Shown here: piece by piece, positions 1 to 64,000 of the stretch | Layout of the letters: each line of letters starts with the position of its first letter | Position numbering within the stretch: the first letter of the stretch is position 1 | NCBI GenBank assembly: GCA_044892525.1 | Contig: CM097885.1 | Span: 18,354,001 to 18,418,000, forward strand | From: Schmidtea polychroa | Lineage: Eukaryota | Length of the DNA stretch: 64,000 nucleotides | Direction: 5' to 3' | Made by a program: the position numbers and the translations under genes | The notes under the pieces: model-generated | Database searches by the model: none | What the model was told of the DNA's origin: nothing | The model's input: only the letters and a program-made list of their open reading frames with translations

Positions 1-3000
1 AAAAATTTACCCAAAATAAACACTCGAATTGATAATTATTTCCAAATCAAATATTCGAACACTTCTTGTTCTTAAAATCTTTTCAAAATTACAATTATCG
101 AACAGTTAAAATGAATGCAATAAATGTATTTGGTTATTATATTTTGTAATGAATGCTGTGTTATAAAATTAATGCGTTAAAAAGAAATTATGTGAGACTT
201 TTTGATATGTCTCGGGGTTTAATTTATTCTCAGGAATGCCCTTTGAATATTTTCGACGCGAATTTTTGGCTAATTTTTATGATTATTGTTTGGGTATTTA
301 TACAATTCCCAGAATTAATAAATAAAAAGATTTTAATTTCCGGCTTATATGCACGGAATATTGTTAATTATATTACATATAAATATTTCATTATTATTTT
401 TTTTAAAAGCAGATGTTTTCTGATTTATAATATTTTTAAACTATATTAATTTCCGGCTTGTACGCACGGAATAATGTTATAATAATGTTATAATAATATT
501 ATATATTTTTAATTTTATAATAATATTTTCGTGCAATAGTTATATTAATATTTCAGTGACGAAATTTCTAATAGTACTTAATTATTTTTTTGTAATTATT
601 AATTTACCCTTTTTGTAATAATATTAAATATGCATAAGGAAAGATATATCCCAAACCGTATATTAAATAAATCAAACTACTTAATAATATATACAATATT
701 CTACATAATATCAATTAATAAAAATGTACACAGATAATCAAAAATTCTAAATAGTTAATAATAACACGAGGGATAATCACAAATGATTGTCAGTTGAATA
801 ATTGTCCGTTCGATATATACAATGGATTTACGAATGATTGTCAGCTCGAAATATACATTGCATTGGATTGGATTGATATTGTTGGCCTTTCATGATGATT
901 TATTGTCTTTTTTCGGCGCATATGTTGACTCTGTAACTCTCAGGCTCCGTTCTGTAATACTTATTGAGGGTAAATTTGGTGATGGGCCTACCCTCATCAT
1001 CCAACACATGTTATAAAATTAATATCTTATTGCGTGTTATATTTTAATATAATATTAATATCTTATATACTATTATATAATAAAGATATGTTTTGCACTT
1101 CTAATAGTAATGATTTTTTATACTAATGGTTTATTTAAATTTTAGAATAATATTATAATTAGTTAATATCAATGTTTTATTCATTTAGTCCCTTTTTATT
1201 TAAATGTTAAGTATGTCATAAAATATAATTTTTTAATAAAATTTACTAGATGAGATAAATCACAAAGAATGATCAATTATTAGCTAAATATATAGAATAA
1301 AAGTTAACCAATATACACAGAATGAAGAAATTTATAACATAAAGGAGTCAGTTGTCATAGAAATAAAAATAGAAATAGTCATGAAGCACATAAAATATGA
1401 AACCGTCACATATATTAAATAGTCAATGTTGCTAGACTTGATAGCATGAGGGGTAATTGATTGTTTCTGGATGGACTGTTTCTGGACGAATATTGCCTGG
1501 ATTGTATTGTTTTCCAATGATTCACTTTATTGCCTTTCTTTGGCACATATATTAACCCTATATTTTCAGGGCCTCGTCTTATAGTATTTATTGAGGGTGA
1601 ATGTGGTGATGGGCCTACCCTCATCATACAAAATTTATGTTGTATTGAATGCTATGTGGTTTATAGCTACATTATGTAACTTTATCTATTTGAATTTCCC
1701 TTAACGATTTTAATTATTAAGCAGTAATCACATCAATTAAGTAGTAAGCGCACCGAGAAAACTTTGGCTTTATTCAGTTTGCAAAATATTTGGATATTAA
1801 GATTAGAAAGCAAGAGTCTTGTAAAGATCCTTTAAATGAACTTTGTCAATGAATCTTCTATTGGTACTTCTATCCAAGAAATGAGCAACTTAGCAGGTCC
1901 AGTTGGTTCTCAAATTTATTTAAGGATTTCACTCAACCTGAACAGCACCAACATCATTCGTGATAGAGGGGTTTGGTTAAAATGTGTTTAGGTTCAGCTT
2001 ATGGTATTTAAAACTGAACCGTATTGATTACTATGATACAGAAACGCGTTAGTAGTTTTAGCGAAGAAAATAGGACAATAGACAAAATCCCATATCAGAA
2101 TTTTTGTAAAATATTTTCAATTTGTAATGGAAATTCAATCATGTTTATTCTGAAAATATTATTTAAAACTAACAAATATAAGTTAACTTAATTTTTACTA
2201 ATTATTTATAAATTTAAATGAAATATTTCATTTCAAATATGCATTGTTTAACCGTATCATATTACAATTTTATTAAAAATTTAAATTAATAGGGAGCATC
2301 TTGATCATTAAAGTTAGTATTTGTATGAAATTTTAGTTATAATTTATTTAATAAATTTTATCAAATTTTGTTTTCGTTGGTATGGTAAGTTTATTATCAT
2401 ATTTTAAATTATAATTTTGACATGTGTATTTGTAATATATTGCATAAGTTATAAAATTGTTTATTTTTATAAGTGATAGTATTATATTTATTCAATGCTG
2501 AAAGATTTAAAAGCTATGAAATAAAACAACTGTAGGATAGTTTCAATGAAAATAATAAATATGATTCATCGTGTAATTTCAAGAATAGTTAAATCAAACC
2601 AATAAATGACAAATTCTGCTTATAGACAACAAATTTATTATTGGTGGTAATAAGATATTCTATTAAATGAAATTATAGAAATTCTAATAAACCGAACGGA
2701 AAAATTTGGAATTTTACAGCTTTTAAATTACTCATTAACAAATTTTATTAACCATCTGATAATTTTCTCAAAATTTTATGTTTAAAATGTATTCTTTATA
2801 TATTTTTAAATACAAAAATGAAATTGATGCAACAAAATTATTTTAACATTTAAAATTTTTAATGAATTAAAATGACAAAAATATTTTCAACAGTTCTATT
2901 TGATCCACAGACAAAAAGGCCAATTAAATAAATGATAGTAGCAATAAAAATAAAAGTAATGATTCAGACTAAAATCTTTTTATAATAGTATTTATTTAAA

Positions 3001-3137
3001 TTTCATTAATATTATAAAGGCATCATTATTTTTTCGGTATCTCCAATATTCAAGAGTTACAATTTTAAACTATCTTTTTAAAAATTTTCCGCGTGAACAT
3101 TAATCAGAATTTTTTTTTAATTGGATATCTTATCCTA

Positions 3138-4696
3138 CAGTGGCGGACAATTGATTATCAGCACCTATACTAATATAGAAATTTATTAAAAAAACAGTTA
3201 ACAATCAATTTAAAAATTAATAAACGTATTAAACCAGTTAGCAGTATTTAGCATGTGCTTAGAATACCTGAATAACAAAAATATTAAATAATTTTCCAAA
3301 ATGAATAAAAATGGATCGGGGGAAAATGACTACATTAAATGATGTCATTCGGGAAAAAAGGAATGAAGCGAAGAAATTGGAAAAAGAAAAAGATATAGCA
3401 ACAAATCAATGAAATCGAACAATGGAACGCGACAAGGTCGTTTTTAATTAATAAGTGCAAATGAAAATGAAGAAAATAATAAAAAAAATGGGAATAATAA
3501 ATAATTAATTAGAGCAGTCGTTAAAATAAAAAGGCAAGAAAACGAAATAAAATGATATCCCAACAAATCATTTTTAGCATAGAAAACAATAGGCTACAGC
3601 AATAAGCAGGAGTCATTTCTGTCGATCAAATCTGTATCTGTTTTAAATGAGACACATATGATGGCTTAGCTAAAACTTTTCTTCAATTGGGTTCAGATCT
3701 GGTGATGATCCAGGTTAGCTATCCACCACAGGAATATTATGTTCCATGAGTTACTTTTGCACAACCTTTGCTGAGTAACATGGGGCTCTGTCATGAAGCA
3801 GATGGGCGCAATTTTGATCTGCCATGTATGGTAGGAGATGATGTGACAGTATATCAACATACACAGTGGAGTTAATTGTTGTGCCTGTTCCAGTACTGCG
3901 AATAGCAGACAATATCATCACTGTTTGATCATCCTTTGAAGCCTGGTCATTATCATAATCATCCACGTTTCTCGACTGTGAATATTTGATAGTATTCATA
4001 GTCAATCGGGTAAATGATAACGTTGATTAATGGGTCGACGAACACATGGATTATTGCAATGGAACTGCTGTACACTGACCTCATCAGCAAACATGAACTT
4101 TATGACAGTTAACAGATGTCCGCCTTAGTTGCGATTAGAAAAAACCAACCAATCTGCAATGTTCTTTTTAAAAAGACATGGTTTTGCTGCTGGATGATAA
4201 GAAGCAAGCTTGAATTTCTGTGTAAATCGTCTTTGAATAGCACGATTGTTACGATTGCAATTACCATGTAATTCACCAAGAATATGATGAGTAGATATCA
4301 ATGGATTCATGATGACACACCTGCAAATAATAGCATCATCACGTTCAGTAGTAATAGGAGGCCTTCCACATCTATGTTTTAACGAATAGCTCTCCAGATG
4401 ATTAAATCTGGAAATTGTACAATAAACTATACGATGAGTGTACTTCTAACCTCAATGCTATTTGCTTTGTAGAATATTTTTTCTTCTGTAAGATCACTAT
4501 TTGAGACCCTAAAATTTGTAAAAGTTCTTGTTTTCGACCCATGAGAAGCAACAGCAAACTTTAAATTAAAAAGACAACCGAGAGAAATCAGGCTTAAATA
4601 TACCTGAAATTGGATTTTCCAGATTCTATATTTAAAGATTCTATATTATTAAATTCTATATCACAAACAGTGCTGCTAAACCTTTGTCCGCCTCTG
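3138..4696 (-). mobile_element. Decayed Tc1-like DNA transposon
   Basis: TIRs CAGTGGCGGACAA / TTGTCCGCCTCTG (1 mismatch), each flanked by TA. Minus-strand transposase fragments (GTINSTVYVDILSHHLLP...LLHDRAPCYSAKVVQK; KPCLFKKNIADWLVF) with frameshifts and stops. Confidence 0.85.
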
Positions 4697-4779
4697 TAAT
4701 ATACCCAGATTGCACTTTAATAAATATTTCATTATTTCTTTCATTTTTTTAATAAATTCCAAAAAAATTCCTAATATTG

Positions 4780-5330
4780 CATTTGGACTCTGGATTCTTT
4801 AATATTACCACCCATCCCTCCTCTGATTCATTAACCATTGAAAAGGATTATATTCCGTATACACAATAAATTTTCTACCCAATAATTATTGCCTAAATGT
4901 AAAGACCCCAAAAACTAATACTAAAGTTTCCTTTTCAATTGCTGAATAGTTTTTTTTCGTGTGGTTGCAAAGATCTATTCGCATATGCTATCACGTGGTC
5001 TTTTTCGCGTTCCATTTTCGCCTAATACTGCCTCAGTCATTAATATGGAAGGTTTCGTGAAATCTGTGCATCACTATATAGGTGCTGTTATTAGTTTTTT
5101 CTTTAATTCACCAAAAGCATTTTGCTGATATTTGCTCCATGTAAACTTGTCTTCAATAATGAACTTAATGACTGAGCAATATCTGAAGTCCTTTATATTT
5201 TTTTGTAACAACTGACCAAACCAAGAAATTGTCTCACTTGGTCAGCATTCTTTGGGATTAGATAGACTTCAACTTTCTTAATATTTTCCGGATTAGTTTG
5301 TAGGTCTCTTGGTGATATTGTATGACAGTT
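4780..5330 (-). mobile_element. Gypsy/Ty3 LTR retrotransposon pol remnant (RT end/RNase H)
   Basis: Minus-strand pieces QVRQFLGLV, AFGELKKKLITAPI, VIAYANRSLQPHE..NYSAIEKE. Many stops and frameshifts; boundaries approximate. Confidence 0.7.
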
Positions 5331-6522
5331 ATATTCAGTTATATATAACTCTAGTGTGACGAATTCTTACTATTATATAATAAGACCTTTGAACTACGAA
5401 CAAATTAAGAAACTTAATACAGCTCTTGATCTTCCTATTTAATTTTATTTTACTCGTAGCATTCCGTGATATCCTGACTTACCTGTCGCCAGCACTGCAC
5501 GGACATGCAGAGGCGTACAAAATGTCGACATTAGGTCGTTAAGTACGTTGCCGTTATTCAATTTAGTCATCGCTCTTACAAGTCACAAGGAGATTACCGC
5601 TGAACGGCGTAGTAGCAACTAATCACTTCTCGTAGGTCAATATCATTCATGATTTACTATCTCGTAGTTTATAATGGTGACTGAGCCGAAAAAGGTTTAG
5701 TGATTTTATTGTATGAAAGTGAATTCGTTTTTTGAAGATAAAAAAATAAAATAAAAATTCGATTCAAGACTTTAATCGCATATTATTAAACATTCGGAGT
5801 TACATATACATAATACTAATGCAAATCCTTGTTTCTTCAAGCTAGCACAAATTCAGATAAATTTGGTCTACCCAAAATTTCAGCATTAAATTGTGACTGA
5901 AATGTGTCAGTATTTATAGTCTCATTTTGGTGTGCGAGTATGTGTGAGTGCACTGATTTAGTAAGACAAATTTGAGGAATTTTAATTCTGATTAATTTTT
6001 GATTATAATTTTTCTAAATTTTGATGGAGATTTTTTATACTTTATTTTATTTTATGATTTTTTTTAAAATTTAATTTTAATTAATTTCGCCGCCATGATG
6101 GATATATCCATTTTCTAGAATATTCGATGGTACTTTATTGACTTAATTGGTTTTACTACAATAATTTTATTATATAATTCCTATTTCTTTTAATTCTTAC
6201 GTTATTTTATTCTAGTTTTGTGGTAATTTAATTTCTAAATTTTTATATTTTTACTTAACTTCAATTAACTTTTGGTGGTCATGATGGATTTCTCCATTTT
6301 GGTGGATTACAGATAAGCAAACATTTTACCTTGTCGTGCTGTTTTCAGAGTAACCCAGGATACCCACTTGATACCCAACAATACTAATGACAAAAAAAAT
6401 AATAATAATAGTATAAAATAATGATTTCTTGGTAGCAGCATTTATTATTTAAAACAATAAAATGATAATTTAAGCCTTTTGCTGCAAATAATGTATTTAA
6501 TGAAAAAATTTTCGACTATAAG

Positions 6523-6652
<130 letters not shown>

Positions 6653-6737
6653 GGATAATAATGATAATAATGATAAGGATAGCGCTAATATTGATAATCA
6701 AAGTAACAAAGTTTGGCAATTATGTAATTATTTATAC

Positions 6738-8714
6738 CAGGGGTGGGGAACCTGTGGCCTTTAGGCCGCACGCGGCCTCCCGGAACTTCATATATCGATT
6801 CATAGTCAAGCTTTTCACTAAATCCAATGGCAATTGAAAAGAAATCAGTGATTTATATATACTATTCGAAATCCGAGTTAATAATGACTTATAACTGCTC
6901 TTTTATAACAAGTTGCATTACCATTTCAAAGTTTATCTTCTAAAGTGCAATAGACACACCTTATGATATTATAGGCCAATGACTTTATAGTACTCATTAA
7001 AGAAATTGAAAAAAGTAAGAATTTGAAAATCATAATGAAATCAAAAGAATGAATCAGAAAAGCTGCATAAATAAAAGTAAATTAAAATGTTAATAATAAG
7101 TAATATCGATACAAATCATACAACCATAACCGACCATAACAACAACAAGAAGCAAGCTATTATAGAGAAAACAAAAAAACCGGCATTATAGAACATACTT
7201 AGTATTCAAAGATGCAATCAGCCTAAATAATGATCATTCCGTAATTATAAAGCATTTTCATTCGAATTATCATAAACAATTGGGAGAGCAAATACTTTAT
7301 ACCTATACTATATATCAGGGGTGGGCACGCATGAGGTCCTAGAGAGCCACATGGCTCATCAAAGAGCCGCACTTGCCCACCCCTGGTATATAGTGTAGTG
7401 AGACATGTATTATTTAAATATTGCTTATAAAAAGAATCAAACAAGGTAGAATGTAATAAGGAAATATTAAATTTTGATTCTAAATACCGCCATCGAATGA
7501 CACTATAAATTTTAATTCTGTTTACACCTATTTTGTGACACAGGTAAAAATGAACTAACCATGAAAATACAATTGCAACAAAAAATTTTTTTTTAAAAAT
7601 TCAGTTGAAAAAATTTCAAAATAAAAAAATCGAATTCAATTTTCAAATTCAATTTTCAAAAATTCAATTATCAATGAGCCGCAGTTTACTCAACGAAGAG
7701 CCGCTGCTATATACCTATACTATATACCTATATTTTATCTATCATTTAATTATTTATCTTTTATTTAACTTTTTTCTAATTATCATCTTATTTATTTTTT
7801 ATCTACCTTTATCAATCTTTTATCCATTTATTTATTTTTATCTATTTTACTTCTTTTCATCTGCCTATATTCGGCTATTTCATGAAGAGTATTGACGACT
7901 ATGAAAAAAATGAGAATACAAGATCAAGTCATGACTCCAAGAGAAACATGTCACTGATTGATACATCTATGGGGAATTATTGGCTTGGCATTGAATTGGA
8001 TTTCAAATTCGTTATTGATTGTATTGATTTTTTTGTCTCAAGGTCATATAAATCCAGGAGGTCTTAAACTTGTCAATAATGGTTGTTTCTTTAACAATTC
8101 CTCCCATGCATGTTACCGATTGCTGAGAATACCAATAATAATATCCATATTTTTCTCGTGCCAGCAATTCACATTATCCAAAATATCGTTTAATTCAAAT
8201 AGATTTTATAACAAATTTGAAGAAATTATAAAGATGTTTCATGTTGATTTTGGCCTCAGCAGCCTTATCGAAATAAATCTTAATTTGTATAAAAACCATG
8301 AATTTTGATGATTTACAAATAAAAAGACTTGTAACTACTGAACTGTATATATCGTACTGTACAAGCATCCCACCGAGTACAAAGAACGAAATATAAAATT
8401 CAATCATTCACACCCATAAATACAAAACGTATGTAGACGAATAAATAAGATTATTGAGCACTCATTTGTGAAATGATGACTTATTTGCATCAATTTTTCG
8501 ATTCAGAAATAATAAACATATTCCAGAATATTTCGTACAGCTGCATTATTCAAATCAGGAGACTGATTTTAAACACTGTTTTAATTACTAACTGTATACA
8601 AACAAAAGATTTTAAATGAAATTAATTAATGTTAAAATACTTTTCACTGCGGCCCCATTTGGAGGCGACAAATTTCAATGTGGCCTATGGAAATAAAAAG
8701 GTTCCCCACCCCTG
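6738..8714. mobile_element. Non-autonomous or decayed hAT element
   Basis: 16-bp TIR CAGGGGTGGGGAACCT / AGGTTCCCCACCCCTG with perfect 8-bp TSD ATTTATAC (6730-6737, 8715-8722). No intact transposase. Confidence 0.9.
7316..7385. mobile_element. 70-bp hAT micro-MITE nested in the 6738-8714 element
   Basis: TIR CAGGGGTGGGCA / TGCCCACCCCTG; imperfect 8-bp TSD CTATATAT/GTATATAG. Confidence 0.75.
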
Positions 8715-10090
8715 ATTTATACCTATATTCTTTATTTATAATACAGATTTTTAAAACTAAGTTTTATGCAAAATTTATCTCATAATTAGAAATTATTATT
8801 TTTAGAAATATTTTAGCACGCCATAATAATTTTGTGACGGCAGAGTTAATTTTAATTTTTTCTCTACGCCATCATGCCTCATAAGTTTTTTGTGACGTCA
8901 TGATGACTATTATTATGCTCCACAATTTTTTAAGGCTAAAAGCCTATCTCTAAAATATGTTTCATTAATTTTTCTACCCTTTCTTGAATTCTATAATAAA
9001 TTAGAAAGTGCAACTACTAATTAATTTTTAGCTCACGGGTGAATATAATTGTTTTTTTATTATTTTTAAATTATAAGTGGTTTTTGTCAAAAGCAACAAC
9101 GTTTATTGATTTTTTTATATTATAGAAGATTTTATTCCAATCAAACAGGGGCATAATAAATTAGAAGATGTAACTGCTAATGAGTTTTCAGCACACATGT
9201 ATGTTTTTAATAATATACAAATGCGCAATTTTTCTTATTCAATTTATTTTAAGCTAGTTTTTTAGTGTCATATTGAATTTTAGTAATAATAATTTTTAAG
9301 TTGTTTGCAAATTAATTTTCATGCTTTTAATAAAATAATTTTTAAAAAATAATTTTTTTTATGTTTAAAAATAAATGAAATATGCGCATGAATTTTTCTT
9401 TTGACAAATAAAAAATTTACTAAATTAAAATAGTGTAAATTGATAATATAGCTAACGATGTGAAAAGAGCTTTTCAAATTAAATCGAATTGAGAATTCTC
9501 TAAATAAGTTGACAAAGGTTTGAAGACGCAAATTTTCAAAATATCTGTAATAGCATTCATTCACATTTAGGGAAATTTACCCAAAGAACTAAATCAAATA
9601 GCGGTCCTCATCCACATTTGATGTGAGACGATATAAAATCTTAAAAATTATTTTCCTTCATAATTAGTTCAAAATTCTCATAAAGTAGTAAAATTAAATT
9701 AAATTAAAAAATTAAAGTTTATTGAAACAATTCGTTCTGATAATAATTTTTAATATATTTGATAACGATTCCTTCGCCTTAGAATAGCTTGATACCCTGC
9801 CTGTCTATAATAAATGAGAATGATTAAATTTAATAGAATTAATCTTATCTTAGATCTTTTCAACTCTAGCCCTTGAGATTTCAACGATATCTTTTTCATG
9901 TCTGATTGGAAATTATGAAGCACAACGGGGTCAATAAAAATAAACAACAATATTAAGTTTATTAATTGATTAATTTAAATTAATTAGTAAGTTATTATTC
10001 CTCATTGGATCTATTATAAAACCTTAATAGAATATTCAAAATGAATATGCTTATTTCCCCATTGTGCTTCACCTTTCCTCCAAACTTGAA

Positions 10091-11550
10091 TCAGTTATTG
10101 TCCTCTGTCAAACAACTCTTGTCAAATATATAACTTTTCCTAAGTTTATATTTCTTCAATATTCCATTGTTGTAATAATATCTAGAAAGTAAATATGATT
10201 GAAATGGAAAAGGTAAACAAATGAAAACCTCAAATTTCTTGACATGGATTCGTAAGTCATAGTTTCATTGCCTTGAAATATTCCCCATAAAGCGGCAATC
10301 TTTTTAGTATTTTTGATGATGAAAGATCCTTCTTGTTCGTCTATCCACGCGACTCCCATGTCATGTTGTCTTGCACATTTATCTTTTAGAACAAATAAGA
10401 AGAATTGCCACATTTCCATCCGACATGAAATGTTGTCACGAACGTTCTCAATAATTTCTATTTGTTTTCTTGTTAACTCAAAATAAAATTTCGATTTTTT
10501 CGGAATGGGTCTCAAACTGATATCTTTTACTGATCTTGAAGGTTTTGAACATTTCCTGACGTCATTAGAGGAAGAGTCAGAAACTTTTTCATTATATCTA
10601 TTATTTTGTAACTTAAGATTGGAAGGTTGTAATTTTTGATGATTTATCAATTCCTTAGTTATGTAAGAATCTGCAGTCATGAATCCCGAGGACATATATC
10701 CACTATCATAATTCAGTTTTGGTAATTTATAATTATTATCATTATTATTTTCATTTCCATCAAAATGGCAATTATCAAAACTTCTTTTTTTGTCAGTAGA
10801 TAAAATCGAATTGTCTAATTCTTTCGGGTTGATTAGTCTATGAATTAGTTTTGGTTTTTTCTTCGTATGAATTTGATTTTGAATATTTACAAAATCATTA
10901 GGAGCAGATTCATATACATAATTTTCAGTCATATAACCAGACATATTATTTGCCATTGGTGTATATAAATGGGCGTTGGAATAATTTGGATAGTTACTGT
11001 TAGGTAGACTTATATATCCGGATGGGATTCCGAAAGGTTGGGGCATAAATTGTAGGTCATTGTTATTGTGACTGTTGAATAATTGATGATTGTTGTTTAT
11101 GTTCAATAAATTTTGATTCGAAATAAATTGGTTATTATTATTATTATTATAATCATTTTGCAATGAAGTATTATTGTTTATTCCAAATTTCGATTCATAT
11201 TGATTATAATTCTGATTGTAAGGATTATAAATAAAGTTATTAGACATTGATGGAGTCAATGGATCTTGAGGAAGAGGTTGATCGATTAATGGATTGAACT
11301 CTAAAATAACAATGAATAAAGTCAGTGAATTTTTAAATATTACCAGGTAAATCTTTAATGATTTCATCGAATACTAAAGAAATTAGAACATATAATTTAA
11401 ATGGTATACTTAATAAATTGCTTACGTTCATTGTCGGGCAAAAAGCTATCAGATTGATCTAAATTTAAATAAATTAAATAAAGTTAATTAAAATATTTAA
11501 TAATTACCTTTAAAAATCTCGTCGAACCAAGCTTGATCATCCTGGTTCAT
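10091..11550 (-). CDS. ETS-domain transcription factor (paralog 1), 5 exons
   Basis: Exons 11550-11508, 11458-11426, 11373-11344, 11300-10229, 10181-10091 with GT-AG introns of 43-52 nt keep the frame open. C-terminal MWQFFLFVLKD...W...F...IAALWG...MTYESMSRNLRYYY..GIL.K...Y.F matches the ETS consensus. N-terminus is acidic, then N/Q/P-rich. Confidence 0.9.
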
Positions 11551-12369
11551 TGTATCTGAATGATGGATGTTTCAATTAAATACTCATGATAGGATATATA
11601 ATCTCTTACCTAATACATTTCCAAATAAATCACAGTTACTTTGAAAATGATCTTTCTTGTTTAAATTATCGGTAATAATATTATTCTGAAACGATATATA
11701 AATTGAATATTATACAAATGATAAACTGACATTGTTTTGCATTTTAATCGTTTAGTTATTATTGAATTTGCGAATTCTTATATAGCAGAAATATTCAATA
11801 AAAATAAAGAATAGAAGGATTGAAATTTGAAAGGATTGGTTTTCCATTTTATTTGATATTGCAGCATAATACATTGAATTTCTTGTATAAATAGTTGTTT
11901 TATAAAATTGCTATCCATCTTGATTAATTTACAAATTAAATTCATAGATTTTGGTAGGCTTGATTTTAATATTCGACACTTTCTAACAGAAGTTTATCGT
12001 TATCATATTAAAAATATTGATTTTTAAAAATCTTTGATAACTCAAAATTGTCCTAGTAACAAATAATATGATGTCATATGAAATAACACTAATAAAATTT
12101 ATTGATTGTTATTCCGGTTAACGATATTCAGTAAAATTTGTCGTTCAATGTTATAAAGTAAAATCATAATAATTTATATGTGAATAATAAATATTTGATC
12201 TACATTATTTTTATTGAATATTGTTAAAATTTATCGTGTTTCCTGTTTGTAATTAATTTCTTTTTTTAATGTTACGCATTAATTTTATTATTTTCCAATG
12301 AGATTTCAATAAGTTAACTGAAACTAAATAAACATATGAGTTAAGATAATGATACTTTCCAAAGGCTGA

Positions 12370-13170
12370 TTTGATACGAAGTGAACCCGTTGTCCATTGT
12401 AATATTTCACCCTGTATGTAATATTGGCTCAATCAATCTTTTCACTATTGAATCGGATTTATTATCCTTTTTATATGGACCTTCCGGTTGTTTTCCGACT
12501 TAAACTTCCATTTTTGCAGTATAGTATACATCGGAATCCACCAGTGCGAATATTTTAATTCCATATTTTGCTGGTTTGTTTGGAATATATTGCTTTTAAC
12601 TACGTCAGCGAAAACTTTCCAGGAGTTCGTTCACCGTGGCAAACATGCCAATTTTATAAATATTTTCACATCGATTTGAAAAATAATCAGTTCTAGTTTG
12701 TCGATTTTTTTCCTTTCCTCTTGATCGACTTAATTATCAAATCGCAATGCTCTGGTTAGGATATAAAATCGATTATAGCGCATCGTAAATCTAAAACATT
12801 CTGGAGCTGTAACATCAGTATCCCAAAGATCTTCTACATTCGCACGAGAAGATTTTAGAACTCCTGCTATGTATAACAACCCAAATAAGGCCTTTATTTC
12901 ATTCAACGTCGTTGCCAATACGTCTCGCTCACGGCTGTATTTGCTCCTCATTTGGTCTAAACGACTGTTCGTGTGGTCGACAATTTCAGCGAGGATTTTA
13001 TTTGGCATTCTTGTGGGGATTTTGCGTTTTTTTCGAAAGAATTCACCCCGGGTTGGCTGGTAACAATATTCCATCTTCTTGTTCGTCCGCTCTTCGAAGG
13101 TGGATGAGCTCTACATACGTATTTTTTATATTTTCCATAAATTATGGGTTCGTTAGGGGATATATATGGG
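12370..13170 (-). mobile_element. piggyBac transposase remnant
   Basis: EIKALFGLLYIAG...EDLW...F..MRYNRF..LTRALRFDN, then KQYIPNKPAKYGIKIFALVD and NITMDNGFTS motifs. Stops and frameshifts; no termini found. Confidence 0.85.
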
Positions 13171-13321
13171 ATCTACAAGTGGGATTTATACACTTCCAGA
13201 CATATTTATCTTTTTGTATAGTGTTTTGTACCTCAGCAATTGTCAGTAAACAATAATTACAAATTACTGTACATAAAATTCCTTTTTGTCTAAAAATCGC
13301 AATTAAGTTCGCTGAACATTC

Positions 13322-14715
13322 TGTTGGTTACCTAGGGGAAAAAGAAGAATATTTACGCGCCCAGATAGAACGACCTAGATAACCTTCATGACTTATTAGT
13401 CATATCCCCTTATGTGTACCCGTGGTAATGTAACACGTTGGAGTTGTACACATAGGTCGGAATCTACCAGCAAGTGAGCTCCAATGGTAGAACTACTCCC
13501 GGTGGAATTCACAGTTCGGGTCCAAGAGTGCCGTAGAAGGACTTACCTCAATCCTTTACACAAACCGGCGTCCTGGTCTAAGGGACGTCTTTCATTTACT
13601 AGACCTCGATTATATCCATTCCCATGGACTCCAAACACAAGTTCAAATCAATCAAATAGAACTCGATAAATTCAACATCAATAAATTTTATTGGGTGACA
13701 TCAAAATATACAATAGATCACAAGTGAGTAAATCATCAAGAGTTAACTGGCAGAATGCACTCATGCATTTCATTTGGAAATGAGAATCTTTGAACAGGGA
13801 TTGATTTCATGTGACTTGGATAATAACGCATCAGATCATTTCGCGCTCGGCTAACAGGGCGTCGATATCCACCTGAAGCCGGGCATCTGCACACATGCGG
13901 GATATTTCGGTTGAGACTATTCGGAAGTTCTCCTTTGGAACAATTACTATTATCGTTGGAGCTTGCTCCTTGGAAAACTGAGCAGCGAACAGGGATGCTT
14001 CTGGTTTTTCTCGGCCCGCGATGGGCGTTTTCGCTTCTTGATAGATGAGACGGGATGGTTAGCATTAAAAGCAGGCATCGATGTAATAGTAGCTCCTGTA
14101 GGTTCCGTAGACGTTATTTACCTTGGAGGACCCTGATAGAATTGGATCTATTAAAGGTTGGAACTGGCTTCCATGTCCGCCACAACTGGACTTTAATAAT
14201 TGTGGTTCACCTTCTTGATGGTGTACAGGGAATACGTTGGTCCCATCTTTTATTGGGTATTCCCGAACTCCGCTGAATTTCCGCCTCTGAGTATACTTTA
14301 TGTAGAGCCTCAGACTGGGATTTTATTGTCAAACGTTGACATCGGCTTTCTTCTAGGAGGCTATCTCGACAGTGCTCCAGCCGCAATATCTTAGTCCTCT
14401 CCTCCTTCATTTGCGAAGGGGAGAACCATGTGCATTCATAGCATTCGATCCGTTTTTTCAACGCCCCATTATACTCTTGTAGTTTCTTTATGTCTGCGTT
14501 TTTGTCAGCGCAGGAGTAGCATGTTTGAAGACCTTTTGGGGGCAGATTTGGCTCGCACATTCTAAAGATGAAGTTTTTAAGAGAATTCATTGTAGTATTG
14601 TAACGCAACTAGTCGCCAAAGAGTTGGGGTTGTTTATCATTTACGCCTTCCCTTCCATCATCCTACATTATTACTCGCAACATTTGTTGTATTGTTGGTC
14701 GTTAGAATCCTGATT
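13322..14715. mobile_element. GC-richer insertion, possibly an LTR-retroelement remnant with a minus-strand ORF fragment
   Basis: Abrupt composition shift; starts with TG at 13322 and has AATAAA near 13680. Unrecognised Cys-containing, coiled-coil-like ORF at 14207-14608 (-). Family not identified. Confidence 0.3.
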
Positions 14716-14971
14716 CTACGGGCGAAGATTTGATCAATGTGAATTTTTAGATAATTTTTCGTTGTCATTTTACTTTATTTGAATGTTTCGTATGAAATAT
14801 AAAGCTTTGGATTATTACCAACAGAATGTATTGTTGATTTTATTGTGAAAATTCGAAAATATCAGATAGGGATAGGTAGGTAATCATAGAATTATGTATG
14901 AATATCTTATTATTAAAATTATTCGAATTGAAGATTAATTATTTGAAAATTTCTACTGTTTATCTTATGTA

Positions 14972-15324
14972 CAGTCATACCCCGGATAACGTTGCCCCGA
15001 ATAAAGTTGTTTCACTGTAACGTCGGTCCACCATTATAGTCATACCCCACTGTAACGTTGCATGGCTTCGCTGTAACGTTTTTTTTTAATAAAACCGTTT
15101 TTTCAAAAACTAAGCAAGCGGTGTTATTTTAAAATCTTTTTTTATATATTACATATTCTAATAAAGAATTAAATCTAATTTTCATAATATCAAAATTCTC
15201 TTAATCTTTTAAATCTATTTAATTGCGAATTTTTTTCTTAATTATAATTGCTTCGTATAACGTTGTTTCGGTTAACATCGCGTTTTTCTGGAACCATTTA
15301 ACAACGTTAACCGGGGTAAGACTG
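14972..15324. mobile_element. pogo/Tigger-type MITE
   Basis: TIR CAGTCATACCCCGGATAACGTTG / CAACGTTAACCGGGGTAAGACTG flanked by TA; internal subterminal AACGTT repeats. Confidence 0.85.
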
Positions 15325-17503
15325 TATAATGTTCGCGTTGGTCGTATAATTGTCATTATGTCAATTAACTGATCTCTATAAACTATCTCCATACTAATCG
15401 AGATTTTATCGTTTCATCGGTGAATTGGCATTACTTCATTGATATCGTCACTGGTTCCATGAAGTGAAAAGGCATAAGTTCAATTGAAACGAAATAATAT
15501 AAAAAATTTTTAATGTGGAACTAACTTAGTGGCCGCCTTATATAGTAATTTTTAACCAATCATAATTAAGTCGGGTTGTTTTTTGGTTATTTTTCTTTAT
15601 TCTTTATTATTTTATTGTTTTTCTTATGTATTATTTTGTTTTATTTTGTTATTTTATTGTTTTATTAGTTTTCTTGTATTTTGCGTAATTTCGCCTATTT
15701 TTGTTGGTTTTTGGGCGTGTAACGGCCTATTTTCAGTTTTTCTTTTAATTTTAATTAGTATTTCGTATTTTTATTTATGTTTTCCTATTTTCTTGTTTGG
15801 GTTATATTTTCTTATTCCTCATATTTTATTATTTTGTATTCTTATTTTATTTATTACTAAATTTAATTATTTTATTTACTTTTTCTTTCCTGTTTTTTCT
15901 TCCTCCATTCAGTTCTCAGCCATTAACCGCCCAACAACTATTTTTTTGTTCAGCCCAACAGATCCTACATTAATTTTAAAATTAGATTTCTAAAAACAGA
16001 CATTAATAATAGGGTTTAAGCAAAAAGATTTATTTGATAAATTTGTGAAAAAATCAGTTAATTTTTTAGTTGATCCAAAATTTATAATGTTACAATGTAT
16101 ATTTTAAAAAAAATGTTCAAAATCCCCCCCCCCCCAGTGGGGATAATTTGAAGATGATCCAAAAATTGTTTTTCTAGAATTTCCCAGGACTTGTGTATTA
16201 CTCTAATAAGTTGTTCTAAAGTTTAGAATCTAAACCAAAGTTTTATATAGAACAACATGAACCTAATAGTTTTTTGCATTAAATTAACAGTTTTCTTGGA
16301 AAATTGTGCGTTTTAAAACATACTTTTTGAAAATTTATCTACTTTTCTACTTTTTCTCAAATTGCCCATTCAATTTCCAGCATTATTCATAATTGTTATT
16401 GTTATTTAGGGTTATAAAATGATGATTTGTCAAAAATATGATAAAAAAACTTCTGTGAACTGTAAACTCAAATACATAAGTTTGCGTTATATAGGATAGC
16501 CTAGTGTACACCTATGTCAAATTTCGTATCGATTAGTCACTCCGTTTGTCTTGTCTAATTAAACAAAAATGTTATAATTTCTATATGAAAATATGCAGTT
16601 TCAATCTCCCTTTAATGGAAAGAGAACGTTTTAGTCATGATAATATAAGAAATAAGAGAATTTTATTTTTCTATTGCTCTAAATTCTGTTACTAGGTGCT
16701 TTAATTTTTCCTTAACTGCCGTTTTGACTTATAGTCTAAGCAAGGATCGCAATTACCATTAAGATGAACACCGTGTTTCAGCTTTTACATAATTATCCTT
16801 GGAATGGTTGGCTTTCTTCGCGGATACTGAACGTCCGCTTTTCTTCCATAGATCAGTTTACTTGTGTTCTCGAATAATGTTGTCATTACCTTTTCGGGAA
16901 ACAGAGTATTCTAGTTTTGCCTACCGGCCTCACTCATACTCTTTTACGTCAGAATACTAGGAGTAGATAAACTACCGGATATTTAAACTGTTGTGTGTAT
17001 CTATTGCAAACTGTTTAGATCATTTATTAAAAATAGTAAATGAAAACATTTCAATCATTTTTTGCAAGTTTTTTGTAATCTTTAGAAACACAAAAAACAT
17101 GTTGAAAAAATTTTTTAATCATTAATTATTTGGAAAATTTACTATAGTTGTGAATAAGATTCATTGAAAATATATTGTTGAAGAATATTAATTTTTAATT
17201 AATTTACTTTGATTTGAGAAATTCGGAAATTTTTATCTAAGTTATTTAAATTTGTGATTTGTAGTTTATTGGAAGTTAGAGAATCTGAAAAATTTCGAAT
17301 TTAGTTTAATTTAATAAAGTTTTGTGAGATCTCAATTTATTATTTGAGTATTTTATATTTAAATTATTTTTGAATACTTGAAACGATGGATATAATTAAT
17401 ACAAGCAACGGTGAAGTTCTGGAAAATTCAGCCAAATTTTCTTCCAAATTTAAATTTAAAGTTAAATTCGAATGTCTTGAAAGCTCAGAAGATGATTTGG
17501 AAT

Positions 17504-17580
17504 GAAAATTAATTCATGTCAGCAGCGCCTCTAATGCAGATTTAGATCAAGTCCTTAATATTTGGACCAATTCCTGTTGG
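17504..17580. repeat. 77-bp direct repeat, left flank of viral insertion
   Basis: Identical by eye to 20121-20197 (GAAAATTAATTCATGTCAGCAGC...CCAATTCCTGTTGG). Confidence 0.95.
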
Positions 17581-20062
17581 GTTGTAGACTTCGCTTTCAT
17601 TGATTGTGCTCGCCGGGCCTTTAGCAGAGTACCCAAGGACAGTCACCTTTACGCCTATATTTGCAATTAACTTCAGTCGAGAATATTCGTAGGTAAACTC
17701 CAAATCAGTAGGAGTGTGAGAGTATGTTGTGATGTTGATGTCGAATACTATCGGAGCAAAGCCTTCCCTTCTGCTCCACTTTTGGCAATTTTCGAGATCT
17801 AAATAAATGGAGCCTAATGTTCTACTATTTAATTTAGTGCGACCCAATTCCTTACAAAGTTCACATAAAGGCTTTTGAACTTTCACTAAGCTTTTAAGAT
17901 CCCTCACAGTTATATATGTCAGAAATTCATCTAACATTCTTATCTCGACCTGTTCACGGTTGATGCTGCCTTTCCACAGACCAGGCCCAGTGTAAATTCC
18001 CTTGCAGTAGCGCTGTCTAATAATGAACCCGCCGATAGTACAGCTTTGAGAATTCTCTAACAACTCTATTGAGCATGGTTTTCCAGAAGCAAATCTAGTA
18101 AAAATGTAGAGAATCCTGGATCCCTCGTCTAAATCAAGTATAAAATGAGTCTCTTCCTGCATGTCGTCTCTTATTAATTGGAAATAGTCCTTGAATATTA
18201 GCAGAACTGTTTGTTTTGATCCGCCGTCAGGGCACTTAGATAATCTCCACAATTTAGTTTTGAGTGATAAAAATGATTTATCATTTTCAGCCTTTTCAGA
18301 ATATCTTGTAGTCAAACTTTGTTGTAAAGAAAATCTTGGCCAATAGCAGTTGACGGCTGCTTCGGAAACAGTGCCAAAAACAGTACTGCATTTTCTAATT
18401 GGCCCAGTGATTTCTATGCATCTGCTTTTTGAAATGATGGACGATAAGAAGGAGTGTAGGCTGAATGCATTTGGGAACGGGCTTTTCTGAATCGTCTCCT
18501 CAAATGTCTCAGACAGCCAAGGGAATAATAGCTGATATTTTGAAAAAGCAGCAGCTTTCAAGAGTTTCCCACCTTGTATTGGTAGATGAAACCACTTTTC
18601 TTTGCACAATGCTAACAGTGGAAAGTTGGAAACCACTGCCTCTCTTAGGACTCGAACTGCCACAAACTTGTTCCTCAATCTGTCTGAAGAGACTAGAGTT
18701 CTCTGAGAGAGTTCAAAATTAAAGCGGATCAAACTTTTGAAAAACACTCTCTCAGGGAACAAAATCTTCATCCAGTGAAGAGATTGTCATAGGGAATTCC
18801 TTAATGAGATCTCCTAGATCCTCCTCTTCTGATGAGTCGTCATCTATCTCTCCGAGCCAGGCGTCACAATCCTCATCTAGCTCGCACATGTCAAAGTCTT
18901 CAGAGACATTCTGCGCTTTGGAATAATCCAACAAGCTTAAATTCTCGGTTTTTTGCACGTTTTCAATCTTGGTGCCAATTTCTTCATATAGGCTCGCAAA
19001 CCCTTTCATTGCTAGCAGTTTCTTCACCTCTGTTTTCGACCATTGAGGGTATTTCCTTACGACTGCTCTGCTCTCATTCACACTAAGATGGTGATTGCAT
19101 ATAACGCTCCATTCAAGCAGCTTGAAGCCTGGCTGAGGTTTTATTCCAGGGTTGTAGACTTCGCTTTCATTGATTGTGCTCGCCGGGCCTTTAGCAGAGT
19201 ACCCAAGGACAGTCACCTTTACGCCTATATTTGCAATTAACTTCAGTCGAGAATATTCGTAGGTAAACTCCAAATCAGTAGGAGTGTGAGAGTATGTTGT
19301 GATGTTGATGTCGAATACTATCGGAGCAAAGCCTTCCCTTCTGCTCCACTTTTGGCAATTTTCGAGATCTAAATAAATGGAGCCTAATGTTCTACTATTT
19401 GATTTAGTGCGACCCAATTCCTTACAAAGTTCACATAAAGGCTTTTGAACTTTCACTAAGCTTTTAAGATCCCTCACAGTTATATATGTTAGAAATTCAT
19501 CTAACATTCTCCACCTCTAACATTAACCACCTCTATGTTGTGATGTTGATGTCGAATACTATCGGAGCAAAGCCTTCCCTTCTGCTCCACTTTTGGCAAT
19601 TTTCGAGATCTAAATAAATGGAGCCTAATGTTCTACTATTTGATTTAGTGCGACCCAATTCCTTACAAAGTTCACATAAAGGCTTTTGAACTTTCACTAA
19701 GCTTTTAAGATCCCTCACAGTTATATATGTCAGAAATTCATCTAACATTCTTATCTCGACCTGTTCACGGTTGATGCTGCCTTTCCACAGACCAGGCCCA
19801 GTGTAAATTCCCTTGCAGTAGCGCTGTCTAATAATGAACCCGCCGATAGTACAGCTTTGAGAATTCTCTAACAACTCTATTGAGCATGGTTTTCCAGAAG
19901 CAAATCTAGTAAAAATGTAGAGAATCCTGGATCCCTCGTCTAAATCAAGTATAAAATGAGTCTCTTCCTGCATGTCGTCTCTTATTAATTGGAAATAGTC
20001 CTTGAATATTAGCAGAACTGTTTGTTTTGATACGCGGTCAGGGCACTTAGATAATCTCCACA
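17581..20062 (-). other. Endogenous viral element: C-terminal part of a Phenuiviridae/Bunyavirales-like L protein (RdRp), rearranged as three overlapping segments
   Basis: Intronless and GC-richer than its flanks. Motifs KEKWF...FPWLSETFEETIQKSPF...SKSRCIEITG and IGGFIIRQ...YTGPGLWKGSINREQVEI...LCELCKELG parallel phlebovirus L as I recall it (SDKWF...WLEDT...SKPRTVRITG; IGGF..PQ...YKGKGVWTGVMEDTHVQI...LCDDLG, cap-binding region). Segments A 17581-~18771, B ~18752-19510, C 19534-20062. Confidence 0.85.
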
Positions 20063-20120
20063 TAGAAATAATTGATTCTGGAATTATTTTTTCACGATTC
20101 ATGTATAAGATTTTGTATAA

Positions 20121-20197
20121 GAAAATTAATTCATGTCAGCAGCGCCTCTAATGCAGATTTAGATCAAGTCCTTAATATTTGGACCAATTCCTGTTGG
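20121..20197. repeat. 77-bp direct repeat, right flank of viral insertion
   Basis: Identical by eye to 17504-17580. Confidence 0.95.
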
Positions 20198-20431
20198 TCG
20201 TCATGATTTTGTTCTTGATATTCCCTCTTGATGATAGTATCGGTGTAACTGGAAACAATTCATAAAAATCAACAATTAGTTCGAATCGATTATTTTGTCA
20301 GCAATGAATATGAAAAAGAAGAAATGAATTTTGTTCATTTTGTACAAAATTTTACTTCTACCGAAACATATCGTAGCAGACCGTGGTTCCTTTTGGGGGG
20401 GCACAATAAAATTTCAAAGGTATAAAATTCA

Positions 20432-20832
20432 TTAAAAGATTATTTAAACGTTAAAGAGTTTAACAAGTCAATCAATCCTGATAGAGATGTAGCTTATGGT
20501 GCTGTTGTTCAGGCTGCTATCTTATCTGTAGACATGAGTGACGTTGTTAAATATTCATTGTTGTTTGATGTTGCTCCATTAATATTGCATATTGAAACCA
20601 CTGGAGGAGTCATGCCAGCTCTTATTAAGAGAAATTCTACCATTCCAACAAAACAAGCTCAAACTTTTTCAACATACGCTGATAACCAACAAGGTGTCTT
20701 GATTCAAGTTTTTGAAGGTGAAAGAGTCATGACTACAGACAACAATCTAACTTGGTAAATTCGAATTGTCGGGAATGCCACCTGCTTTAAAAGGTGTTCC
20801 TCAAATTGAAGTCACATTCGATATCGATGCCA
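20432..20832 (+). pseudogene. HSP70 internal fragment (pseudogene)
   Basis: [21 protein letters not shown]...[34 protein letters not shown]...[11 protein letters not shown]. Frameshift near 20750; truncated at both ends; conserved residues eroded. Confidence 0.92.
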
Positions 20833-22439
20833 GTTTATCGATGGGCCAATCAGCAAAAAATCAGATAGCAGGTATGATTGCAATTTGTCACGATCTGATT
20901 TTTAAAAATTCTAAAATTCATTATAATAATATAATTTGGGATAAGGTATCAATTTTGTCATTTAACCGCACCTTATATATCACAATAAATAAACAATTCC
21001 TTGAAGCATGAAATATTCATATGGATGGGTGCAATAGCAAATGTTTACGTTATTGCAATGTGAACTGTACAATTATAATAAAATATATATATATAATTCA
21101 ACTATTAAATACAATTATAAGTACAATTATAATAAAATATATATATAATTCAACTATTAAAAGTGAATTATTAATAAATATTTAAAATGTAAAGTATATA
21201 ATTGATTTAATAACTGTGATTAGAAATCGGCGACGGATATGCCATTTGTAGGGGTCTCGAAGGTGACTCTTTGTAATTTGATATATAAATACATACATTT
21301 AAACAAAATTTAAAATAAGAAGGTCTAGATCAGGGTCATAACGATTTTCGCAAGCAATCATTAAAATTATGGTAATAAAAATTAATTTTATGAGTAATGG
21401 GTAATAGGCCCAACGTAAAGGGCCTAGGAGGTTACCAAGGGATATCCTACCCCCTTTAAATCAGCAGATATTCCTGAAAACATTGAATGGAAATGTTGTC
21501 ACGCTTGATTTATCCCTTCGCTTATCTCCTGTATAAACTCTGTTCTAAATCAAATGAACTAAAATAGATTAAAAAAATTATTAACCTCCAGTTAAACCAA
21601 CAATAATAAAAAACTTCAAATTTACAAAAATTCGTGCAGAAAATAAATGGAATTTTATTTTTAATTTTTGGAAAATTCTGGTAGATTATCGATCTTGGTT
21701 TTATCGTTTCCGTCGTATCTTGAGCTGTGTTCGATTGACTTTCGGTTTGATTCTTTTCTTCTCTGGTTTTCATCTCTGCTTTAGTCTTGAGGTCTCATTA
21801 TTTGAGATTCTCAACTTACTTGTTCTTATATAAATTATCAAATAACAATAAGGCCTGGTTATAAACATTTAATAAAAAATATTCACCTAAAAGAAATGAC
21901 ATGCTTTTACTTTTTGATATCGGATAGGTGCGTGTTATATATTTGTGTGTATGACAGTTGATGCTTGTTATATTATGTATGCAAAAAAAATTGTGATATA
22001 AAAGTCAACTAAAATTCTTTTAAATTTTATGCTGTCGTAGTTTGAAAACTTTTGAAGGATTTCCTTCAAAGTTTTTTAGCAAGGATAAGACTTTATTTTA
22101 TGGGGAGATTAACTGATTTTTGCGCGCTTATTTATATGAGATTTTATTTAATGAATATTAAATATTATTATTTCCGGCTTATACGCACGGGATATTTAAC
22201 TAATTTTTCACCAATGTTTTTAAGATTTTCTTATTATACACTATATTAATTAATTATATATACGTTGTTCGTTCAATAATGCATCGGACTAACTAAGAAA
22301 GAAAAAACACAAAAAACTGAAACAAATTTTATCAAATACTAGTTCGAAAAACACATTTAATTATTTTTCTATATAATTACCATTGGCAACAACCGATTTA
22401 TTCCATCGAATAACCAAATCTTGAAATACATCAGCAAAC

Positions 22440-22670
22440 ATGTCTCACGTTGCGTAATTTTTTGATTGGAAATTTCAGTTGGTCTACCAACATAGGAATA
22501 ATCTTGGTTCACACTTTCATGGCCATGCTTGAATAATGATATCCAACGATATATTGTGTATCTAGAAGGACATTTGTTGCCATATGTAATTGCCATATCA
22601 CGAAATATTTTATCAGACGACTTCTTTAAAAGCACAAAGAATTTTATTACTTCTGTATTCCACCTCATCC
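22440..22670 (-). mobile_element. mariner transposase N-terminal HTH remnant
   Basis: VIKFFVLLKKS...IFRDMAITYG..CPSRYTIYRWISLFKHGHESVNQD...GRPT is a mariner-type HTH; the rest is missing. Confidence 0.8.
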
Positions 22671-24481
22671 ATTTGACAAAAAAAATGGAATTAGAAGTAC
22701 TTACGTCAGCCAATCAGATTATTTAATTTATGCATCTAAACAAGCATACATGTAAATGCTAAAACCAATTGGTAATATATAATTTCGATTGTAGAATTTG
22801 ATTGACTTGGGTTTCATTGAATCTTCTCTTGGGCTAAAATCACTTGTTAGGAGAAAAGCACTTATGGGACTGCCACTGTCATATAACATTAGTTTATTGT
22901 AATTTATCCTTATTTTCCTTAATGTAAACTCCAAGTTTCGTTGAGATGGATTGGATTGTATAGAGTCTGGTTGTGTTACGAGAGAATTAATGTGGGTTAA
23001 ATCGTTTGCTGAATTTCTCGGTAGCTTATGCTTCGAATTAACTTTTTCTGTGGTTCTTTCTTTTTTTGTGTTTTAGAGTTCTAGAGAGTTTTGTGGTTTT
23101 CCTTTTGTCTGTTTCTGTGCTGCTTTCTGATTGTTGTTTTTTGGTCGGTTGTTTTTAGTTGTGTTACTTTGGGTATTTATATCCTTTGGTTTATCTCAGG
23201 TAGGACCTTACGCTATCTGAGTTTTCATTGAAATTTCTTGCGGGTGTCTAGTCTCACCCTCGTTAATTATTGTACAGCTTTAGGTCGGTGCTGTTGAATC
23301 AGCACCTACTTTTTTGAACTAAAATTTGTTGAATTTGTTACTATGTTGAAATTTTTCAAAATATAATTTTCTAGGTTTTTTGTATGCCGTTTTCCTTGAC
23401 TTCCTTTCCTAATTTATATTTTTCGTATTTTTTTGTTTAAATGAAGTAATTTAATTATGTTTTTTGCAAAACACTTGGAACACGAAAATAAGTTTTATTA
23501 TTTCTATAATTATACAATAACAATTATTTATTGAACAAGTATTAGGTAATAAACAAAGAAAGCAAGATATAATATCAAATATATATAAAAAATGCAATTA
23601 AAATTTAAAATGTTCACGTTTCAAATACTTGTATTGTAGTTTTGTGAGAATTTGTGTATTCTGACCTTGGAATAAGCACGATTCATCCAGTCGTTCGTAG
23701 AAACGATGTTTCATATCATTTACATCGGTTAATTAATATTGTATTAATATTGACCAAAATTATCCTAGTTTGACGTAAAATTTCTCAAATTGCCCATTCA
23801 ATTTCCAGCATTATTCATAATTGTTATTGTTATTTAGGGTTATGTTCTGAACTTGACTATATAAAAATAACTATCTTGTTCGTCGATTGCTTTGCATGTT
23901 TTGCAGAAGATTTGTAAGAGCCCAGCAGAGCCTCCTTTAAAACTTTAAATTGTACGGCTGCAAAAGAATAATTTTATAAATTATTATAAACTTTTTTTTT
24001 CAAATTTCACCACTGATTTCTTTTCCATTGAAATTGTATATAAACATCATGTTATTACAAATTCTTTTTCAAAACTTGGTTATATACAATATGTTTAATA
24101 CATCGTGTGACGTTAAAAAGTTGAAAATAGCAAAGCCTATACAGAAATTTCATGTGCTAGAATATCAGGTTGCCATTGTTTATTACAGTCAAACAAACAC
24201 ATTTGTTCTGTTTGATACTAGATCAGGGATTACCAACACGTCGATTGCCGAGCAAGTTTTGTTCGATCTCAAAGTATTTGAAAGTTATGTGATTTCTTAA
24301 TTTCTTTTTACTTGGTAGATCAGTATTTTTTTAAAATGCCATAGTCTATCGCAAGTTTAAACAAGTTGGCCACCCCGCTATAGATTATAAAAACAAATTG
24401 TAATCAACCTGAATTGTGTTGTGCGAAATATGAGCCAAATGAGCATGAAAAAACATGAAATTATAGAATTTATTTAAAAAA

Positions 24482-26238
24482 TTAATCATGGGACAATAAA
24501 TGCAGTGGAACTTTGAATTCGGAAATAATTGATTCTGGAATTAATTTTTCACGATTCATGTATAAGATTTTGTAGGTAGCTGCAATAGTTGATTCTGATA
24601 CACCCATAATATCTCGAATTTCTAAATATTATGATTTTAAAAACGTTAAATTTTTGAAAATATTACGTTTTTTTGAAATTTTCTCGTTCATAAGTAAGCC
24701 TGCCATATATATAGACGCTGATATCAAACTACTTGGTTTCTTCTCTGAAAATATTTTCGATGCATTTGCAATGCATATTGCTAGTTTTTCAAGAGATTTA
24801 TTTTTAATTTGCAACTGGTAACAGAATCGAGGAACTTGGTCAATAATATTTGATGACTCACAAGCCAATCCAAGAGCAACTCGCACTTTTTTTATCATTT
24901 TTTGAATATGCTTTAAATCTACTGCTGACACATCACAAATTTCTTAAAATTAAATATGATTAATAAATATTATATATAAAATTCTCTATAAAGATTTCTA
25001 TTTCATATAAGGTTAGTTACTCATAATTAATAAAGTATGTGAAAATAATGATTTGGCGACGCTTCATCACGCGACATTTCCTCAATTAAAAACTGAAATT
25101 TAATATTTTTACTGAAAAAAATAAGATTTTATATAAATTTAAAATTTGTTTTAAATTGTGTTTTCAAATTAATATTTTCGATAATTTCTATAATTTTAAG
25201 AAATTACTAAAAATTAAGTATAATTTTAATTAATTTGTTGAAAACGCAAATATAAAGGTTTATTTTTTGGTAATGATTAACCTTAATCCGTTTAGTTTCA
25301 AATTTGATTCCTTTTAGATTCAAATTATTCTACAAATAGCTTATATGAATGCGATTGAACTATTAAAATAATTTGAGATTAGCTATTTATATGTCAAATA
25401 ACGGAGTTTGATTTTTTTTATGTTATAAGCGAACAGTGATTGTTTTAATTCAATATTCTTTAATTATGTATGATAATAGTCATTATTTTTATTCCGAATG
25501 ATTTTTTATTAAACATTTTTTATGTTCTATTTTTCATTTTATATGTAAGTGCGATATATGCTATGTATTATATTTAGAAATATAAAGATCAGACCTTTTA
25601 CACTTCTTTCTATATTTCTATTTCGACAAACAAGAAATAAACAAGCACAAGATATTTCGTCTTTTTTCTTTCTTGTAAATCCTTTTATTTGAGTCAATTT
25701 TTTAACATATTCCATTGCAGCTAACTGAAATATATAATAACAGAATTAAAATAATTCATGTGAAAAATAACCTTTGTATTGTTATCTACTTTAATCCTCT
25801 CCCCAAAAGCCAATATGGAGGCCCTGCATTGTCTAATCATTCGGTCAGCTGGAGTGTCTACAACTCTATTTTTATATCGTTGTTCTCCATTTTCGTTTAA
25901 ATGTTTCACATCATATGACTGCTTAATAGTAATAGATGTTGCACTATTTGAACTGATGGCATTTTCAACTGCTCCAACTCGAGATTGATCTTCACCTGTA
26001 CCATCATTTGCAAATGATCGCCATTCACTTGAAAAATCAATGACCCTTCAAAAAAAGAGTTTATAATTATTTTGATTAATTTTATTACCTATCACCAACA
26101 ACCAATCCACAGGTTGAACAAATAAGATCTCCAGCTGAATAATCCTCTATTAAAACGGAATTAGGATGGTATTTACAAGCGAGTTTACTTAATAAAAATT
26201 TAAATTACTTAAAATTTTTTAATAATAACTAACATCAT
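24482..26238 (-). CDS. Transcription initiation factor IIB-like protein (divergent), 6 exons
   Basis: Exons 26238-26234, 26187-26089, 26045-25772, 25724-25595, 24942-24667, 24621-24482, all GT-AG with an open frame. Zn ribbon CKYHP...[24 protein letters not shown]-reader SEWRSFAND...SRVG, two cyclin repeats (CACLFLVCR...RSVKEIC; PRFCYQL...SASIYMA...[12 protein letters not shown]). Confidence 0.92.
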
Positions 26239-27019
26239 TGGAAAGTTTTAATTATATATTTTAATATGAAATAAAAACAAATTTTTAAAAAATTTCTTTC
26301 ATTTTGGTACAACATTAATTATTTCGTATTACTCTTAATAAAATTATTTTTAGACTTAGTTTTTGAAAAATAGAATGCGATTGTAATATTTACTTTTTCG
26401 ATTTTTTTCAATATAATTTTAGTATAAAATCGATTTTGATATTATAAATCTTAGATAATATGATTTTTATACACTCAACATTGTTGAAAACTTGAAAAGA
26501 ATTGAAATTTTAAATTTAAAAAATGTAATTAAAATTTACTGTAAATAAAAAAATAAATAATTCAGAGCTTTTTAATTTTAATTAATTCAGGTAATTAATT
26601 AATATAAATTAGTCCATTTGCCAAATTTAAACAATTAAATTATGAATATAAAATAGGATAAGTTAATTTAAAATAATTAATATTTAAAATATTAAAAAAA
26701 TTGTATTTTTAAATTTTAAAATTTATGACTAATGTGTAGTTTTCAGGTTTTTAAGTAAAATAAAATTATTCTACACTGCCTATGTTGTAAAATTGTGTTC
26801 ATTATTTCAACATCTAAGCTGTCAAGTTATTTAATATTTGATTTAGAATTAGAATACCATAATATACTACAGTAAATTATTTTTCCATATTTACATTATC
26901 TTATCAAATTTAAATATTTTTAATAGAATTCCTTGAATTTGTGAAATACATAAATTACACCCCTATCCAAAAATGTTGTTTAGATTTTTAAAAAAACATT
27001 GAGTATTATCGGTTGAAGT

Positions 27020-27149
27020 TAGGGTTGCTACATGTTGAGAGGCTCAAAGTAGGACAAACCAATAACCAAATTCTCTTTCATGCAGTATCTAGGACAAATA
27101 TCCAAATTGTAGGACTGTCCTACCGAAAGTAGGACGTGTGGCAACTCTA
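27020..27149. mobile_element. Small hAT-like MITE (partial second copy at ~27544-27604)
   Basis: Imperfect TIR TAGGGTTGCTACA / TGTGGCAACTCTA; internal GTAGGAC repeats; degraded TSD. Confidence 0.65.
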
Positions 27150-30129
27150 CTTGAGGATCATTACATTTTTGGAGCCATTTGTACTCCTGTAGCCAGCTAT
27201 CATTAAAATAACATTTCCTTTTTTTGTTGTAATGTTCATTTTAGCAGTATAGTTGTATTTTAAAATTTTTAATGATATTCTAAATAATATTTAAAATAAT
27301 TTCAATTCTTTATTTAATACTTAATATTAAAAATACTTAATTTTAACAAATCTTTATTTAAACTGATTTTATAAAAAGAAATAAAATCAAATACATACAA
27401 ACATGCTTAAAAAAATTTTCAGAACTTTTTAAAATATTTTAATCTGATGCCCTTGCTTTGAATTTTAACGAGAAAAATATTTTTCTCGTTAAAATTTTTT
27501 TTGTTAAATATAAAGGGAAAATGGTTAAAAGTGAGGTAAATAGTTCAAAGTAGGACAATTTCTCTTTCATGTTGTACGTAGGACTAATATCCAAATTGTA
27601 GGACCGAATTCGTGAAATCTACTTAAACTTGCATTCTATTTCCATAATTTTTCCAAACTGACTTCAAAAAGTGTTTTTCAAAGTGTGTTTACCACCGCTT
27701 GTACATTGGTGGGCATGATTTAAATACAATTTATGTAAAGTAGTCGATTAATGTTAAAGGGTTAAATAATGTCTACCTCAAATTATTGTATACTAAAAAA
27801 ATATTCAAAAAATAATATACGTAATTAACAATAAAAAAATGCCGGTCCATATGTTAGAAATACGATTTTGCAAAGCGGTCTTCAACGTGTTAAATACTAA
27901 TTTTCATATTGATTAATGTCTTAAACTTAATATTTAATCCTATCAATACCGTGAAAATATATAAATCCTTGCCACAATCTGGCCATTTACAATATTTTTG
28001 CTGATACCTCGAAAATAGGAATTCAACAATTTATTGGTAAAATAGTTGGTAGTAGTTTAATTTTTTTGAAGTATATACAAATAGAATTTAATACTTTTAG
28101 AAACTATTGACTATTAAAAGATATTTCTTTATTAATAAAATGGCCTAATTTCACAATTCTATTCGTTCATTTGAAAAATTAATTTTACTTGATTTAATTG
28201 TTATAACGGTTTTTCTACATTTTAAGAAAACAAATTATTTTATTTAACAAAATTACAAAAACAAATTTAGTTTTTTCATAATTTATTATTTATAATGCTC
28301 ATTTCTAAAATTATACTTGCCCAATAATTTTCAATAATTTCTTTTGTTTAGGTAAATAAAAATAGAAACTTACCTAGTCAGTATGAAAATTAATTTGAAT
28401 TCGTGAACTCTACTTAAACTTGCATTCTATTTTCATAATTTTTCCAAACTGACTTCAAAAAGTGTTTTACTAATGGGTTGCTTACAGTTACATTCGGGAC
28501 TTTTCTAACTTTTTGTTTATTTTCTGTCGTATCAAAAGTTTAAAATAACTAATCCATCTTTCCTTTTGAATTCTTCTGATTTCTTAGTATTTCTTAGTGA
28601 TGATCTCGAATCGTCTTGCATCAGGTAAGCACTATAATCAGGATAAATTTTCTGTATACAAATGTAACCAACTATATCGTGACCATTTTAATTGTAATGC
28701 AGTATAAAAATCACGACTGGCATTGAAACTCAGGATGGCACCTTCGTTCGTATTTTCAGTGAAACTGCGTGATCAATCGTGACTCTAACAATGTAAGGAC
28801 TCGGTAATAGCCTTTCCAATTTACTATAACTAATCGAGACCGAGATACATAACTTCATTTCATCTTAATCGATTCCTGGCCATATAAAGTTCACGGTAGC
28901 TTCACTAAATAATAAAAAAAGATTTACCGGGGATGGCGATGATGATGCCAATTACGGAGTGGTACCGTCGATGATGTAAACTCAATCGATGGACCGTATA
29001 GCCAACTCAAATCTGAGTGTATGCCATGATTGATAGTCCTCAGTGTTACAAGTAAAATTTCGTTAAAAACCAGTAATAATAGTGACGATCAATAAAAATT
29101 ATGTTATCGACAATAATGGTCGAGACGATTTACTGTACAAAAATAAGGTCAAATTAGTTAGTGGCATACGACACCAGTAGAATGACCACTCGCTTGCAGA
29201 TCAATTGCCGTATGGGAGATGATACGTGGCACTAATCAACATTCTCCACACAATTAATCGTGGAACAAAAAATAGTGAACTGCGAGATCGCACAACGAGG
29301 CTAATATAATTACAGATGGATAACACCAGAGATAATTTTTTGGTTAATTCGACAATTTTAATGGCTCACCATGGCTCACAAATGGCTCATATGAAGGCGT
29401 CCTAAAAATTTTACTAAGTATTTTTGATAGCGTATATATGGTACTACAAAAAAATTTCTAAGAAAAATCTGAAGTGGTACTAACAAAATAAATAATAATG
29501 AACAAATCAAAACCAAATGAAGTCTGAATCAAGGTTTTATTTACATCAACTATATTAATAATATTATTATTATTATCTTTAAAATAATTTAAATTTCCAA
29601 TATTCGTTACAGTTACCATGACTTTGTGGCAAAATTTTGAATTTGAAATGTTTATTTTTTTAATTAATTAATTTACTTAAATTTTTATCTACATAAATCA
29701 ATATTTTTTGAGTGAAACTTTCTATAAGCTCTTCATAAAATCAATTCTAATTCGGTTTTTTAATTTTCGACATGTAAAATCAAATTTTCATTAGATACAA
29801 AACACATGGTATCGGGATTGCAATATTTCCCAAGTATAATTTTATTATCTTCCCAGTAGTGCTAAAATTACTTTTTAATAATTATTATCTACAAAGTTAT
29901 ATTTAAAAATGGTGTACTGGTGGTAAAATTTTGACAACGTGATTTCAAAAATTTCAAATTAAAAATTTTATTTTGATAATATTTTAAAATTCAAAGATGA
30001 TTGTAAATTCTATCCTCTATTTTGTGGTACTTATAGAATTTAGTGACCAGTAAGATAACATTAATTTTGTGAACGTAAATGAGCATTAACAATACAATGA
30101 TTTTGAAATGAATTAATTAAATCAAAGTA

Positions 30130-31020
30130 AAATAATTGCGAAACATTTGCTTTGGTCATGACGTATTTCGCATAATTTTATGAAATTAATTGTTACATTC
30201 CCAGAATAAGCTTCATCTAACGGCTAATCCGATGACTTTAAAATTTATTATCTCTTGAGATGGTAAATTTTATCACATGATAGTTTGTCGTTCTACTAAT
30301 AGGATCAATTAATTTCGTTCACCCAGCTATCTGTCACTTCATAGGAACGCGAAGCTGTAAAACTTGCCACTCTTGGATAAGTTTGATTGTAATTTATATA
30401 TCATATTTTGGATTTCCTTTTCTAATTTAATAAATGTTTTTCCTATCAATCCAACTATATTTGTACATCAAGCGATGAGTAGAATTGGTTTTTGTTTTCT
30501 AATCTACAATGTCAATGAATTTTATGTAAGTAGTGTTAGCACTACTTTCAAGTTTTAAAAATAATTTTTACCTCCGCAATAAATTTTTTGGATTTCATCG
30601 AATTGTCTTTTAGTTTTTTAGTGAATCTTATTTGATATTTTCATGTGATATCTTTTACTTATCAAATGTTGTCTATATATAACATTCAGTATCAACCTTC
30701 CGAATTCGATTTTTGTTTAGTTTATCTTTATTAAAATCTTAGCTTTAATCTTTTATTTACGATTTCTTTTGTATTTATTCTTTAAGGTGTTATTACCGCC
30801 CTTTGGACAAAATCTGTTTAATTGAAACCGAAATATTGGTTATTTTACTTGTTTCTTCAATTCACATACAACCGATTATGTTATTATCTCACGGGAATTT
30901 TTGAAAACGACAGTGTATGATGTATTTTGTCCTTTGACATGTTAATCGCTCTTTACAACACAAGTAACCGTTTAACGGTATTTAATTCTTTGCCCAGATG
31001 CAGACAGAACAATAGGATTT
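30130..31020 (-). mobile_element. Highly decayed retroelement pol-like remnant
   Basis: Coding-like composition with weak protease/RT-like pieces on the minus strand; no long ORF. Confidence 0.3.
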
Positions 31021-31424
31021 CTTACCATATCTTTATTTGTGGACAACTTGATAATTTATAATATATTCAAGACTCAAAAAATAACAAAAATAATATGTAT
31101 TTTAATATATGTATATTTTCATAACATCTTTAAAAATAGCCTTGATTATCAACTTGATCATTCTCATCCTGGGTGCTCAGTTTTGTGTTTCTCTAATCTA
31201 AATAAAAATTATCAATTTTTATAATTTATTATATCCACGGATTAAAATATCAAAATTTCTCTTTGAATTTTAATTTTCGTTCAAGATCCCTGTAAATTTT
31301 GATTGTATAAATATTTTAATTGAAATAGGCTTTATGACTAAAAATGAAAATGATAAAAATGCATATTTAATTAATAAAAAAAATTCAATTATAAAAATTT
31401 TTCTCAGGTTTCATGTTTTCAACT

Positions 31425-33110
<1,686 letters not shown>

Positions 33111-34149
33111 TTTGCCTTGAATGTGAAAATAAATATATTAAAGTTTCCCTAATATTTCTCACCTAAACCACCACAATTAGATTTGTCGTTTGATTGTGTT
33201 GTTTGAGTTTTGTGCAAGCAGTTCATCTAAATTTGAAAAATTGAAAATTAACCAATTTTAATTATTTAATAAAATTACTTTCAAATTGTTTTTATGATAA
33301 AGTGAAAATATTTGTTTCCTTATATATGTGTAAGAAGTCAATAAAATTTATTTCAAATATGGGATTGGTAGTTTTTTTGAAATATTCTATTAGAAATTCT
33401 TTAACAATTTTTAAAAAATATTTTCGAGTAAATAAATAACGCTAAAATTGATATTATAAAAACGGTATATGGTGCTATTTTATGCGATTTTCAGATAGTT
33501 ATTGGCATTATCAATATTGAATTTTGCCTTTTTGAATATTTAGTCATTATTTTTACCGATTATTGATTCCGGTTAGCAACCTTACTGTTACGTAACAAAT
33601 AATTTTTGGACGGTCCAAATTATTTCCGCATTTAAAATATTTATTTTAAATTGAAACAATTTCAATTTTAATACCTTTTCATAAGAAATCATTTTTGATG
33701 GGATTAAGACGAGGTAATATTGGTTGTTTTTGCTATATTTTTACCAGACAATTATAAAAATTTTTCATAAAATTAATATCGAGCTTGTTTCCCCTTGATT
33801 TCCTTGTTATTAAATTAAAAACAAACTCAGTCGTGATAAAAATGAGCAGCATTTTGTTTTTGAAAGGAGTAAATGATGAGCTACTGAATAATATTCACCG
33901 GAAAAATTCCATCTCAATAAAATACTTTAATATTAATTCGCAGAGGCGAAAATAGATCTTTCAGAAATAGAACAGTAAAAAAATGCGTTCATATAAAACT
34001 TTTTTCTTTGATCGTGATTATTTCAGTGAATTTCTATTTATATAAATATGTTCAAATGTACATATTTTATCAAATTCGAATATGTTATCATATTCGAATA
34101 GTATTAAGTAACAGATTTGAATTATATAAATTAAGTTTAAAGTTATAAT

Positions 34150-35450
34150 AAAAATATAAACTTAAAAATATTGACCTACCACAACACCATTTCCAACGAT
34201 ATTTCTATAATAGTGATGTTCTTATCTTGAAATACTTATGATCTTCAATGCAGATTTTGTATATATACTTTAAAAATTTCACTTTATGAGCTTTTAGTTA
34301 TGCAAAATTTTCAATAATTTCATTATTGACAATATTTTCGGTGATTCTACTGATAATACAGCTAAATGTCCTGGTTCATCTTTGATCCAATATTATTCGT
34401 GATTATTTTGTGTATATTACCAGTAATAATTTAACAAAAATTTTACTTCAGATTTGTGTCGCGGAATGATTTTTCCCCTAAGTATAATAGATGGAAAATA
34501 AAACAGTTGAATGAGTAAAGTAACCACAGTTAAAATAAAGGGTTTTTCCACCTGGAATATTTTTTAAACCACTGAAATAAAAAATGTCTTTGACATAACG
34601 TCTTTGTTTCCGCATCCAAAATCAAGATACGACATCAATAGGTCATCATAAATTTTACAACCTTAATTTAATTTATTTATTTTTAAGTCATCACGCGTCA
34701 TCAATTATTTGTGATGTGATGATAATTTTAATATTCTTCAACTCTTTTAAGGATAAGTGCCTATCCCTAACAGTTTTATTATTATTTTCGGTAGTGACTG
34801 CGTATCATCCATTTGATTGGTAGATTTCTTTACGACCGGTTGTGTTTCTAAATCTTTTGTTAGTTCCTGTATATTCCGTCGAATGCCAATATCGATATTA
34901 ATTGATCTTCGACATTACCATATGCTGCCAATATATTGATGACATTATCGATTGTCAATTTCCTTTCATATTTTTAATTTTTGGTTGTCAATGTCATCAA
35001 ATTAAAAAGGTATGGTCTTATTTTCGTTTTGTAGATAAATAGACCTTATCTTTTCCCTAAATATAAAGTAATATGACAAGTGGCATTTATTCGTGTGTCG
35101 ATTTCATATTTCTCAGTACCCTTGGGAATTCGATGAGTTTACTTTATTATAGTTGTTTCTTACATATATCTGTTCAATTTACAAAGAATGTAGATAAAAT
35201 TAGAATTTTTCTTGACTCCACGCATTCTTTTCAATGAAATAACCCAACAAATAACAGAATCTATTTTCACAACAAAATACAAGTTTTGAACAATCTAGAA
35301 TTCTTGTCGATATAATTTAGTCCACAAATTAGTTGGCTAGGTTTACCGAAGTCAAAATTTATATTGACGAATGATACTTTAAAAATACGCAATACTTTTC
35401 TCCAAAAATGTCTTGATCATAATTATAAAATTATTTTCCATTTTATATGC
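34150..35450 (-). mobile_element. Highly decayed Gypsy-like pol/integrase remnant
   Basis: Weak motif pieces (DEPGHLA, similar to the integrase zinc-finger region); heavily interrupted. Confidence 0.3.
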
Positions 35451-36184
35451 AAAGAAAATAAAAAATCATCTACTTTTGAAAAGCTATATCGGTAATTTAC
35501 TACCATTCTTCGGTAATATCTCTAAATCAACAAACATAAGTTTTTACTACCAATCCTTAGCCTAATAATACTTACATCAGCGAATTTGACAAAAAACATT
35601 ATTGTGGTTCGATTGATTCTCGCTCTGGAGTGTGTGGGGTGTGCATGTTTTGTTGTTGTGGTGGCTGTGGGATTTGTTTTGGACAGTCCACTGAGCGCGC
35701 GGGTAGCCATTGGGCCGATTTTTCTATTGTGTGACTAGTGAGGATTTTGTTCCAATGGATGGCTTGGAACCTTTGGAACATGTGTCGGTGCTGCGATAAG
35801 TGGAGGGAGGGGTGTTGGGCTTGTTGCAGCGGTGGGGGTGGTTGGGTGAATGGATAGATTAATTTAATTCAAATAAAAATTAAAGTTAAATTAAACAGTC
35901 TTATAATAATAATAATTTTCCATTAAAATTTTTTTAAAATAAATTTTGGCATTTCGGAGATCGAGGAAATCAAAATATTTCGGAAGGCACAAAGATGCCG
36001 GCAGGTAATATTAAATCAAAGGTACATAAGTGCCAAGTGAACAAATTTTGCTATCTGGACATATGTCCAGATAACTGGGGAAAATCAAAAAGCACATAAG
36101 TGCCAAAATCTAAAGGCACTCAAGTGCCAAGATAAGAAAAAAAATATTTAAATCATTATAATAATTATAATAATTATTATTTTA

Positions 36185-36290
<106 letters not shown>

Positions 36291-36901
36291 CATTATTATT
36301 GTCATAATTATTATTATCATCAGTATTATTATTATTATTATTATATTTCACAGTTTTATTTTATCGACTACCATACATTTCATCTAATGATTCAAAAAAC
36401 AATAAATAGGTAATAGTAGTAGGGTTTTGGCCTTTGAAAGCCAATCATGATTAAACTTTTTAACGCTCTATTATACCCTAAATTTAATTAATTGAAATTG
36501 AAATTGAATTTAATTTTTTTTTCAGATTCTACCCATGAAATTTAGAAAATAAAAAATTACAAATTTACTTACATTTACCCACTTAAAAATAAAAAATAAA
36601 AAAATTACAAATTTCCTTATAATGTGACTAACCAAACAAAGCCAATCAAATTCAACAATTTCATAATAATTTTATAATTCTACAATTCTAAAATACAAAA
36701 TTTGAAAATTATTAAATTGCAGGAAAAGATGTAAACTCAAATTACAAATTCTCAAAATATACATTATCTGAAAAAAAAATTAAATTGCAGGCGTCTTTAA
36801 CTTTTACAAAAATAAGGTTAACATCTTTTGCAAAATTAACTTTTGTAAAATCATAAAAATTTACAAAATCAACAACCCAACATTAAGTCAATTACCCCAT
36901 C

Positions 36902-37109
<208 letters not shown>

Positions 37110-37789
37110 TAAATAAATATAAAAATAACATGAAATCAAAATAATAAATTTTTAGCAAATTTGAAATGAAAATTAATAAATCTAAATTAATTTTTAAAAG
37201 TTATAAATAATATATCAAAAGTTTCAAAATTCCAATTACCGTGTTTTAATTGATTTGATTGGACACTGTACATATCATAATTGCAACATACAATTGGTAG
37301 ATATTTATAATAGCATGTGGGAAGAGAATTATAAATTCTCCAATCATATCGTGTTATATAAAAAATAAAATTTTCAAAAATACGAAAATAAAAAATAAAA
37401 TTTCAAGAAAATTTTTTTTGCGTTTATTCTAATTCTAAATTAGAAAATTGAAGTAGTAAAACATATATTGTAAATTTAATTATTATAATAATACATTTAA
37501 TTATTATTTTTGTTTTTATAATAATAAATTTAAAAGAATTAAATTTATGAATTTAAAATTATAAAATGAAAATATTTATTTTTAAAACGAGATTTTACTA
37601 ATATTTTACGAAAATTATATAAAAAATGTCTGATAAAAAATATTGTAAAACTTGTAATAAAGTTATTTTAGGTGATTTAAAATGGAGATTCAAAACAATA
37701 CAAATTACATGTAATTATAAAATTAAAAATTAATCGGAATAAAGTTATAAAAATATAATCTTCACAACTTTCAGAATCTTCAGAATCAC

Positions 37790-38130
37790 TCAAATAGTTT
37801 TCGCGAGTTAGCTTTTCTTTGATATTTGGGTTCCCCATAACCATATGGAAGTGTAGTTATTCCATCAGGTAAAATATATCGTTTATCATCGTATGCATTC
37901 ATTCCTTTATTTTCAAGTTGATTTAAAAAAATTGTGAATGAATAATCTATTACTGGTTCTTTTAGTTGACCAAATAGAAATTATTTCGCTGTTTCAAAAT
38001 TAATATTTTTTGAAGATACTTTTGTATACCCTTTTATTCTTTATGTAATGATGTATTTCCACCCCTTAAATCTTATTTCTAGAAAATAAATTTTAGATTT
38101 TAATCCACAAAACTTGATAATTTTTTTATT
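37790..38130 (-). pseudogene. Protein-primed DNA polymerase B, C-terminal remnant
   Basis: KFCGLKSKIY...KG...NKGMNAYDDKRYILPDGITTLPYG, the typical Maverick pPolB C-terminus; most of the gene is deleted. Confidence 0.8.
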
Positions 38131-38885
38131 AAATCATAGGCTGCATAGCTCAATGAGAATAGCATAGTGGTTCAAATATACTGCAGTTCAAATCCAAACT
38201 AAATTTAGGTTTTTTCATAGAAAAAATATTGAAATTACTACAATATTGAAAATAGCATTAAAAATATAATATTCAAATTAATATAAATAATTGTCCCAAT
38301 ATCATCTTATCATTGAACTTGATTTTGGAAAATCGAACATTGTAGAAACATTTTTCCAAAGTTACTGGTTTCTAACAATAAATAATAAAATCCAAAATAA
38401 TTTATACAAACTTACCTTAAATTTAGAAGAAATTGGACAATACAAATAATTTAGTTTGTATTGCAAGAATTCTACTGGCTTTTTTGTATCCACTCGAACA
38501 TTGAGCAAGGTTTCCAGGGATAATGTCGATTCTTTAAATTTCCGTTTTCCGACTTCCTGAGCGACATCTGCATTTTTTCTCTTCAATACTCCTAAATTTA
38601 AAAAAAACTATTAAATGGAATATTTGCAAACGACAACAAACCTGTAATTTGATGATCCATTTGTAGTTGTAATATTTAATGAATTGAAACAGATATTTAT
38701 ACTAATTCCATTGTAAACAAAGTTTCAACTGACAGACAGACATGACCAAAACGTGATCAACCAGTCTATTTTATGCTAATTAATAAAGTCTGAAATGATT
38801 TATGGTATACAAAGAAATGAATTTTAAATGTTATAGGTTAATTAAGGTAATATTATCACAAAACATATATAATTACATGTATATT

Positions 38886-39122
38886 TTATATTTTATTACA
38901 ACAATAAATTTTTTGCCATTCTACGCGTAATGCATGAATTATTTCTCTTCTCTGTAGATTCACAAAACATGTACAACTATCATCCCCACAAGTATTCCGT
39001 ATATTATTTTTACAAAAATCACAATTTTCAACATTATCAGTATAGCACGTAATCGTAAAATGATCCATATGAATTAATTTCATGACAGTTATTCCAGTTA
39101 TTTCATAAATTTTGTAAAACAC
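38886..39122 (-). CDS. Small Cys/His-rich accessory ORF of the Maverick
   Basis: HMDH...C...CDFC...C...CTC pattern, directly downstream of the TBP-like gene; function unknown. Confidence 0.4.
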   Translation of the reverse strand: MFYKIYEITGITVMKLIHMDHFTITCYTDNVENCDFCKNNIRNTCGDDSCTCFVNLQRREIIHALRVEWQKIYCCNKI

Positions 39123-39245
39123 AACTTCATTATGGAATTTTTCAAATTCGGATAAAAATCTTCAATTTTATCAATCAAAATTTTTAGTATAGTGTTTCTA
39201 AACAAAAATCAACAAATTTTAAATAAAAAACAGTTACCATCATGT

Positions 39246-39739
39246 TCAGTCATTGTTGAATAAATATTCAAGCAAATCCTCGTTACTTATACTTGTAGAA
39301 ATTGTTAAAGATCCAATCAAATCCTTTACATCGTTTATAATTCCTTCAACAATAGTATGAAAATCTAAATTTTTAATACCTAGTACTATTATGTTACCAC
39401 TCGAAAAAATATTTACACACAGTGGGTTATATTTTGTATAACGCAGAGCGGGGAATAATTCAGGTTCATATATACGATCTCCATCTACTAACTTTGCTAA
39501 ATTATTCAAATTAATAGATTGTTCAACCTTGGTAGCTATAGTAAGACTTTGAACTTGAATATCTTATATTGTAAATTCTCGAATTCGATAGGTTTCTTAC
39601 AACCCATTATACGACATTTACCATTTTTGAAAAATATAATAGTATATTTTCTATTTTGTTGTGGTTTACACTTGGGGAAATTCATCATACGAAAAGTTTC
39701 CAAAGACACATGACCCCTATAATTAATATTTGTCAACAT
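39246..39739 (-). pseudogene. TATA-binding-protein-like gene (frameshifted) inside the Maverick
   Basis: Two TBP-like repeats: TIIFFKNGKCRIMGCK and INLNNLA...YEPELFPALRY...VNIFSSGNIIVLGIK (TBP consensus YEPELFPGLIY...LLIFVSGKVVLTGAK). Frameshift near 39560. Confidence 0.85.
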
Positions 39740-39849
39740 ATCTAATGAATATTTATAAAAATCGAGTATATATATATTATAATAGCATAATTAAAACATT
39801 TTATCCTTTACGATATAAACAATATCAATTTTTAAATATACATATTAAA

Positions 39850-40452
39850 ATGGAACTAAGAAATGATGCTGTTTATTAAATAGTCGGACCAAGTGGTAGT
39901 GGAAAAACTTTGTTTGTTTGCAAATTACTAAAATCACATTTATTCAAATCAAAATTTAACAAAATTTATTGGCATAGAGGTGCTGATGAAGAACACGGAT
40001 TAACTCACGATAATTTCTGTAAATTAAAAAATATGAAAATAGTAAAGCGATTTGATAAAAAGTGGTATAGTAGACCAAAGAAGGGAGATGTCATAATTAT
40101 TGATGATTTGTATAAAGAAGCTAATAAAGAAAAGAATTTCAATAATTTATTTACCAAAATCAGTAGACACGTGGGTGTAACGGTTATTTTTAAAACTCAA
40201 AATTTATTTCTTCAGGGCGGTGCACATAGAGCTCGTAATTTAAATGTTCAATATTTCGTTGTTTTTAAAAACCCTAGAGATGCAACAGTTATTAATTTTC
40301 TTGCAAAACATAATCGTAATTTTCTGATAAATGCTACAAAACAACCTCATGGATATATATTTCTTGATTTCACTCAACAGTGTCCTGATGATTTACGAGT
40401 GAGAACCGATATTTTCAATAAAGAATGGTCAATGGTTTATAAACAAAGTTGA
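39850..40452 (+). pseudogene. A32/FtsK-like packaging ATPase
   Basis: Walker A GPSGSGKT, Walker B IIIDDL, SRH and QNLF...RNLNVQY..VFKNPRD motifs; premature TAA at 39877. Confidence 0.9.
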
Positions 40453-40579
40453 AACCATGTTTAACTGATTATGTTTTTGAGAGCGAGAGTTAAAAATTTT
40501 GGAAAAGGTACTGAAAAAGAAAAAGTTAAAGTTCCACCAAAAACGAGTTACACATATTTGTTACAGAAAATTTCCATCA

Positions 40580-40990
40580 ATGAATTTCATCTCAAAAAAT
40601 CCAATACCTAAACCAATCAAAAACCTTAAACAAGTAAAAACAGTAAAAAATCATCGTAGTTTTCCGTTTTTTAATGCATTGTTAAAGGCACCGAGCATGA
40701 AAAGAATGACTATTTTACACTAATTTCCTAATATCGTTTTTGGTGATTTACTTGATATTATACTCAAAATAGTCAAAGGCAAGACTATAATTAGCAAATC
40801 TGACAAAATTATTTTAAACAAGTACCAGAAACCTCTTTTGATGCTAGTAAATAATAAAAATCGCAAACAAATGAGAAAAATTATATATAAACAACAAGGA
40901 GGGTTTCTTGCTGCATTAATAGCATTGGCATTATCATTATTAGTGGCATTATCATTATTAGGTCTATTAAAATCATCATAAACAATAGGT
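40580..40990 (+). pseudogene. pX-like core protein remnant
   Basis: Basic ORF pieces ending KQQGGFLAALIALALSLL, resembling the adenain-cleaved GGFLPAL motif of adenovirus pX; frameshifted. Confidence 0.55.
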
Positions 40991-41042
40991 GCTAATCCTT
41001 CATTACCTAATTTAAAATTTGATTTTAAATATTCATGTTGTA

Positions 41043-42060
41043 ATGGAGAAGATATGGACGAACCCAAAAGACGAAGCAGGTTTTGGTGGAGTCGAAAAGT
41101 TAAAGAAAAGAGTTCTGAATTCGAAGATGGAAACCCAGAATTGGTTATCAAGTCAGCTCGCATACAGTTTGAACAAGCCGATGCTGAAAAGATTTCCAAC
41201 AAGACCATATAAAACATTTGGTATTGATGATTCATGGCAAATGGATTTGATGGAAATGATAACATATTCAAAGATTAATAAAGGATACAGGATATTTTGA
41301 CATGCATTGATGTTTACAGTCGTTTTGCTCGAGCAATTCCTACCAAGGCAAAGTCTGCCGAAGAAATATCCAAAGCAATTAAACTCATGTTTAGAGATGG
41401 ATATCCAGAAAACTTACAAACAAATTTGGGTAAAATATTTGTAAAAATTCATTATTTTTCTTTTGGATAGGAATTTTACAACTGTAAAATGAAACAAATC
41501 CTGGATAAACTCAAATCAATCATTACTCTGTGCATTCTCAATTCAAAGCCGATCATGTTGAAATATTTAATCGAAAATTGAGAGATAAGCTGAAAAAAAT
41601 GTTTGTGCATCAAGGTAATAAGACATGGATAAATGCTTTGCCTAAAATTATATATGGTTATAATCATTCATCGCATCAAAGTTTGAATGATTTACAGTTT
41701 TCGAAAATGGCTGAAAAAATTAAAAAACTAAAATATAAAATCGGTTATCATGTTAGAATTAGTAGAATTAATGCATCTCCATTCATAAACATCTTTCATA
41801 CAAACTGAAGTGATGAAGTCTTTGTAATCTCGAAAAACAATACTAAACAATATCCAGTAATATATGTCATTAAAGACTGATCAAAATATTGTACAAGGGA
41901 AATTTTATGAACAAGAATTCCAAGTCATTCCTTCAGCAAAAGTTTTTAGAATTCAAAAAATATTGAAAACTACAAAGAATGGTGAGGATAAACAATACTA
42001 TGTCAAATGCCATAGATATCAAAACCCGACATGGATATGAGCAAAAGATTTAGTAAAGTA
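41043..42060 (+). pseudogene. Retroviral-like (c-integrase) with C-terminal chromodomain
   Basis: WQMDLMEM...CIDVYSRFARAIP...LQTNLGK/EFYN...VEIFNRKLRDKL...YNHSSH...QYYVK; several frameshifts and stops. Confidence 0.9.
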
Positions 42061-43050
42061 AATTTTTATACTCTTTTACCGAGTAATAGTTGTCCTCTTA
42101 TTCATCCAGATAATGAAGCAAGTAAATTTATGGTAGAACTACAAAATCCAATTTATTTACATGGTGAGTGGGAAGCGGCTTTATTGGATTTCACATTTGT
42201 GTACAAGACATTTCCATTCTACAGTAAATCCAGAATCGAATACAAAAAGAAGGAAACAGTTACAAAATATAAAAATTTGGTAATTGATAACGTAAATGAT
42301 TTTATTGATATATCAAATCCTTACGATCGAGATGTTACAATGTACATTGATCGAGATTTTCTTTAATTTAACTGTCATCATACTCCATTTCATGTATCAT
42401 TTTAATATTTGGCGAATGCAAAACGATTCGAAATAAAGACATTGAGATAAAGAGCGATACAGATATATTGAAGATACGGAATCCTGGATTTACCAAGGTT
42501 GGTGCGACTACAGAACCAATTAGGCTAACAGTACAGTTTCCGTTTGATATATCTAATACAGTTACATTTAATGACAATTTATAGAACCGAACTCGATGAA
42601 TTGCAAACATATTTAATTCAAAATTGTATATATATTTTCAAATCTCTAGAACTTCAAGAAAATAAATATTTCAGATTCTCTTTGAATAATGACATTTCTG
42701 AAATTAGCTTTGACAAAAACCTGATAAAAACATTATGATTACCTAAAGCAAAATATCAACAAGACGATAAAATTAATGAAGGATCGAGTATTTAAACTTA
42801 ATCATCAAATGTTCATCTATACTAATATTATTGAACCCATAATTGTTGGTGATTCCGCGGTTCTTCTATTGAAATCTATTTGGATTGAGAAACATGAGCA
42901 AGATGATGTTGTACAAATAATAATGGAAAATCCTATGTATTTACAAGTTTCAACCTCGTGTATAAACAATATAGAAACGATAATTCTGGTAAATTAATCG
43001 ATTTTGCACAAGATTCAAAAACTCATTTGACGATACATTTTCGTAAAGTC
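42061..43050 (+). pseudogene. Minor capsid (penton-like) protein
   Basis: FYTLLPSNSC...PDN..SKF.VELQNPIYLHGEWEAAL at the N-terminus and MFIYTNIIEPIIVGD...LLKSI...PMYLQV at the C-terminus; frameshifted. Confidence 0.75.
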
Positions 43051-43051
43051 G

Positions 43052-43423
43052 ATGCCTAATTCCGATATCATTAGTATGTATAGTGGTAGCCAAGCTGGTG
43101 GTGAATTACCACATTTTATTGGTAAACAATATGGATCTGGTTGGTTGCGGACGATTGGTAGATTTGCACTCCCGATTCTTAAACGTATAGGTATTTTTGG
43201 TATGAAAACTGCTAAAGATGTCATTATGAATGATCAAAAGATATTACCATCTCTGAAAACTAATGCTTTATCCGAACTAGGAAAAGTTTTACCGGGTGTT
43301 GCGGGTATGTTTCAAAAAGAAGAAAAAACAGAACCACCAGCAAATTTTCCAAAACGTAAAAAACACAGGTCATCATATATAAACAAACGGATGAGAGGAC
43401 ATGGAACTATATTTGAAAAATGA
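43052..43423 (+). CDS. Maverick conserved QxGxG/amphipathic-helix protein (probable virion core or membrane-active protein)
   Basis: Intact 123-aa ORF: QAGG.LPHFIG.QYGSGWLRTIGRFALPILK with a basic C-terminus; lies between penton and hexon and overlaps the hexon start (ATGA). Confidence 0.7.
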   Translation: MPNSDIISMYSGSQAGGELPHFIGKQYGSGWLRTIGRFALPILKRIGIFGMKTAKDVIMNDQKILPSLKTNALSELGKVLPGVAGMFQKEEKTEPPANFPKRKKHRSSYINKRMRGHGTIFEK

Positions 43424-44355
43424 TTTGTGGTAAATCTGAATTGTGTATATTTGCTCGACCATCGCCTCAAGCTGTTATCGAATATGGAGAATTCGAAGAA
43501 GTTTTTCCAATGAATTCTATTACAGATAGTAGGAATGATATGGAATTTTACATCAATGGTTCTCAAACTGAATATTTAGATTTGAACGATACTTTATTGA
43601 CTGTTCAGATCAAGGTTGTAGATAAAGATAAAAAGGCTTTGGGTGATCTTGATGCTACGATACCTAATAATTTCTTGTTTCATACGCTTTTTAAAGATGC
43701 TATTCTTGGATTTAATAATATCAAGATTGAAGGTGGCAACAATACATATATTCACAAGGCGATAATAGAAACTATTTTAAATTATAATACCGATACTAAA
43801 AATACATGTCTTACTCTTATGGGCTATGCGGCAACTGATGACGAAAGAAAAAAGTGGAATAAAGGTTCAAAGATTTTTACCATTATAGACTTTCTAGATC
43901 AACAAAAATATTTACTTCCAGGAGTCAATGTGCACATTAGGTTGAAAAGAACCGATTCTTCATTATCACTAACTAGTGCTAATGGTCAACCAATATGTTA
44001 ATTAGTTAATATGGATCATACAGTGCTTCAAGCTCAATTTTCAAAAACTTTGGTGTTACATCCTTGTCATTATCTAAAAATACTGATTATAGAGAAACAT
44101 ATAATCAAAATTTTGATAATGATAATTACTGTGTTACATATATGCAAAGTATTGTGAGATGGGTTATTTATGGGTTATTTAGATAAAAATTTGAATTGTG
44201 GAATTGTGATTTGAATCAGAGTTAATTATCTCATAATGGAAATTTACGATTAGATATAAAGTTTGCAAAAGCTATTGCAGAAGCTGTGCATGTTATAATA
44301 TATGGAGTATTTGAAAATGAGGTACAAATTACTGCAAATAGACCTGCTTGTATAG
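43420..44355 (+). pseudogene. Major capsid protein (hexon-like), internally deleted
   Basis: KSELCIF..P..Q..IE.G...E.FP...MEFYI.G....YLDLNDTLL at the N-terminus; GNLRLDIKFAKAI...VIIYGVFENEVQI at the C-terminus. Confidence 0.85.
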
Positions 44356-44389
44356 GTATAAATGCGTTTGGTAATATTAAAAATTTGTC

Positions 44390-44774
44390 ATGGAGTAAGT
44401 TCTTCGTGTATTATTTAATTTATTGATGTAGTTCTATACAGGTCAATCGAATTGGAAAACAGTTTTTAGGAAATGAGTTTGTTGGAGTATATCCATTGGA
44501 TAAAATACCATATTTACGTAATAATCAAGCCATAATCGTCAATACCCATTCATCACATCTTGATGGTGAACATTGGATTGGAATCTATCTAAAACCCGAT
44601 AGGATATATGTATTCGATCCTACGTGATTCTATTATCCTGCTTTATTGGTATCAAAATTGCAAACAATGGGTAAACTTATTGTATATAATAAAACAATGT
44701 TTCAAAATCCAATGACTCAAACATGTGGTCAGCACTGTTTAATATGGTTGATGTATAAAAAATTTGATTTATAA
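44390..44774 (+). pseudogene. Adenain-like cysteine protease (one intron, one premature stop)
   Basis: ATG GA|37-nt GTAAGT..TAG intron|T TCT..., then FVGVYPLDKIP...IVNT...GEHW...FDP...Q...TCGQHC catalytic motifs; in-frame TGA near 44625. Confidence 0.9.
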
Positions 44775-45247
44775 TAAATGTTTCTGGTTTTATTTTATTG
44801 TTTAATCTATTTTATTGATTTTTAAATTTATATGTTGTTGATTGTTTGATTTTTAAAATCACAATCATTTATAAACATTGACATTGGTATTTTTGTCACA
44901 ATTTATTTTCAAATGGATTCAAACAATTCAAAAGTTGTCGATGGTATTTTAAATTTTATATAGATATTTACTTTATTATTTTAAATCTTTTTATCGGAGA
45001 TTGGCTCCATATCACGGAAAATGAAGATTTCCCGGATATTTCCAGAACTTTTGAAAATGGTAAATTATTTTAATTTTATATAATTTTTAAACATCCATAT
45101 TTTAGATGTAATTAATGAAGAAATAAATTATGTCTTCGATGGATTAATTATGGAAGCCGAAGATGTTCATGAAAAATATTGGTGTTTTTTATTTTATATG
45201 TTAGTAATAGTAGTAATAATATTAATGATTTTTATAATAATAATTTC

Positions 45248-45368
<121 letters not shown>

Positions 45369-45906
45369 GTAATAATTATGATGATAATAATATGATGAAA
45401 ATAATTTTTTTTTGATGACGATTATAATAATAGCATTAATAATATCAAATCAATAAGGTCAAACGAAACAAAATCTATTTATTGAATCATTCGTGATAAC
45501 CATGTGAAAAACCGATCGAAATTCAATGATTTGACAAATATTTAGCCGCTCTTTATACGGCAGATCAAATGTGAATTTGTTTCGATTTTCATCATAAAAT
45601 CAATAAAATATTCACCTTTCTAGTATCACGAATCGAGTTCCTCGGAATAATAGATATAATATTCGATATCTCTCTATATATAAAAAAGCTAAGGGTTCCC
45701 TCCATCCGAATTTTACTTTTTTTTATTTATTTATTTTTTATTATTATTATTTTAATTTTATTTATTTTTCCTTATTTTTATTTTTATATTTATTTTTTTA
45801 TAATTTTTATTATATATTTTTTTAATTTTATTTGTTTTTTTATTCTTTTTTATTTTTCACCAACCCCGTTAGAACGCGGGGTTAATGTTAAAGTTAATAT
45901 CCAGGG

Positions 45907-46272
45907 CAGTGGCGTAGCTAGAGTACTTGGCACCCGGGGGCAGGGATATTTTTGGCGCCCTGGGCTTACTATAAAAAATTTTTGTGATATTAAAATAGAC
46001 ATATGTAAAAACGCCAAATATAAAATGCATATTCATAAATTCTAAAATAATATTTAAAAAAAATATAAAATATAAGATATAAAAATATAACAAAACTAGA
46101 AAAAAACTGGAAAACAGAAAAATAAAATCCCTTTTTCATCGTTTATTTAAAAAAATTTTCAATGCTTGGCTATATTTATATGTTTTATATATATTGCGTT
46201 CAATCCGGCGCCCCAAAAATTGTGGCGCCCGGGGCAACTGTCACCCCTCGCCCCCACCTCGCTACGCCACTG
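45907..46272. mobile_element. hAT MITE
   Basis: TIR CAGTGGCGTAGC / GCTACGCCACTG with perfect 8-bp TSD ATCCAGGG. Confidence 0.93.
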
Positions 46273-46764
46273 ATCCAGGGTATAGTTGGACAAGAATAAA
46301 ATTCAGTTTATTAATATGTTTACATAACTATGATAAAAGATAATAACATAAACCATTTCAAAGTAATATAGAACGATAAGTAAAAAAGAATAAATACATC
46401 ATAAAAAAATTTAAAAAAACAACTGACAAAAAATCAATATTTATAGTTGAAGAAGTTGAATACCTTGATATGGGTGACATGGACTATCTGTGCATCTATT
46501 GTGGGGAATGAACTTCAAAAATGGTGGATTTAAATGCTGTACGTTCAGATTGAACGTAAACCCATTAAGTATCTACCCTTACATGCTTAGTTTGAGTGGC
46601 CAAAATAATCAGTGTCTGTATTGTGGGGCATTGTTAGGCCCAAAAAATGCTGGGTATAGATGTTCACGTATATATTAGACGTAAACCCGTTAAATATCTA
46701 CCACGAATTGCCCAATTACAAAAAAAAGAAACAGCCAAACTAATAAAAAATTATTTTATTTATT

Positions 46765-51039
<4,275 letters not shown>

Positions 51040-51172
51040 CTTGATACGGGAATTATTTTTTTATATTAATCTTATTTCTGCAAAATCATTAATCCAATAT
51101 CAATAAACAATTACATTTATTTTAATATCTAATAATACTATAACACAAGTATAAGCTAATTAATATCTAACA

Positions 51173-54014
51173 CAGGCATGAGCAACATACGGCCCGCGGG
51201 CCTCTTTTGACCGGCCCCCAGTGTTCATTGATCCACACCATATAACCAGGCCCTTGATAAGCTTTCAGGAATGTATGCAGTTGACGTTAGAGCTACACCA
51301 TTAGTACAAATACGCATTTAATATAAGCGTGGTGGTGCAGCAGTAAACTTTTTAATTATGACATTTTCCTTATAGATTAGCATAAACATGAAAACATCTT
51401 TTGTCTATGAACAAGATTCAGTAATATAAAATCTCATAAGCGAAGACCGAATTTTATTGCAAAATATTTATAAATCTTAAACTATAAATTGTAAAAGAAA
51501 TTTTCTATCGATAAAGTTTGTAATTCTCATCATTTATCAAAAATGATATAGGTTTATAAATGTAGTAATAGATGAAATAAGCTAATTAAGGATTTCAGTA
51601 TTTGTTTTTGGTTTATCTAATTTAATATTATTCCTTCTCGTTTTAATAATTACTTTTAAAAGATTTGTTTATTTTATCAAATTATTTTCATTTGAAATTT
51701 ACAATTTTTAAATAAAAATGCAAGTTGAATATTTATTTATTTTTCATTGTGTTCATATAAATCAGGCATGGGCAACATTCCACTGATATTTCCAATAATT
51801 CTGATGAACCACAGTTGAGGATGAGCACTATTACAAAAAAACGAAAAGTTGACAGTGAACACCGAGTATTTAATGATAAGTGGACATCGGATTATCTGTT
51901 TGTAGAATCAAACAATATGCTCGTTTGTCTTGTTTGCTCGCAATCAATTTCCGTTAAAAAGGAATTTAATGTAAGACGACATTACCAGACTCAGCATGCA
52001 GAAAAGTTCGATCAGATCCAGGGACAATTAAAGAAAGATAGGATCGAATCTCTCCGAAAAGCACTTCTAGGGCAACAGACATTCTTTATCAAAGTTAATA
52101 AAGAGGTTGAGTGTGTTGTGAAGGCGAGTTTCATGATAAGTGAGATAATTGCCAAGAAACTGAAACCGTTTTCTGATGGGGAGTTTGTCAAAGAATGCAT
52201 TGATGCTGCTGTGGATTGTATCTGTCCCGAAAAAAATCAACTTTTCTCGAATATCAGCCTTTCTCGATTTACAATCGTAAGACGAATTGATGATATTGCA
52301 AAAAACATTGAAACAATCTTGAAAGAAAAAGCTGAACTATTTCAAGCATATTCAATATGCCTTGATGAAAGCACGGATATGACAGACACCGCGCAGTTAG
52401 CAATTTTTGTGCGTGGGGTTGATTAGGACTTCCACGTTACGGAAGAACTGTTGAAATTAGCGAGCATGAAAGGGACTACAACTGGAGAAGATGTTTTTGA
52501 TGAAATCAAAACTGCATTGGCAGAAAACGGGCTTTTTCTTCCAAAGCTAACAGGAATAACGACAGACGGAGCTCCGGCAACGGTTGGAATAAAAAATGGA
52601 GTAGTTGGTTTATTGAAGGCGGAGCTAGTTAAAATGAAAGGAAGTGAGCAATTAATTGCATCACATTGCATAATCCACCAAGAGAATTTATGTGTAAAAG
52701 AACTAAAGATGGACCATGTGATGACAGTTGTTGTGAAAACAGTGAATTTCATAAGATCACGTGGATTGAATCATCGACAATTCAAAGAGTTTCTCACTAG
52801 CATTGAGACAGAATACTCGGATGTAATTTACTTTAGCGAAGTTCGCTGGCTGAGCAGAGGAAAAGTATTGCATCGCTTTTATTGCCTTCGTGAAGAAATT
52901 AAACTTTTTATGGAGATGAAGTCGAAACCAATTCCGGAGTTATCCGATGCAAATTGGCTACTTGACTTGGCCTTTTTGGTTGACATCACAACGCATCTGA
53001 ATGATCTAAACACGAAGTTACAAGGCTGGGATCAACTGATAAATAATCTTTACGATCATATCAAAGGATTTCAGACAAAGCTAAAACTATGGGAGAATCA
53101 ATTATCAAAGGACATTACGGTACATTTTCCAAATCTAACTGATTGCAAAAATGTTGCAAATTTAGCTAACACGAAGAAATTTAATGAACACATAATTGCA
53201 TTGAAAACACAGTTTTCTTCAAGATTTGCTGATTTTGCCGAACATGAAAATGATTTCAAACTATTTTCTGAACCATTCAGTGTTAATGTTGAGACAGCAC
53301 CAGAATCAAGGCAAATGGAGCTTATTGAATTGCAGTGTAATGGCAATCTGGAAAGAAAGTTTCGTGACGTCTCTTTGATTCAATTCTACAAACTCTACAT
53401 TTCTCAGAAAGCGTTTCCATCAATCCGATATCATTCGCTGAAAATGGTCTCACTTTTCCCCAGCACTTACATCTGTGAACAATTCTTTTCTAAGATGAAA
53501 CAAACAAAGTGCAAAAACAGATGTCGGCTCACTGATGATAACTTGTCAAACGAATTACGAGTAGCAACATCAACTATCAAGGCAAATATTTCAGATTTAT
53601 GTTGTGATAAGAAGTGTCAAATGTCACACAGACCAAAACCAGAACAAGATTGATATTGATATGTTGGGTATATTTGAGTAGTATATGCAAACTTGAGAAG
53701 CATAAAAAATATAAATTCGAACAATCCAGAGTTTGTGCGATTAAATAAACTATAAATATGGGATTATTAAAGTTAAATTTGGGTATTTTCATAGTTTGTA
53801 TATTTTGCCTTCCAATAACAACTAGTATATAGTATATAATATATAATGTATAATATATAATATAAGCCTAATCAATTAAATTTAAATGATCTTTGCTATT
53901 AAAAAGATATATTATTGGAATATATATTAATAAATTCGTGCTAAATACATCCGGCCCCCGAAACATTTTCAAAGACTGAACTGGCCCCTAACAAAACCAA
54001 GTTGCTCATGCCTG
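51173..54014 (+). mobile_element. hAT (SPIN/Buster/Charlie-type) transposon
   Basis: TIR CAGGCATGAGCAAC / GTTGCTCATGCCTG; perfect TSD ATCTAACA. Confidence 0.95.
51821..53653 (+). pseudogene. hAT transposase with a single in-frame stop
   Basis: ORFs 51815-52426 and 52451-53653 are in the same frame, separated by TAG at 52424. Motifs DESTD, TTDGAP, HCIIHQE, VRWLSRG, STYICEQ.FS.M. Confidence 0.93.
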
Positions 54015-54252
54015 ATCTAACAAATTCATACTTTCCATTTATCTACCCTAATGTACCATAATAAATAAAAAATTAATTAAAAATTTAAAAAAAGATAGTA
54101 AAATTCTTAGGTCCTGTTCGCTTCGCTTCTCCAACCCCATTAGATCATGGGGTTAATAATAATTTTTATTTAAAATATAATTTTTTGGGGATACATCAGG
54201 CAATCGACTTATTGTTTTTACGGCCCATTCTCTTTTCTTGCACACTCTAGGT

Positions 54253-56710
54253 CAGTGGTGCCCAACCTTTTTATCAAGTGGGCAACTATTTAAATGAAAA
54301 AGTCTTTGCGGGCACATTTTTGAAAAATTAGTTAATAGAAAAATGATCTTATAACAATCTTTTTATTAGGAAACATGCATTTGTATTAAAAATTTAAAAT
54401 AATAAAAATAATAATGTGAAACAAAACAAACAAATTTATTTATAACATCATTTTAATGCGGCTTTTGAATTTGAGTCTGGCTAACAAGTTGATCAATATC
54501 AGGATTGATTTTTGAATTTGATAATAGAATGAGGTTTTCCAAGTGAGCATCAGTGAGTGAACATCTGAATTTGCTTTTTATGTAGTTCATTGAAGAAAAT
54601 GTCTTCTCACAAATGTAAGTTGATCCAAATTTGACCACAAACCGGAGTGCCATGTTGTTAAGTTCAGGATAGTTATTTTTTGGAACAAGCTTCCAGAATG
54701 CTTTTAAGTCGGGTGAAATAGGTGATTCACAAAGCTCTTGAAACTTTCTCTTTAATCCTGTGTGGTTTTGAATGTCAGTAATTTCCATCTGTATTTTTGG
54801 AGAATACTTGCTGATTTCACTTTCTGATATAGAGAATGGATTAATGAACAATAAAATGTTATCCTTCTCTGCCTCAAAGTCAGAAAATCGAGAAGAAAAT
54901 GAATGAGACAAATTCATAATGGCAAGTTTGTATTTTTCATAGTCCAAGTTGACAGTGATTGAACTTTCAAGTTGAAATTTCTGAAGCGTGGGGAAAAGAT
55001 CCAGATTTCCTTGAGAAAGACTGTTATAAAACAGTTTTAATTTTGCCTTAAATGCATTGATTTGATTGAATAGTGTTGGGAACAAACTATTTTCACCTTG
55101 CAATCCTGTGTTCAAGATGTTCAGGTAATTTGTGACATCAACAAGAAAAGCCAATTCACTCAACCAGGAATTGTTTTTCAAAAGATCACACACGGTAGGC
55201 AACTCTTTTTTTTCTTCCAAAAATTGCAGTACTTGGGTCCTTAACTGGAAAAATCTTGACAGCATTTTTCCCTTTGACAACCAGCGAACAGAGCAATGGA
55301 GCAAAAGTTCACCACAATCATCAGTTTCCTCTTCAAACAGGGATCGGAACTCTCTTCTATTTAGAGATCGTGCTCTAATCTTGTTAATACAGTGCACAGC
55401 TGTGTCAATAACATGCTTGAATTCCATATCCTTTGAGCAAAGAACTTCTTGATGAATAATGCAATGGTACTTAAAAAGTTTTCTTTTTAGATATTTTTCT
55501 AGAAGGGAAACACAACCGTTGTTTTTTCCAACTATTGCAGGAGCTCCATCTGTGCAGATACTTTCCAGTTGATTCCAGTTGAGCTTATACTCGTTGATGC
55601 TTGAATTTTCCACACAATCTTTCAGTGCTTCAAAGATATCGGCTCCAGTTGTTGTGGTTTTCAGTTGACAAAGGCCAAGAAGTTCCTGAACAACATCGAA
55701 GTTTTCATTGACACATCTTATATAAACCAGTAATTGAGCACTGTCAGTTGCATCACAGCTTTCATCAATTGCAATTGAAAAGTATTTTGAAAGTGAAGCA
55801 GCAACAATAATTTGTTTTGAGACATCATTGGCCATTTCTTCAATTCTCCGAGTAACTGTATTTCTTGAAAGTGCTATGTTTTTGGACAGCAATTTGTTTT
55901 TTGGGTCACCTGAGTTTTCAGCAAAAATAGAAATTGCCTCTTTTACCATTTCACCATCTGAATAACTTTTTTTTAATCTGGCAAGCAGCAGGGAAATTTG
56001 AAAGGAAGCTTTTGTCATACCGTGCATTTCTTCTTGTCTTTTGGTAAAAAATGTTTGCTGAACTGCAAGTTTCGATTTTCTCTTTGAAATAAAGTCAGTT
56101 CTGTCTGCAGATCCAATTGGGTATTTAATTTTGAATTCTGAATGCATCTGATTAAAATGACGTTCCACATTGTATTTTTTATAGACTGCAACTGTGTCAT
56201 TACAAATCAGACAAATTGGCCTTGATGATTGTGAATGTGTGAACAAAAATTGTTCTTCCCAGTTATTTCTTAACACTTGTTGCGCAGATTTTTCATCTTC
56301 ACGTTTTCTTTTTCGAGACATCCCTTTGCTGAGAGACATTTTTGTAAAAACAAAAATTATTTTTTTTATTTGGATAAATTGTTGTCCACACTGAGAGATT
56401 GTTTTTGGTTGACTGATTTAAATAGAGTTTTTTAACTAACGATGTAACGATATTTGAGTTAATTAATTTTAATTTAAAGTAGGAAAAAATTTAATTTTCT
56501 TGGAATTCCCATTTAATAATTAATTGTTGGGATTGATTAATTTTAATTTCGAAAATTAAAAATGCGCTTGTAATTCTCATTGAAACATTATACATCTTAA
56601 TGTTAAAAATTGATATTTTCTTTAACCGTATTTAGAAAAACACCCACGGGCATTTGAAAAAGTCTCCACGGGCACTTTTTTGCCCGCGGGCACTAGGTTG
56701 AGCACCACTG
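54253..56710 (-). mobile_element. hAT (SPIN/Buster-type) transposon, apparently complete
   Basis: TIR CAGTGGTGCCCAACCT / AGGTTGAGCACCACTG; perfect TSD CTCTAGGT. Confidence 0.95.
54453..56339 (-). CDS. Intact hAT transposase, 628 aa
   Basis: N-terminal CLIC...H...H zinc finger, DESCD, CTDGAP, HCIIHQE, VRWLSKG, FGSTYICEKTFS; no stops. Confidence 0.95.
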   Translation of the reverse strand: MSLSKGMSRKRKREDEKSAQQVLRNNWEEQFLFTHSQSSRPICLICNDTVAVYKKYNVERHFNQMHSEFKIKYPIGSADRTDFISKRKSKLAVQQTFFTKRQEEMHGMTKASFQISLLLARLKKSYSDGEMVKEAISIFAENSGDPKNKLLSKNIALSRNTVTRRIEEMANDVSKQIIVAASLSKYFSIAIDESCDATDSAQLLVYIRCVNENFDVVQELLGLCQLKTTTTGADIFEALKDCVENSSINEYKLNWNQLESICTDGAPAIVGKNNGCVSLLEKYLKRKLFKYHCIIHQEVLCSKDMEFKHVIDTAVHCINKIRARSLNRREFRSLFEEETDDCGELLLHCSVRWLSKGKMLSRFFQLRTQVLQFLEEKKELPTVCDLLKNNSWLSELAFLVDVTNYLNILNTGLQGENSLFPTLFNQINAFKAKLKLFYNSLSQGNLDLFPTLQKFQLESSITVNLDYEKYKLAIMNLSHSFSSRFSDFEAEKDNILLFINPFSISESEISKYSPKIQMEITDIQNHTGLKRKFQELCESPISPDLKAFWKLVPKNNYPELNNMALRFVVKFGSTYICEKTFSSMNYIKSKFRCSLTDAHLENLILLSNSKINPDIDQLVSQTQIQKPH

Positions 56711-56766
56711 CTCTAGGTGATGTTTCAACCCACCTATAGTGTATGGGAAGTTTATCATATGTAAGT

Positions 56767-57900
56767 TGTTAAGTTAAGAATTACTCTTAGTTTGTGTATA
56801 ATTTGTATAAGAAATCTGAAGGACCCGATAGAGTCACCGTTAAAAATGTGGCGGGACGATCGGGGTGCGTGTTGTGTTTGTTTACAAGTTAATAAAAAAT
56901 AAAAATAAAAATAATAATAAACAATAATAACTCTTTTATTAAAATCTAAATAAAAAACCTTAGTATTCTTCTTTAAAACAATTTAATCCAACTTTTCGAT
57001 TTAACAGTTCATTCACCTCGATTCTAGTTCTTCTTGTTCATATATAGTCTTGATTCGTAATGTTAATTTTGTTATTTTAAAAATTTTAATGTTTTATTGA
57101 TTTTTTTCTTACTATAGTGATAGTTTACTATAGTAAACTATCGCTATATAGTTTTTTTAATACTTTTTATTTCCGCCAATTAAAAAATGTAAAATGCTAC
57201 TACATAACTTCCCCCTTTAAAACCGGAGGTTAACATGAACGATAAAAAATAAAAATTACATGAACGGTAACATTCCGACACACTTTTTATTTTTTTGTAT
57301 GTTTTGTATGTTTTTTTATGTGTTTTGTATGTATTTTGTTTCTGTTTTTTTTACAACCTGGAAAAAAATCAAAAAATTTACAACCGATTACATAATTAAA
57401 ATCAAATAAATAAAACTGTACAACTGATTTTGTTTGTGCTTGTGTTCTGCTTGTGTGGGTTTTTATTTATGGCATTCACTGTATAATTTTTTATGTGGGG
57501 GAGTGATTGTTGTGTCTTTTTCGAATAGTTTGATTGAGTGTTTGTTGTTGAATGTGATGTTTTTGTGAATTGGTTGTGTTTTCATTTATGTTTGTGTTTT
57601 GTTTTTTGGTATATCGTTTTGCGGGTTTACGTTCTGGTGATAGGGTTTTATGCGTCTTATGTTTATTTTCATTTTGTTGTTATTTTTAATTATTGTGGCG
57701 ACGTTTTTGTTGATTTCTAGGAGTTTGAATGGACCTTCGTATTTGGATTCGAATCCTTTTGTGAATGGTTTTTTTATTAAAATGAAATCTGTTGTTAATA
57801 CTGTTTTTCCGTCCAATTCGGAGTCAGGTCTCCTTTTGGTTTCTGTTCGGTGGCTTCGCTATTTTTGTTTGTTATTTGTTTGATGTTTTCAGTGTTTTTG
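56767..57900 (-). mobile_element. 3' end of a Gypsy LTR retrotransposon (integrase tail, PPT, 3' LTR 57204-56767)
   Basis: FESKYEGPFKLLEI...INIRRIKPY (GPY/F module); polypurine tract AAAGGGGGAAG just before TGTAG; LTR ends ...AACA at 56767. Confidence 0.75.
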
Positions 57901-59601
57901 TTTGTATCTGATTTAAGTGATGGCAAGTTTGTTGCTTTTCCGAAAACCTTGTATGCTGGACTTTCATTATCTTACAACATGTTAGGTGGTTTATACTTAT
58001 CTAATTGAATTACATTATTTATGTAACGTACGATTGCGAGTGTAATTGGTATGTAATTAGTATTTCTATGACCATGTTATAAGAAGCTTGATGAACAACT
58101 TGTAAGTAATCGAGTTTTGTTTTTAAGTTTCGCAGGAGTTCAGACGGTTTGTCGTTACCCAATTGTATATCTTTCAATTAGGATTCGAGTAGTTCTCATC
58201 TGTTTATTTTGTTCCTATTTATTAGGGTGTTTTATAAGTTTTCGAAAGGGTTGTCATCTTTTGATATTTCCTCTATTCTATATAACACAAAAAATGTAAC
58301 CATAAAAGGTTAGGAGCCCTTAAATGTTGAAGAAATTCTTTGTTAAATATTTTGAAATATTCTGATATTTGTTCTCACTTTTTTTCTAAAATATCAAAAA
58401 AAGTCGATTACGATCATAAAAACATTTTTGATTGATCGAAATGGAGTTTTCAATCACTTATACATTATCTTTGAGATGACTCATTAGATCACACCAAAAT
58501 GTCCACTGACTCATGACGCATCAAATGTGTAATTCTTTTTTTCAGACAATCAGAACGAGCTGTGTCAGATGACTCAATTTTCTATACTTACCGAAATAAA
58601 TAATGACCAAGGAAATTAAATTTTATCTTGTAAAATGGATAATCGACAATATCAATAATTTGATTGTGATTTCGCTAAATAAGAACCTCTTTGTGAAGAG
58701 TAAATGTCAAATTTTGTTTTATTATTCAAATATAGTTTTGGTATGATTTTTTAAATTTAGAAATACAATATTAAACTTTATTTTTGTAAATTGTTATACA
58801 AAACTAATAATTTATTAAAATACTTTAGTCTAAATTTCAAGTGCTACATATTTCAAATTTGTTAGACTAGTAAATAGATGAAGTAAATGTTTTTTCAACA
58901 ATTACCTTTTTATCACTTCAGTAATTGAATTTTTCTGGGGACATTGCTAATTTTTAAATGTAATTTTATTAGGCACTCCTGAATGTTTGACAATTGTTGA
59001 CATAGTTGGATGGGGGTCAAAATTGCCTCAATTTTTAATGTTTAAATAATAAATATACGATTATATAGTGTAATGTTGGTATGTCGCGGAAAAATTTTTA
59101 ATTGACAAAACACCCTATTTTAAATAATAAATAATCAAATATTATATATTAGATAATAAATAAAAGATTCTTAAACATTCTCAAAAAGATGATTGAATCC
59201 TAAAATTCATTGTTTACATTTATTTTAATATTTTCATTGGATAAGTTGAAAATCGCTCATGATATTATTTCAACTTAAAAAAATTTCCTGGCTGCTATCA
59301 AGCAATTTTTTCCAAACTTCAACAGCGATAAGCTTTCCTTGTTAGTCTTTTTTTTTCAGACACGATTAAAAAATATGTTGAGAACGCCAAACCTATACAT
59401 CGCATTGATTTACAATCTTACATAGAGGAACACAATTTTATTTTAATGTTTTCTGTTATTTCATGTTTTTCTAACTTTTTCAAAAAGAATTTAAATGAAT
59501 GTTTTTACTACAGCTCTAATTGAAAATAGATTGAGGTCGCGAAAAAAATCACTTAAGTGTGTCGGGCTTGAAAAAGTTTGTCCACCACAGTAGAAGAATT
59601 A

Positions 59602-61356
59602 GTACCTGCTGGCACAGACCTCCCTCCTGCCGAGGGAAAAATTATTTAGCTAAAACATTGTTTGGTTAATATGTTTAAGTAGTTCAACTAGTATTTTTAT
59701 GTAGGTCACGGAATTTTATGTTTTCCCTTGAAATTTTTATGTTTTTCATGTCAAAATTACTCAAATTTTAAATAGGTCAAGTTATATTTAAAAAAATATT
59801 ACCCGCAGGCACAGTATATAAAATAAGTAGGTCACACATATATATACAGTATATACACTAAAACCTCGACTTGCGTCGTTAATTGGGCCCCAAGAAAGAC
59901 GACGCAAATCGAAATTAATTTTTCCACCTAAAAATGTATTTTGTTAATTAGTATTAATTCAAAAGATTCCTTGGATTAAAACTTATTTTTATTTCAATCA
60001 TTATGTATATATGTAATACATAAACCAACATTAAATATAATACATAAATTTATTAAAATATTAAATAAAATATAAAATATAAATTCATTAAATAACAAAT
60101 AAAATAACATAAAAATTCATTAAATAAACAAAATATAAAATTCATTGCACAGAAAAAGTTTGTAACTTTCTTTTTTAATTCTAATTCGATGAACTTGACG
60201 ATTCTAAATCGATTACCGTTTCTGTAGGCTGGTTCTGGTTTGTTTCTCGTAACGTTACAGTTAAAAACTTCTGAATTTGTGCAGCTTTTTTATCCAGATA
60301 AATTTCTTTATAGCAATTGATAGCGTTATCAATAGTTCGCGTAACCGTTAAGCACCGAATTTCGCCAGGTTCATCATTGACAAAAATGTTCATTGCCTGT
60401 GAAAAACTTACTTAAACTATAATTATTTTTATTTTCATGCGGTAAATCTCATTTATTTTACATTGAAAATTTATTTAATATGGGAAATTTAAGCAACGCA
60501 AATCGAAATTTTAACGAGGCAACTCTGAAATAACAAAATCTTAAAAACAACGCAACCTCGAAAACGACGCAAATCGAGGTTTTAGTGTAGTTTTATTAAT
60601 AATAAATAAGTAGGTCACAGACACACACTCGTAAAAAACAACCCCCACTGGCACTATATATATATATATAAAATTTTCCTTAGATGTTGGAATAATGTTT
60701 AATTCCCAAGATTGAAGTCATTGAGACCATATTTTAAAATGAGATGCATGTCATACCAATTTAAATTATGAAAGACGACGGGTTGTAGTTTGAGAATTCT
60801 GTGAGAGTCATTACATTTATTACAGGCTGTACCAAGATATATACCTGAGAAATGATCATGATTTCTAACGGGTTTTAGGATACGCTTTTTACATAATTAA
60901 GAAGTTTGACATGATAAAAATGCTCGCTCCTCAGCAAAAGACAGAGTCGACATAGGTTTCTTGCCCTCAAGTTCATAATACGGTAGAGCACTTGTGACAG
61001 TATTTGCCACGACGTTTTGCAAAAATTCAAAGATACAGTCATCCTACGAAATTAAAATATGATTTTGAATTATGTATTTATTTATGTATATATAAACCAT
61101 TTTGGTGGATCTTTGTTTGACAATGAGCAAACGAGAATGTGTTTCTTTGACCTACTTATTTCATATACTGTGCCCGTGGGGACCACGTTCTAAAGATGAC
61201 TTGACCTATTTAAAATTTGAGTAATTATGACGTAAAATAGATAAAAATTCCGTGACATACATAAAAATACTAATTGACCCACTTAAAAATATGAAGCAAA
61301 ATTTTTTAGGTTTAATAATTTTTCCTCAGCAGGCGGGGATCTGCGCCAGCGTGCAC
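59602..61356. mobile_element. Element with ~230-bp imperfect inverted repeats
   Basis: 59602-59835 is the approximate reverse complement of 61148-61356; no clear TSD. Confidence 0.65.
59856..60587 (-). mobile_element. pogo/Tigger deletion derivative nested in the above
   Basis: TIR CACTAAAACCTCGACTTGCGTCGTT / AACGACGCAAATCGAGGTTTTAGTG with TA flanks; Tigger-like C-terminal peptide CYKEIYLDKKAAQIQ. Confidence 0.85.
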
Positions 61357-63418
61357 TCACCATTACTATAGTGAAAGCAAACCATCCCCCTTGTAAATGA
61401 ATTAATAAATAATGAACAATTACATAGAAACTGAAATAAAAAAGTTAAAAACAAATCGACTGGAACCTAATCAAAGAAAGATATTGAAGTATAAATATAT
61501 TGGTCAGTCTCAATAAAATCAAACAAACAGACATTTGCAGATTTAGAAGAATTATGTAAATGTGAATCAACGTTCAAATATACTTTCAATTGTTCAAAAT
61601 TGTTTAAAATCCATTTCAATTCAATTTCGATACGATACCTGGAAATATAAATTATAATATATAATATAATAATATATAATGAATAATATATATATCAAAT
61701 ATATAATATATTCTAATAATAGAATAATTCTCATTGGAATCGTAGAACTATTGATTGGAATGGCTGTTAGTGATAATTGATTGATTAAATGATGAGCAGA
61801 GCTATTGATGGTATCGGTATGATGATGATGATGATGATGAGTGAGCACTTGTTAGCACCGCTCCACCACCAATCCATTAAGGTTACACGAATTTATTTAC
61901 CGTACTTCATTCATATATATTTGCAAATTTCAACTTTATTTTCAAAAAAAACATTTTATTTTGAAATTTAAAATAATTAATAAAATTATTAATTTTCACT
62001 ATTTTATTCAGTAAAATCAATAAAATATTTAGTTTTTATTTATTCATTTTATTTATTCATTTTATTTATTCATTCGTTACGAAAAAGTATTGAATTCAAT
62101 TTGGACTTTTTCATGTCACTTATTTTGAAATAACTTTTTTGTATCGAATTGGCTCTAGTTTTTCAGATAATAGGTGCCTATCGTTTGTATTACATGATTA
62201 TAATAATAATTATATATAAATCATTATATATAAATATAATTAAATTTATGCGAATTCTGTGTCATTCATTGGAAAACTATAAATAATAGCAGTTAATGTA
62301 ATATTCTTTATAAATTACATTGCATAGCATATTATATATTTTATAGAATACAATACATTCCCTTAGGATGGTTTAAAAAACTAATTATAATTTATTAGAT
62401 TTAATTAGTTATATGTTTATTTTGTGGTAATTCAAATAGAGTTAATGAACCGATTTCACAAATTTCCACATTTTGCAGATAAAGACATAATTATCTCAAA
62501 ATATAAAGCCAATCAAGCATAACGACTGCCAGATTCGCATTTGTCGTATTGAAATTACCCAAAATTAACTTTAAGATCAGCGACAATAAAAATTGTTTTG
62601 ACTAATGTTATCAATAAATTTTTTTAATTAAATGTTCGAAAGCTTAATAAATATGCAATAAGAATTAAAGTTATAAATGATACATTAATACCACATGATC
62701 ATATTATCTATTAAAATAAATAATGTGTATCGATGTGTTAATATTTGTTTATTTGTTTATATGTATCAACACAAGAGACTGGATCATTATGATTAACCTA
62801 GGATGATTTGTTATGTCAATTCACAATTACAATAACATATTTATTTCAGTTATTTATTCATTCTTTTATAATTAATTCAAGCATGTTGGTTCTAATGGCA
62901 ACGTTTGATTTCATATATATTTATTACGTCTCAAAGCATATTTTAACACTAAATTTACGGGTAAAAATACCCGTAAAAATAAGTATACCTTATTCGATAT
63001 GCGAAATGAAGGACTCAGTAGAGGAGAGTAATTAATATTTACCTATATTTCATGACGTATCTAAAAACTAAAATATGGAATTTTTTTTTAAATGAGTCAA
63101 ATTGGCTCAGTCCGCAAATCTAGTGCTAATAAGCAAGCTCAACAAGTAGAAATGGGCCTTATTAATATTTTTAAAATTCTTATTTTTATTCATAGCTTAA
63201 TTTGATTTTTTCACGATTAATTAAAACAAATATTTGAATATAATTTGGAGAATTCAATAACATATTTTCACATTCTGAACGATGTCAACATACTGCAGTA
63301 TAAAATATATGATCCAAATATAATCCAAATTGAAATTTCGGAAATCAATAATATTCAAGTTGCAATCGATATTTTTGGAAATTGCTGATGCCATAAATGC
63401 TGATGATTTTATTAATGA

Positions 63419-63737
63419 CTAACTGGGATACCCGGCGTTGTCCGGGAAATATAAGTTGTGTTGTAAAATTGTTTTCTTTCAGTAAAAACACTAATTGCAC
63501 CAATGAATATAACCACAAAATAAATAAGAAGAAGTTGAAGAGTTCAACAAAAAATCTTACCACTATGCTGTTTACTAATACTTTGTAAATCTGTAAATAA
63601 GGTATTCCACGCGGTCAAAATTTAGCCTATAATCTTGGCTTGGGTAAAAAAGGAAGATGTTCAAAATTTGATTGGGATATCTTCAGAAATTTGAATTTGT
63701 ATAGCGAACATAGAGACAGATTATATATTATATTAGA
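63419..63737 (-). mobile_element. Non-autonomous Helitron
   Basis: Minus strand starts A|TCTAATATAATATATAA and ends with hairpin CCCGG-acaacg-CCGGG, then TATCCCAGTTAG|T (CTAG variant); A|T target site. Confidence 0.75.
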
Positions 63738-64000
63738 TATATTATTCCTGGAAATTAAATGATCCTTTCCATCTCTGATAATTTAGAAAGAAAATAAATT
63801 GCGAAAGAAGTTCAAAATCGTAGTGATAGATTTGGTAATCAGATTTGTGATACTAAATCAGACAATGAAGATATTGAAGAAGTAGAAAGTGAATTAATAT
63901 TATATTGTTAGGAAACAAAAGGTTTTATAACGCAAATACCGAGCCAAATATTCTCATCGCAATATCTGCGTTAGAGGTTTCTAGAATAATATTTAGAAAA

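Follow-up and report, generated by a model that had tools for sequence, protein, structure and literature searches.

A 2,540-nt insert in the window (the whole 64,000-nt stretch of DNA that was analysed) consists of three overlapping, out-of-order pieces of a bunyavirus L gene, followed by a short filler that is largely a copy of part of a neighbouring host gene. The insert lies between two identical copies of a 77-nt host sequence. We lean towards a single error-prone repair of a germ-line DNA break, with repeated template switching on viral DNA made beforehand, as the origin of this arrangement. No sign of a function was found for the insert, which is most likely an inert relic that might at best give rise to antisense small RNA.

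Layout of the insert and its target

Self-comparison of the window confirmed the perfect direct repeat that the earlier note had described: the 77-mers at 17504-17580 and 20121-20197 are identical, with 0 mismatches, and 2,540 nt lie between them. The parts of the insert, its target and the donor of its filler are as follows.

17386..17580, + strand: left part of a broken copy of the ASF1 histone-chaperone gene (Pfam ASF1, E 2.4e-6)
17504..17580, + strand: left copy of the 77-nt target duplication (self-comparison)
17581..18768, - strand: viral piece A, C-terminal region of bunyavirus L (aa 1473-1874 of the nearest relative; 396 stop-free codons)
18760..18775, no strand: A/B junction (approximate), where the outermost ends of the captured viral interval are joined and the reading frames overlap
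18764..19510, - strand: viral piece B (aa 1754-1996 of the nearest relative; 248 stop-free codons)
19511..19533, + strand: 23-nt patchwork insertion between B and C, lying within 2.2 repeats of a 16-nt unit (19500-19535)
19534..20062, - strand: viral piece C (aa 1645-1817 of the nearest relative; 176 stop-free codons)
20063..20120, + strand: 58-nt filler, made of 2 nt, a 53-nt host copy and 3 nt that complete a 9-nt slipped repeat into the right 77-mer
20121..20197, + strand: right copy of the 77-nt target duplication (self-comparison)
20121..20330, + strand: remainder of the broken ASF1 copy, covering aa 41-75 approximately and after that model positions 100-123 (Pfam E 0.011)
24522..24574, - strand: source of the 53-nt host copy, in the final exon of a multi-exon TFIIB gene (24485-26192)

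On the + strand, A and B (17581-19510) are thus followed by the 23 nt, C and the filler. A and C share 529 nt (17723-18251 and 19534-20062; 3 mismatches), A and B share 362 nt (17579-17940 and 19149-19510; 2 mismatches), and B and C share 218 nt (1 mismatch). The 218-nt core was located at three sites (17723-17940, 19293-19510 and 19534-19751), which bears out the claim that a core running from MLDEF to INITT is present three times. Five junctions and a core in triplicate represent the several template switches and the copy gain to triplication that characterize complex templated insertions. The GC content is 40% in the viral part and 28-30% in the flanks.

Self-comparison found no inverted piece in the insert and neither a terminal inverted repeat nor any other terminal repeats. 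The insert is without poly(A), the longest A or T runs near its two ends being 4 and 6 nt (4 on the side of the 3' end). None of the frames scanned has a reverse-transcriptase match in Pfam, and no retroelement sequence adjoins the insert, in keeping with the earlier observation that no LTR, poly(A) or retroelement abuts it. No Rfam family was found in 10000-30000.

The target is one member of a multicopy ASF1-like family, of which 19-26 differing contigs per run cover position 17486. The left part corresponds to aa 1-58 of a solved ASF1 (E 7e-12, with the stop read as X) and carries a stop at codon 40 and a frame break inside the 77-mer. In the right part, the second 77-mer takes the gene up again near residue 41; the match over aa 58-75 is weak alone (E 0.12). 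A word-index protein search recovered ASF1 in 0 of 5 candidates. Because the ASF1 reading order needs the 77-mer only once, the duplication is assigned to the insertion, the ASF1 order serving here in place of an empty allele. Other members of the family differ by 5-13 letters per 72-145 nt, and the two 77-mers are identical. In the ASF1 order, host sequence is retained to the base on both sides of the insert, so that host DNA flanks the viral sequence as in non-retroviral EVEs, the left junction being supported indirectly.

The surroundings of the target have several features of their own. The ASF1 copy (17386-20330) has no intron in the part seen, and an internal fragment of HSP70 (20426-20830) lies within about 100 nt downstream; the two are perhaps a mosaic of host gene pieces, possibly carried there by a mobile element. 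Two identical 63-nt stretches in direct orientation (16353-16415 and 23781-23843, 7.4 kb apart) represent either a further case of local templated copying or a long duplication that flanks an older insertion with ASF1, HSP70 and mariner pieces. At 16814-16881 a contig in two runs of a second study (X5 and X6) has 25 other letters in place of 66 nt and represents either another allele or a repeat copy.

The captured viral sequence

The coordinates of the viral pieces refer to the L protein of the nearest virus, which has 2,077 residues. A search of 1.84 billion representatives returned 131 protein matches to piece A at E<=0.001, and Bunya_RdRp is carried by five of the six top matches scanned, as expected for an origin from a non-retroviral virus. 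The named matches are a phenuivirus L and the Tricladiphe virus L protein (DAZ87940.1), which is the best match (E 1.2e-50, identity about 30-33%). PMC9241645 lists Tricladiphe virus as a member of the Bunyavirales, family unassigned, from the freshwater triclad Procotyla fluviatilis; by inference from this match, the host of the insert would be a triclad flatworm. In a tree of 24 rows (piece A and 23 of its 131 matches), piece A is sister to Tricladiphe virus L with support of 100/99, both branches being long and most of the rows unnamed. Since identity to this protein is only about 30%, the source appears to be a distinct virus, and the insert preserves a trace of a bunyavirus lineage that has not been sampled and probably infects a flatworm. 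Compared with Tricladiphe virus L, the insert holds aa 1473-1996 only, and the polymerase core is absent. The viral pieces themselves gave no Pfam match (0 of 3), a word-index protein search with piece A found nothing among 3,168 candidates, and none of the pattern matches in viral contigs (9) or metagenome contigs (135) was a close viral relative.

The aa ranges on the nearest virus protein agree with the order C, B, A that had been proposed for the viral sense. They do not agree with the proposal that EDFVP in piece B is the end of L: homology breaks off near aa 1996 of the 2077, at the point where B gives way to A and the frame changes.

Across A, B and C there are 6 differing sites in 1,109 compared nt (3/529, 2/362 and 1/218). 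The viral amino acid is changed at three of four variant sites, a small number that suggests copying errors or drift rather than viral variants. Two of the three differences between C and A are 26 and 30 nt from the right junction of C, where error-prone synthesis would place them. At position 17831, B and C have a base in common against A. A perfect 77-mer is expected at this level of copy divergence (P 0.66), and all parts can therefore share one age. The insertion is young, with copies about 0.5% apart and intact frames.

Junctions, local templates and contig support

Host and A share 2 nt (17579-17580), and between B and C the 23 inserted nt are followed by a 2-nt overlap with C. Two extra nt separate C from the copied host piece, and 3 extra nt between this piece and the right 77-mer complete a 9-nt repeat of the filler. 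That slipped repeat is equalled by 145 of 8,695 host 40-mers, its end point having been picked post hoc. Exact microhomology, which the earlier note had proposed tabulating, thus amounts to 0-2 nt at the measurable junctions (A/B excluded). Extended imperfect or gapped microhomology was not significant at the four junctions tested (p 0.05-1.0).

The B/C junction was compared with two null models of 20,000 each. The chance of a 9-mer matching the flanks is 0.012 and 0.020 under the two nulls, that of an internal 9-mer repeat is 0.00015 and 0.001, and both features occurred together in 0 of 20,000. Construction of this junction from local copies, as proposed earlier, therefore holds beyond chance. 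However, the two features named in that proposal are a single 16-nt unit present 2.2 times, and 5 of the patchwork bases have no convincing local template; a 6-nt match of these new bases at 18569 is no better than expected by chance. Flank-templated, iterated insertions of this kind are one mark of polymerase-theta end joining.

The insert is not wholly viral. Within the filler, 52 of 53 nt are identical to host positions 24522-24574 on the same strand, 4,457 nt away, and this TFIIB-derived piece had been overlooked. A reading of the filler as further viral sequence in frame with C is ruled out by the match to the TFIIB exon. The donor gene has a Pfam TFIIB match and four collinear blocks that are 67-98% identical to full-length TFIIB; its single in-frame stop sits in a short stretch with GT-AG ends that, judged by sequence, is most likely an intron. 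The 53-nt piece lies within one exon; its start is 37 nt away from where the reading frame ends and does not coincide with a mature 3' end. A piece from nearby chromosomal sequence is a further characteristic of complex templated insertions, judged here within one window. The TFIIB gene is the sole such gene in the window, and the best fit for this one window is that the insertion reaction would have copied a local (cis) template, unless the TFIIB gene is multicopy.

Other near-identical short copies a few kb apart occur in the window, and copying from nearby templates may be widespread in this genome. Direct copies within 0.8 kb are found at 27606-27677 and 28397-28468 (72 nt, 97%) and at 27067-27115 and 27556-27604 (49 nt, 88%). 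A broken Helitron-like element with PIF1 helicase frames occupies 46847-50877, and about 100 nt of a Helitron-like frame (48061-48161) recur 6-8 kb away at 54200-54252 and 56713-56766. The recurring stretch is split by a hAT-type element (54453-56414), its left half being 89% and its right half 100% identical. The window also contains transposase relics of piggyBac type, mariner type and a second hAT-like type (12730-13110, 22372-22713 and 51761-53653, respectively), and an inverted repeat pair (59608-59834 and 61148-61350) that is 75% alike and about 1.3 kb apart. A fragment of an A32-like packaging ATPase with neighbouring frames (39880-44001) resembles a decayed Maverick/Polinton; a capsid gene may be among these frames, though without a Pfam match. 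Two ETS-domain genes (10156-11373 and 31439-32757) have long asparagine-rich frames and are 68% alike in the ETS part.

Short-read contigs of two runs (X1 and X2), from two samples of one study, were compared over 16400-19148. Three of the five insert junctions are reproduced directly by short-read contigs, the runs of which may be the assembly's own source. At the A/B junction, a 988-nt contig of X1 and a 1268-nt contig of X2 each span the join. The B/C joint occurs in an X2 contig with all 23 letters identical, and an X1 contig runs from the end of C into the 77-mer. In both runs contigs begin at 17579, contigs break exactly at 17579, 17723 and 17940, and one X2 contig is exactly the 218-nt core. 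No contig bridging the left junction was found among the 32 of 621 pieces listed. Most words of the insert are present in four runs of three samples, and none of the runs listed that carry it is an RNA run. In X5 and X6 the left flank is covered and most of the viral part is without cover, with no contig joining across the viral part among those listed; this coverage says nothing on absence or polymorphism of the insert. The contigs speak against mis-assembly, and they are not independent carriers, as the runs may be the assembly source.

Routes of insertion and comparison with known systems

Since the viral genome is RNA, reverse transcription must have taken place at some point. In the break-repair account, viral L RNA would have been converted by a reverse transcriptase elsewhere into extrachromosomal DNA of at least 1.57 kb, perhaps circular or head-to-tail. 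A broken end at 17580 would then have primed on this DNA at the 2 nt of microhomology found there, and about 1,930 nt (A, then B) would have been copied, crossing once from one template end to the other. Fall-off, slippage and re-priming would have left the 16-nt patchwork before 529 nt were copied again as C. A switch to the chromosome 4.5 kb away would have added 53 nt of the TFIIB gene, and after a further slip the new end may have rejoined the target 77 nt upstream of its departure point, thereby duplicating the 77-mer. Joining to the filled-in other end of a staggered break would likewise duplicate the 77-mer, and the order of events could be read from the other end too. The long tracts would fit strand-invasion synthesis (abortive SDSA or MMBIR) and the short scars theta-type end joining. 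Polymerase theta is known for short templated insertions, and pieces of 0.5-1.9 kb need longer synthesis. The single event, the nature of the templates, the enzymes and the shape of the break belong to our reconstruction from parts, sources and junction sequences that are observed.

Several features argue for DNA-break repair. The TFIIB copy, the slipped junction repeats and the microhomology of 0-2 nt make it the best fit, and the re-copied overlapping stretches together with the long duplication speak for DNA-templated repair. Together, A and B correspond to 1.23 lengths of a 1,570-nt unit, which is what copying round a circle would produce; however, the joint between the outermost ends arises by chance 27% of the time. 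Components of the proposed course are described in earlier work: in worms, patchwork insertions that arise when primer and template are switched repeatedly, and tandem duplications that result when SDSA fails and theta closes the break (PMC8654963); triplication with templated insertions as marks of FoSTeS/MMBIR in human complex insertions (PMC5120786); small fill-in duplications at breaks with 3' overhangs (PMC8355091); and, in mosquitoes, episomal viral DNA made by retroelement reverse transcriptase (PMC5497376). The earlier note had proposed theta-type repair of a staggered break. Of this proposal, a duplication made at insertion (from the ASF1 order), repeated switching and the lack of an integrase signature stand, and the neighbour-gene copy that it had missed strengthens the repair reading. 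Staggering and theta are putative; a switch back 77 nt upstream gives an equal product. Against DNA repair, all four pieces have one orientation, for which random strand choice at three switches gives 1 in 8. We hold break repair, which draws on this one locus, to be somewhat probable.

The main rival is target-primed reverse transcription with template jumps, and not integrase as the earlier note had posed. On this view, synthesis primed at 17580 would have been carried out by a reverse transcriptase of non-LTR or Penelope type, or else by a repair polymerase that uses RNA templates. The enzyme would have started on viral L RNA and then moved to other viral RNA fragments in two jumps and to a transcript of the neighbouring TFIIB gene in a third; a second nick 77 nt away would account for the duplication. 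On the + strand all four pieces are antisense to their mRNAs, as this course predicts. Bunyavirus mRNAs are not known to be polyadenylated, so the missing poly(A) carries little weight against target-primed reverse transcription, and the absence of a 3' poly(A) or simple-repeat tail, which a LINE retrocopy would have, is a weak test where the viral mRNA is tailless. PMC2987831 reports that a clean target duplication is the usual sign of LINE-made RNA-virus insertions in mammals. Non-LTR reverse transcriptases need little pairing to move from one template to another, and they also add bases that have no template (PMC8857657), although the same paper doubts that jumping matters in cells. According to PMC2718515, junctions of non-LTR elements have microhomology and additional bases, as well as 16-27-nt copies of local target sequence; the R1/R2 duplications given there are 2-17 nt, far under the perfect 77-nt target-site duplication found here. 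Moreover, a free host mRNA would rarely be that of the next-door gene, the TFIIB piece starts inside the last exon and not at a mature 3' end, no retroelement sequence adjoins the insert, and the repeated 16-nt unit requires re-copying of newly made sequence. We regard this rival as serious but unlikely. In an improbable variant, break repair would have used RNA itself as the template for the whole insert, without any retroelement: a polymerase of the host's repair machinery that can reverse-transcribe would have copied L RNA three times and then the nascent TFIIB transcript. Reverse-transcriptase activity has been reported for polymerase theta, and the shared mRNA orientation of the four pieces together with theta-like scars fits RNA-templated repair. 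If true, such repair would be a direct route to heritable viral insertions, and long target duplications with local gene snippets would be its genome-wide signature.

A course in several steps, with a simple viral insertion and its 77-nt duplication first and the repeats and patchwork later by local tandem duplication and deletion, has a small probability. The B/C region resembles a 218-nt tandem duplication with a templated junction, a form known in worms (PMC8654963, in part), B and C share the base at 17831, and passages on mosquitoes propose duplication of viral inserts after insertion (PMC5497376, PMC8048955). However, two duplications and two deletions would have to end exactly at the duplicated host ends, the TFIIB piece is left unexplained, and the pairwise differences give no sign of differing ages. 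Least probable, and by a wide measure doubtful, are an assembly artefact, insertion by an integrase or transposase, and a repeat predating the virus. The runs with the insert belong to one study, the left junction is unbridged among the contig pieces listed, and the multicopy nature of the ASF1 family would suit an artefact or an older repeat. Yet contigs end at 17579, 17723 and 17940, the B/C and C/77-mer joints are present in contigs, and ASF1 needs the 77-mer once, its two copies being identical whereas family members differ. Integrases and transposases typically leave duplications of 2-10 nt and terminal repeats; a short fixed duplication with LTRs or terminal inverted repeats is not what was found here.

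Non-retroviral EVEs, including bunyaviral ones, are known from passages of PMC2987831, PMC5497376 and PMC8048955, and like the present insert they consist of a fragment of one viral gene with host flanks in a repeat-rich region. According to PMC2987831, in part, mammalian EVEs have a short duplication and poly(A), and insect EVEs have neither. The insert described here differs in its 77-nt duplication, its three overlapping out-of-order copies and the co-captured piece of a neighbouring host gene. Most RNA-virus insertions in invertebrates are old or without clear ends (PMC2987831, in part), and the passages of PMC8048955 concerned do not treat the junction mechanism. The entry of RNA viruses into invertebrate genomes is poorly resolved, and here every junction but one is readable to the base.

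FoSTeS-MMBIR complex insertions and chromoanasynthesis, as described in passages of PMC5120786, share with this insert triplication, short microhomology, nearby templated pieces and duplication of the insertion site. In contrast, the main template here is non-chromosomal RNA-virus sequence, the product is 2.5 kb rather than kb to Mb in size, and there is no inverted piece. Theta insertions in C. elegans (PMC8654963) and fill-in at 3' overhangs (PMC8355091) are also alike, with repeated flank copies and a target duplicated around the scar; those cases come from repair mutants or induced breaks and are without kilobase foreign DNA. No description of an EVE that is also a complex templated insertion with a co-captured neighbouring exon was found in open-licence papers and preprints. 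A viral insertion tied to a repair-type scar and a neighbouring-gene copy provides a concrete signature that can be counted across the genome, and it indicates sloppy DNA-break repair as one route of RNA viruses into animal genomes. RNA-virus EVEs and complex templated insertions were each already known separately, and the present insert is an EVE built like a complex templated insertion.

Follow-up and report, generated by a model that had tools for sequence, protein, structure and literature searches.

A likely recent three-piece insertion of a phenui-like virus L gene between 77-nt host duplications in the planarian Schmidtea polychroa

The window analysed here is a 64,000-nt stretch of the Schmidtea polychroa genome (GCA_044892525.1, CM097885.1:18354001-18418000), which lies at 18.35-18.42 Mb of a 271.6-Mb contig in a 781-Mb genome and has a viral insert inside it. 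The viral part occupies exactly 17581-20062 on the minus strand, and self-comparison divided it into three overlapping pieces of an L gene on the same strand, referred to below as segments A, B and C. GC content is 40-44% in the viral block versus 26-30% in the 2-kb flanks. The features of the locus, in window coordinates, are the following.

17174..17580, no strand assigned: left part of the dispersed host repeat that received the insertion; paralogues align from about 17175
17504..17580, plus strand: left copy of the 77-nt target duplication, 100% identical to 20121-20197
17581..18812, minus strand: segment A, an L gene piece of about residues 1455-1870 (Tricladiphe virus numbering), the region of the thumb ring, lid, cap-binding domain and following strands
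17700..18048, minus strand: cap-binding domain in segment A; the end at 17700 is estimated from the length of the SFTSV domain
18760..18790 (about), minus strand: frame break close to the start of segment A, placed by ORF overlap and paralogue alignments
18800..18812, minus strand: zone of the in-frame switch from B to A; the alignment of a B-tail paralogue stops at 18800, and those of A-start paralogues begin at 18811-18812
18813..19510, minus strand: segment B, about L residues 1754-1985; 19149-19510 repeats A, and 18813-19148 is a unique acidic tail piece
19511..19533, no strand assigned: 23-nt linker built by local copying; one of its 9-mers derives from 19500-19508, and another is repeated within the linker
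19534..20062, minus strand: segment C, about L residues 1645-1817, a 529-nt copy of 17723-18251 with 3 differences from A
20065..20117, plus strand: 53-nt copy of unique host DNA, with 1 mismatch to 24522-24574 and 2 and 3 unassigned bases at its sides
20121..20197, plus strand: right copy of the 77-nt target duplication, identical to the left copy
20198..20971, no strand assigned: right part of the host repeat; two paralogous loci (L022, L042) align through to 20971-20972
24522..24574, plus strand: donor of the 53-nt piece, 4.4 kb downstream, inside longer contigs of sequencing runs X5 and X6

Read along the plus strand, 2 shared nucleotides are followed by A, B, the 23-nt linker, C, 2 nt, the 53-nt copy, 3 nt and the second 77-nt copy, and the whole inserted block amounts to 17581-20120 plus one copy of the repeat. 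Of the 2,459 viral bases, 1,568 are non-redundant, the remainder being 362 nt of B and 529 nt of C that duplicate parts of A at 99.4% identity. Three stop-free frames were found on the minus strand, at 17542-18786 (414 aa), 18752-19516 (254 aa) and 19533-20135 (200 aa), and the ORFs of A and C extend into host-derived DNA. The longest frame within segment A has 402 codons; across 1000 shuffles the maximum was 185 and the mean 82. An earlier note on this DNA had described about 2.5 kb of intronless ORF segments free of internal stops; the segments do lack internal stops, but a frame break interrupts segment A at about 18760-18790. The note had also proposed rebuilding L by joining A to the unique tail of B. 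That unique stretch exists (18813-19148), but the last ~18 codons of ORF B are, by paralogue alignments, the upstream start of segment A and not the tail of L. The acidic tail piece is likewise not the C-terminus of L; one paralogue (L010) runs further in that direction. Microhomology likely mediated the switch from B to A, and the two 9-mers of the linker had shuffle P values of about 0.013 (copied) and 0.004 (internally repeated). The linker, the 53-nt local copy and the 77-nt flanking duplication are features that the earlier note had not recorded.

In a search of 1.84 billion protein representatives, the best match to segment A was the L protein of Tricladiphe virus (residues 1473-1866, 32-33% identity, E = 8.4e-51); 134 proteins passed an E value of 0.001, and the second best stood at 1.5e-28. 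The segments are colinear with Tricladiphe virus L (1473-1866 for A, 1754-1961 for B), and by alignment the insert maps only to L 1645-1996 and 1473-1879. Among proteins of solved structure, segment A matched SFTSV L 1507-1773 (E = 2e-10), and the other matches were also viral polymerases (7 sequences, E up to 1). A Phe (18027-18025), a Gln (18015-18013) and a Tyr (17994-17992) align with F1703, Q1707 and Y1719 of SFTSV L and are putative equivalents of these residues; in SFTSV, F1703 and Y1719 stack on the cap, and Q1707 is also a cap-binding residue (PMC7261188). An AlphaFold model of segment A built from a 44-row alignment had a pLDDT of 83.6. The top six Foldseek matches of this model in the PDB were SFTSV L (E = 5e-16), followed by influenza-type polymerase chains, and phenui-like L proteins were matched as well, so that segment A is predicted to adopt the C-terminal, PB2-like fold of phenuivirus L. 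The three pieces are the C-terminal quarter of a phenui-like L gene, including the cap-binding domain. None of the three viral frames matched a Pfam family, Bunya_RdRp included, and the endonuclease and RdRp core are not in the insert, which had no Pfam match to them and maps to another region of L. A search of the insert with the conserved terminal 8-mers found no segment end. A word-based homologue search with segment A returned nothing among proteins of 696-2000 aa, a size window that full-length L lies outside, and 9 pattern matches in IMG/VR included none that was confirmed.

A quick maximum-likelihood tree of this divergent region (37 rows, with 34 of 45 proteins used and near-redundant ones left out) joined the window piece to two paralogous fossils (100) and placed this group as sister to Tricladiphe virus (SH-aLRT 99); deeper forks had no resolution. 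The nearest company of the window piece in this quick tree of a divergent region was thus the family-unassigned Tricladiphe virus together with environmental proteins. RVFV, sandfly fever and related viruses formed a separate starred clade, with 18-27% identity to the window piece, which fell outside it, and we rejected membership of the genus Phlebovirus as the piece clusters with Tricladiphe virus and not with the phleboviruses. Compared with the L proteins of known phenuiviruses (SFTSV, PDB 8as6, 8asd and 7alp; RVFV), the insert shares the same C-terminal region, the fold and the aligned cap-stacking Phe/Tyr and Gln, but it is a mere fragment, is about 20-26% identical to them and lies outside the Phlebovirus and Uukuvirus clades. 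The earlier note's call of a C-terminal phlebovirus L-like fragment with a cap-binding domain therefore holds for the gene region (by the SFTSV and Tricladiphe matches and the fold) and for the domain, whose three residues align, but not for the genus. Its further suggestions, that the best matches would be viral and the source undescribed, agree with these data: the best identified matches are bunyaviral L proteins, and the closest, Tricladiphe virus, is only 33% identical.

Procotyla is a genus of freshwater triclads. Tricladiphe virus is represented by a complete segment 1 from the Procotyla fluviatilis transcriptome and was assigned to Bunyavirales with no family (PMC9241645, Table S2). 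It resembles the source of the insert in being the best match by a wide margin, colinear, sister in the tree and from a triclad host, but it was reported as exogenous (PMC9241645), whereas the window element is integrated and broken. At 32-33% identity in the insert, and 45% when the RdRp core is compared in a paralogous fossil, the source virus is distinct from Tricladiphe virus and undescribed; by its sequence relationships it was a phenui-like virus and not a phlebovirus. We infer that it infected this host.

The dispersed repeat that received the insert gave 40 scored matches among 161 candidates, with other copies 77-89% identical, and its right part carries an intronless HSP70 fragment (20426-20835; PF00012, E = 3e-30). 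At the 24 paralogous repeat loci compared, the two flanks are joined through a single occurrence of the 77-nt motif, in full or shortened, so the duplication arose with the insertion. Two nucleotides, 17579-17580, are common to the left duplication copy and the viral sequence and constitute microhomology, and a genome search with the 53-nt sequence matched only 20065-20117 and 24522-24574. The junctions thereby show features of polymerase-theta type, namely microhomology and locally templated patches. Features of a LINE-type retrocopy were not seen: such copies end in a 3' tail, either poly(A) or from the element, and have duplications of 10-20 bp, whereas the insert has no tail and its duplication measures 77 nt. 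No poly(A) was found at either end of the insert, which is weak evidence because, to our knowledge, phenuiviral mRNAs have no poly(A).

Other parts of the window hold repeats of related form. An old repeat has, at 16346-16425, an 80-nt insertion that is free of virus, lies 1.2 kb from the viral insert and contains a perfect 63-nt copy of 23781-23843, 7.4 kb off. A perfect 54-nt Helitron-like copy (48108-48161 and 56713-56766) lies at the apparent end of a hAT element 8.6 kb away and is probably a local templated insertion, and a 77-nt direct repeat (27606-27682 and 28397-28473, 95%) around 714 nt of AT-rich DNA is possibly an older insertion with a long duplication.

The insert is an endogenous viral element, combining homology to an RNA-virus gene with covalent host flanks. 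Of 15 sequencing runs listed, 4 from a single study contained about 80% of the insert's words. Contigs of X1, X2 and X3 bridge the A/B junction without differences, and the right junction is spanned in X1 and X3 by a contig of 161 nt that runs from the virus through the 53-nt copy into the duplication. The left junction is crossed by a 58-nt contig with 30 and 28 nt per side, and the linker by an 83-nt X2 contig with 30 nt on each side, both just under our 31-nt bar; short-read contig ends coincide with the predicted copy boundaries. An assembly chimera or viral contamination, the outcome that the earlier note had named as fatal to its reading, is therefore very improbable. The flanks are indeed repetitive, the left junction falls just under the bridging bar, and the runs that contain the insert, which come from one study, may be the assembly's own source. 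Against this, the right host-virus and A/B junctions are bridged by short-read contigs of several samples, the target duplication, local templated copy and frame break are foreign to a replicating RNA virus, and many related fossils lie on other chromosomes. The insert was seen in three samples of that one study, with no contig spanning an empty site. In X5 and X6, from a second study, the unique flanks and the donor were covered and the viral part had almost nothing, which we do not count as absence. Joints that skip the insert were rejected as empty sites: they carry repeat-family variants and occur in carriers too, and so represent paralogous copies of the repeat. We also rejected a second near-identical insert, suggested by a loose contig end at 18167 in X3, because the genome search found only the two copies here. 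No RNA run was among those listed with the insert, which is uninformative on expression.

The duplicated parts also bear on age. Among 1,564 viral lineage-sites there are 4 substitutions and among 260 host ones a single substitution, together 5 in 1,824 (0.27%), a value that is an upper bound on change since insertion because copying errors and viral variants count too. So few substitutions indicate that the insert is young, and the integration is likely to have been recent, as the earlier note had proposed.

The insert is one of many such fossils. Its DNA found 22 further matches in the genome at 66-76% identity, of which a tandem array on C3 accounts for 13 and the region close to the C1 end for 8, with a single one on C4, and a closely related fossil on C3 carries the RdRp core. 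Searching the genome for Bunya_RdRp gave 41 matches among 42 candidates, inspected in part. In five comparisons of the window piece with paralogues, pS was 0.91-0.98 (saturated), pN 0.04-0.13 and amino-acid identity 72-93%. Saturated synonymous sites with low pN indicate purifying selection, so the divergence arose in viruses; and because it arose while viral, the fossils derive from separate integrations of related viruses, some of them amplified later. Copies within one fossil cluster are 99.8-100% identical. The C3 array (G000:C3:41.08-41.13 Mb, L015-L018) consists of tandem 3.0-3.6-kb units with L pieces of about residues 664-1653 and frames up to 629 aa; the units compared were 99.8-100% identical. 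Near the C1 end (G000:C1:269.4-270.0 Mb, L009-L014 and L073) lies a patchwork of L pieces, reverse transcriptase and transposase fragments and intronless host fragments (phosphatase, proteasome subunit, Ulp1 protease), which resembles a region of piRNA-cluster type. One paralogue there, L009, has a break position near the end of segment A in common with the insert, which we set aside as likely chance.

Nucleocapsid-type sequences were also present. Tenui_N gave 5 matches among 10 candidates, with open frames of 147-264 aa that are not tied to this virus; a match to the glycoprotein domain Phlebovirus_G2 was not found in the genome, which is uninformative. One of these loci, L080 (G000:C3:3975677-3978985), holds at 823-2005 a whole N ORF with untranslated flanks, about 1.02 kb, within a repeat. 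An exact 73-nt repeat, which extends to 81 nt if one mismatch is allowed, surrounds it; of 7 paralogous loci, 5 reach the motif, and each of these has it once. The architecture is the same as that of the L insert. Among 11 other viral loci scanned, L080 was the only one with a clear long duplication; L081 and the L piece in L119 show candidate flanking repeats. Three further N fossils, L079, L081 and L083 (G000:C3:4.22 Mb, C2:188.34 Mb and C3:27.57 Mb), have frames of 214-264 aa and 62-87% DNA identity to each other. Judging from their frames, the intact N genes could be expressed.

On balance, we think it probable that the three-piece L insert between its 77-nt host duplications is recently reverse-transcribed viral DNA that was captured during the repair of a staggered double-strand break. 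An RNA virus requires a host reverse transcriptase to become DNA. A persistent infection would have supplied L RNA in germ or stem cells, where a host reverse transcriptase would have turned it into DNA. The break would have had 3' overhangs about 77 nt apart, and a repair polymerase may have primed on the 2 shared bases and copied piece A, re-primed on piece B and then slipped locally to yield the linker; piece C would have been copied next, then 53 nt of the neighbouring chromosome, before joining to the other end, and fill-in of the overhangs would have created the 77-nt duplication. In favour of break repair are the 2-nt microhomology, the self-templated 23-nt linker and the patchwork of segments, because microhomology, iterative local copying and patchworks are typical of polymerase-theta joining (PMC12426944), and breaks with 3' overhangs yield duplications (PMC8355091). 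The virus-free 63-nt templated copy in the neighbourhood, the similar duplication at L080 and the lack of poly(A) point the same way. Against it, the two PolA-family loci found in the genome (C2:2.61 Mb and C2:126.56 Mb) are no more than candidates for POLQ. Also against it stand the single orientation of all three pieces, the scarcity of clear long duplications at other viral loci (1 of 11) and the shape of the junctions, tidy at the 3' end of the coding-sense RNA and messy at the 5' end, as expected of target-primed reverse transcription with template jumps. Size is a further difficulty: most insertions templated by polymerase theta are shorter than 25 nt (PMC12426944), and pieces of 0.5-1.2 kb such as these call for another or a mixed process.

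These objections lead to the strongest competitor, which we consider possible though distinctly less probable: the protein of a non-LTR retrotransposon, acting in trans, would have cut one strand of the target, begun synthesis at 17581 on coding-sense viral RNA, and switched from one to the next of three RNA fragments and then onto nearby DNA; a second nick 77 nt off would have produced the duplication. The shared orientation of the pieces, with a clean primer end and a messy far end, would fit this route, and LINE reverse transcriptases jump templates without homology, the duplication of R9 reaching 126 bp; the usual LINE duplications, however, are 10-20 bp (PMC6895275), and the insert has neither retroelement sequence nor poly(A). 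At L010 an R2-like reverse transcriptase remnant sits about 110 nt before the viral piece, and a reverse transcriptase with GIY-YIG (Penelope-type) and other reverse transcriptase ORFs lie near other copies. The R2-like remnant adjoins only 1 of 16 sequences screened, though, and no long flanking duplication was seen at any of 7 loci around R2-like hits. The available text of PMC3846280 and PMC8557442 supplies no Penelope route to long duplications. Break repair and retrotransposon priming can also be mixed.

Improbable by comparison is the entry of one viral piece first, with the overlapping copies, linker and local copy added later by repair or slippage within the locus. That only 4 sites differ among the pieces, as with copies of one template, and that virus-free local templated insertions occur nearby would suit this order of events; but B passes the end of A, which itself lies directly against the duplication, and to derive both from one colinear ancestor would require extra deletions; a perfect duplication also surrounds the entire patchwork, the 53-nt piece included. 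We give hardly any credence to a host gene, or a domesticated viral gene, for a cap-binding protein. An ATG at 18771 does open a frame of 409 codons, and the cap-binding residues are kept, but this start codon is a consequence of the frame break, the reading frame finishes in host repeat DNA with no sign of splicing or a promoter, and the sequence is too young for selection to have had an effect.

Capture during break repair, our preferred reading, can be set beside known systems. Polymerase-theta insertions and 3'-overhang tandem duplications (PMC12426944, PMC8355091) share its microhomology priming, iterative local copying, patchworks and staggered-break duplication, but most are short and of host origin, whereas the segments here are viral and up to 1.2 kb long. 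The young nrEVEs of Aedes aegypti (CFAV-EVE-1 to -4 and AeAV-like; PMC8048955) are likewise recent, lie in or next to repeats and in several cases were joined from non-contiguous viral pieces. They differ in host phylum and virus order, often lie in LTR or MITE sequence and have known source viruses (PMC8048955), whereas the window insert lacks a retroelement and has its junctions marked by the 77-nt duplication and the local templated copy. Polymorphism and piRNAs have been demonstrated for the Aedes aegypti nrEVEs (PMC8048955). Such elements, bunyaviral ones included, are a well-known class, and the host group is new as far as we found: our search, which subscription papers and the supplements of genome papers were mostly beyond, met no report of RNA-virus fossils in planarian genomes. 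Fossils of DNA viruses (densoviruses) have been reported in flatworms (PMC13055364), and the viral sequences of PMC9241645 are described there, in the text available, as absent from the flatworm genomes at hand.

With neither endonuclease nor RdRp core nor segment ends, the insert cannot replicate and encodes no polymerase; it is a dead fossil, whose role, if any, would be at most that of a source of antiviral small RNAs. Together with its relatives it offers direct genomic evidence that a bunya-type lineage, known so far from one planarian transcriptome, has entered the heritable cells of a flatworm repeatedly and, it appears, recently, and its well-preserved junctions, which most old fossils have lost, allow one to read how DNA of an RNA virus entered a chromosome. 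By analogy with mosquitoes, one may speculate further that planarians hold a running heritable archive of bunyavirus infections, in which a capture route leaving duplications of ~75 nt writes viral cDNA into stem-cell chromosomes, the fossils, of which many lie near chromosome ends in patchwork regions and some have intact N, feed a PIWI-type antiviral memory, and the present insert is one such event observed very soon after it happened, its source virus still in circulation; we regard this larger picture as doubtful. In planarians, stem cells are within easy reach, PIWI pathways exist and RNAi is simple, so which enzymes integrate RNA-virus cDNA, and whether such inserts protect the host, can be tested outside insects.

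Several minor observations concern the host genome and the rest of the window. Mitochondrial COX1, which is multicopy, is open under table 9 with TGA as Trp (13 TGA codons); AAA occurs only twice and is not decisive, and the host COX1 ATA codons presumably lie at conserved Ile positions. A small contig (L046, G000:C433) carries a COX1 without TGA codons, unlike the host mitochondrial copies, and is probably a bacterial passenger. TTAGGG arrays were present at 1 of 7 contig ends examined, and at the G000:C4 end (L055) a TTAGGG array is followed by a TTAAAG-type array at the very end. Taken with the triclad source of the nearest viral relative, the mitochondrial code and the TTAGGG repeat make a planarian host likely. 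Within the window, two minus-strand ETS-domain genes with Asn-rich regions, likely paralogues, lie on either side of the viral insert (10156-11373 and 31439-32757); they match at 75% in DNA, and the first has a confirmed Ets domain. At 39880-44001 are an A32-like ATPase fragment and an ORF with no Pfam match that we take to resemble a Polinton capsid gene, and 46847-56417 holds PIF1-helicase (Helitron-like) remnants followed by two hAT/SPIN-type transposase ORFs, one with 654 open codons.

Follow-up and report, generated by a model that had tools for sequence, protein, structure and literature searches.

How does a piece of a host gene come to lie at the edge of an inserted RNA-virus fragment, and does the join between the two amount to a new gene? 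The question is raised by a stretch of 64,000 nucleotides from the Schmidtea polychroa genome (contig CM097885.1, positions 18,354,001 to 18,418,000), hereafter called the window. A first-pass annotation, made from the letters alone, proposed that 53 bp of a TFIIB gene had been captured at a viral junction by template switching to nearby DNA or to TFIIB cDNA during integration, and that the captured piece supplied the start of a host–virus chimeric reading frame. Here, we ask where the 53-mer came from, how it was copied, and what weight the chimeric frame deserves. The features on which the argument rests are collected in the table.

Table. Features of the viral insertion, its target, and the two local captures (window coordinates)
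Feature	Position	Strand	Remarks
Second capture, 63/63 copy of 23781-23843	16353..16415	+	in ~83-nt insertion within another host repeat; short duplicated flank left, 14-nt filler right
Decayed copy of high-copy Asf1-like host repeat	17174..20371 (approximate limits)	+	interrupted by the insertion
Left copy of 77-bp target duplication	17504..17580	+	2-nt overlap (GG) with viral start
Bunya-like (phenuivirus-type) L fragment	17579..18806	-	~aa 1473-1879 of 2,077-aa relative
L fragment	18807..19510	-	~aa 1754-1996; 19149-19510 repeats 17579-17940 (360/362)
23-nt filler	19511..19533		composed of short repeats, both of neighboring bases and of itself
189-aa chimeric ORF	19533..20102	-	13 TFIIB codons, junction Met, ~175 internal L residues
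Extra copy of viral 17723-18251 (526/529)	19534..20062	-	~L aa 1645-1817
2-nt filler (TA)	20063..20064		virus to TFIIB piece; makes minus-strand ATG
53-nt copy of last TFIIB exon (acceptor)	20065..20117	-	sole mismatch at 20087
3-nt filler (TAA)	20118..20120		TFIIB piece to right repeat
Right copy of 77-bp target duplication	20121..20197	+	77/77 identical to left
Donor of 63-mer	23781..23843	+	repeat as far as 23821, last 22 bases locus-specific; 638 nt beyond TFIIB stop
TFIIB-family gene, at least 5 exons	24481..26189	-	divergent member of expanded family; Pfam PF00382 E 3.4e-6 on exon preceding last
Donor of 53-mer	24522..24574	-	internal to last coding exon 24621-24481; 47 nt after splice acceptor

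The foreign component of the locus is a non-retroviral endogenous viral element (EVE): it has homology to RNA-virus proteins and lies in host DNA with a target duplication. There are 134 matches among viral protein relatives (best E 3e-51), Bunya_RdRp is present in 8 of the 10 top relatives scanned, and L proteins of 2,084 aa in the PDB match the insert at E 2e-10. Against a 2,077-aa relative, the three viral tracts align over 18768-17563 (aa 1473-1879), 19507-18764 (aa 1754-1996), and 20063-19557 (aa 1645-1817). Their arrangement is circularly permuted. Specifically, 17579-19510 consists of a 1,570-nt unit copied 1.23 times, with a terminal redundancy of 362 nt and a head-to-tail join near 18800-18812. 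Because a related EVE is colinear across the apparent ends in the window, the true join of the unit is placed near 18807. The head-to-tail structure can be read directly from the insert, and the 1,570-nt template was probably a circle. The viral copies differ from one another at only 2 of 362 and 3 of 529 positions; therefore, the insertion event is very recent. Two of the three differences in the 529-nt re-copy fall within 31 nt of the TFIIB join, and three differences (20032, 20036, and 20087) are bunched around the join between virus and TFIIB, a cluster of the kind that error-prone synthesis would be expected to leave.

The target of the insertion is a host repeat, for which 151 candidate copies were found and 40 were scored. 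A better-preserved copy encodes an Asf1-like histone chaperone (Pfam E 3e-40); other copies include those at loci L016-L022, and the one at L018 has a 137-aa ORF. In 5 of the 5 other copies aligned, which are paralogous copies and not an orthologous empty site, the 77-bp stretch is single and the 53-mer is absent. On the left, the virus joins its target cleanly with an overlap of 2 nt; the right side is a patchwork. No poly(A/T) tail was found at the insert. An Hsp70 fragment (20426-21011, Pfam E 3e-30) lies directly to the right of the insertion, and the window further contains an Ets-domain exon, IS4/piggyBac-type and mariner-type transposase fragments, and a hAT-type ORF, at 10156-11373, 12730-13110, 22369-22713, and 54453-56417.

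The 53-mer within this patchwork is a real, locally templated, and very recent capture. It agrees with its donor at 52 of 53 positions, on the same strand and at a distance of 4,457 nt, and the match ends abruptly at both edges (self-BLAST E 1e-18). On the plus strand, the viral copy runs to 20062 and is followed by TA, the 53-mer, TAA, and the right 77-bp repeat. The donor is in the mRNA sense and, lying inside one exon, crosses no splice join. An 81-nt query over the 53-mer finds two places in the 781-Mb genome assembly (1,012 contigs, 4 of them large), namely the acceptor and the donor. A 30-nt core, allowed up to 2 mismatches, likewise gives 2 forward matches, with 0 in reverse and 0 in a reversed control. 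A dispersed repeat as the source of the 53-mer is therefore discarded. The same genome holds 21 TFIIB-domain matches, and members of the expanded family at L031-L042 and L053 form clusters on contigs C1 and C3, with open frames of ~300 aa that look intronless. Queries made from the last two TFIIB exons return, besides donor and copy, a single paralog of 70% identity whose match leaves out the 53-mer. At the 10 other family loci tested (drawn from the 21 domain matches and one DNA match), identity to the 53-mer is 30-33 of 53 in every case, and none of these paralogs is a better match. The first-pass annotation was thus correct about the match and its orientation, about the last TFIIB exon as donor, and about the place of the piece between viral sequence and right repeat, and two of the confounders it named, a dispersed repeat and a closer paralog, have been checked and set aside within this scope.

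The joins of the insert carry fillers of 2-23 nt, some of which are copied from adjacent bases. The 23-nt filler repeats 9 neighboring bases and 9 of its own, and 20114-20122 repeats 20102-20110, a 9-nt slip-back copy within the captured 53-mer. A junction-spanning 9-mer repeated within 30 nt is found at 4 of 8 boundaries versus 4.7% of 5,000 random window positions, a comparison in which the boundaries were picked after inspection and two of the four positives come from one filler. By the same test, such repeats occur at 0% of viral positions and 1.7% of TFIIB-exon positions; they are absent from the other 4 of the 8 boundaries, the virus/TFIIB join included. Microhomology amounts to 2 nt at the left end and a presumptive GA at the right end. 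At the virus/TFIIB join none is evident, a 9-nt inverted match at 18410 being within chance. Finally, one 7-mer occurs both at 19508-19514, where the 23-nt filler opens, and at 20055-20061, where the extra viral copy ends, which suggests that the template ended or stalled twice at the same point.

Could the join be an artifact of assembly or of a library chimera? Sequencing runs X1-X4 (3 samples from 1 study, possibly the assembly's own source data) contain 0.89-0.90 of 205 sampled words from 17400-20300. In X1, one contig covers 17579-18220 at a depth of 45.8, breaking off immediately ahead of the first base that distinguishes the extra copy, and another covers 18191-19178 at a depth of 20.9. 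The ratio of 2.2, against 2.3 expected from the assembled copies, and the position of the contig breaks fit the internal duplication. A span from virus through 53-mer to target is found in none of the read contigs listed, and the four main runs that hold the insert come from one study, two points on which an artifact could be argued. Against it, the mismatch, the fillers, and the copy-specific differences are atypical of misjoins, the sampled words recur across three samples, and the ends of the X1 contigs coincide with the point of divergence between the viral copies. We therefore consider an artifact very improbable, although the reads support the join itself only in an indirect way. In X5 and X6, from a second study, depth is ~25-55 in the flanks and only 0-3.5 over 17555-20011, which would fit absence of the insertion there, although contigs do not prove absence. 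Contig joints 17553-20305 and 17556-20179 probably represent other copies of the repeat.

A second capture, missed in the first pass, lies 1.1 kb upstream of the viral insert. Its 63 bases are an exact copy of sequence 7,428 nt away, beyond the end of the same TFIIB gene. The copy is part of a ~83-nt insertion in its host repeat, and none of the 4 other members of that repeat aligned here has this insertion. Six of six other copies of the donor repeat lack the last 22 nt of the 63-mer, which establishes the TFIIB-flank locus as the source. By its anatomy, with a different repeat and its own fillers, the 63-mer is a separate event. An AATAAA occurs 7 nt after the TFIIB stop, which carries little weight where the genome is AT-rich; the donor of the 63-mer is probably outside the mature mRNA, and a DNA template is therefore favored. 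An X6 contig extends 43 letters from the left flank into the 63-mer, and an X5 contig extends 30 letters, one short of the bridging rule. For the 14-nt filler at 16416-16429, no source beyond chance was found within the window. A 54-nt exact pair 8.6 kb apart (48108-48161 and 56713-56766) was considered as a possible third local capture. The pair derives from a high-copy repeat, and one of the three distant copies checked is identical to it; it was rejected as a diagnostic case.

Probably, the 53-mer was copied from the nearby chromosome by DNA-templated repair synthesis during viral integration, either as a repair-mediated duplication or as filler of the polymerase-theta type. The idea is as follows. 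A piece of viral L RNA would have been converted to DNA, or copied in place, by a host retroelement reverse transcriptase, as established knowledge of such elements would have it. Copying would have entered the 1,570-nt head-to-tail unit, probably a circle, through the 2-nt microhomology (17579-17580) and gone round it 1.23 times. Slippage, the 23-nt self-templated filler, and the 529-nt re-copy would have followed, in an order that we deduce from the structure observed. The free end would then have annealed 4.4 kb away in the last TFIIB exon, where the 53 nt now present in the insert would have been copied, presumably from DNA. A 12-nt slip-back, gain of the GA end, and re-annealing 77 nt upstream of the original break would have produced the 77-bp duplication. 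From slippage onward, the synthesis may have been the work of polymerase theta or of a repair polymerase like it; the genome contains a family-A polymerase exon whose best PDB matches are to polymerase theta (E 9e-11, one exon only). Nearby DNA is favored as the template because the donor is a physical neighbor and because a second capture came from 638 nt past the stop. Local capture during integration is thus upheld, and of the two templates that had been suggested at the outset, nearby DNA is preferred over cDNA.

The capture has precedents. It belongs to a described class of short local captures. Among human duplicons, 824 of 1,136 have a donor within 5 kb, and the class includes fillers, exon pieces, and 20 two-donor chimeras, with no tail (Pace et al. 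2009, PMC2671141). Like its members, as portrayed in the available part of that paper, the 53-nt piece is an insertion of at least 50 bp that interrupts a repeat, here the Asf1-like one, has a single genomic donor within 5 kb, lacks poly(A), is bordered by short fillers (2 and 3 nt), and, as a piece of exon, forms part of a two-donor chimera. Unlike them, the second donor is viral DNA, which is new to the Pace 2009 set as far as that part describes it, and the host is an invertebrate. The 77-bp duplication also exceeds the 4-21 nt reported there for repair-mediated duplications, although length is not a class criterion, and the 63-mer, with its donor at 7,428 nt, falls beyond the 5-kb limit. 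Templated fillers are a footprint of polymerase theta, also where foreign DNA is captured at breaks (PMC10923293, consulted in part). T-DNA filler offers a close likeness, with foreign DNA at a break and iterative fillers drawn from flanks and neighboring molecules (parts of PMC10923293 and PMC5730883). Target duplications can arise from 3' overhangs via classical NHEJ or theta, most of those in wild-type cells being assigned to classical NHEJ in the available text of PMC5730883. Insertions templated from adjacent sequence are a further likeness to theta end joining, given the slip repeats at 4 of 8 boundaries versus 4.7% at random. In contrast to the cases in those texts, ours is a natural germline event with a putative enzyme, its donor lies 4.4 kb off and not in the immediate flank, and its 1.9-kb viral tract exceeds typical fillers. 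Templated sequence insertion polymorphisms of class 2 similarly place a DNA patch at a break, and in the accessible part of PMC5110952 their donors are distant, whereas ours is adjacent.

An RNA template would fit as well, because no part of the 53-mer lies outside the exon, because its sense is that of both TFIIB mRNA and viral L mRNA, and because the patched end is the 5' one with respect to the viral sense strand, as it is in target-primed reverse transcription. In that case, a retroelement reverse transcriptase working on viral RNA at a nicked target would have jumped for 53 nt to TFIIB RNA, whether nascent, chromatin-tethered, or in the form of cDNA. Every copied piece, whether of virus or of TFIIB, is complementary to sense RNA, the right end is patched where the left is clean, and viral shards lie 5' of another L EVE (L062). 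LINE inserts resemble the locus in their clean 3' end and in a 5' end patched with extra flank-derived nucleotides, according to the part of PMC4245944 available to us; here, however, there is no LINE sequence and no poly(A) or other tail, and the target duplication, for which peaks of 3-15 bp are given there across LINE clades, reaches 77 bp. Nor does the copy contain a junction between exons. Chance alone would give the sense orientation half the time. A free mRNA would be competing with thousands of others, but the piece comes from a physical neighbor, and the donor of the 63-mer lies 638 nt past the stop, beyond the AATAAA, again a weak sign in this AT-rich genome. We regard the jump to RNA as possible but rather unlikely. 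It is improbable that a repair event of its own, earlier or later than the arrival of the virus, brought in the 53-mer. The 63-mer does show that patches reach this neighborhood away from virus, but the 53-mer is placed precisely where the virus ends and a 77/77 duplication, still intact, begins, and it is connected to that duplication through its own last filler.

Another route would begin with the virus itself, which belongs to a cap-snatching group: cap- or start-snatching would have made a TFIIB–L chimeric mRNA that was later integrated. The first-pass annotation held cap-snatching to be unlikely, and we concur, giving it scarcely any probability. The host piece comes from the last exon and is joined near L aa 1645 of 2,077, and its 53 nt are above the usual 10-20 nt of a snatched leader. 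Host AUGs can start chimeric proteins in this way, and here too a host AUG is in frame with viral coding sequence; snatched leaders, however, are capped 5' ends joined to the viral 5' UTR, in the portion of PMC7323901 consulted, whereas here the host gene end and the viral place are the wrong ones and the join is at the level of DNA.

Repair synthesis from nearby DNA, as we favor, leaves the meaning of the chimeric frame to be considered. The 53-mer does supply the start of the 189-aa ORF, as claimed; the importance attached to the frame is not borne out. The ORF begins with MNREKIIPESIIS, that is, 13 host-derived codons, with a second ATG, made at the junction by the TA filler, as codon 14. 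Its viral part, as went unnoticed in the first pass, duplicates 17723-18251, from the middle of L, and contributes only ~175 internal residues, and the frame stops at a stop codon created by the filler join. An in-frame ATG that reaches the virus is provided by 15.6% of 20,000 random host 53-mers and by 15.7% of 178 53-mers from the last exon. Because ~16% of random placements thus suffice, and because the junction makes its own ATG, the ORF is likely an incidental by-product and not a new gene; a viral coding fragment inserted so recently would have an open frame in any case. That the frame is an expressed and selected gene is highly improbable. It is open for 189 aa from a real TFIIB methionine, but, besides the frequency with which chance offers such a start, the insert is too young to show selection, the sequence upstream of the ORF is the antisense strand of a decayed repeat, and the L piece lacks the polymerase core and matches no Pfam family. 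Among the runs listed as containing the insert there is no RNA run, and contigs of run X7, guessed to be RNA, fall in 3 of 30 bins, which contain repeats only; neither observation has a bearing on expression.

The layout of the insert recurs elsewhere in the genome. Specifically, the L element at L062 (4653-7229) is permuted likewise, with aa 1179-1774 followed by aa 1034-1214 and a 107-nt terminal repeat, and contig C3 carries tandem L arrays (L057-L059) with units of ~3.0 and ~3.6 kb. Permuted and redundant (362 nt, 107 nt) or tandem bunya-like L elements are signs pointing to circular templates. L061 and L062, which were examined for local captures, sit in segmentally duplicated, satellite-rich DNA. 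Upstream of the L062 element, 3130-4650 contains viral shards (26, 74, and 45 nt) along with pieces of repeats, and one piece of this patchwork reads AYADDL, which we take to resemble the reverse-transcriptase motif of LINEs. Circular DNA of RNA viruses has been described in insects, where, in the available part of PMC5857290, the circles are chimeras with LTR retrotransposons. The present insert shares with these circles and other non-retroviral EVEs a sub-genomic viral fragment and a head-to-tail join that implies a circular intermediate; in contrast to the insect circles, no retroelement sequence was found in its 1,570-nt unit. We found no paper on a circularly permuted layout of an RNA-virus EVE in a literature that omits most subscription journals, and among the papers listed on EVE junction chimeras or planarian EVEs, judged by title or the start of the abstract, nothing like the 53-mer capture; on filler DNA at endogenous viruses, the same literature yielded a single paper, on an unrelated matter.

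We speculate, and hold it doubtful, that bunya-like sequences enter by rolling copying of small circles, that neighboring genes are sampled when the break is sealed, and that the 3' end of the TFIIB gene is a repeated donor (two direct-orientation captures), perhaps exposed by an R-loop or nascent RNA, so that viral fragments would be given host start codons at birth.

As originally posed, a 53-bp capture with a likely neutral hybrid ORF, the finding is of modest interest. The insert as a whole is an unusually fresh and readable record of an RNA-virus fragment joining an animal chromosome, with a circle-like template, slippage, a local host patch, and a long target duplication all preserved; the integration of non-retroviral EVEs otherwise has to be reconstructed, for the most part, from decayed copies. 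The permuted layout with its terminal redundancy, which recurs at L062, makes the integration route testable and is a more interesting lead than the capture of the 53-mer itself.

Follow-up and report, generated by a model that had tools for sequence, protein, structure and literature searches.

Polintons encode capsids, but to our knowledge the animal elements have no described virion or programme of gene expression. Viral TATA-binding proteins (TBPs) serving late genes are already known, and we found no description of a Polinton TBP with a matching promoter box. In the available part of PMC7221094, the stirrup glutamates of TBP are reported to bind TFIIB and a basic N-lobe patch to bind TFIIA, TAF1, Brf and Mot1, and viral TBPs usually lose the stirrup glutamates (~40% conserved) and encode their own TFIIB; the same part makes no mention of Polintons. 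For vertebrate Polintons, the available part of PMC8097293 places TBP outside the eight core genes. A "TBP" label stands in the MELD-virus legend of Figure 5, without analysis in the available text of PMC8502044 and its preprint, and the same clade as the gene studied here is not implied; the available part of one supplement of PMC8502044 holds no TBP hit. Term searches for TBP or TATA found nothing in the available parts of PMC8097293, PMC10748475 and bioRxiv 10.64898/2026.06.19.733378. Overall, the literature searched contained no analysis of a Polinton TBP or of the ATAAAC box presented below, and figures, preprint supplements, subscription papers or Repbase reports could hold one. Planarian Polintons are silenced by piRNAs and de-repressed on differentiation (PMC8532177, available part). 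Here, we analyzed a TBP-like gene, TBPL, carried by a Polinton of Schmidtea polychroa.

TBPL and its Polinton family

The window (the whole 64,000-nt stretch of DNA that was analyzed) contains a truncated element, at ~38,285-44,800, in which the ATPase, integrase, capsid and protease genes survive as remnants; the polymerase and the terminal repeats are absent from this interval. The features of the element and the evidence for each are as follows:

38,285-39,280, minus strand: left-arm genes downstream of TBPL (132-aa Cys-rich, 82-aa and 99-aa), decayed, and left limit of the element (similarity)
39,246-39,739, minus strand: TBPL, broken copy, open copies elsewhere being of 170 aa (PF00352 on both pieces, identity to an open copy, fold)
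39,744-39,748, minus strand: TCATT initiator-like site of TBPL (sequence; TCATT enrichment in TBPL upstream windows)
39,767-39,778, minus strand: TA tract at the canonical TATA-box position for TBPL, ~31 nt before the initiator-like site (sequence)
39,814-39,821 (box listed at 39,815), plus strand: TATAAACA box, a candidate late core promoter lying 36 nt ahead of the ATPase start (sequence)
39,850-40,452, plus strand: A32-like packaging ATPase, decayed (Pfam Pox_A32; 83% to an open copy)
40,439-40,444, plus strand: ATAAAC box within the ATPase 3' end, ahead of the 177-aa gene (sequence)
40,637-40,906, plus strand: gene of a conserved 177-aa basic protein, remnant (similarity to open copy)
40,978-40,983, plus strand: ATAAAC box ahead of the integrase (sequence)
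41,043-42,058, plus strand: retroviral-type integrase, fragmented, with a chromodomain (an open copy matches Pfam rve and Chromo)
41,988-41,993, plus strand: ATAAAC box ahead of the putative minor capsid gene (sequence)
42,007-43,056, plus strand: 355-aa gene, putative minor capsid protein, decayed (nearest Atlas clusters are Preplasmiviricota proteins without Pfam)
42,962-42,967, plus strand: ATAAAC box ahead of the 122-aa gene (sequence)
43,052-43,420, plus strand: conserved 122-aa gene (similarity to open copy)
43,379-43,384, plus strand: ATAAAC box ahead of the major capsid gene (sequence; 13/13 major capsid upstream windows)
43,420-44,354, plus strand: double jelly-roll major capsid protein, decayed and partly deleted (fold match of an open copy's model)
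44,430-44,762, plus strand: adenain-like maturation protease (Pfam Peptidase_C5, E 7e-7 on an open copy)

None of the three left-arm genes had a Pfam match. The initial annotation had described TBPL as a compact, apparently intronless ORF with the two repeats of the TBP fold, divergent from the ATPase across a gap of ~110 bp and linked to Maverick genes. Both peptides quoted in it were found on the minus strand within 39,246-39,739, in two different frames. The window copy, from a start codon at 39,739 to a stop at 39,246, is a pseudogene with a frame change between ~39,580 and 39,545 and a short in-frame deletion in its first half. Its two pieces are 78% and 91% identical to an open copy; the C-terminal piece matches the Pfam TBP family (PF00352) at E 1.8e-11 and 44 bits (cut-off 22.9), and the N-terminal piece at E 0.005, under the cut-off. 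The fold is that of TBP, but its two repeats are unequal, the first being much shortened. The gap measures exactly 110 bp (39,740-39,849), because the ATPase starts at 39,850. The absence of introns holds as well, with one open 170-aa frame in 18 of the 19 other copies fetched, and the ATPase adjoins TBPL at all 19 of these loci.

The host genome (G000), which is AT-rich and comprises 781 Mb with four large chromosomes, contains at least 150 close matches to TBPL (150 scored of 3,459 candidates), of which 149 are other copies, at 94% identity. A stop-free frame of at least 167 aa was counted by eye in 143 of these 149, a sample biased to intact genes because it consists of the best-scoring copies. 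The coding blocks of five longer copies are 98-99% identical, and one full copy of ~16 kb carries an inverted repeat of 1,210 nt (93% identical), has AGTAGT at its ends and shows a target duplication of 6 bp. In open copies, Pfam supports the ATPase, the integrase and the protease, and the 407-aa gene has the double jelly-roll capsid fold (best E 1.5e-16), its model matching the iridovirus, PBCV-1 and mavirus capsids. A sequence profile of this major capsid protein (MCP) gave no match in the PDB, and the fold search settled its identity. Across the other copies, the Polinton/Maverick gene set (pPolB, integrase, A32 ATPase, double jelly-roll MCP and protease) is complete, pPolB being assigned by similarity to relatives carrying PF03175. 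Further families in the same genome carry TBPL at 52-59% identity. When loci were picked by the capsid gene instead, TBPL was present at 18/20, and the two loci without it were also without the ATPase. The link with Maverick genes is thus borne out by the other copies and by the other Polinton families that carry TBPL.

Several observations concern neighboring or related sequences. A tiny conserved ORF, which starts with Met-Gly, has a Cys-Cys motif and lies just before the integrase (window ~40,985-41,045; homologs at L040, L053, L080 and L112), possibly encodes a myristoylated virion peptide. A separate Polinton polymerase fragment (60,619-61,040, minus strand, 59% identity) was observed 16 kb from the element. 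At 46,847-50,877 and 51,761-56,417 lie what we take to be a decayed Helitron-like Rep/helicase and two hAT-like transposase frames, one of which is open for 654 aa (54,453-56,417). A second abundant Polinton family of the same genome (L160-L167) is without a TBP, and a CATTTT-type motif was seen by eye ~15-20 nt before many of its genes.

A protein search recovered 107 relatives, all with PF00352 and at 33-63% identity, except one at 94%. Among the best 80 of 184 metagenome loci, another Polinton core gene was found at 38, and 38 of the 42 loci without a further core gene are shorter than 3.5 kb. Two TBPL lineages were distinguished: in one, the protein has ~150 aa and its first lobe is very short; in the other, it has 167-179 aa and occurs alongside a phospholipase A2 gene. 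The whole protein (145-180 aa) consists of the TBP core, and its gene neighbors differ between lineages. The dN/dS ratio was 0.13-0.35 in 22 pairs, 6 more pairs being saturated, and the TBPL and ATPase distances co-vary (rho 0.83 over 28 loci, some of them near-duplicates). Overall, TBPL is a real, old and lineage-wide gene of one Polinton lineage, under purifying selection. Scans of IMG/VR returned only one giant-virus TBP with TBPL and nothing with MCP and ATPase, and a look-up of TBPL in the Atlas gave TBP clusters only, with unreliable taxa. Cargo genes were also observed in related elements: a ubiquitin-conjugating enzyme (L042:225-719), a dual-specificity phosphatase (L048:4008-4316), a RING finger (L085:13315-13893) and a KilA-N gene (L092:7145-8002).

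Fold, origin and surfaces of TBPL

The open TBPL copy matched PF00352 at 63 bits (cut-off 22.9), and its AlphaFold model, based on a 90-sequence alignment, had a pLDDT of 95. The TBP fold was confirmed by comparison of this model with human and yeast TBP (Z 13.2 and rmsd 2.8 for 150 aligned residues); the best-scoring structure other than a TBP reached Z 6.7, and all the top Foldseek matches were TBPs. Structural identity to cellular TBP was 24-26%. In BFVD, giant-virus TBPs matched the model with a best E of 5.5e-8.

TBPL had been read as a long-diverged TBP, with a recent retrocopy of a host TBP/TRF as the alternative. In a tree of 70 rows, 37 Polinton-type proteins, of which 21 were assigned from similarity alone and with no gene context, were split with 100/100 support from 33 archaeal, eukaryotic, host and other rows. 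The host has seven TBP-like paralogs of its own; TBPL did not group with them, and a joint clade with six was rejected (p-AU 0.024, the long-branch paralog L120 being left out of the group), which argues against a retrocopy. The best sequence matches of TBPL are archaeal TBPs, but the tree is unrooted and has long branches; the single giant-virus TBP in it falls with the cellular TBPs. Two further Polintons carry a TBP outside the TBPL clade. At L232 (2446-2976), a near-canonical TBP is head-to-head with the capsid gene, which suggests a separate capture. At L237 (4714-5828), a Polinton mis-binned in a bacterial MAG has adjacent TBP-like and TFIIB-like genes, no ATAAAC boxes and a TBP without the first stirrup glutamate (E186); this TBP and TFIIB look like an orthogonal pair. 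TBP capture in Polintons seems to have happened more than once (L232, and L237 with its own TFIIB).

Surface residues were given in yeast numbering, transferred via the plant-type TBP P0172, with DNA contacts as in Table 1 of PMC12529657 (available part). At the stirrup, the E186 equivalent is E in 86/90 sequences and D in 4/90, and the E188 equivalent is E in 90/90. The equivalents of N69, F116, F190, P191 and F207 are kept, so that three of the four intercalating phenylalanines (F116, F190 and F207) are present; F99 is replaced by Pro in 88/90 (34/37 in a second count). The DNA face is changed at V71 (Asn, 87/90), V122 (Arg, 88/90), T124 (Met, 90/90), N159 (Ser, 87/90), V161 (Thr/Ser, 89/90), V203 (Cys, 90/90) and L205 (Asn, 90/90). 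The N-lobe helix H2 is mostly deleted in lineage I, with a gap at K133 in 22/25 and at K138 in 23/25, and partly kept in lineage II; the TBPL model has no long helix between residues 52 and 64. Among the TBPL forms examined, none had an extra Pol II-binding N-terminal or C-terminal domain of the herpesvirus vTBP type.

No TFIIB-family protein was detected among 67 ORFs scanned (60 from TBPL elements), nor by tblastn with host TFIIB-like proteins, a search that a remote homolog could escape. The initial annotation had inferred that TBPL could give the virus its own basal transcription module, or be a decoy for TBP partners. The former was overstated: no TFIIB or RNA polymerase gene was found in the lineage, and TBPL would therefore be one specificity factor. 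The latter has become less likely, since what TBPL has lost is precisely the helix that binds regulators.

The host set of basal factors is unusually expanded, with an intronless TFIIB-like family in addition to the seven TBP paralogs. At L153-L159 (G000, C3 38-39 Mb and C1 23.8-24.2 Mb), we observed at least 13 near-identical, intronless, divergent TFIIB-like genes of ~301 aa in two clusters. We considered whether these multi-copy genes are element-borne and rejected it, an integrase fragment being near 1/7 loci only. The window itself contains a host TFIIB-like gene with introns (25,587-26,177, minus strand), whose exons encode a zinc ribbon and a B-reader. It is 38-70% similar to the intronless family and lies at a distance of 13 kb from the element, to which we found no link.

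The ATAAAC box

Upstream sequences were searched in 100-nt windows before seven virion-block genes, with start codons picked by script and near-duplicates removed (from 118 to 88 windows). The top 6-mer was ATAAAC, present in 74/88 windows versus 8.9 expected, and in antisense in 1/88. In the de-duplicated windows, it preceded the ATPase in 26/26 and the MCP in 13/13; before de-duplication, 31/32 ATPase windows had the box, the one miss (L141) being removed as a near-duplicate. The protease windows had it in 3/4, ~70 nt upstream. We did not observe any enrichment of AATAAA before virion genes or of the canonical TATAWAWR before the ATPase (8 vs 5.0 expected, p 0.09). Genes not used for motif finding gave a graded picture: the box was found before 8/9 nuclease-like and 7/8 phospholipase genes, before 9/15 other lineage-II virion-block ORFs (missing in 6/15), and before 1/7 polymerase (starts uncertain), 2/8 SSB-like and 0/1 KilA-N genes, "nuclease-like" and "SSB-like" being labels that we presume, without Pfam support.

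The windows upstream of TBPL itself (76, reduced to 56) had ATAAAC in 4/56 (Fisher 3e-21) and the canonical TATAWAWR in 26/56 versus 6.7 expected. TCATT was present in 35/56 versus 16.7 expected. In 25/56 windows, a TATA was paired with an initiator at a distance of 24-34 nt, versus 2/56 in reversed order; the patterns were chosen after data inspection. This TATA lies 33-59 nt before the ATG, a spacing similar to that of the box, which for the ATPase, the MCP and the 177-aa gene falls at 30-44 nt before the ATG in 32/46 cases and closer in one. CCAAT boxes before TBPL, frequent by eye, were not enriched (10 vs 8.8 expected). In many metagenome loci (e.g., L069, L070, L076 and L082), the word TGTTTTA was also observed upstream of TBPL (17/56 vs 2.6 expected).

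Within coding sequence, the box motif also biases codon choice. Ile-Asn is written ATA AAC in 38/56 cases near starts versus 22/212 elsewhere, and a second comparison in coding sequence gave 21/24 versus 38/72, which points to a constraint at the DNA level. Taken together, these sequence data suggest an altered TATA box on virion-block genes with a herpesvirus-like late pattern. The earlier proposal that TBPL could redirect host Pol II to viral promoters gains independent support from the matching box.

We then compared loci with and without TBPL. In the second Polinton family of the same genome, we found neither a match to TBP nor a box at that distance. At -60 to -20, the box preceded 74/211 ORFs in 23 TBPL loci versus 7/377 in 38 TBP-negative loci, these being Polintons or PLVs of distant lineages after two duplicate contigs were dropped. 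In the fairest test, ten loci picked by the ATPase alone, it preceded 12/19 ORFs in the two loci with the TBPL clade and 1/50 in the other eight, which include L232 and L237, with TBPs outside the clade, and six partial contigs that may hide a TBP. The box is thus rare in elements without TBPL, although most of these controls come from distant lineages or are partial contigs. Since the co-occurrence of gene and box is at the clade level, there are few independent contrasts. At L229, the box is present although His and Trp replace Arg47 and Met49 in TBPL. These two residues are therefore not strictly needed, and a reading of the box C by Arg47 and Met49 alone, which we had considered, is weakened.

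A proposed late-promoter factor and known systems

We propose that TBPL is probably a Polinton late-promoter specificity factor, an early product that recognizes the box and brings host TFIIB and Pol II to the late genes, "early" and "late" being assigned from gene type. Host TBP/TFIID would transcribe TBPL early from its ordinary TATA-Inr promoter. TBPL would then bind NATAAAC(A/G) in the minor groove and recruit host TFIIB via its stirrup, hence host Pol II, and the ATPase, integrase, capsid and accessory genes would be expressed. With H2 lost, TBPL may be poorly visible to TFIIA, TAF1, Brf and Mot1. We also lean, with some reserve, towards the full scheme, in which one lineage of animal Polintons runs an early-to-late cascade with a single altered-specificity TBP of 150-170 aa. 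This factor would recognize NATAAAC(A/G), work with host TFIIB and Pol II and evade control by TAF1, Mot1 and TFIIA.

The box could instead be a real core promoter read by host TBP or a paralog, TBPL serving as a decoy that sequesters TFIIB or damps host transcription. T most often precedes ATAAAC (48/77), giving a one-base variant of TATA, the host has seven TBP paralogs, and the TFIIB stirrup is the most conserved TBPL surface. We take the C(-25) TATA variant to read TATAAACG. Wild-type TBP has been crystallised on the C(-25) variant (title of PDB 1qn3), and host TBP may therefore tolerate the box. However, C, G or A starts the remaining 29/77 boxes, and the C of the box is invariant by definition while TATAWAWR is not enriched before the same genes. 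The box is also rare in Polintons without TBPL, including the second family of the same host, and a pure decoy needs no invariant re-tooled DNA face; we consider a host reader unlikely. A recruitment of TBPL to the box within a larger element-encoded complex, as for herpesvirus ORF24, or a box acting as initiator, would leave host TFIIB without a direct role as partner. KSHV ORF24, with a similar polar DNA face, needs viral partners (PMC12529657, available part), and several small conserved ORFs beside TBPL are unexplained. This is nevertheless quite improbable for a bare core with no extra domain, which keeps the acidic stirrup absent from ORF24 and whose neighbors vary between lineages, and the box distances, with their sharp lower limit near 30 nt, agree with a TATA position.

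Two other readings would detach the box from TBPL. Forkhead proteins have the consensus RYAAAYA, which ATAAACA fits, and the related word TGTTTTA is enriched before TBPL; the box would then be a host forkhead-type upstream activator site, linked to TBPL by shared ancestry. With GTAAACA, the other common forkhead form, in 1/88 windows, a motif fixed in strand and position, and G following ATAAAC in 12/79 sites, we regard this as very improbable. Many boxes fall within the 3' portion of the gene ahead of them and one overlaps a stop codon, as for a 3'-end signal of the upstream gene or a coding by-product, with TBPL as unrelated cargo. This is hardly credible, since the box before the ATPase lies in a divergent gap with no co-oriented gene ahead (families A-D) and boxes occur in different reading frames, with a synonymous-codon bias.

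If TBPL is a late-promoter factor, the gene and its box suggest how small integrated viruses may switch on late genes with the host polymerase. A defined box with a candidate reader allows a direct and cheap test of an autonomous viral cascade without helper virus, and the box helps to annotate gene starts in TBPL elements. As a naturally occurring TBP that keeps three phenylalanines, has a re-tooled DNA face and lacks the regulator helix, TBPL is informative for the TBP mechanism and could serve as an orthogonal part in transcription. It also deviates from the pattern of viral TBPs that drop the contact with host TFIIB and bring their own TFIIB (PMC7221094, available part).

With cellular TBP (PF00352; eukaryotic TBP/TRF and archaeal TBP), TBPL shares the two-lobed saddle, the YEPE(L/I)FP stirrup and F116, F190, F207 and N69. 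It differs by a core of ~150 aa with a shortened first lobe, H2 mostly deleted (lineage I), the loss of F99, seven polar or swapped DNA-face residues and a separate long branch. The elements share with Polintons/Mavericks/adintoviruses (Polintoviricetes) the core genes, a size of ~16 kb, 1.2-kb terminal repeats, AGTAGT ends and the 6-bp duplication. The Nucleocytoviricota TBPs and poxvirus VITF-3 are likewise virus-encoded proteins with the TBP fold; the former have also lost the N-lobe regulator signature, but they mostly pair with a viral TFIIB and ~40% keep the stirrup glutamate (PMC7221094, available part), whereas no TFIIB gene was found in the TBPL lineage.

By analogy, KSHV ORF24 would be the closest working counterpart of TBPL. 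ORF24, EBV BcRF1 and HCMV UL87 belong to nuclear DNA viruses without their own RNA polymerase and with an altered late-gene TATA box, as proposed here, and have polar substitutions at the V122, T124, V161 and L205 positions (PMC12529657 Table 1, available part); these mimics are weak structural matches to TBPL only (BcRF1 E 0.011). ORF24 keeps all four phenylalanines and TBPL three. ORF24 binds Pol II directly (PMC7498053, available part), has 752 aa, needs other viral factors and is without the acidic TFIIB stirrup, whereas TBPL is a bare core with the stirrup (PMC12529657, available part). If the proposed role is true, TBPL would be the smallest known viral late-transcription switch and, with its box, a natural orthogonal TBP-promoter pair.
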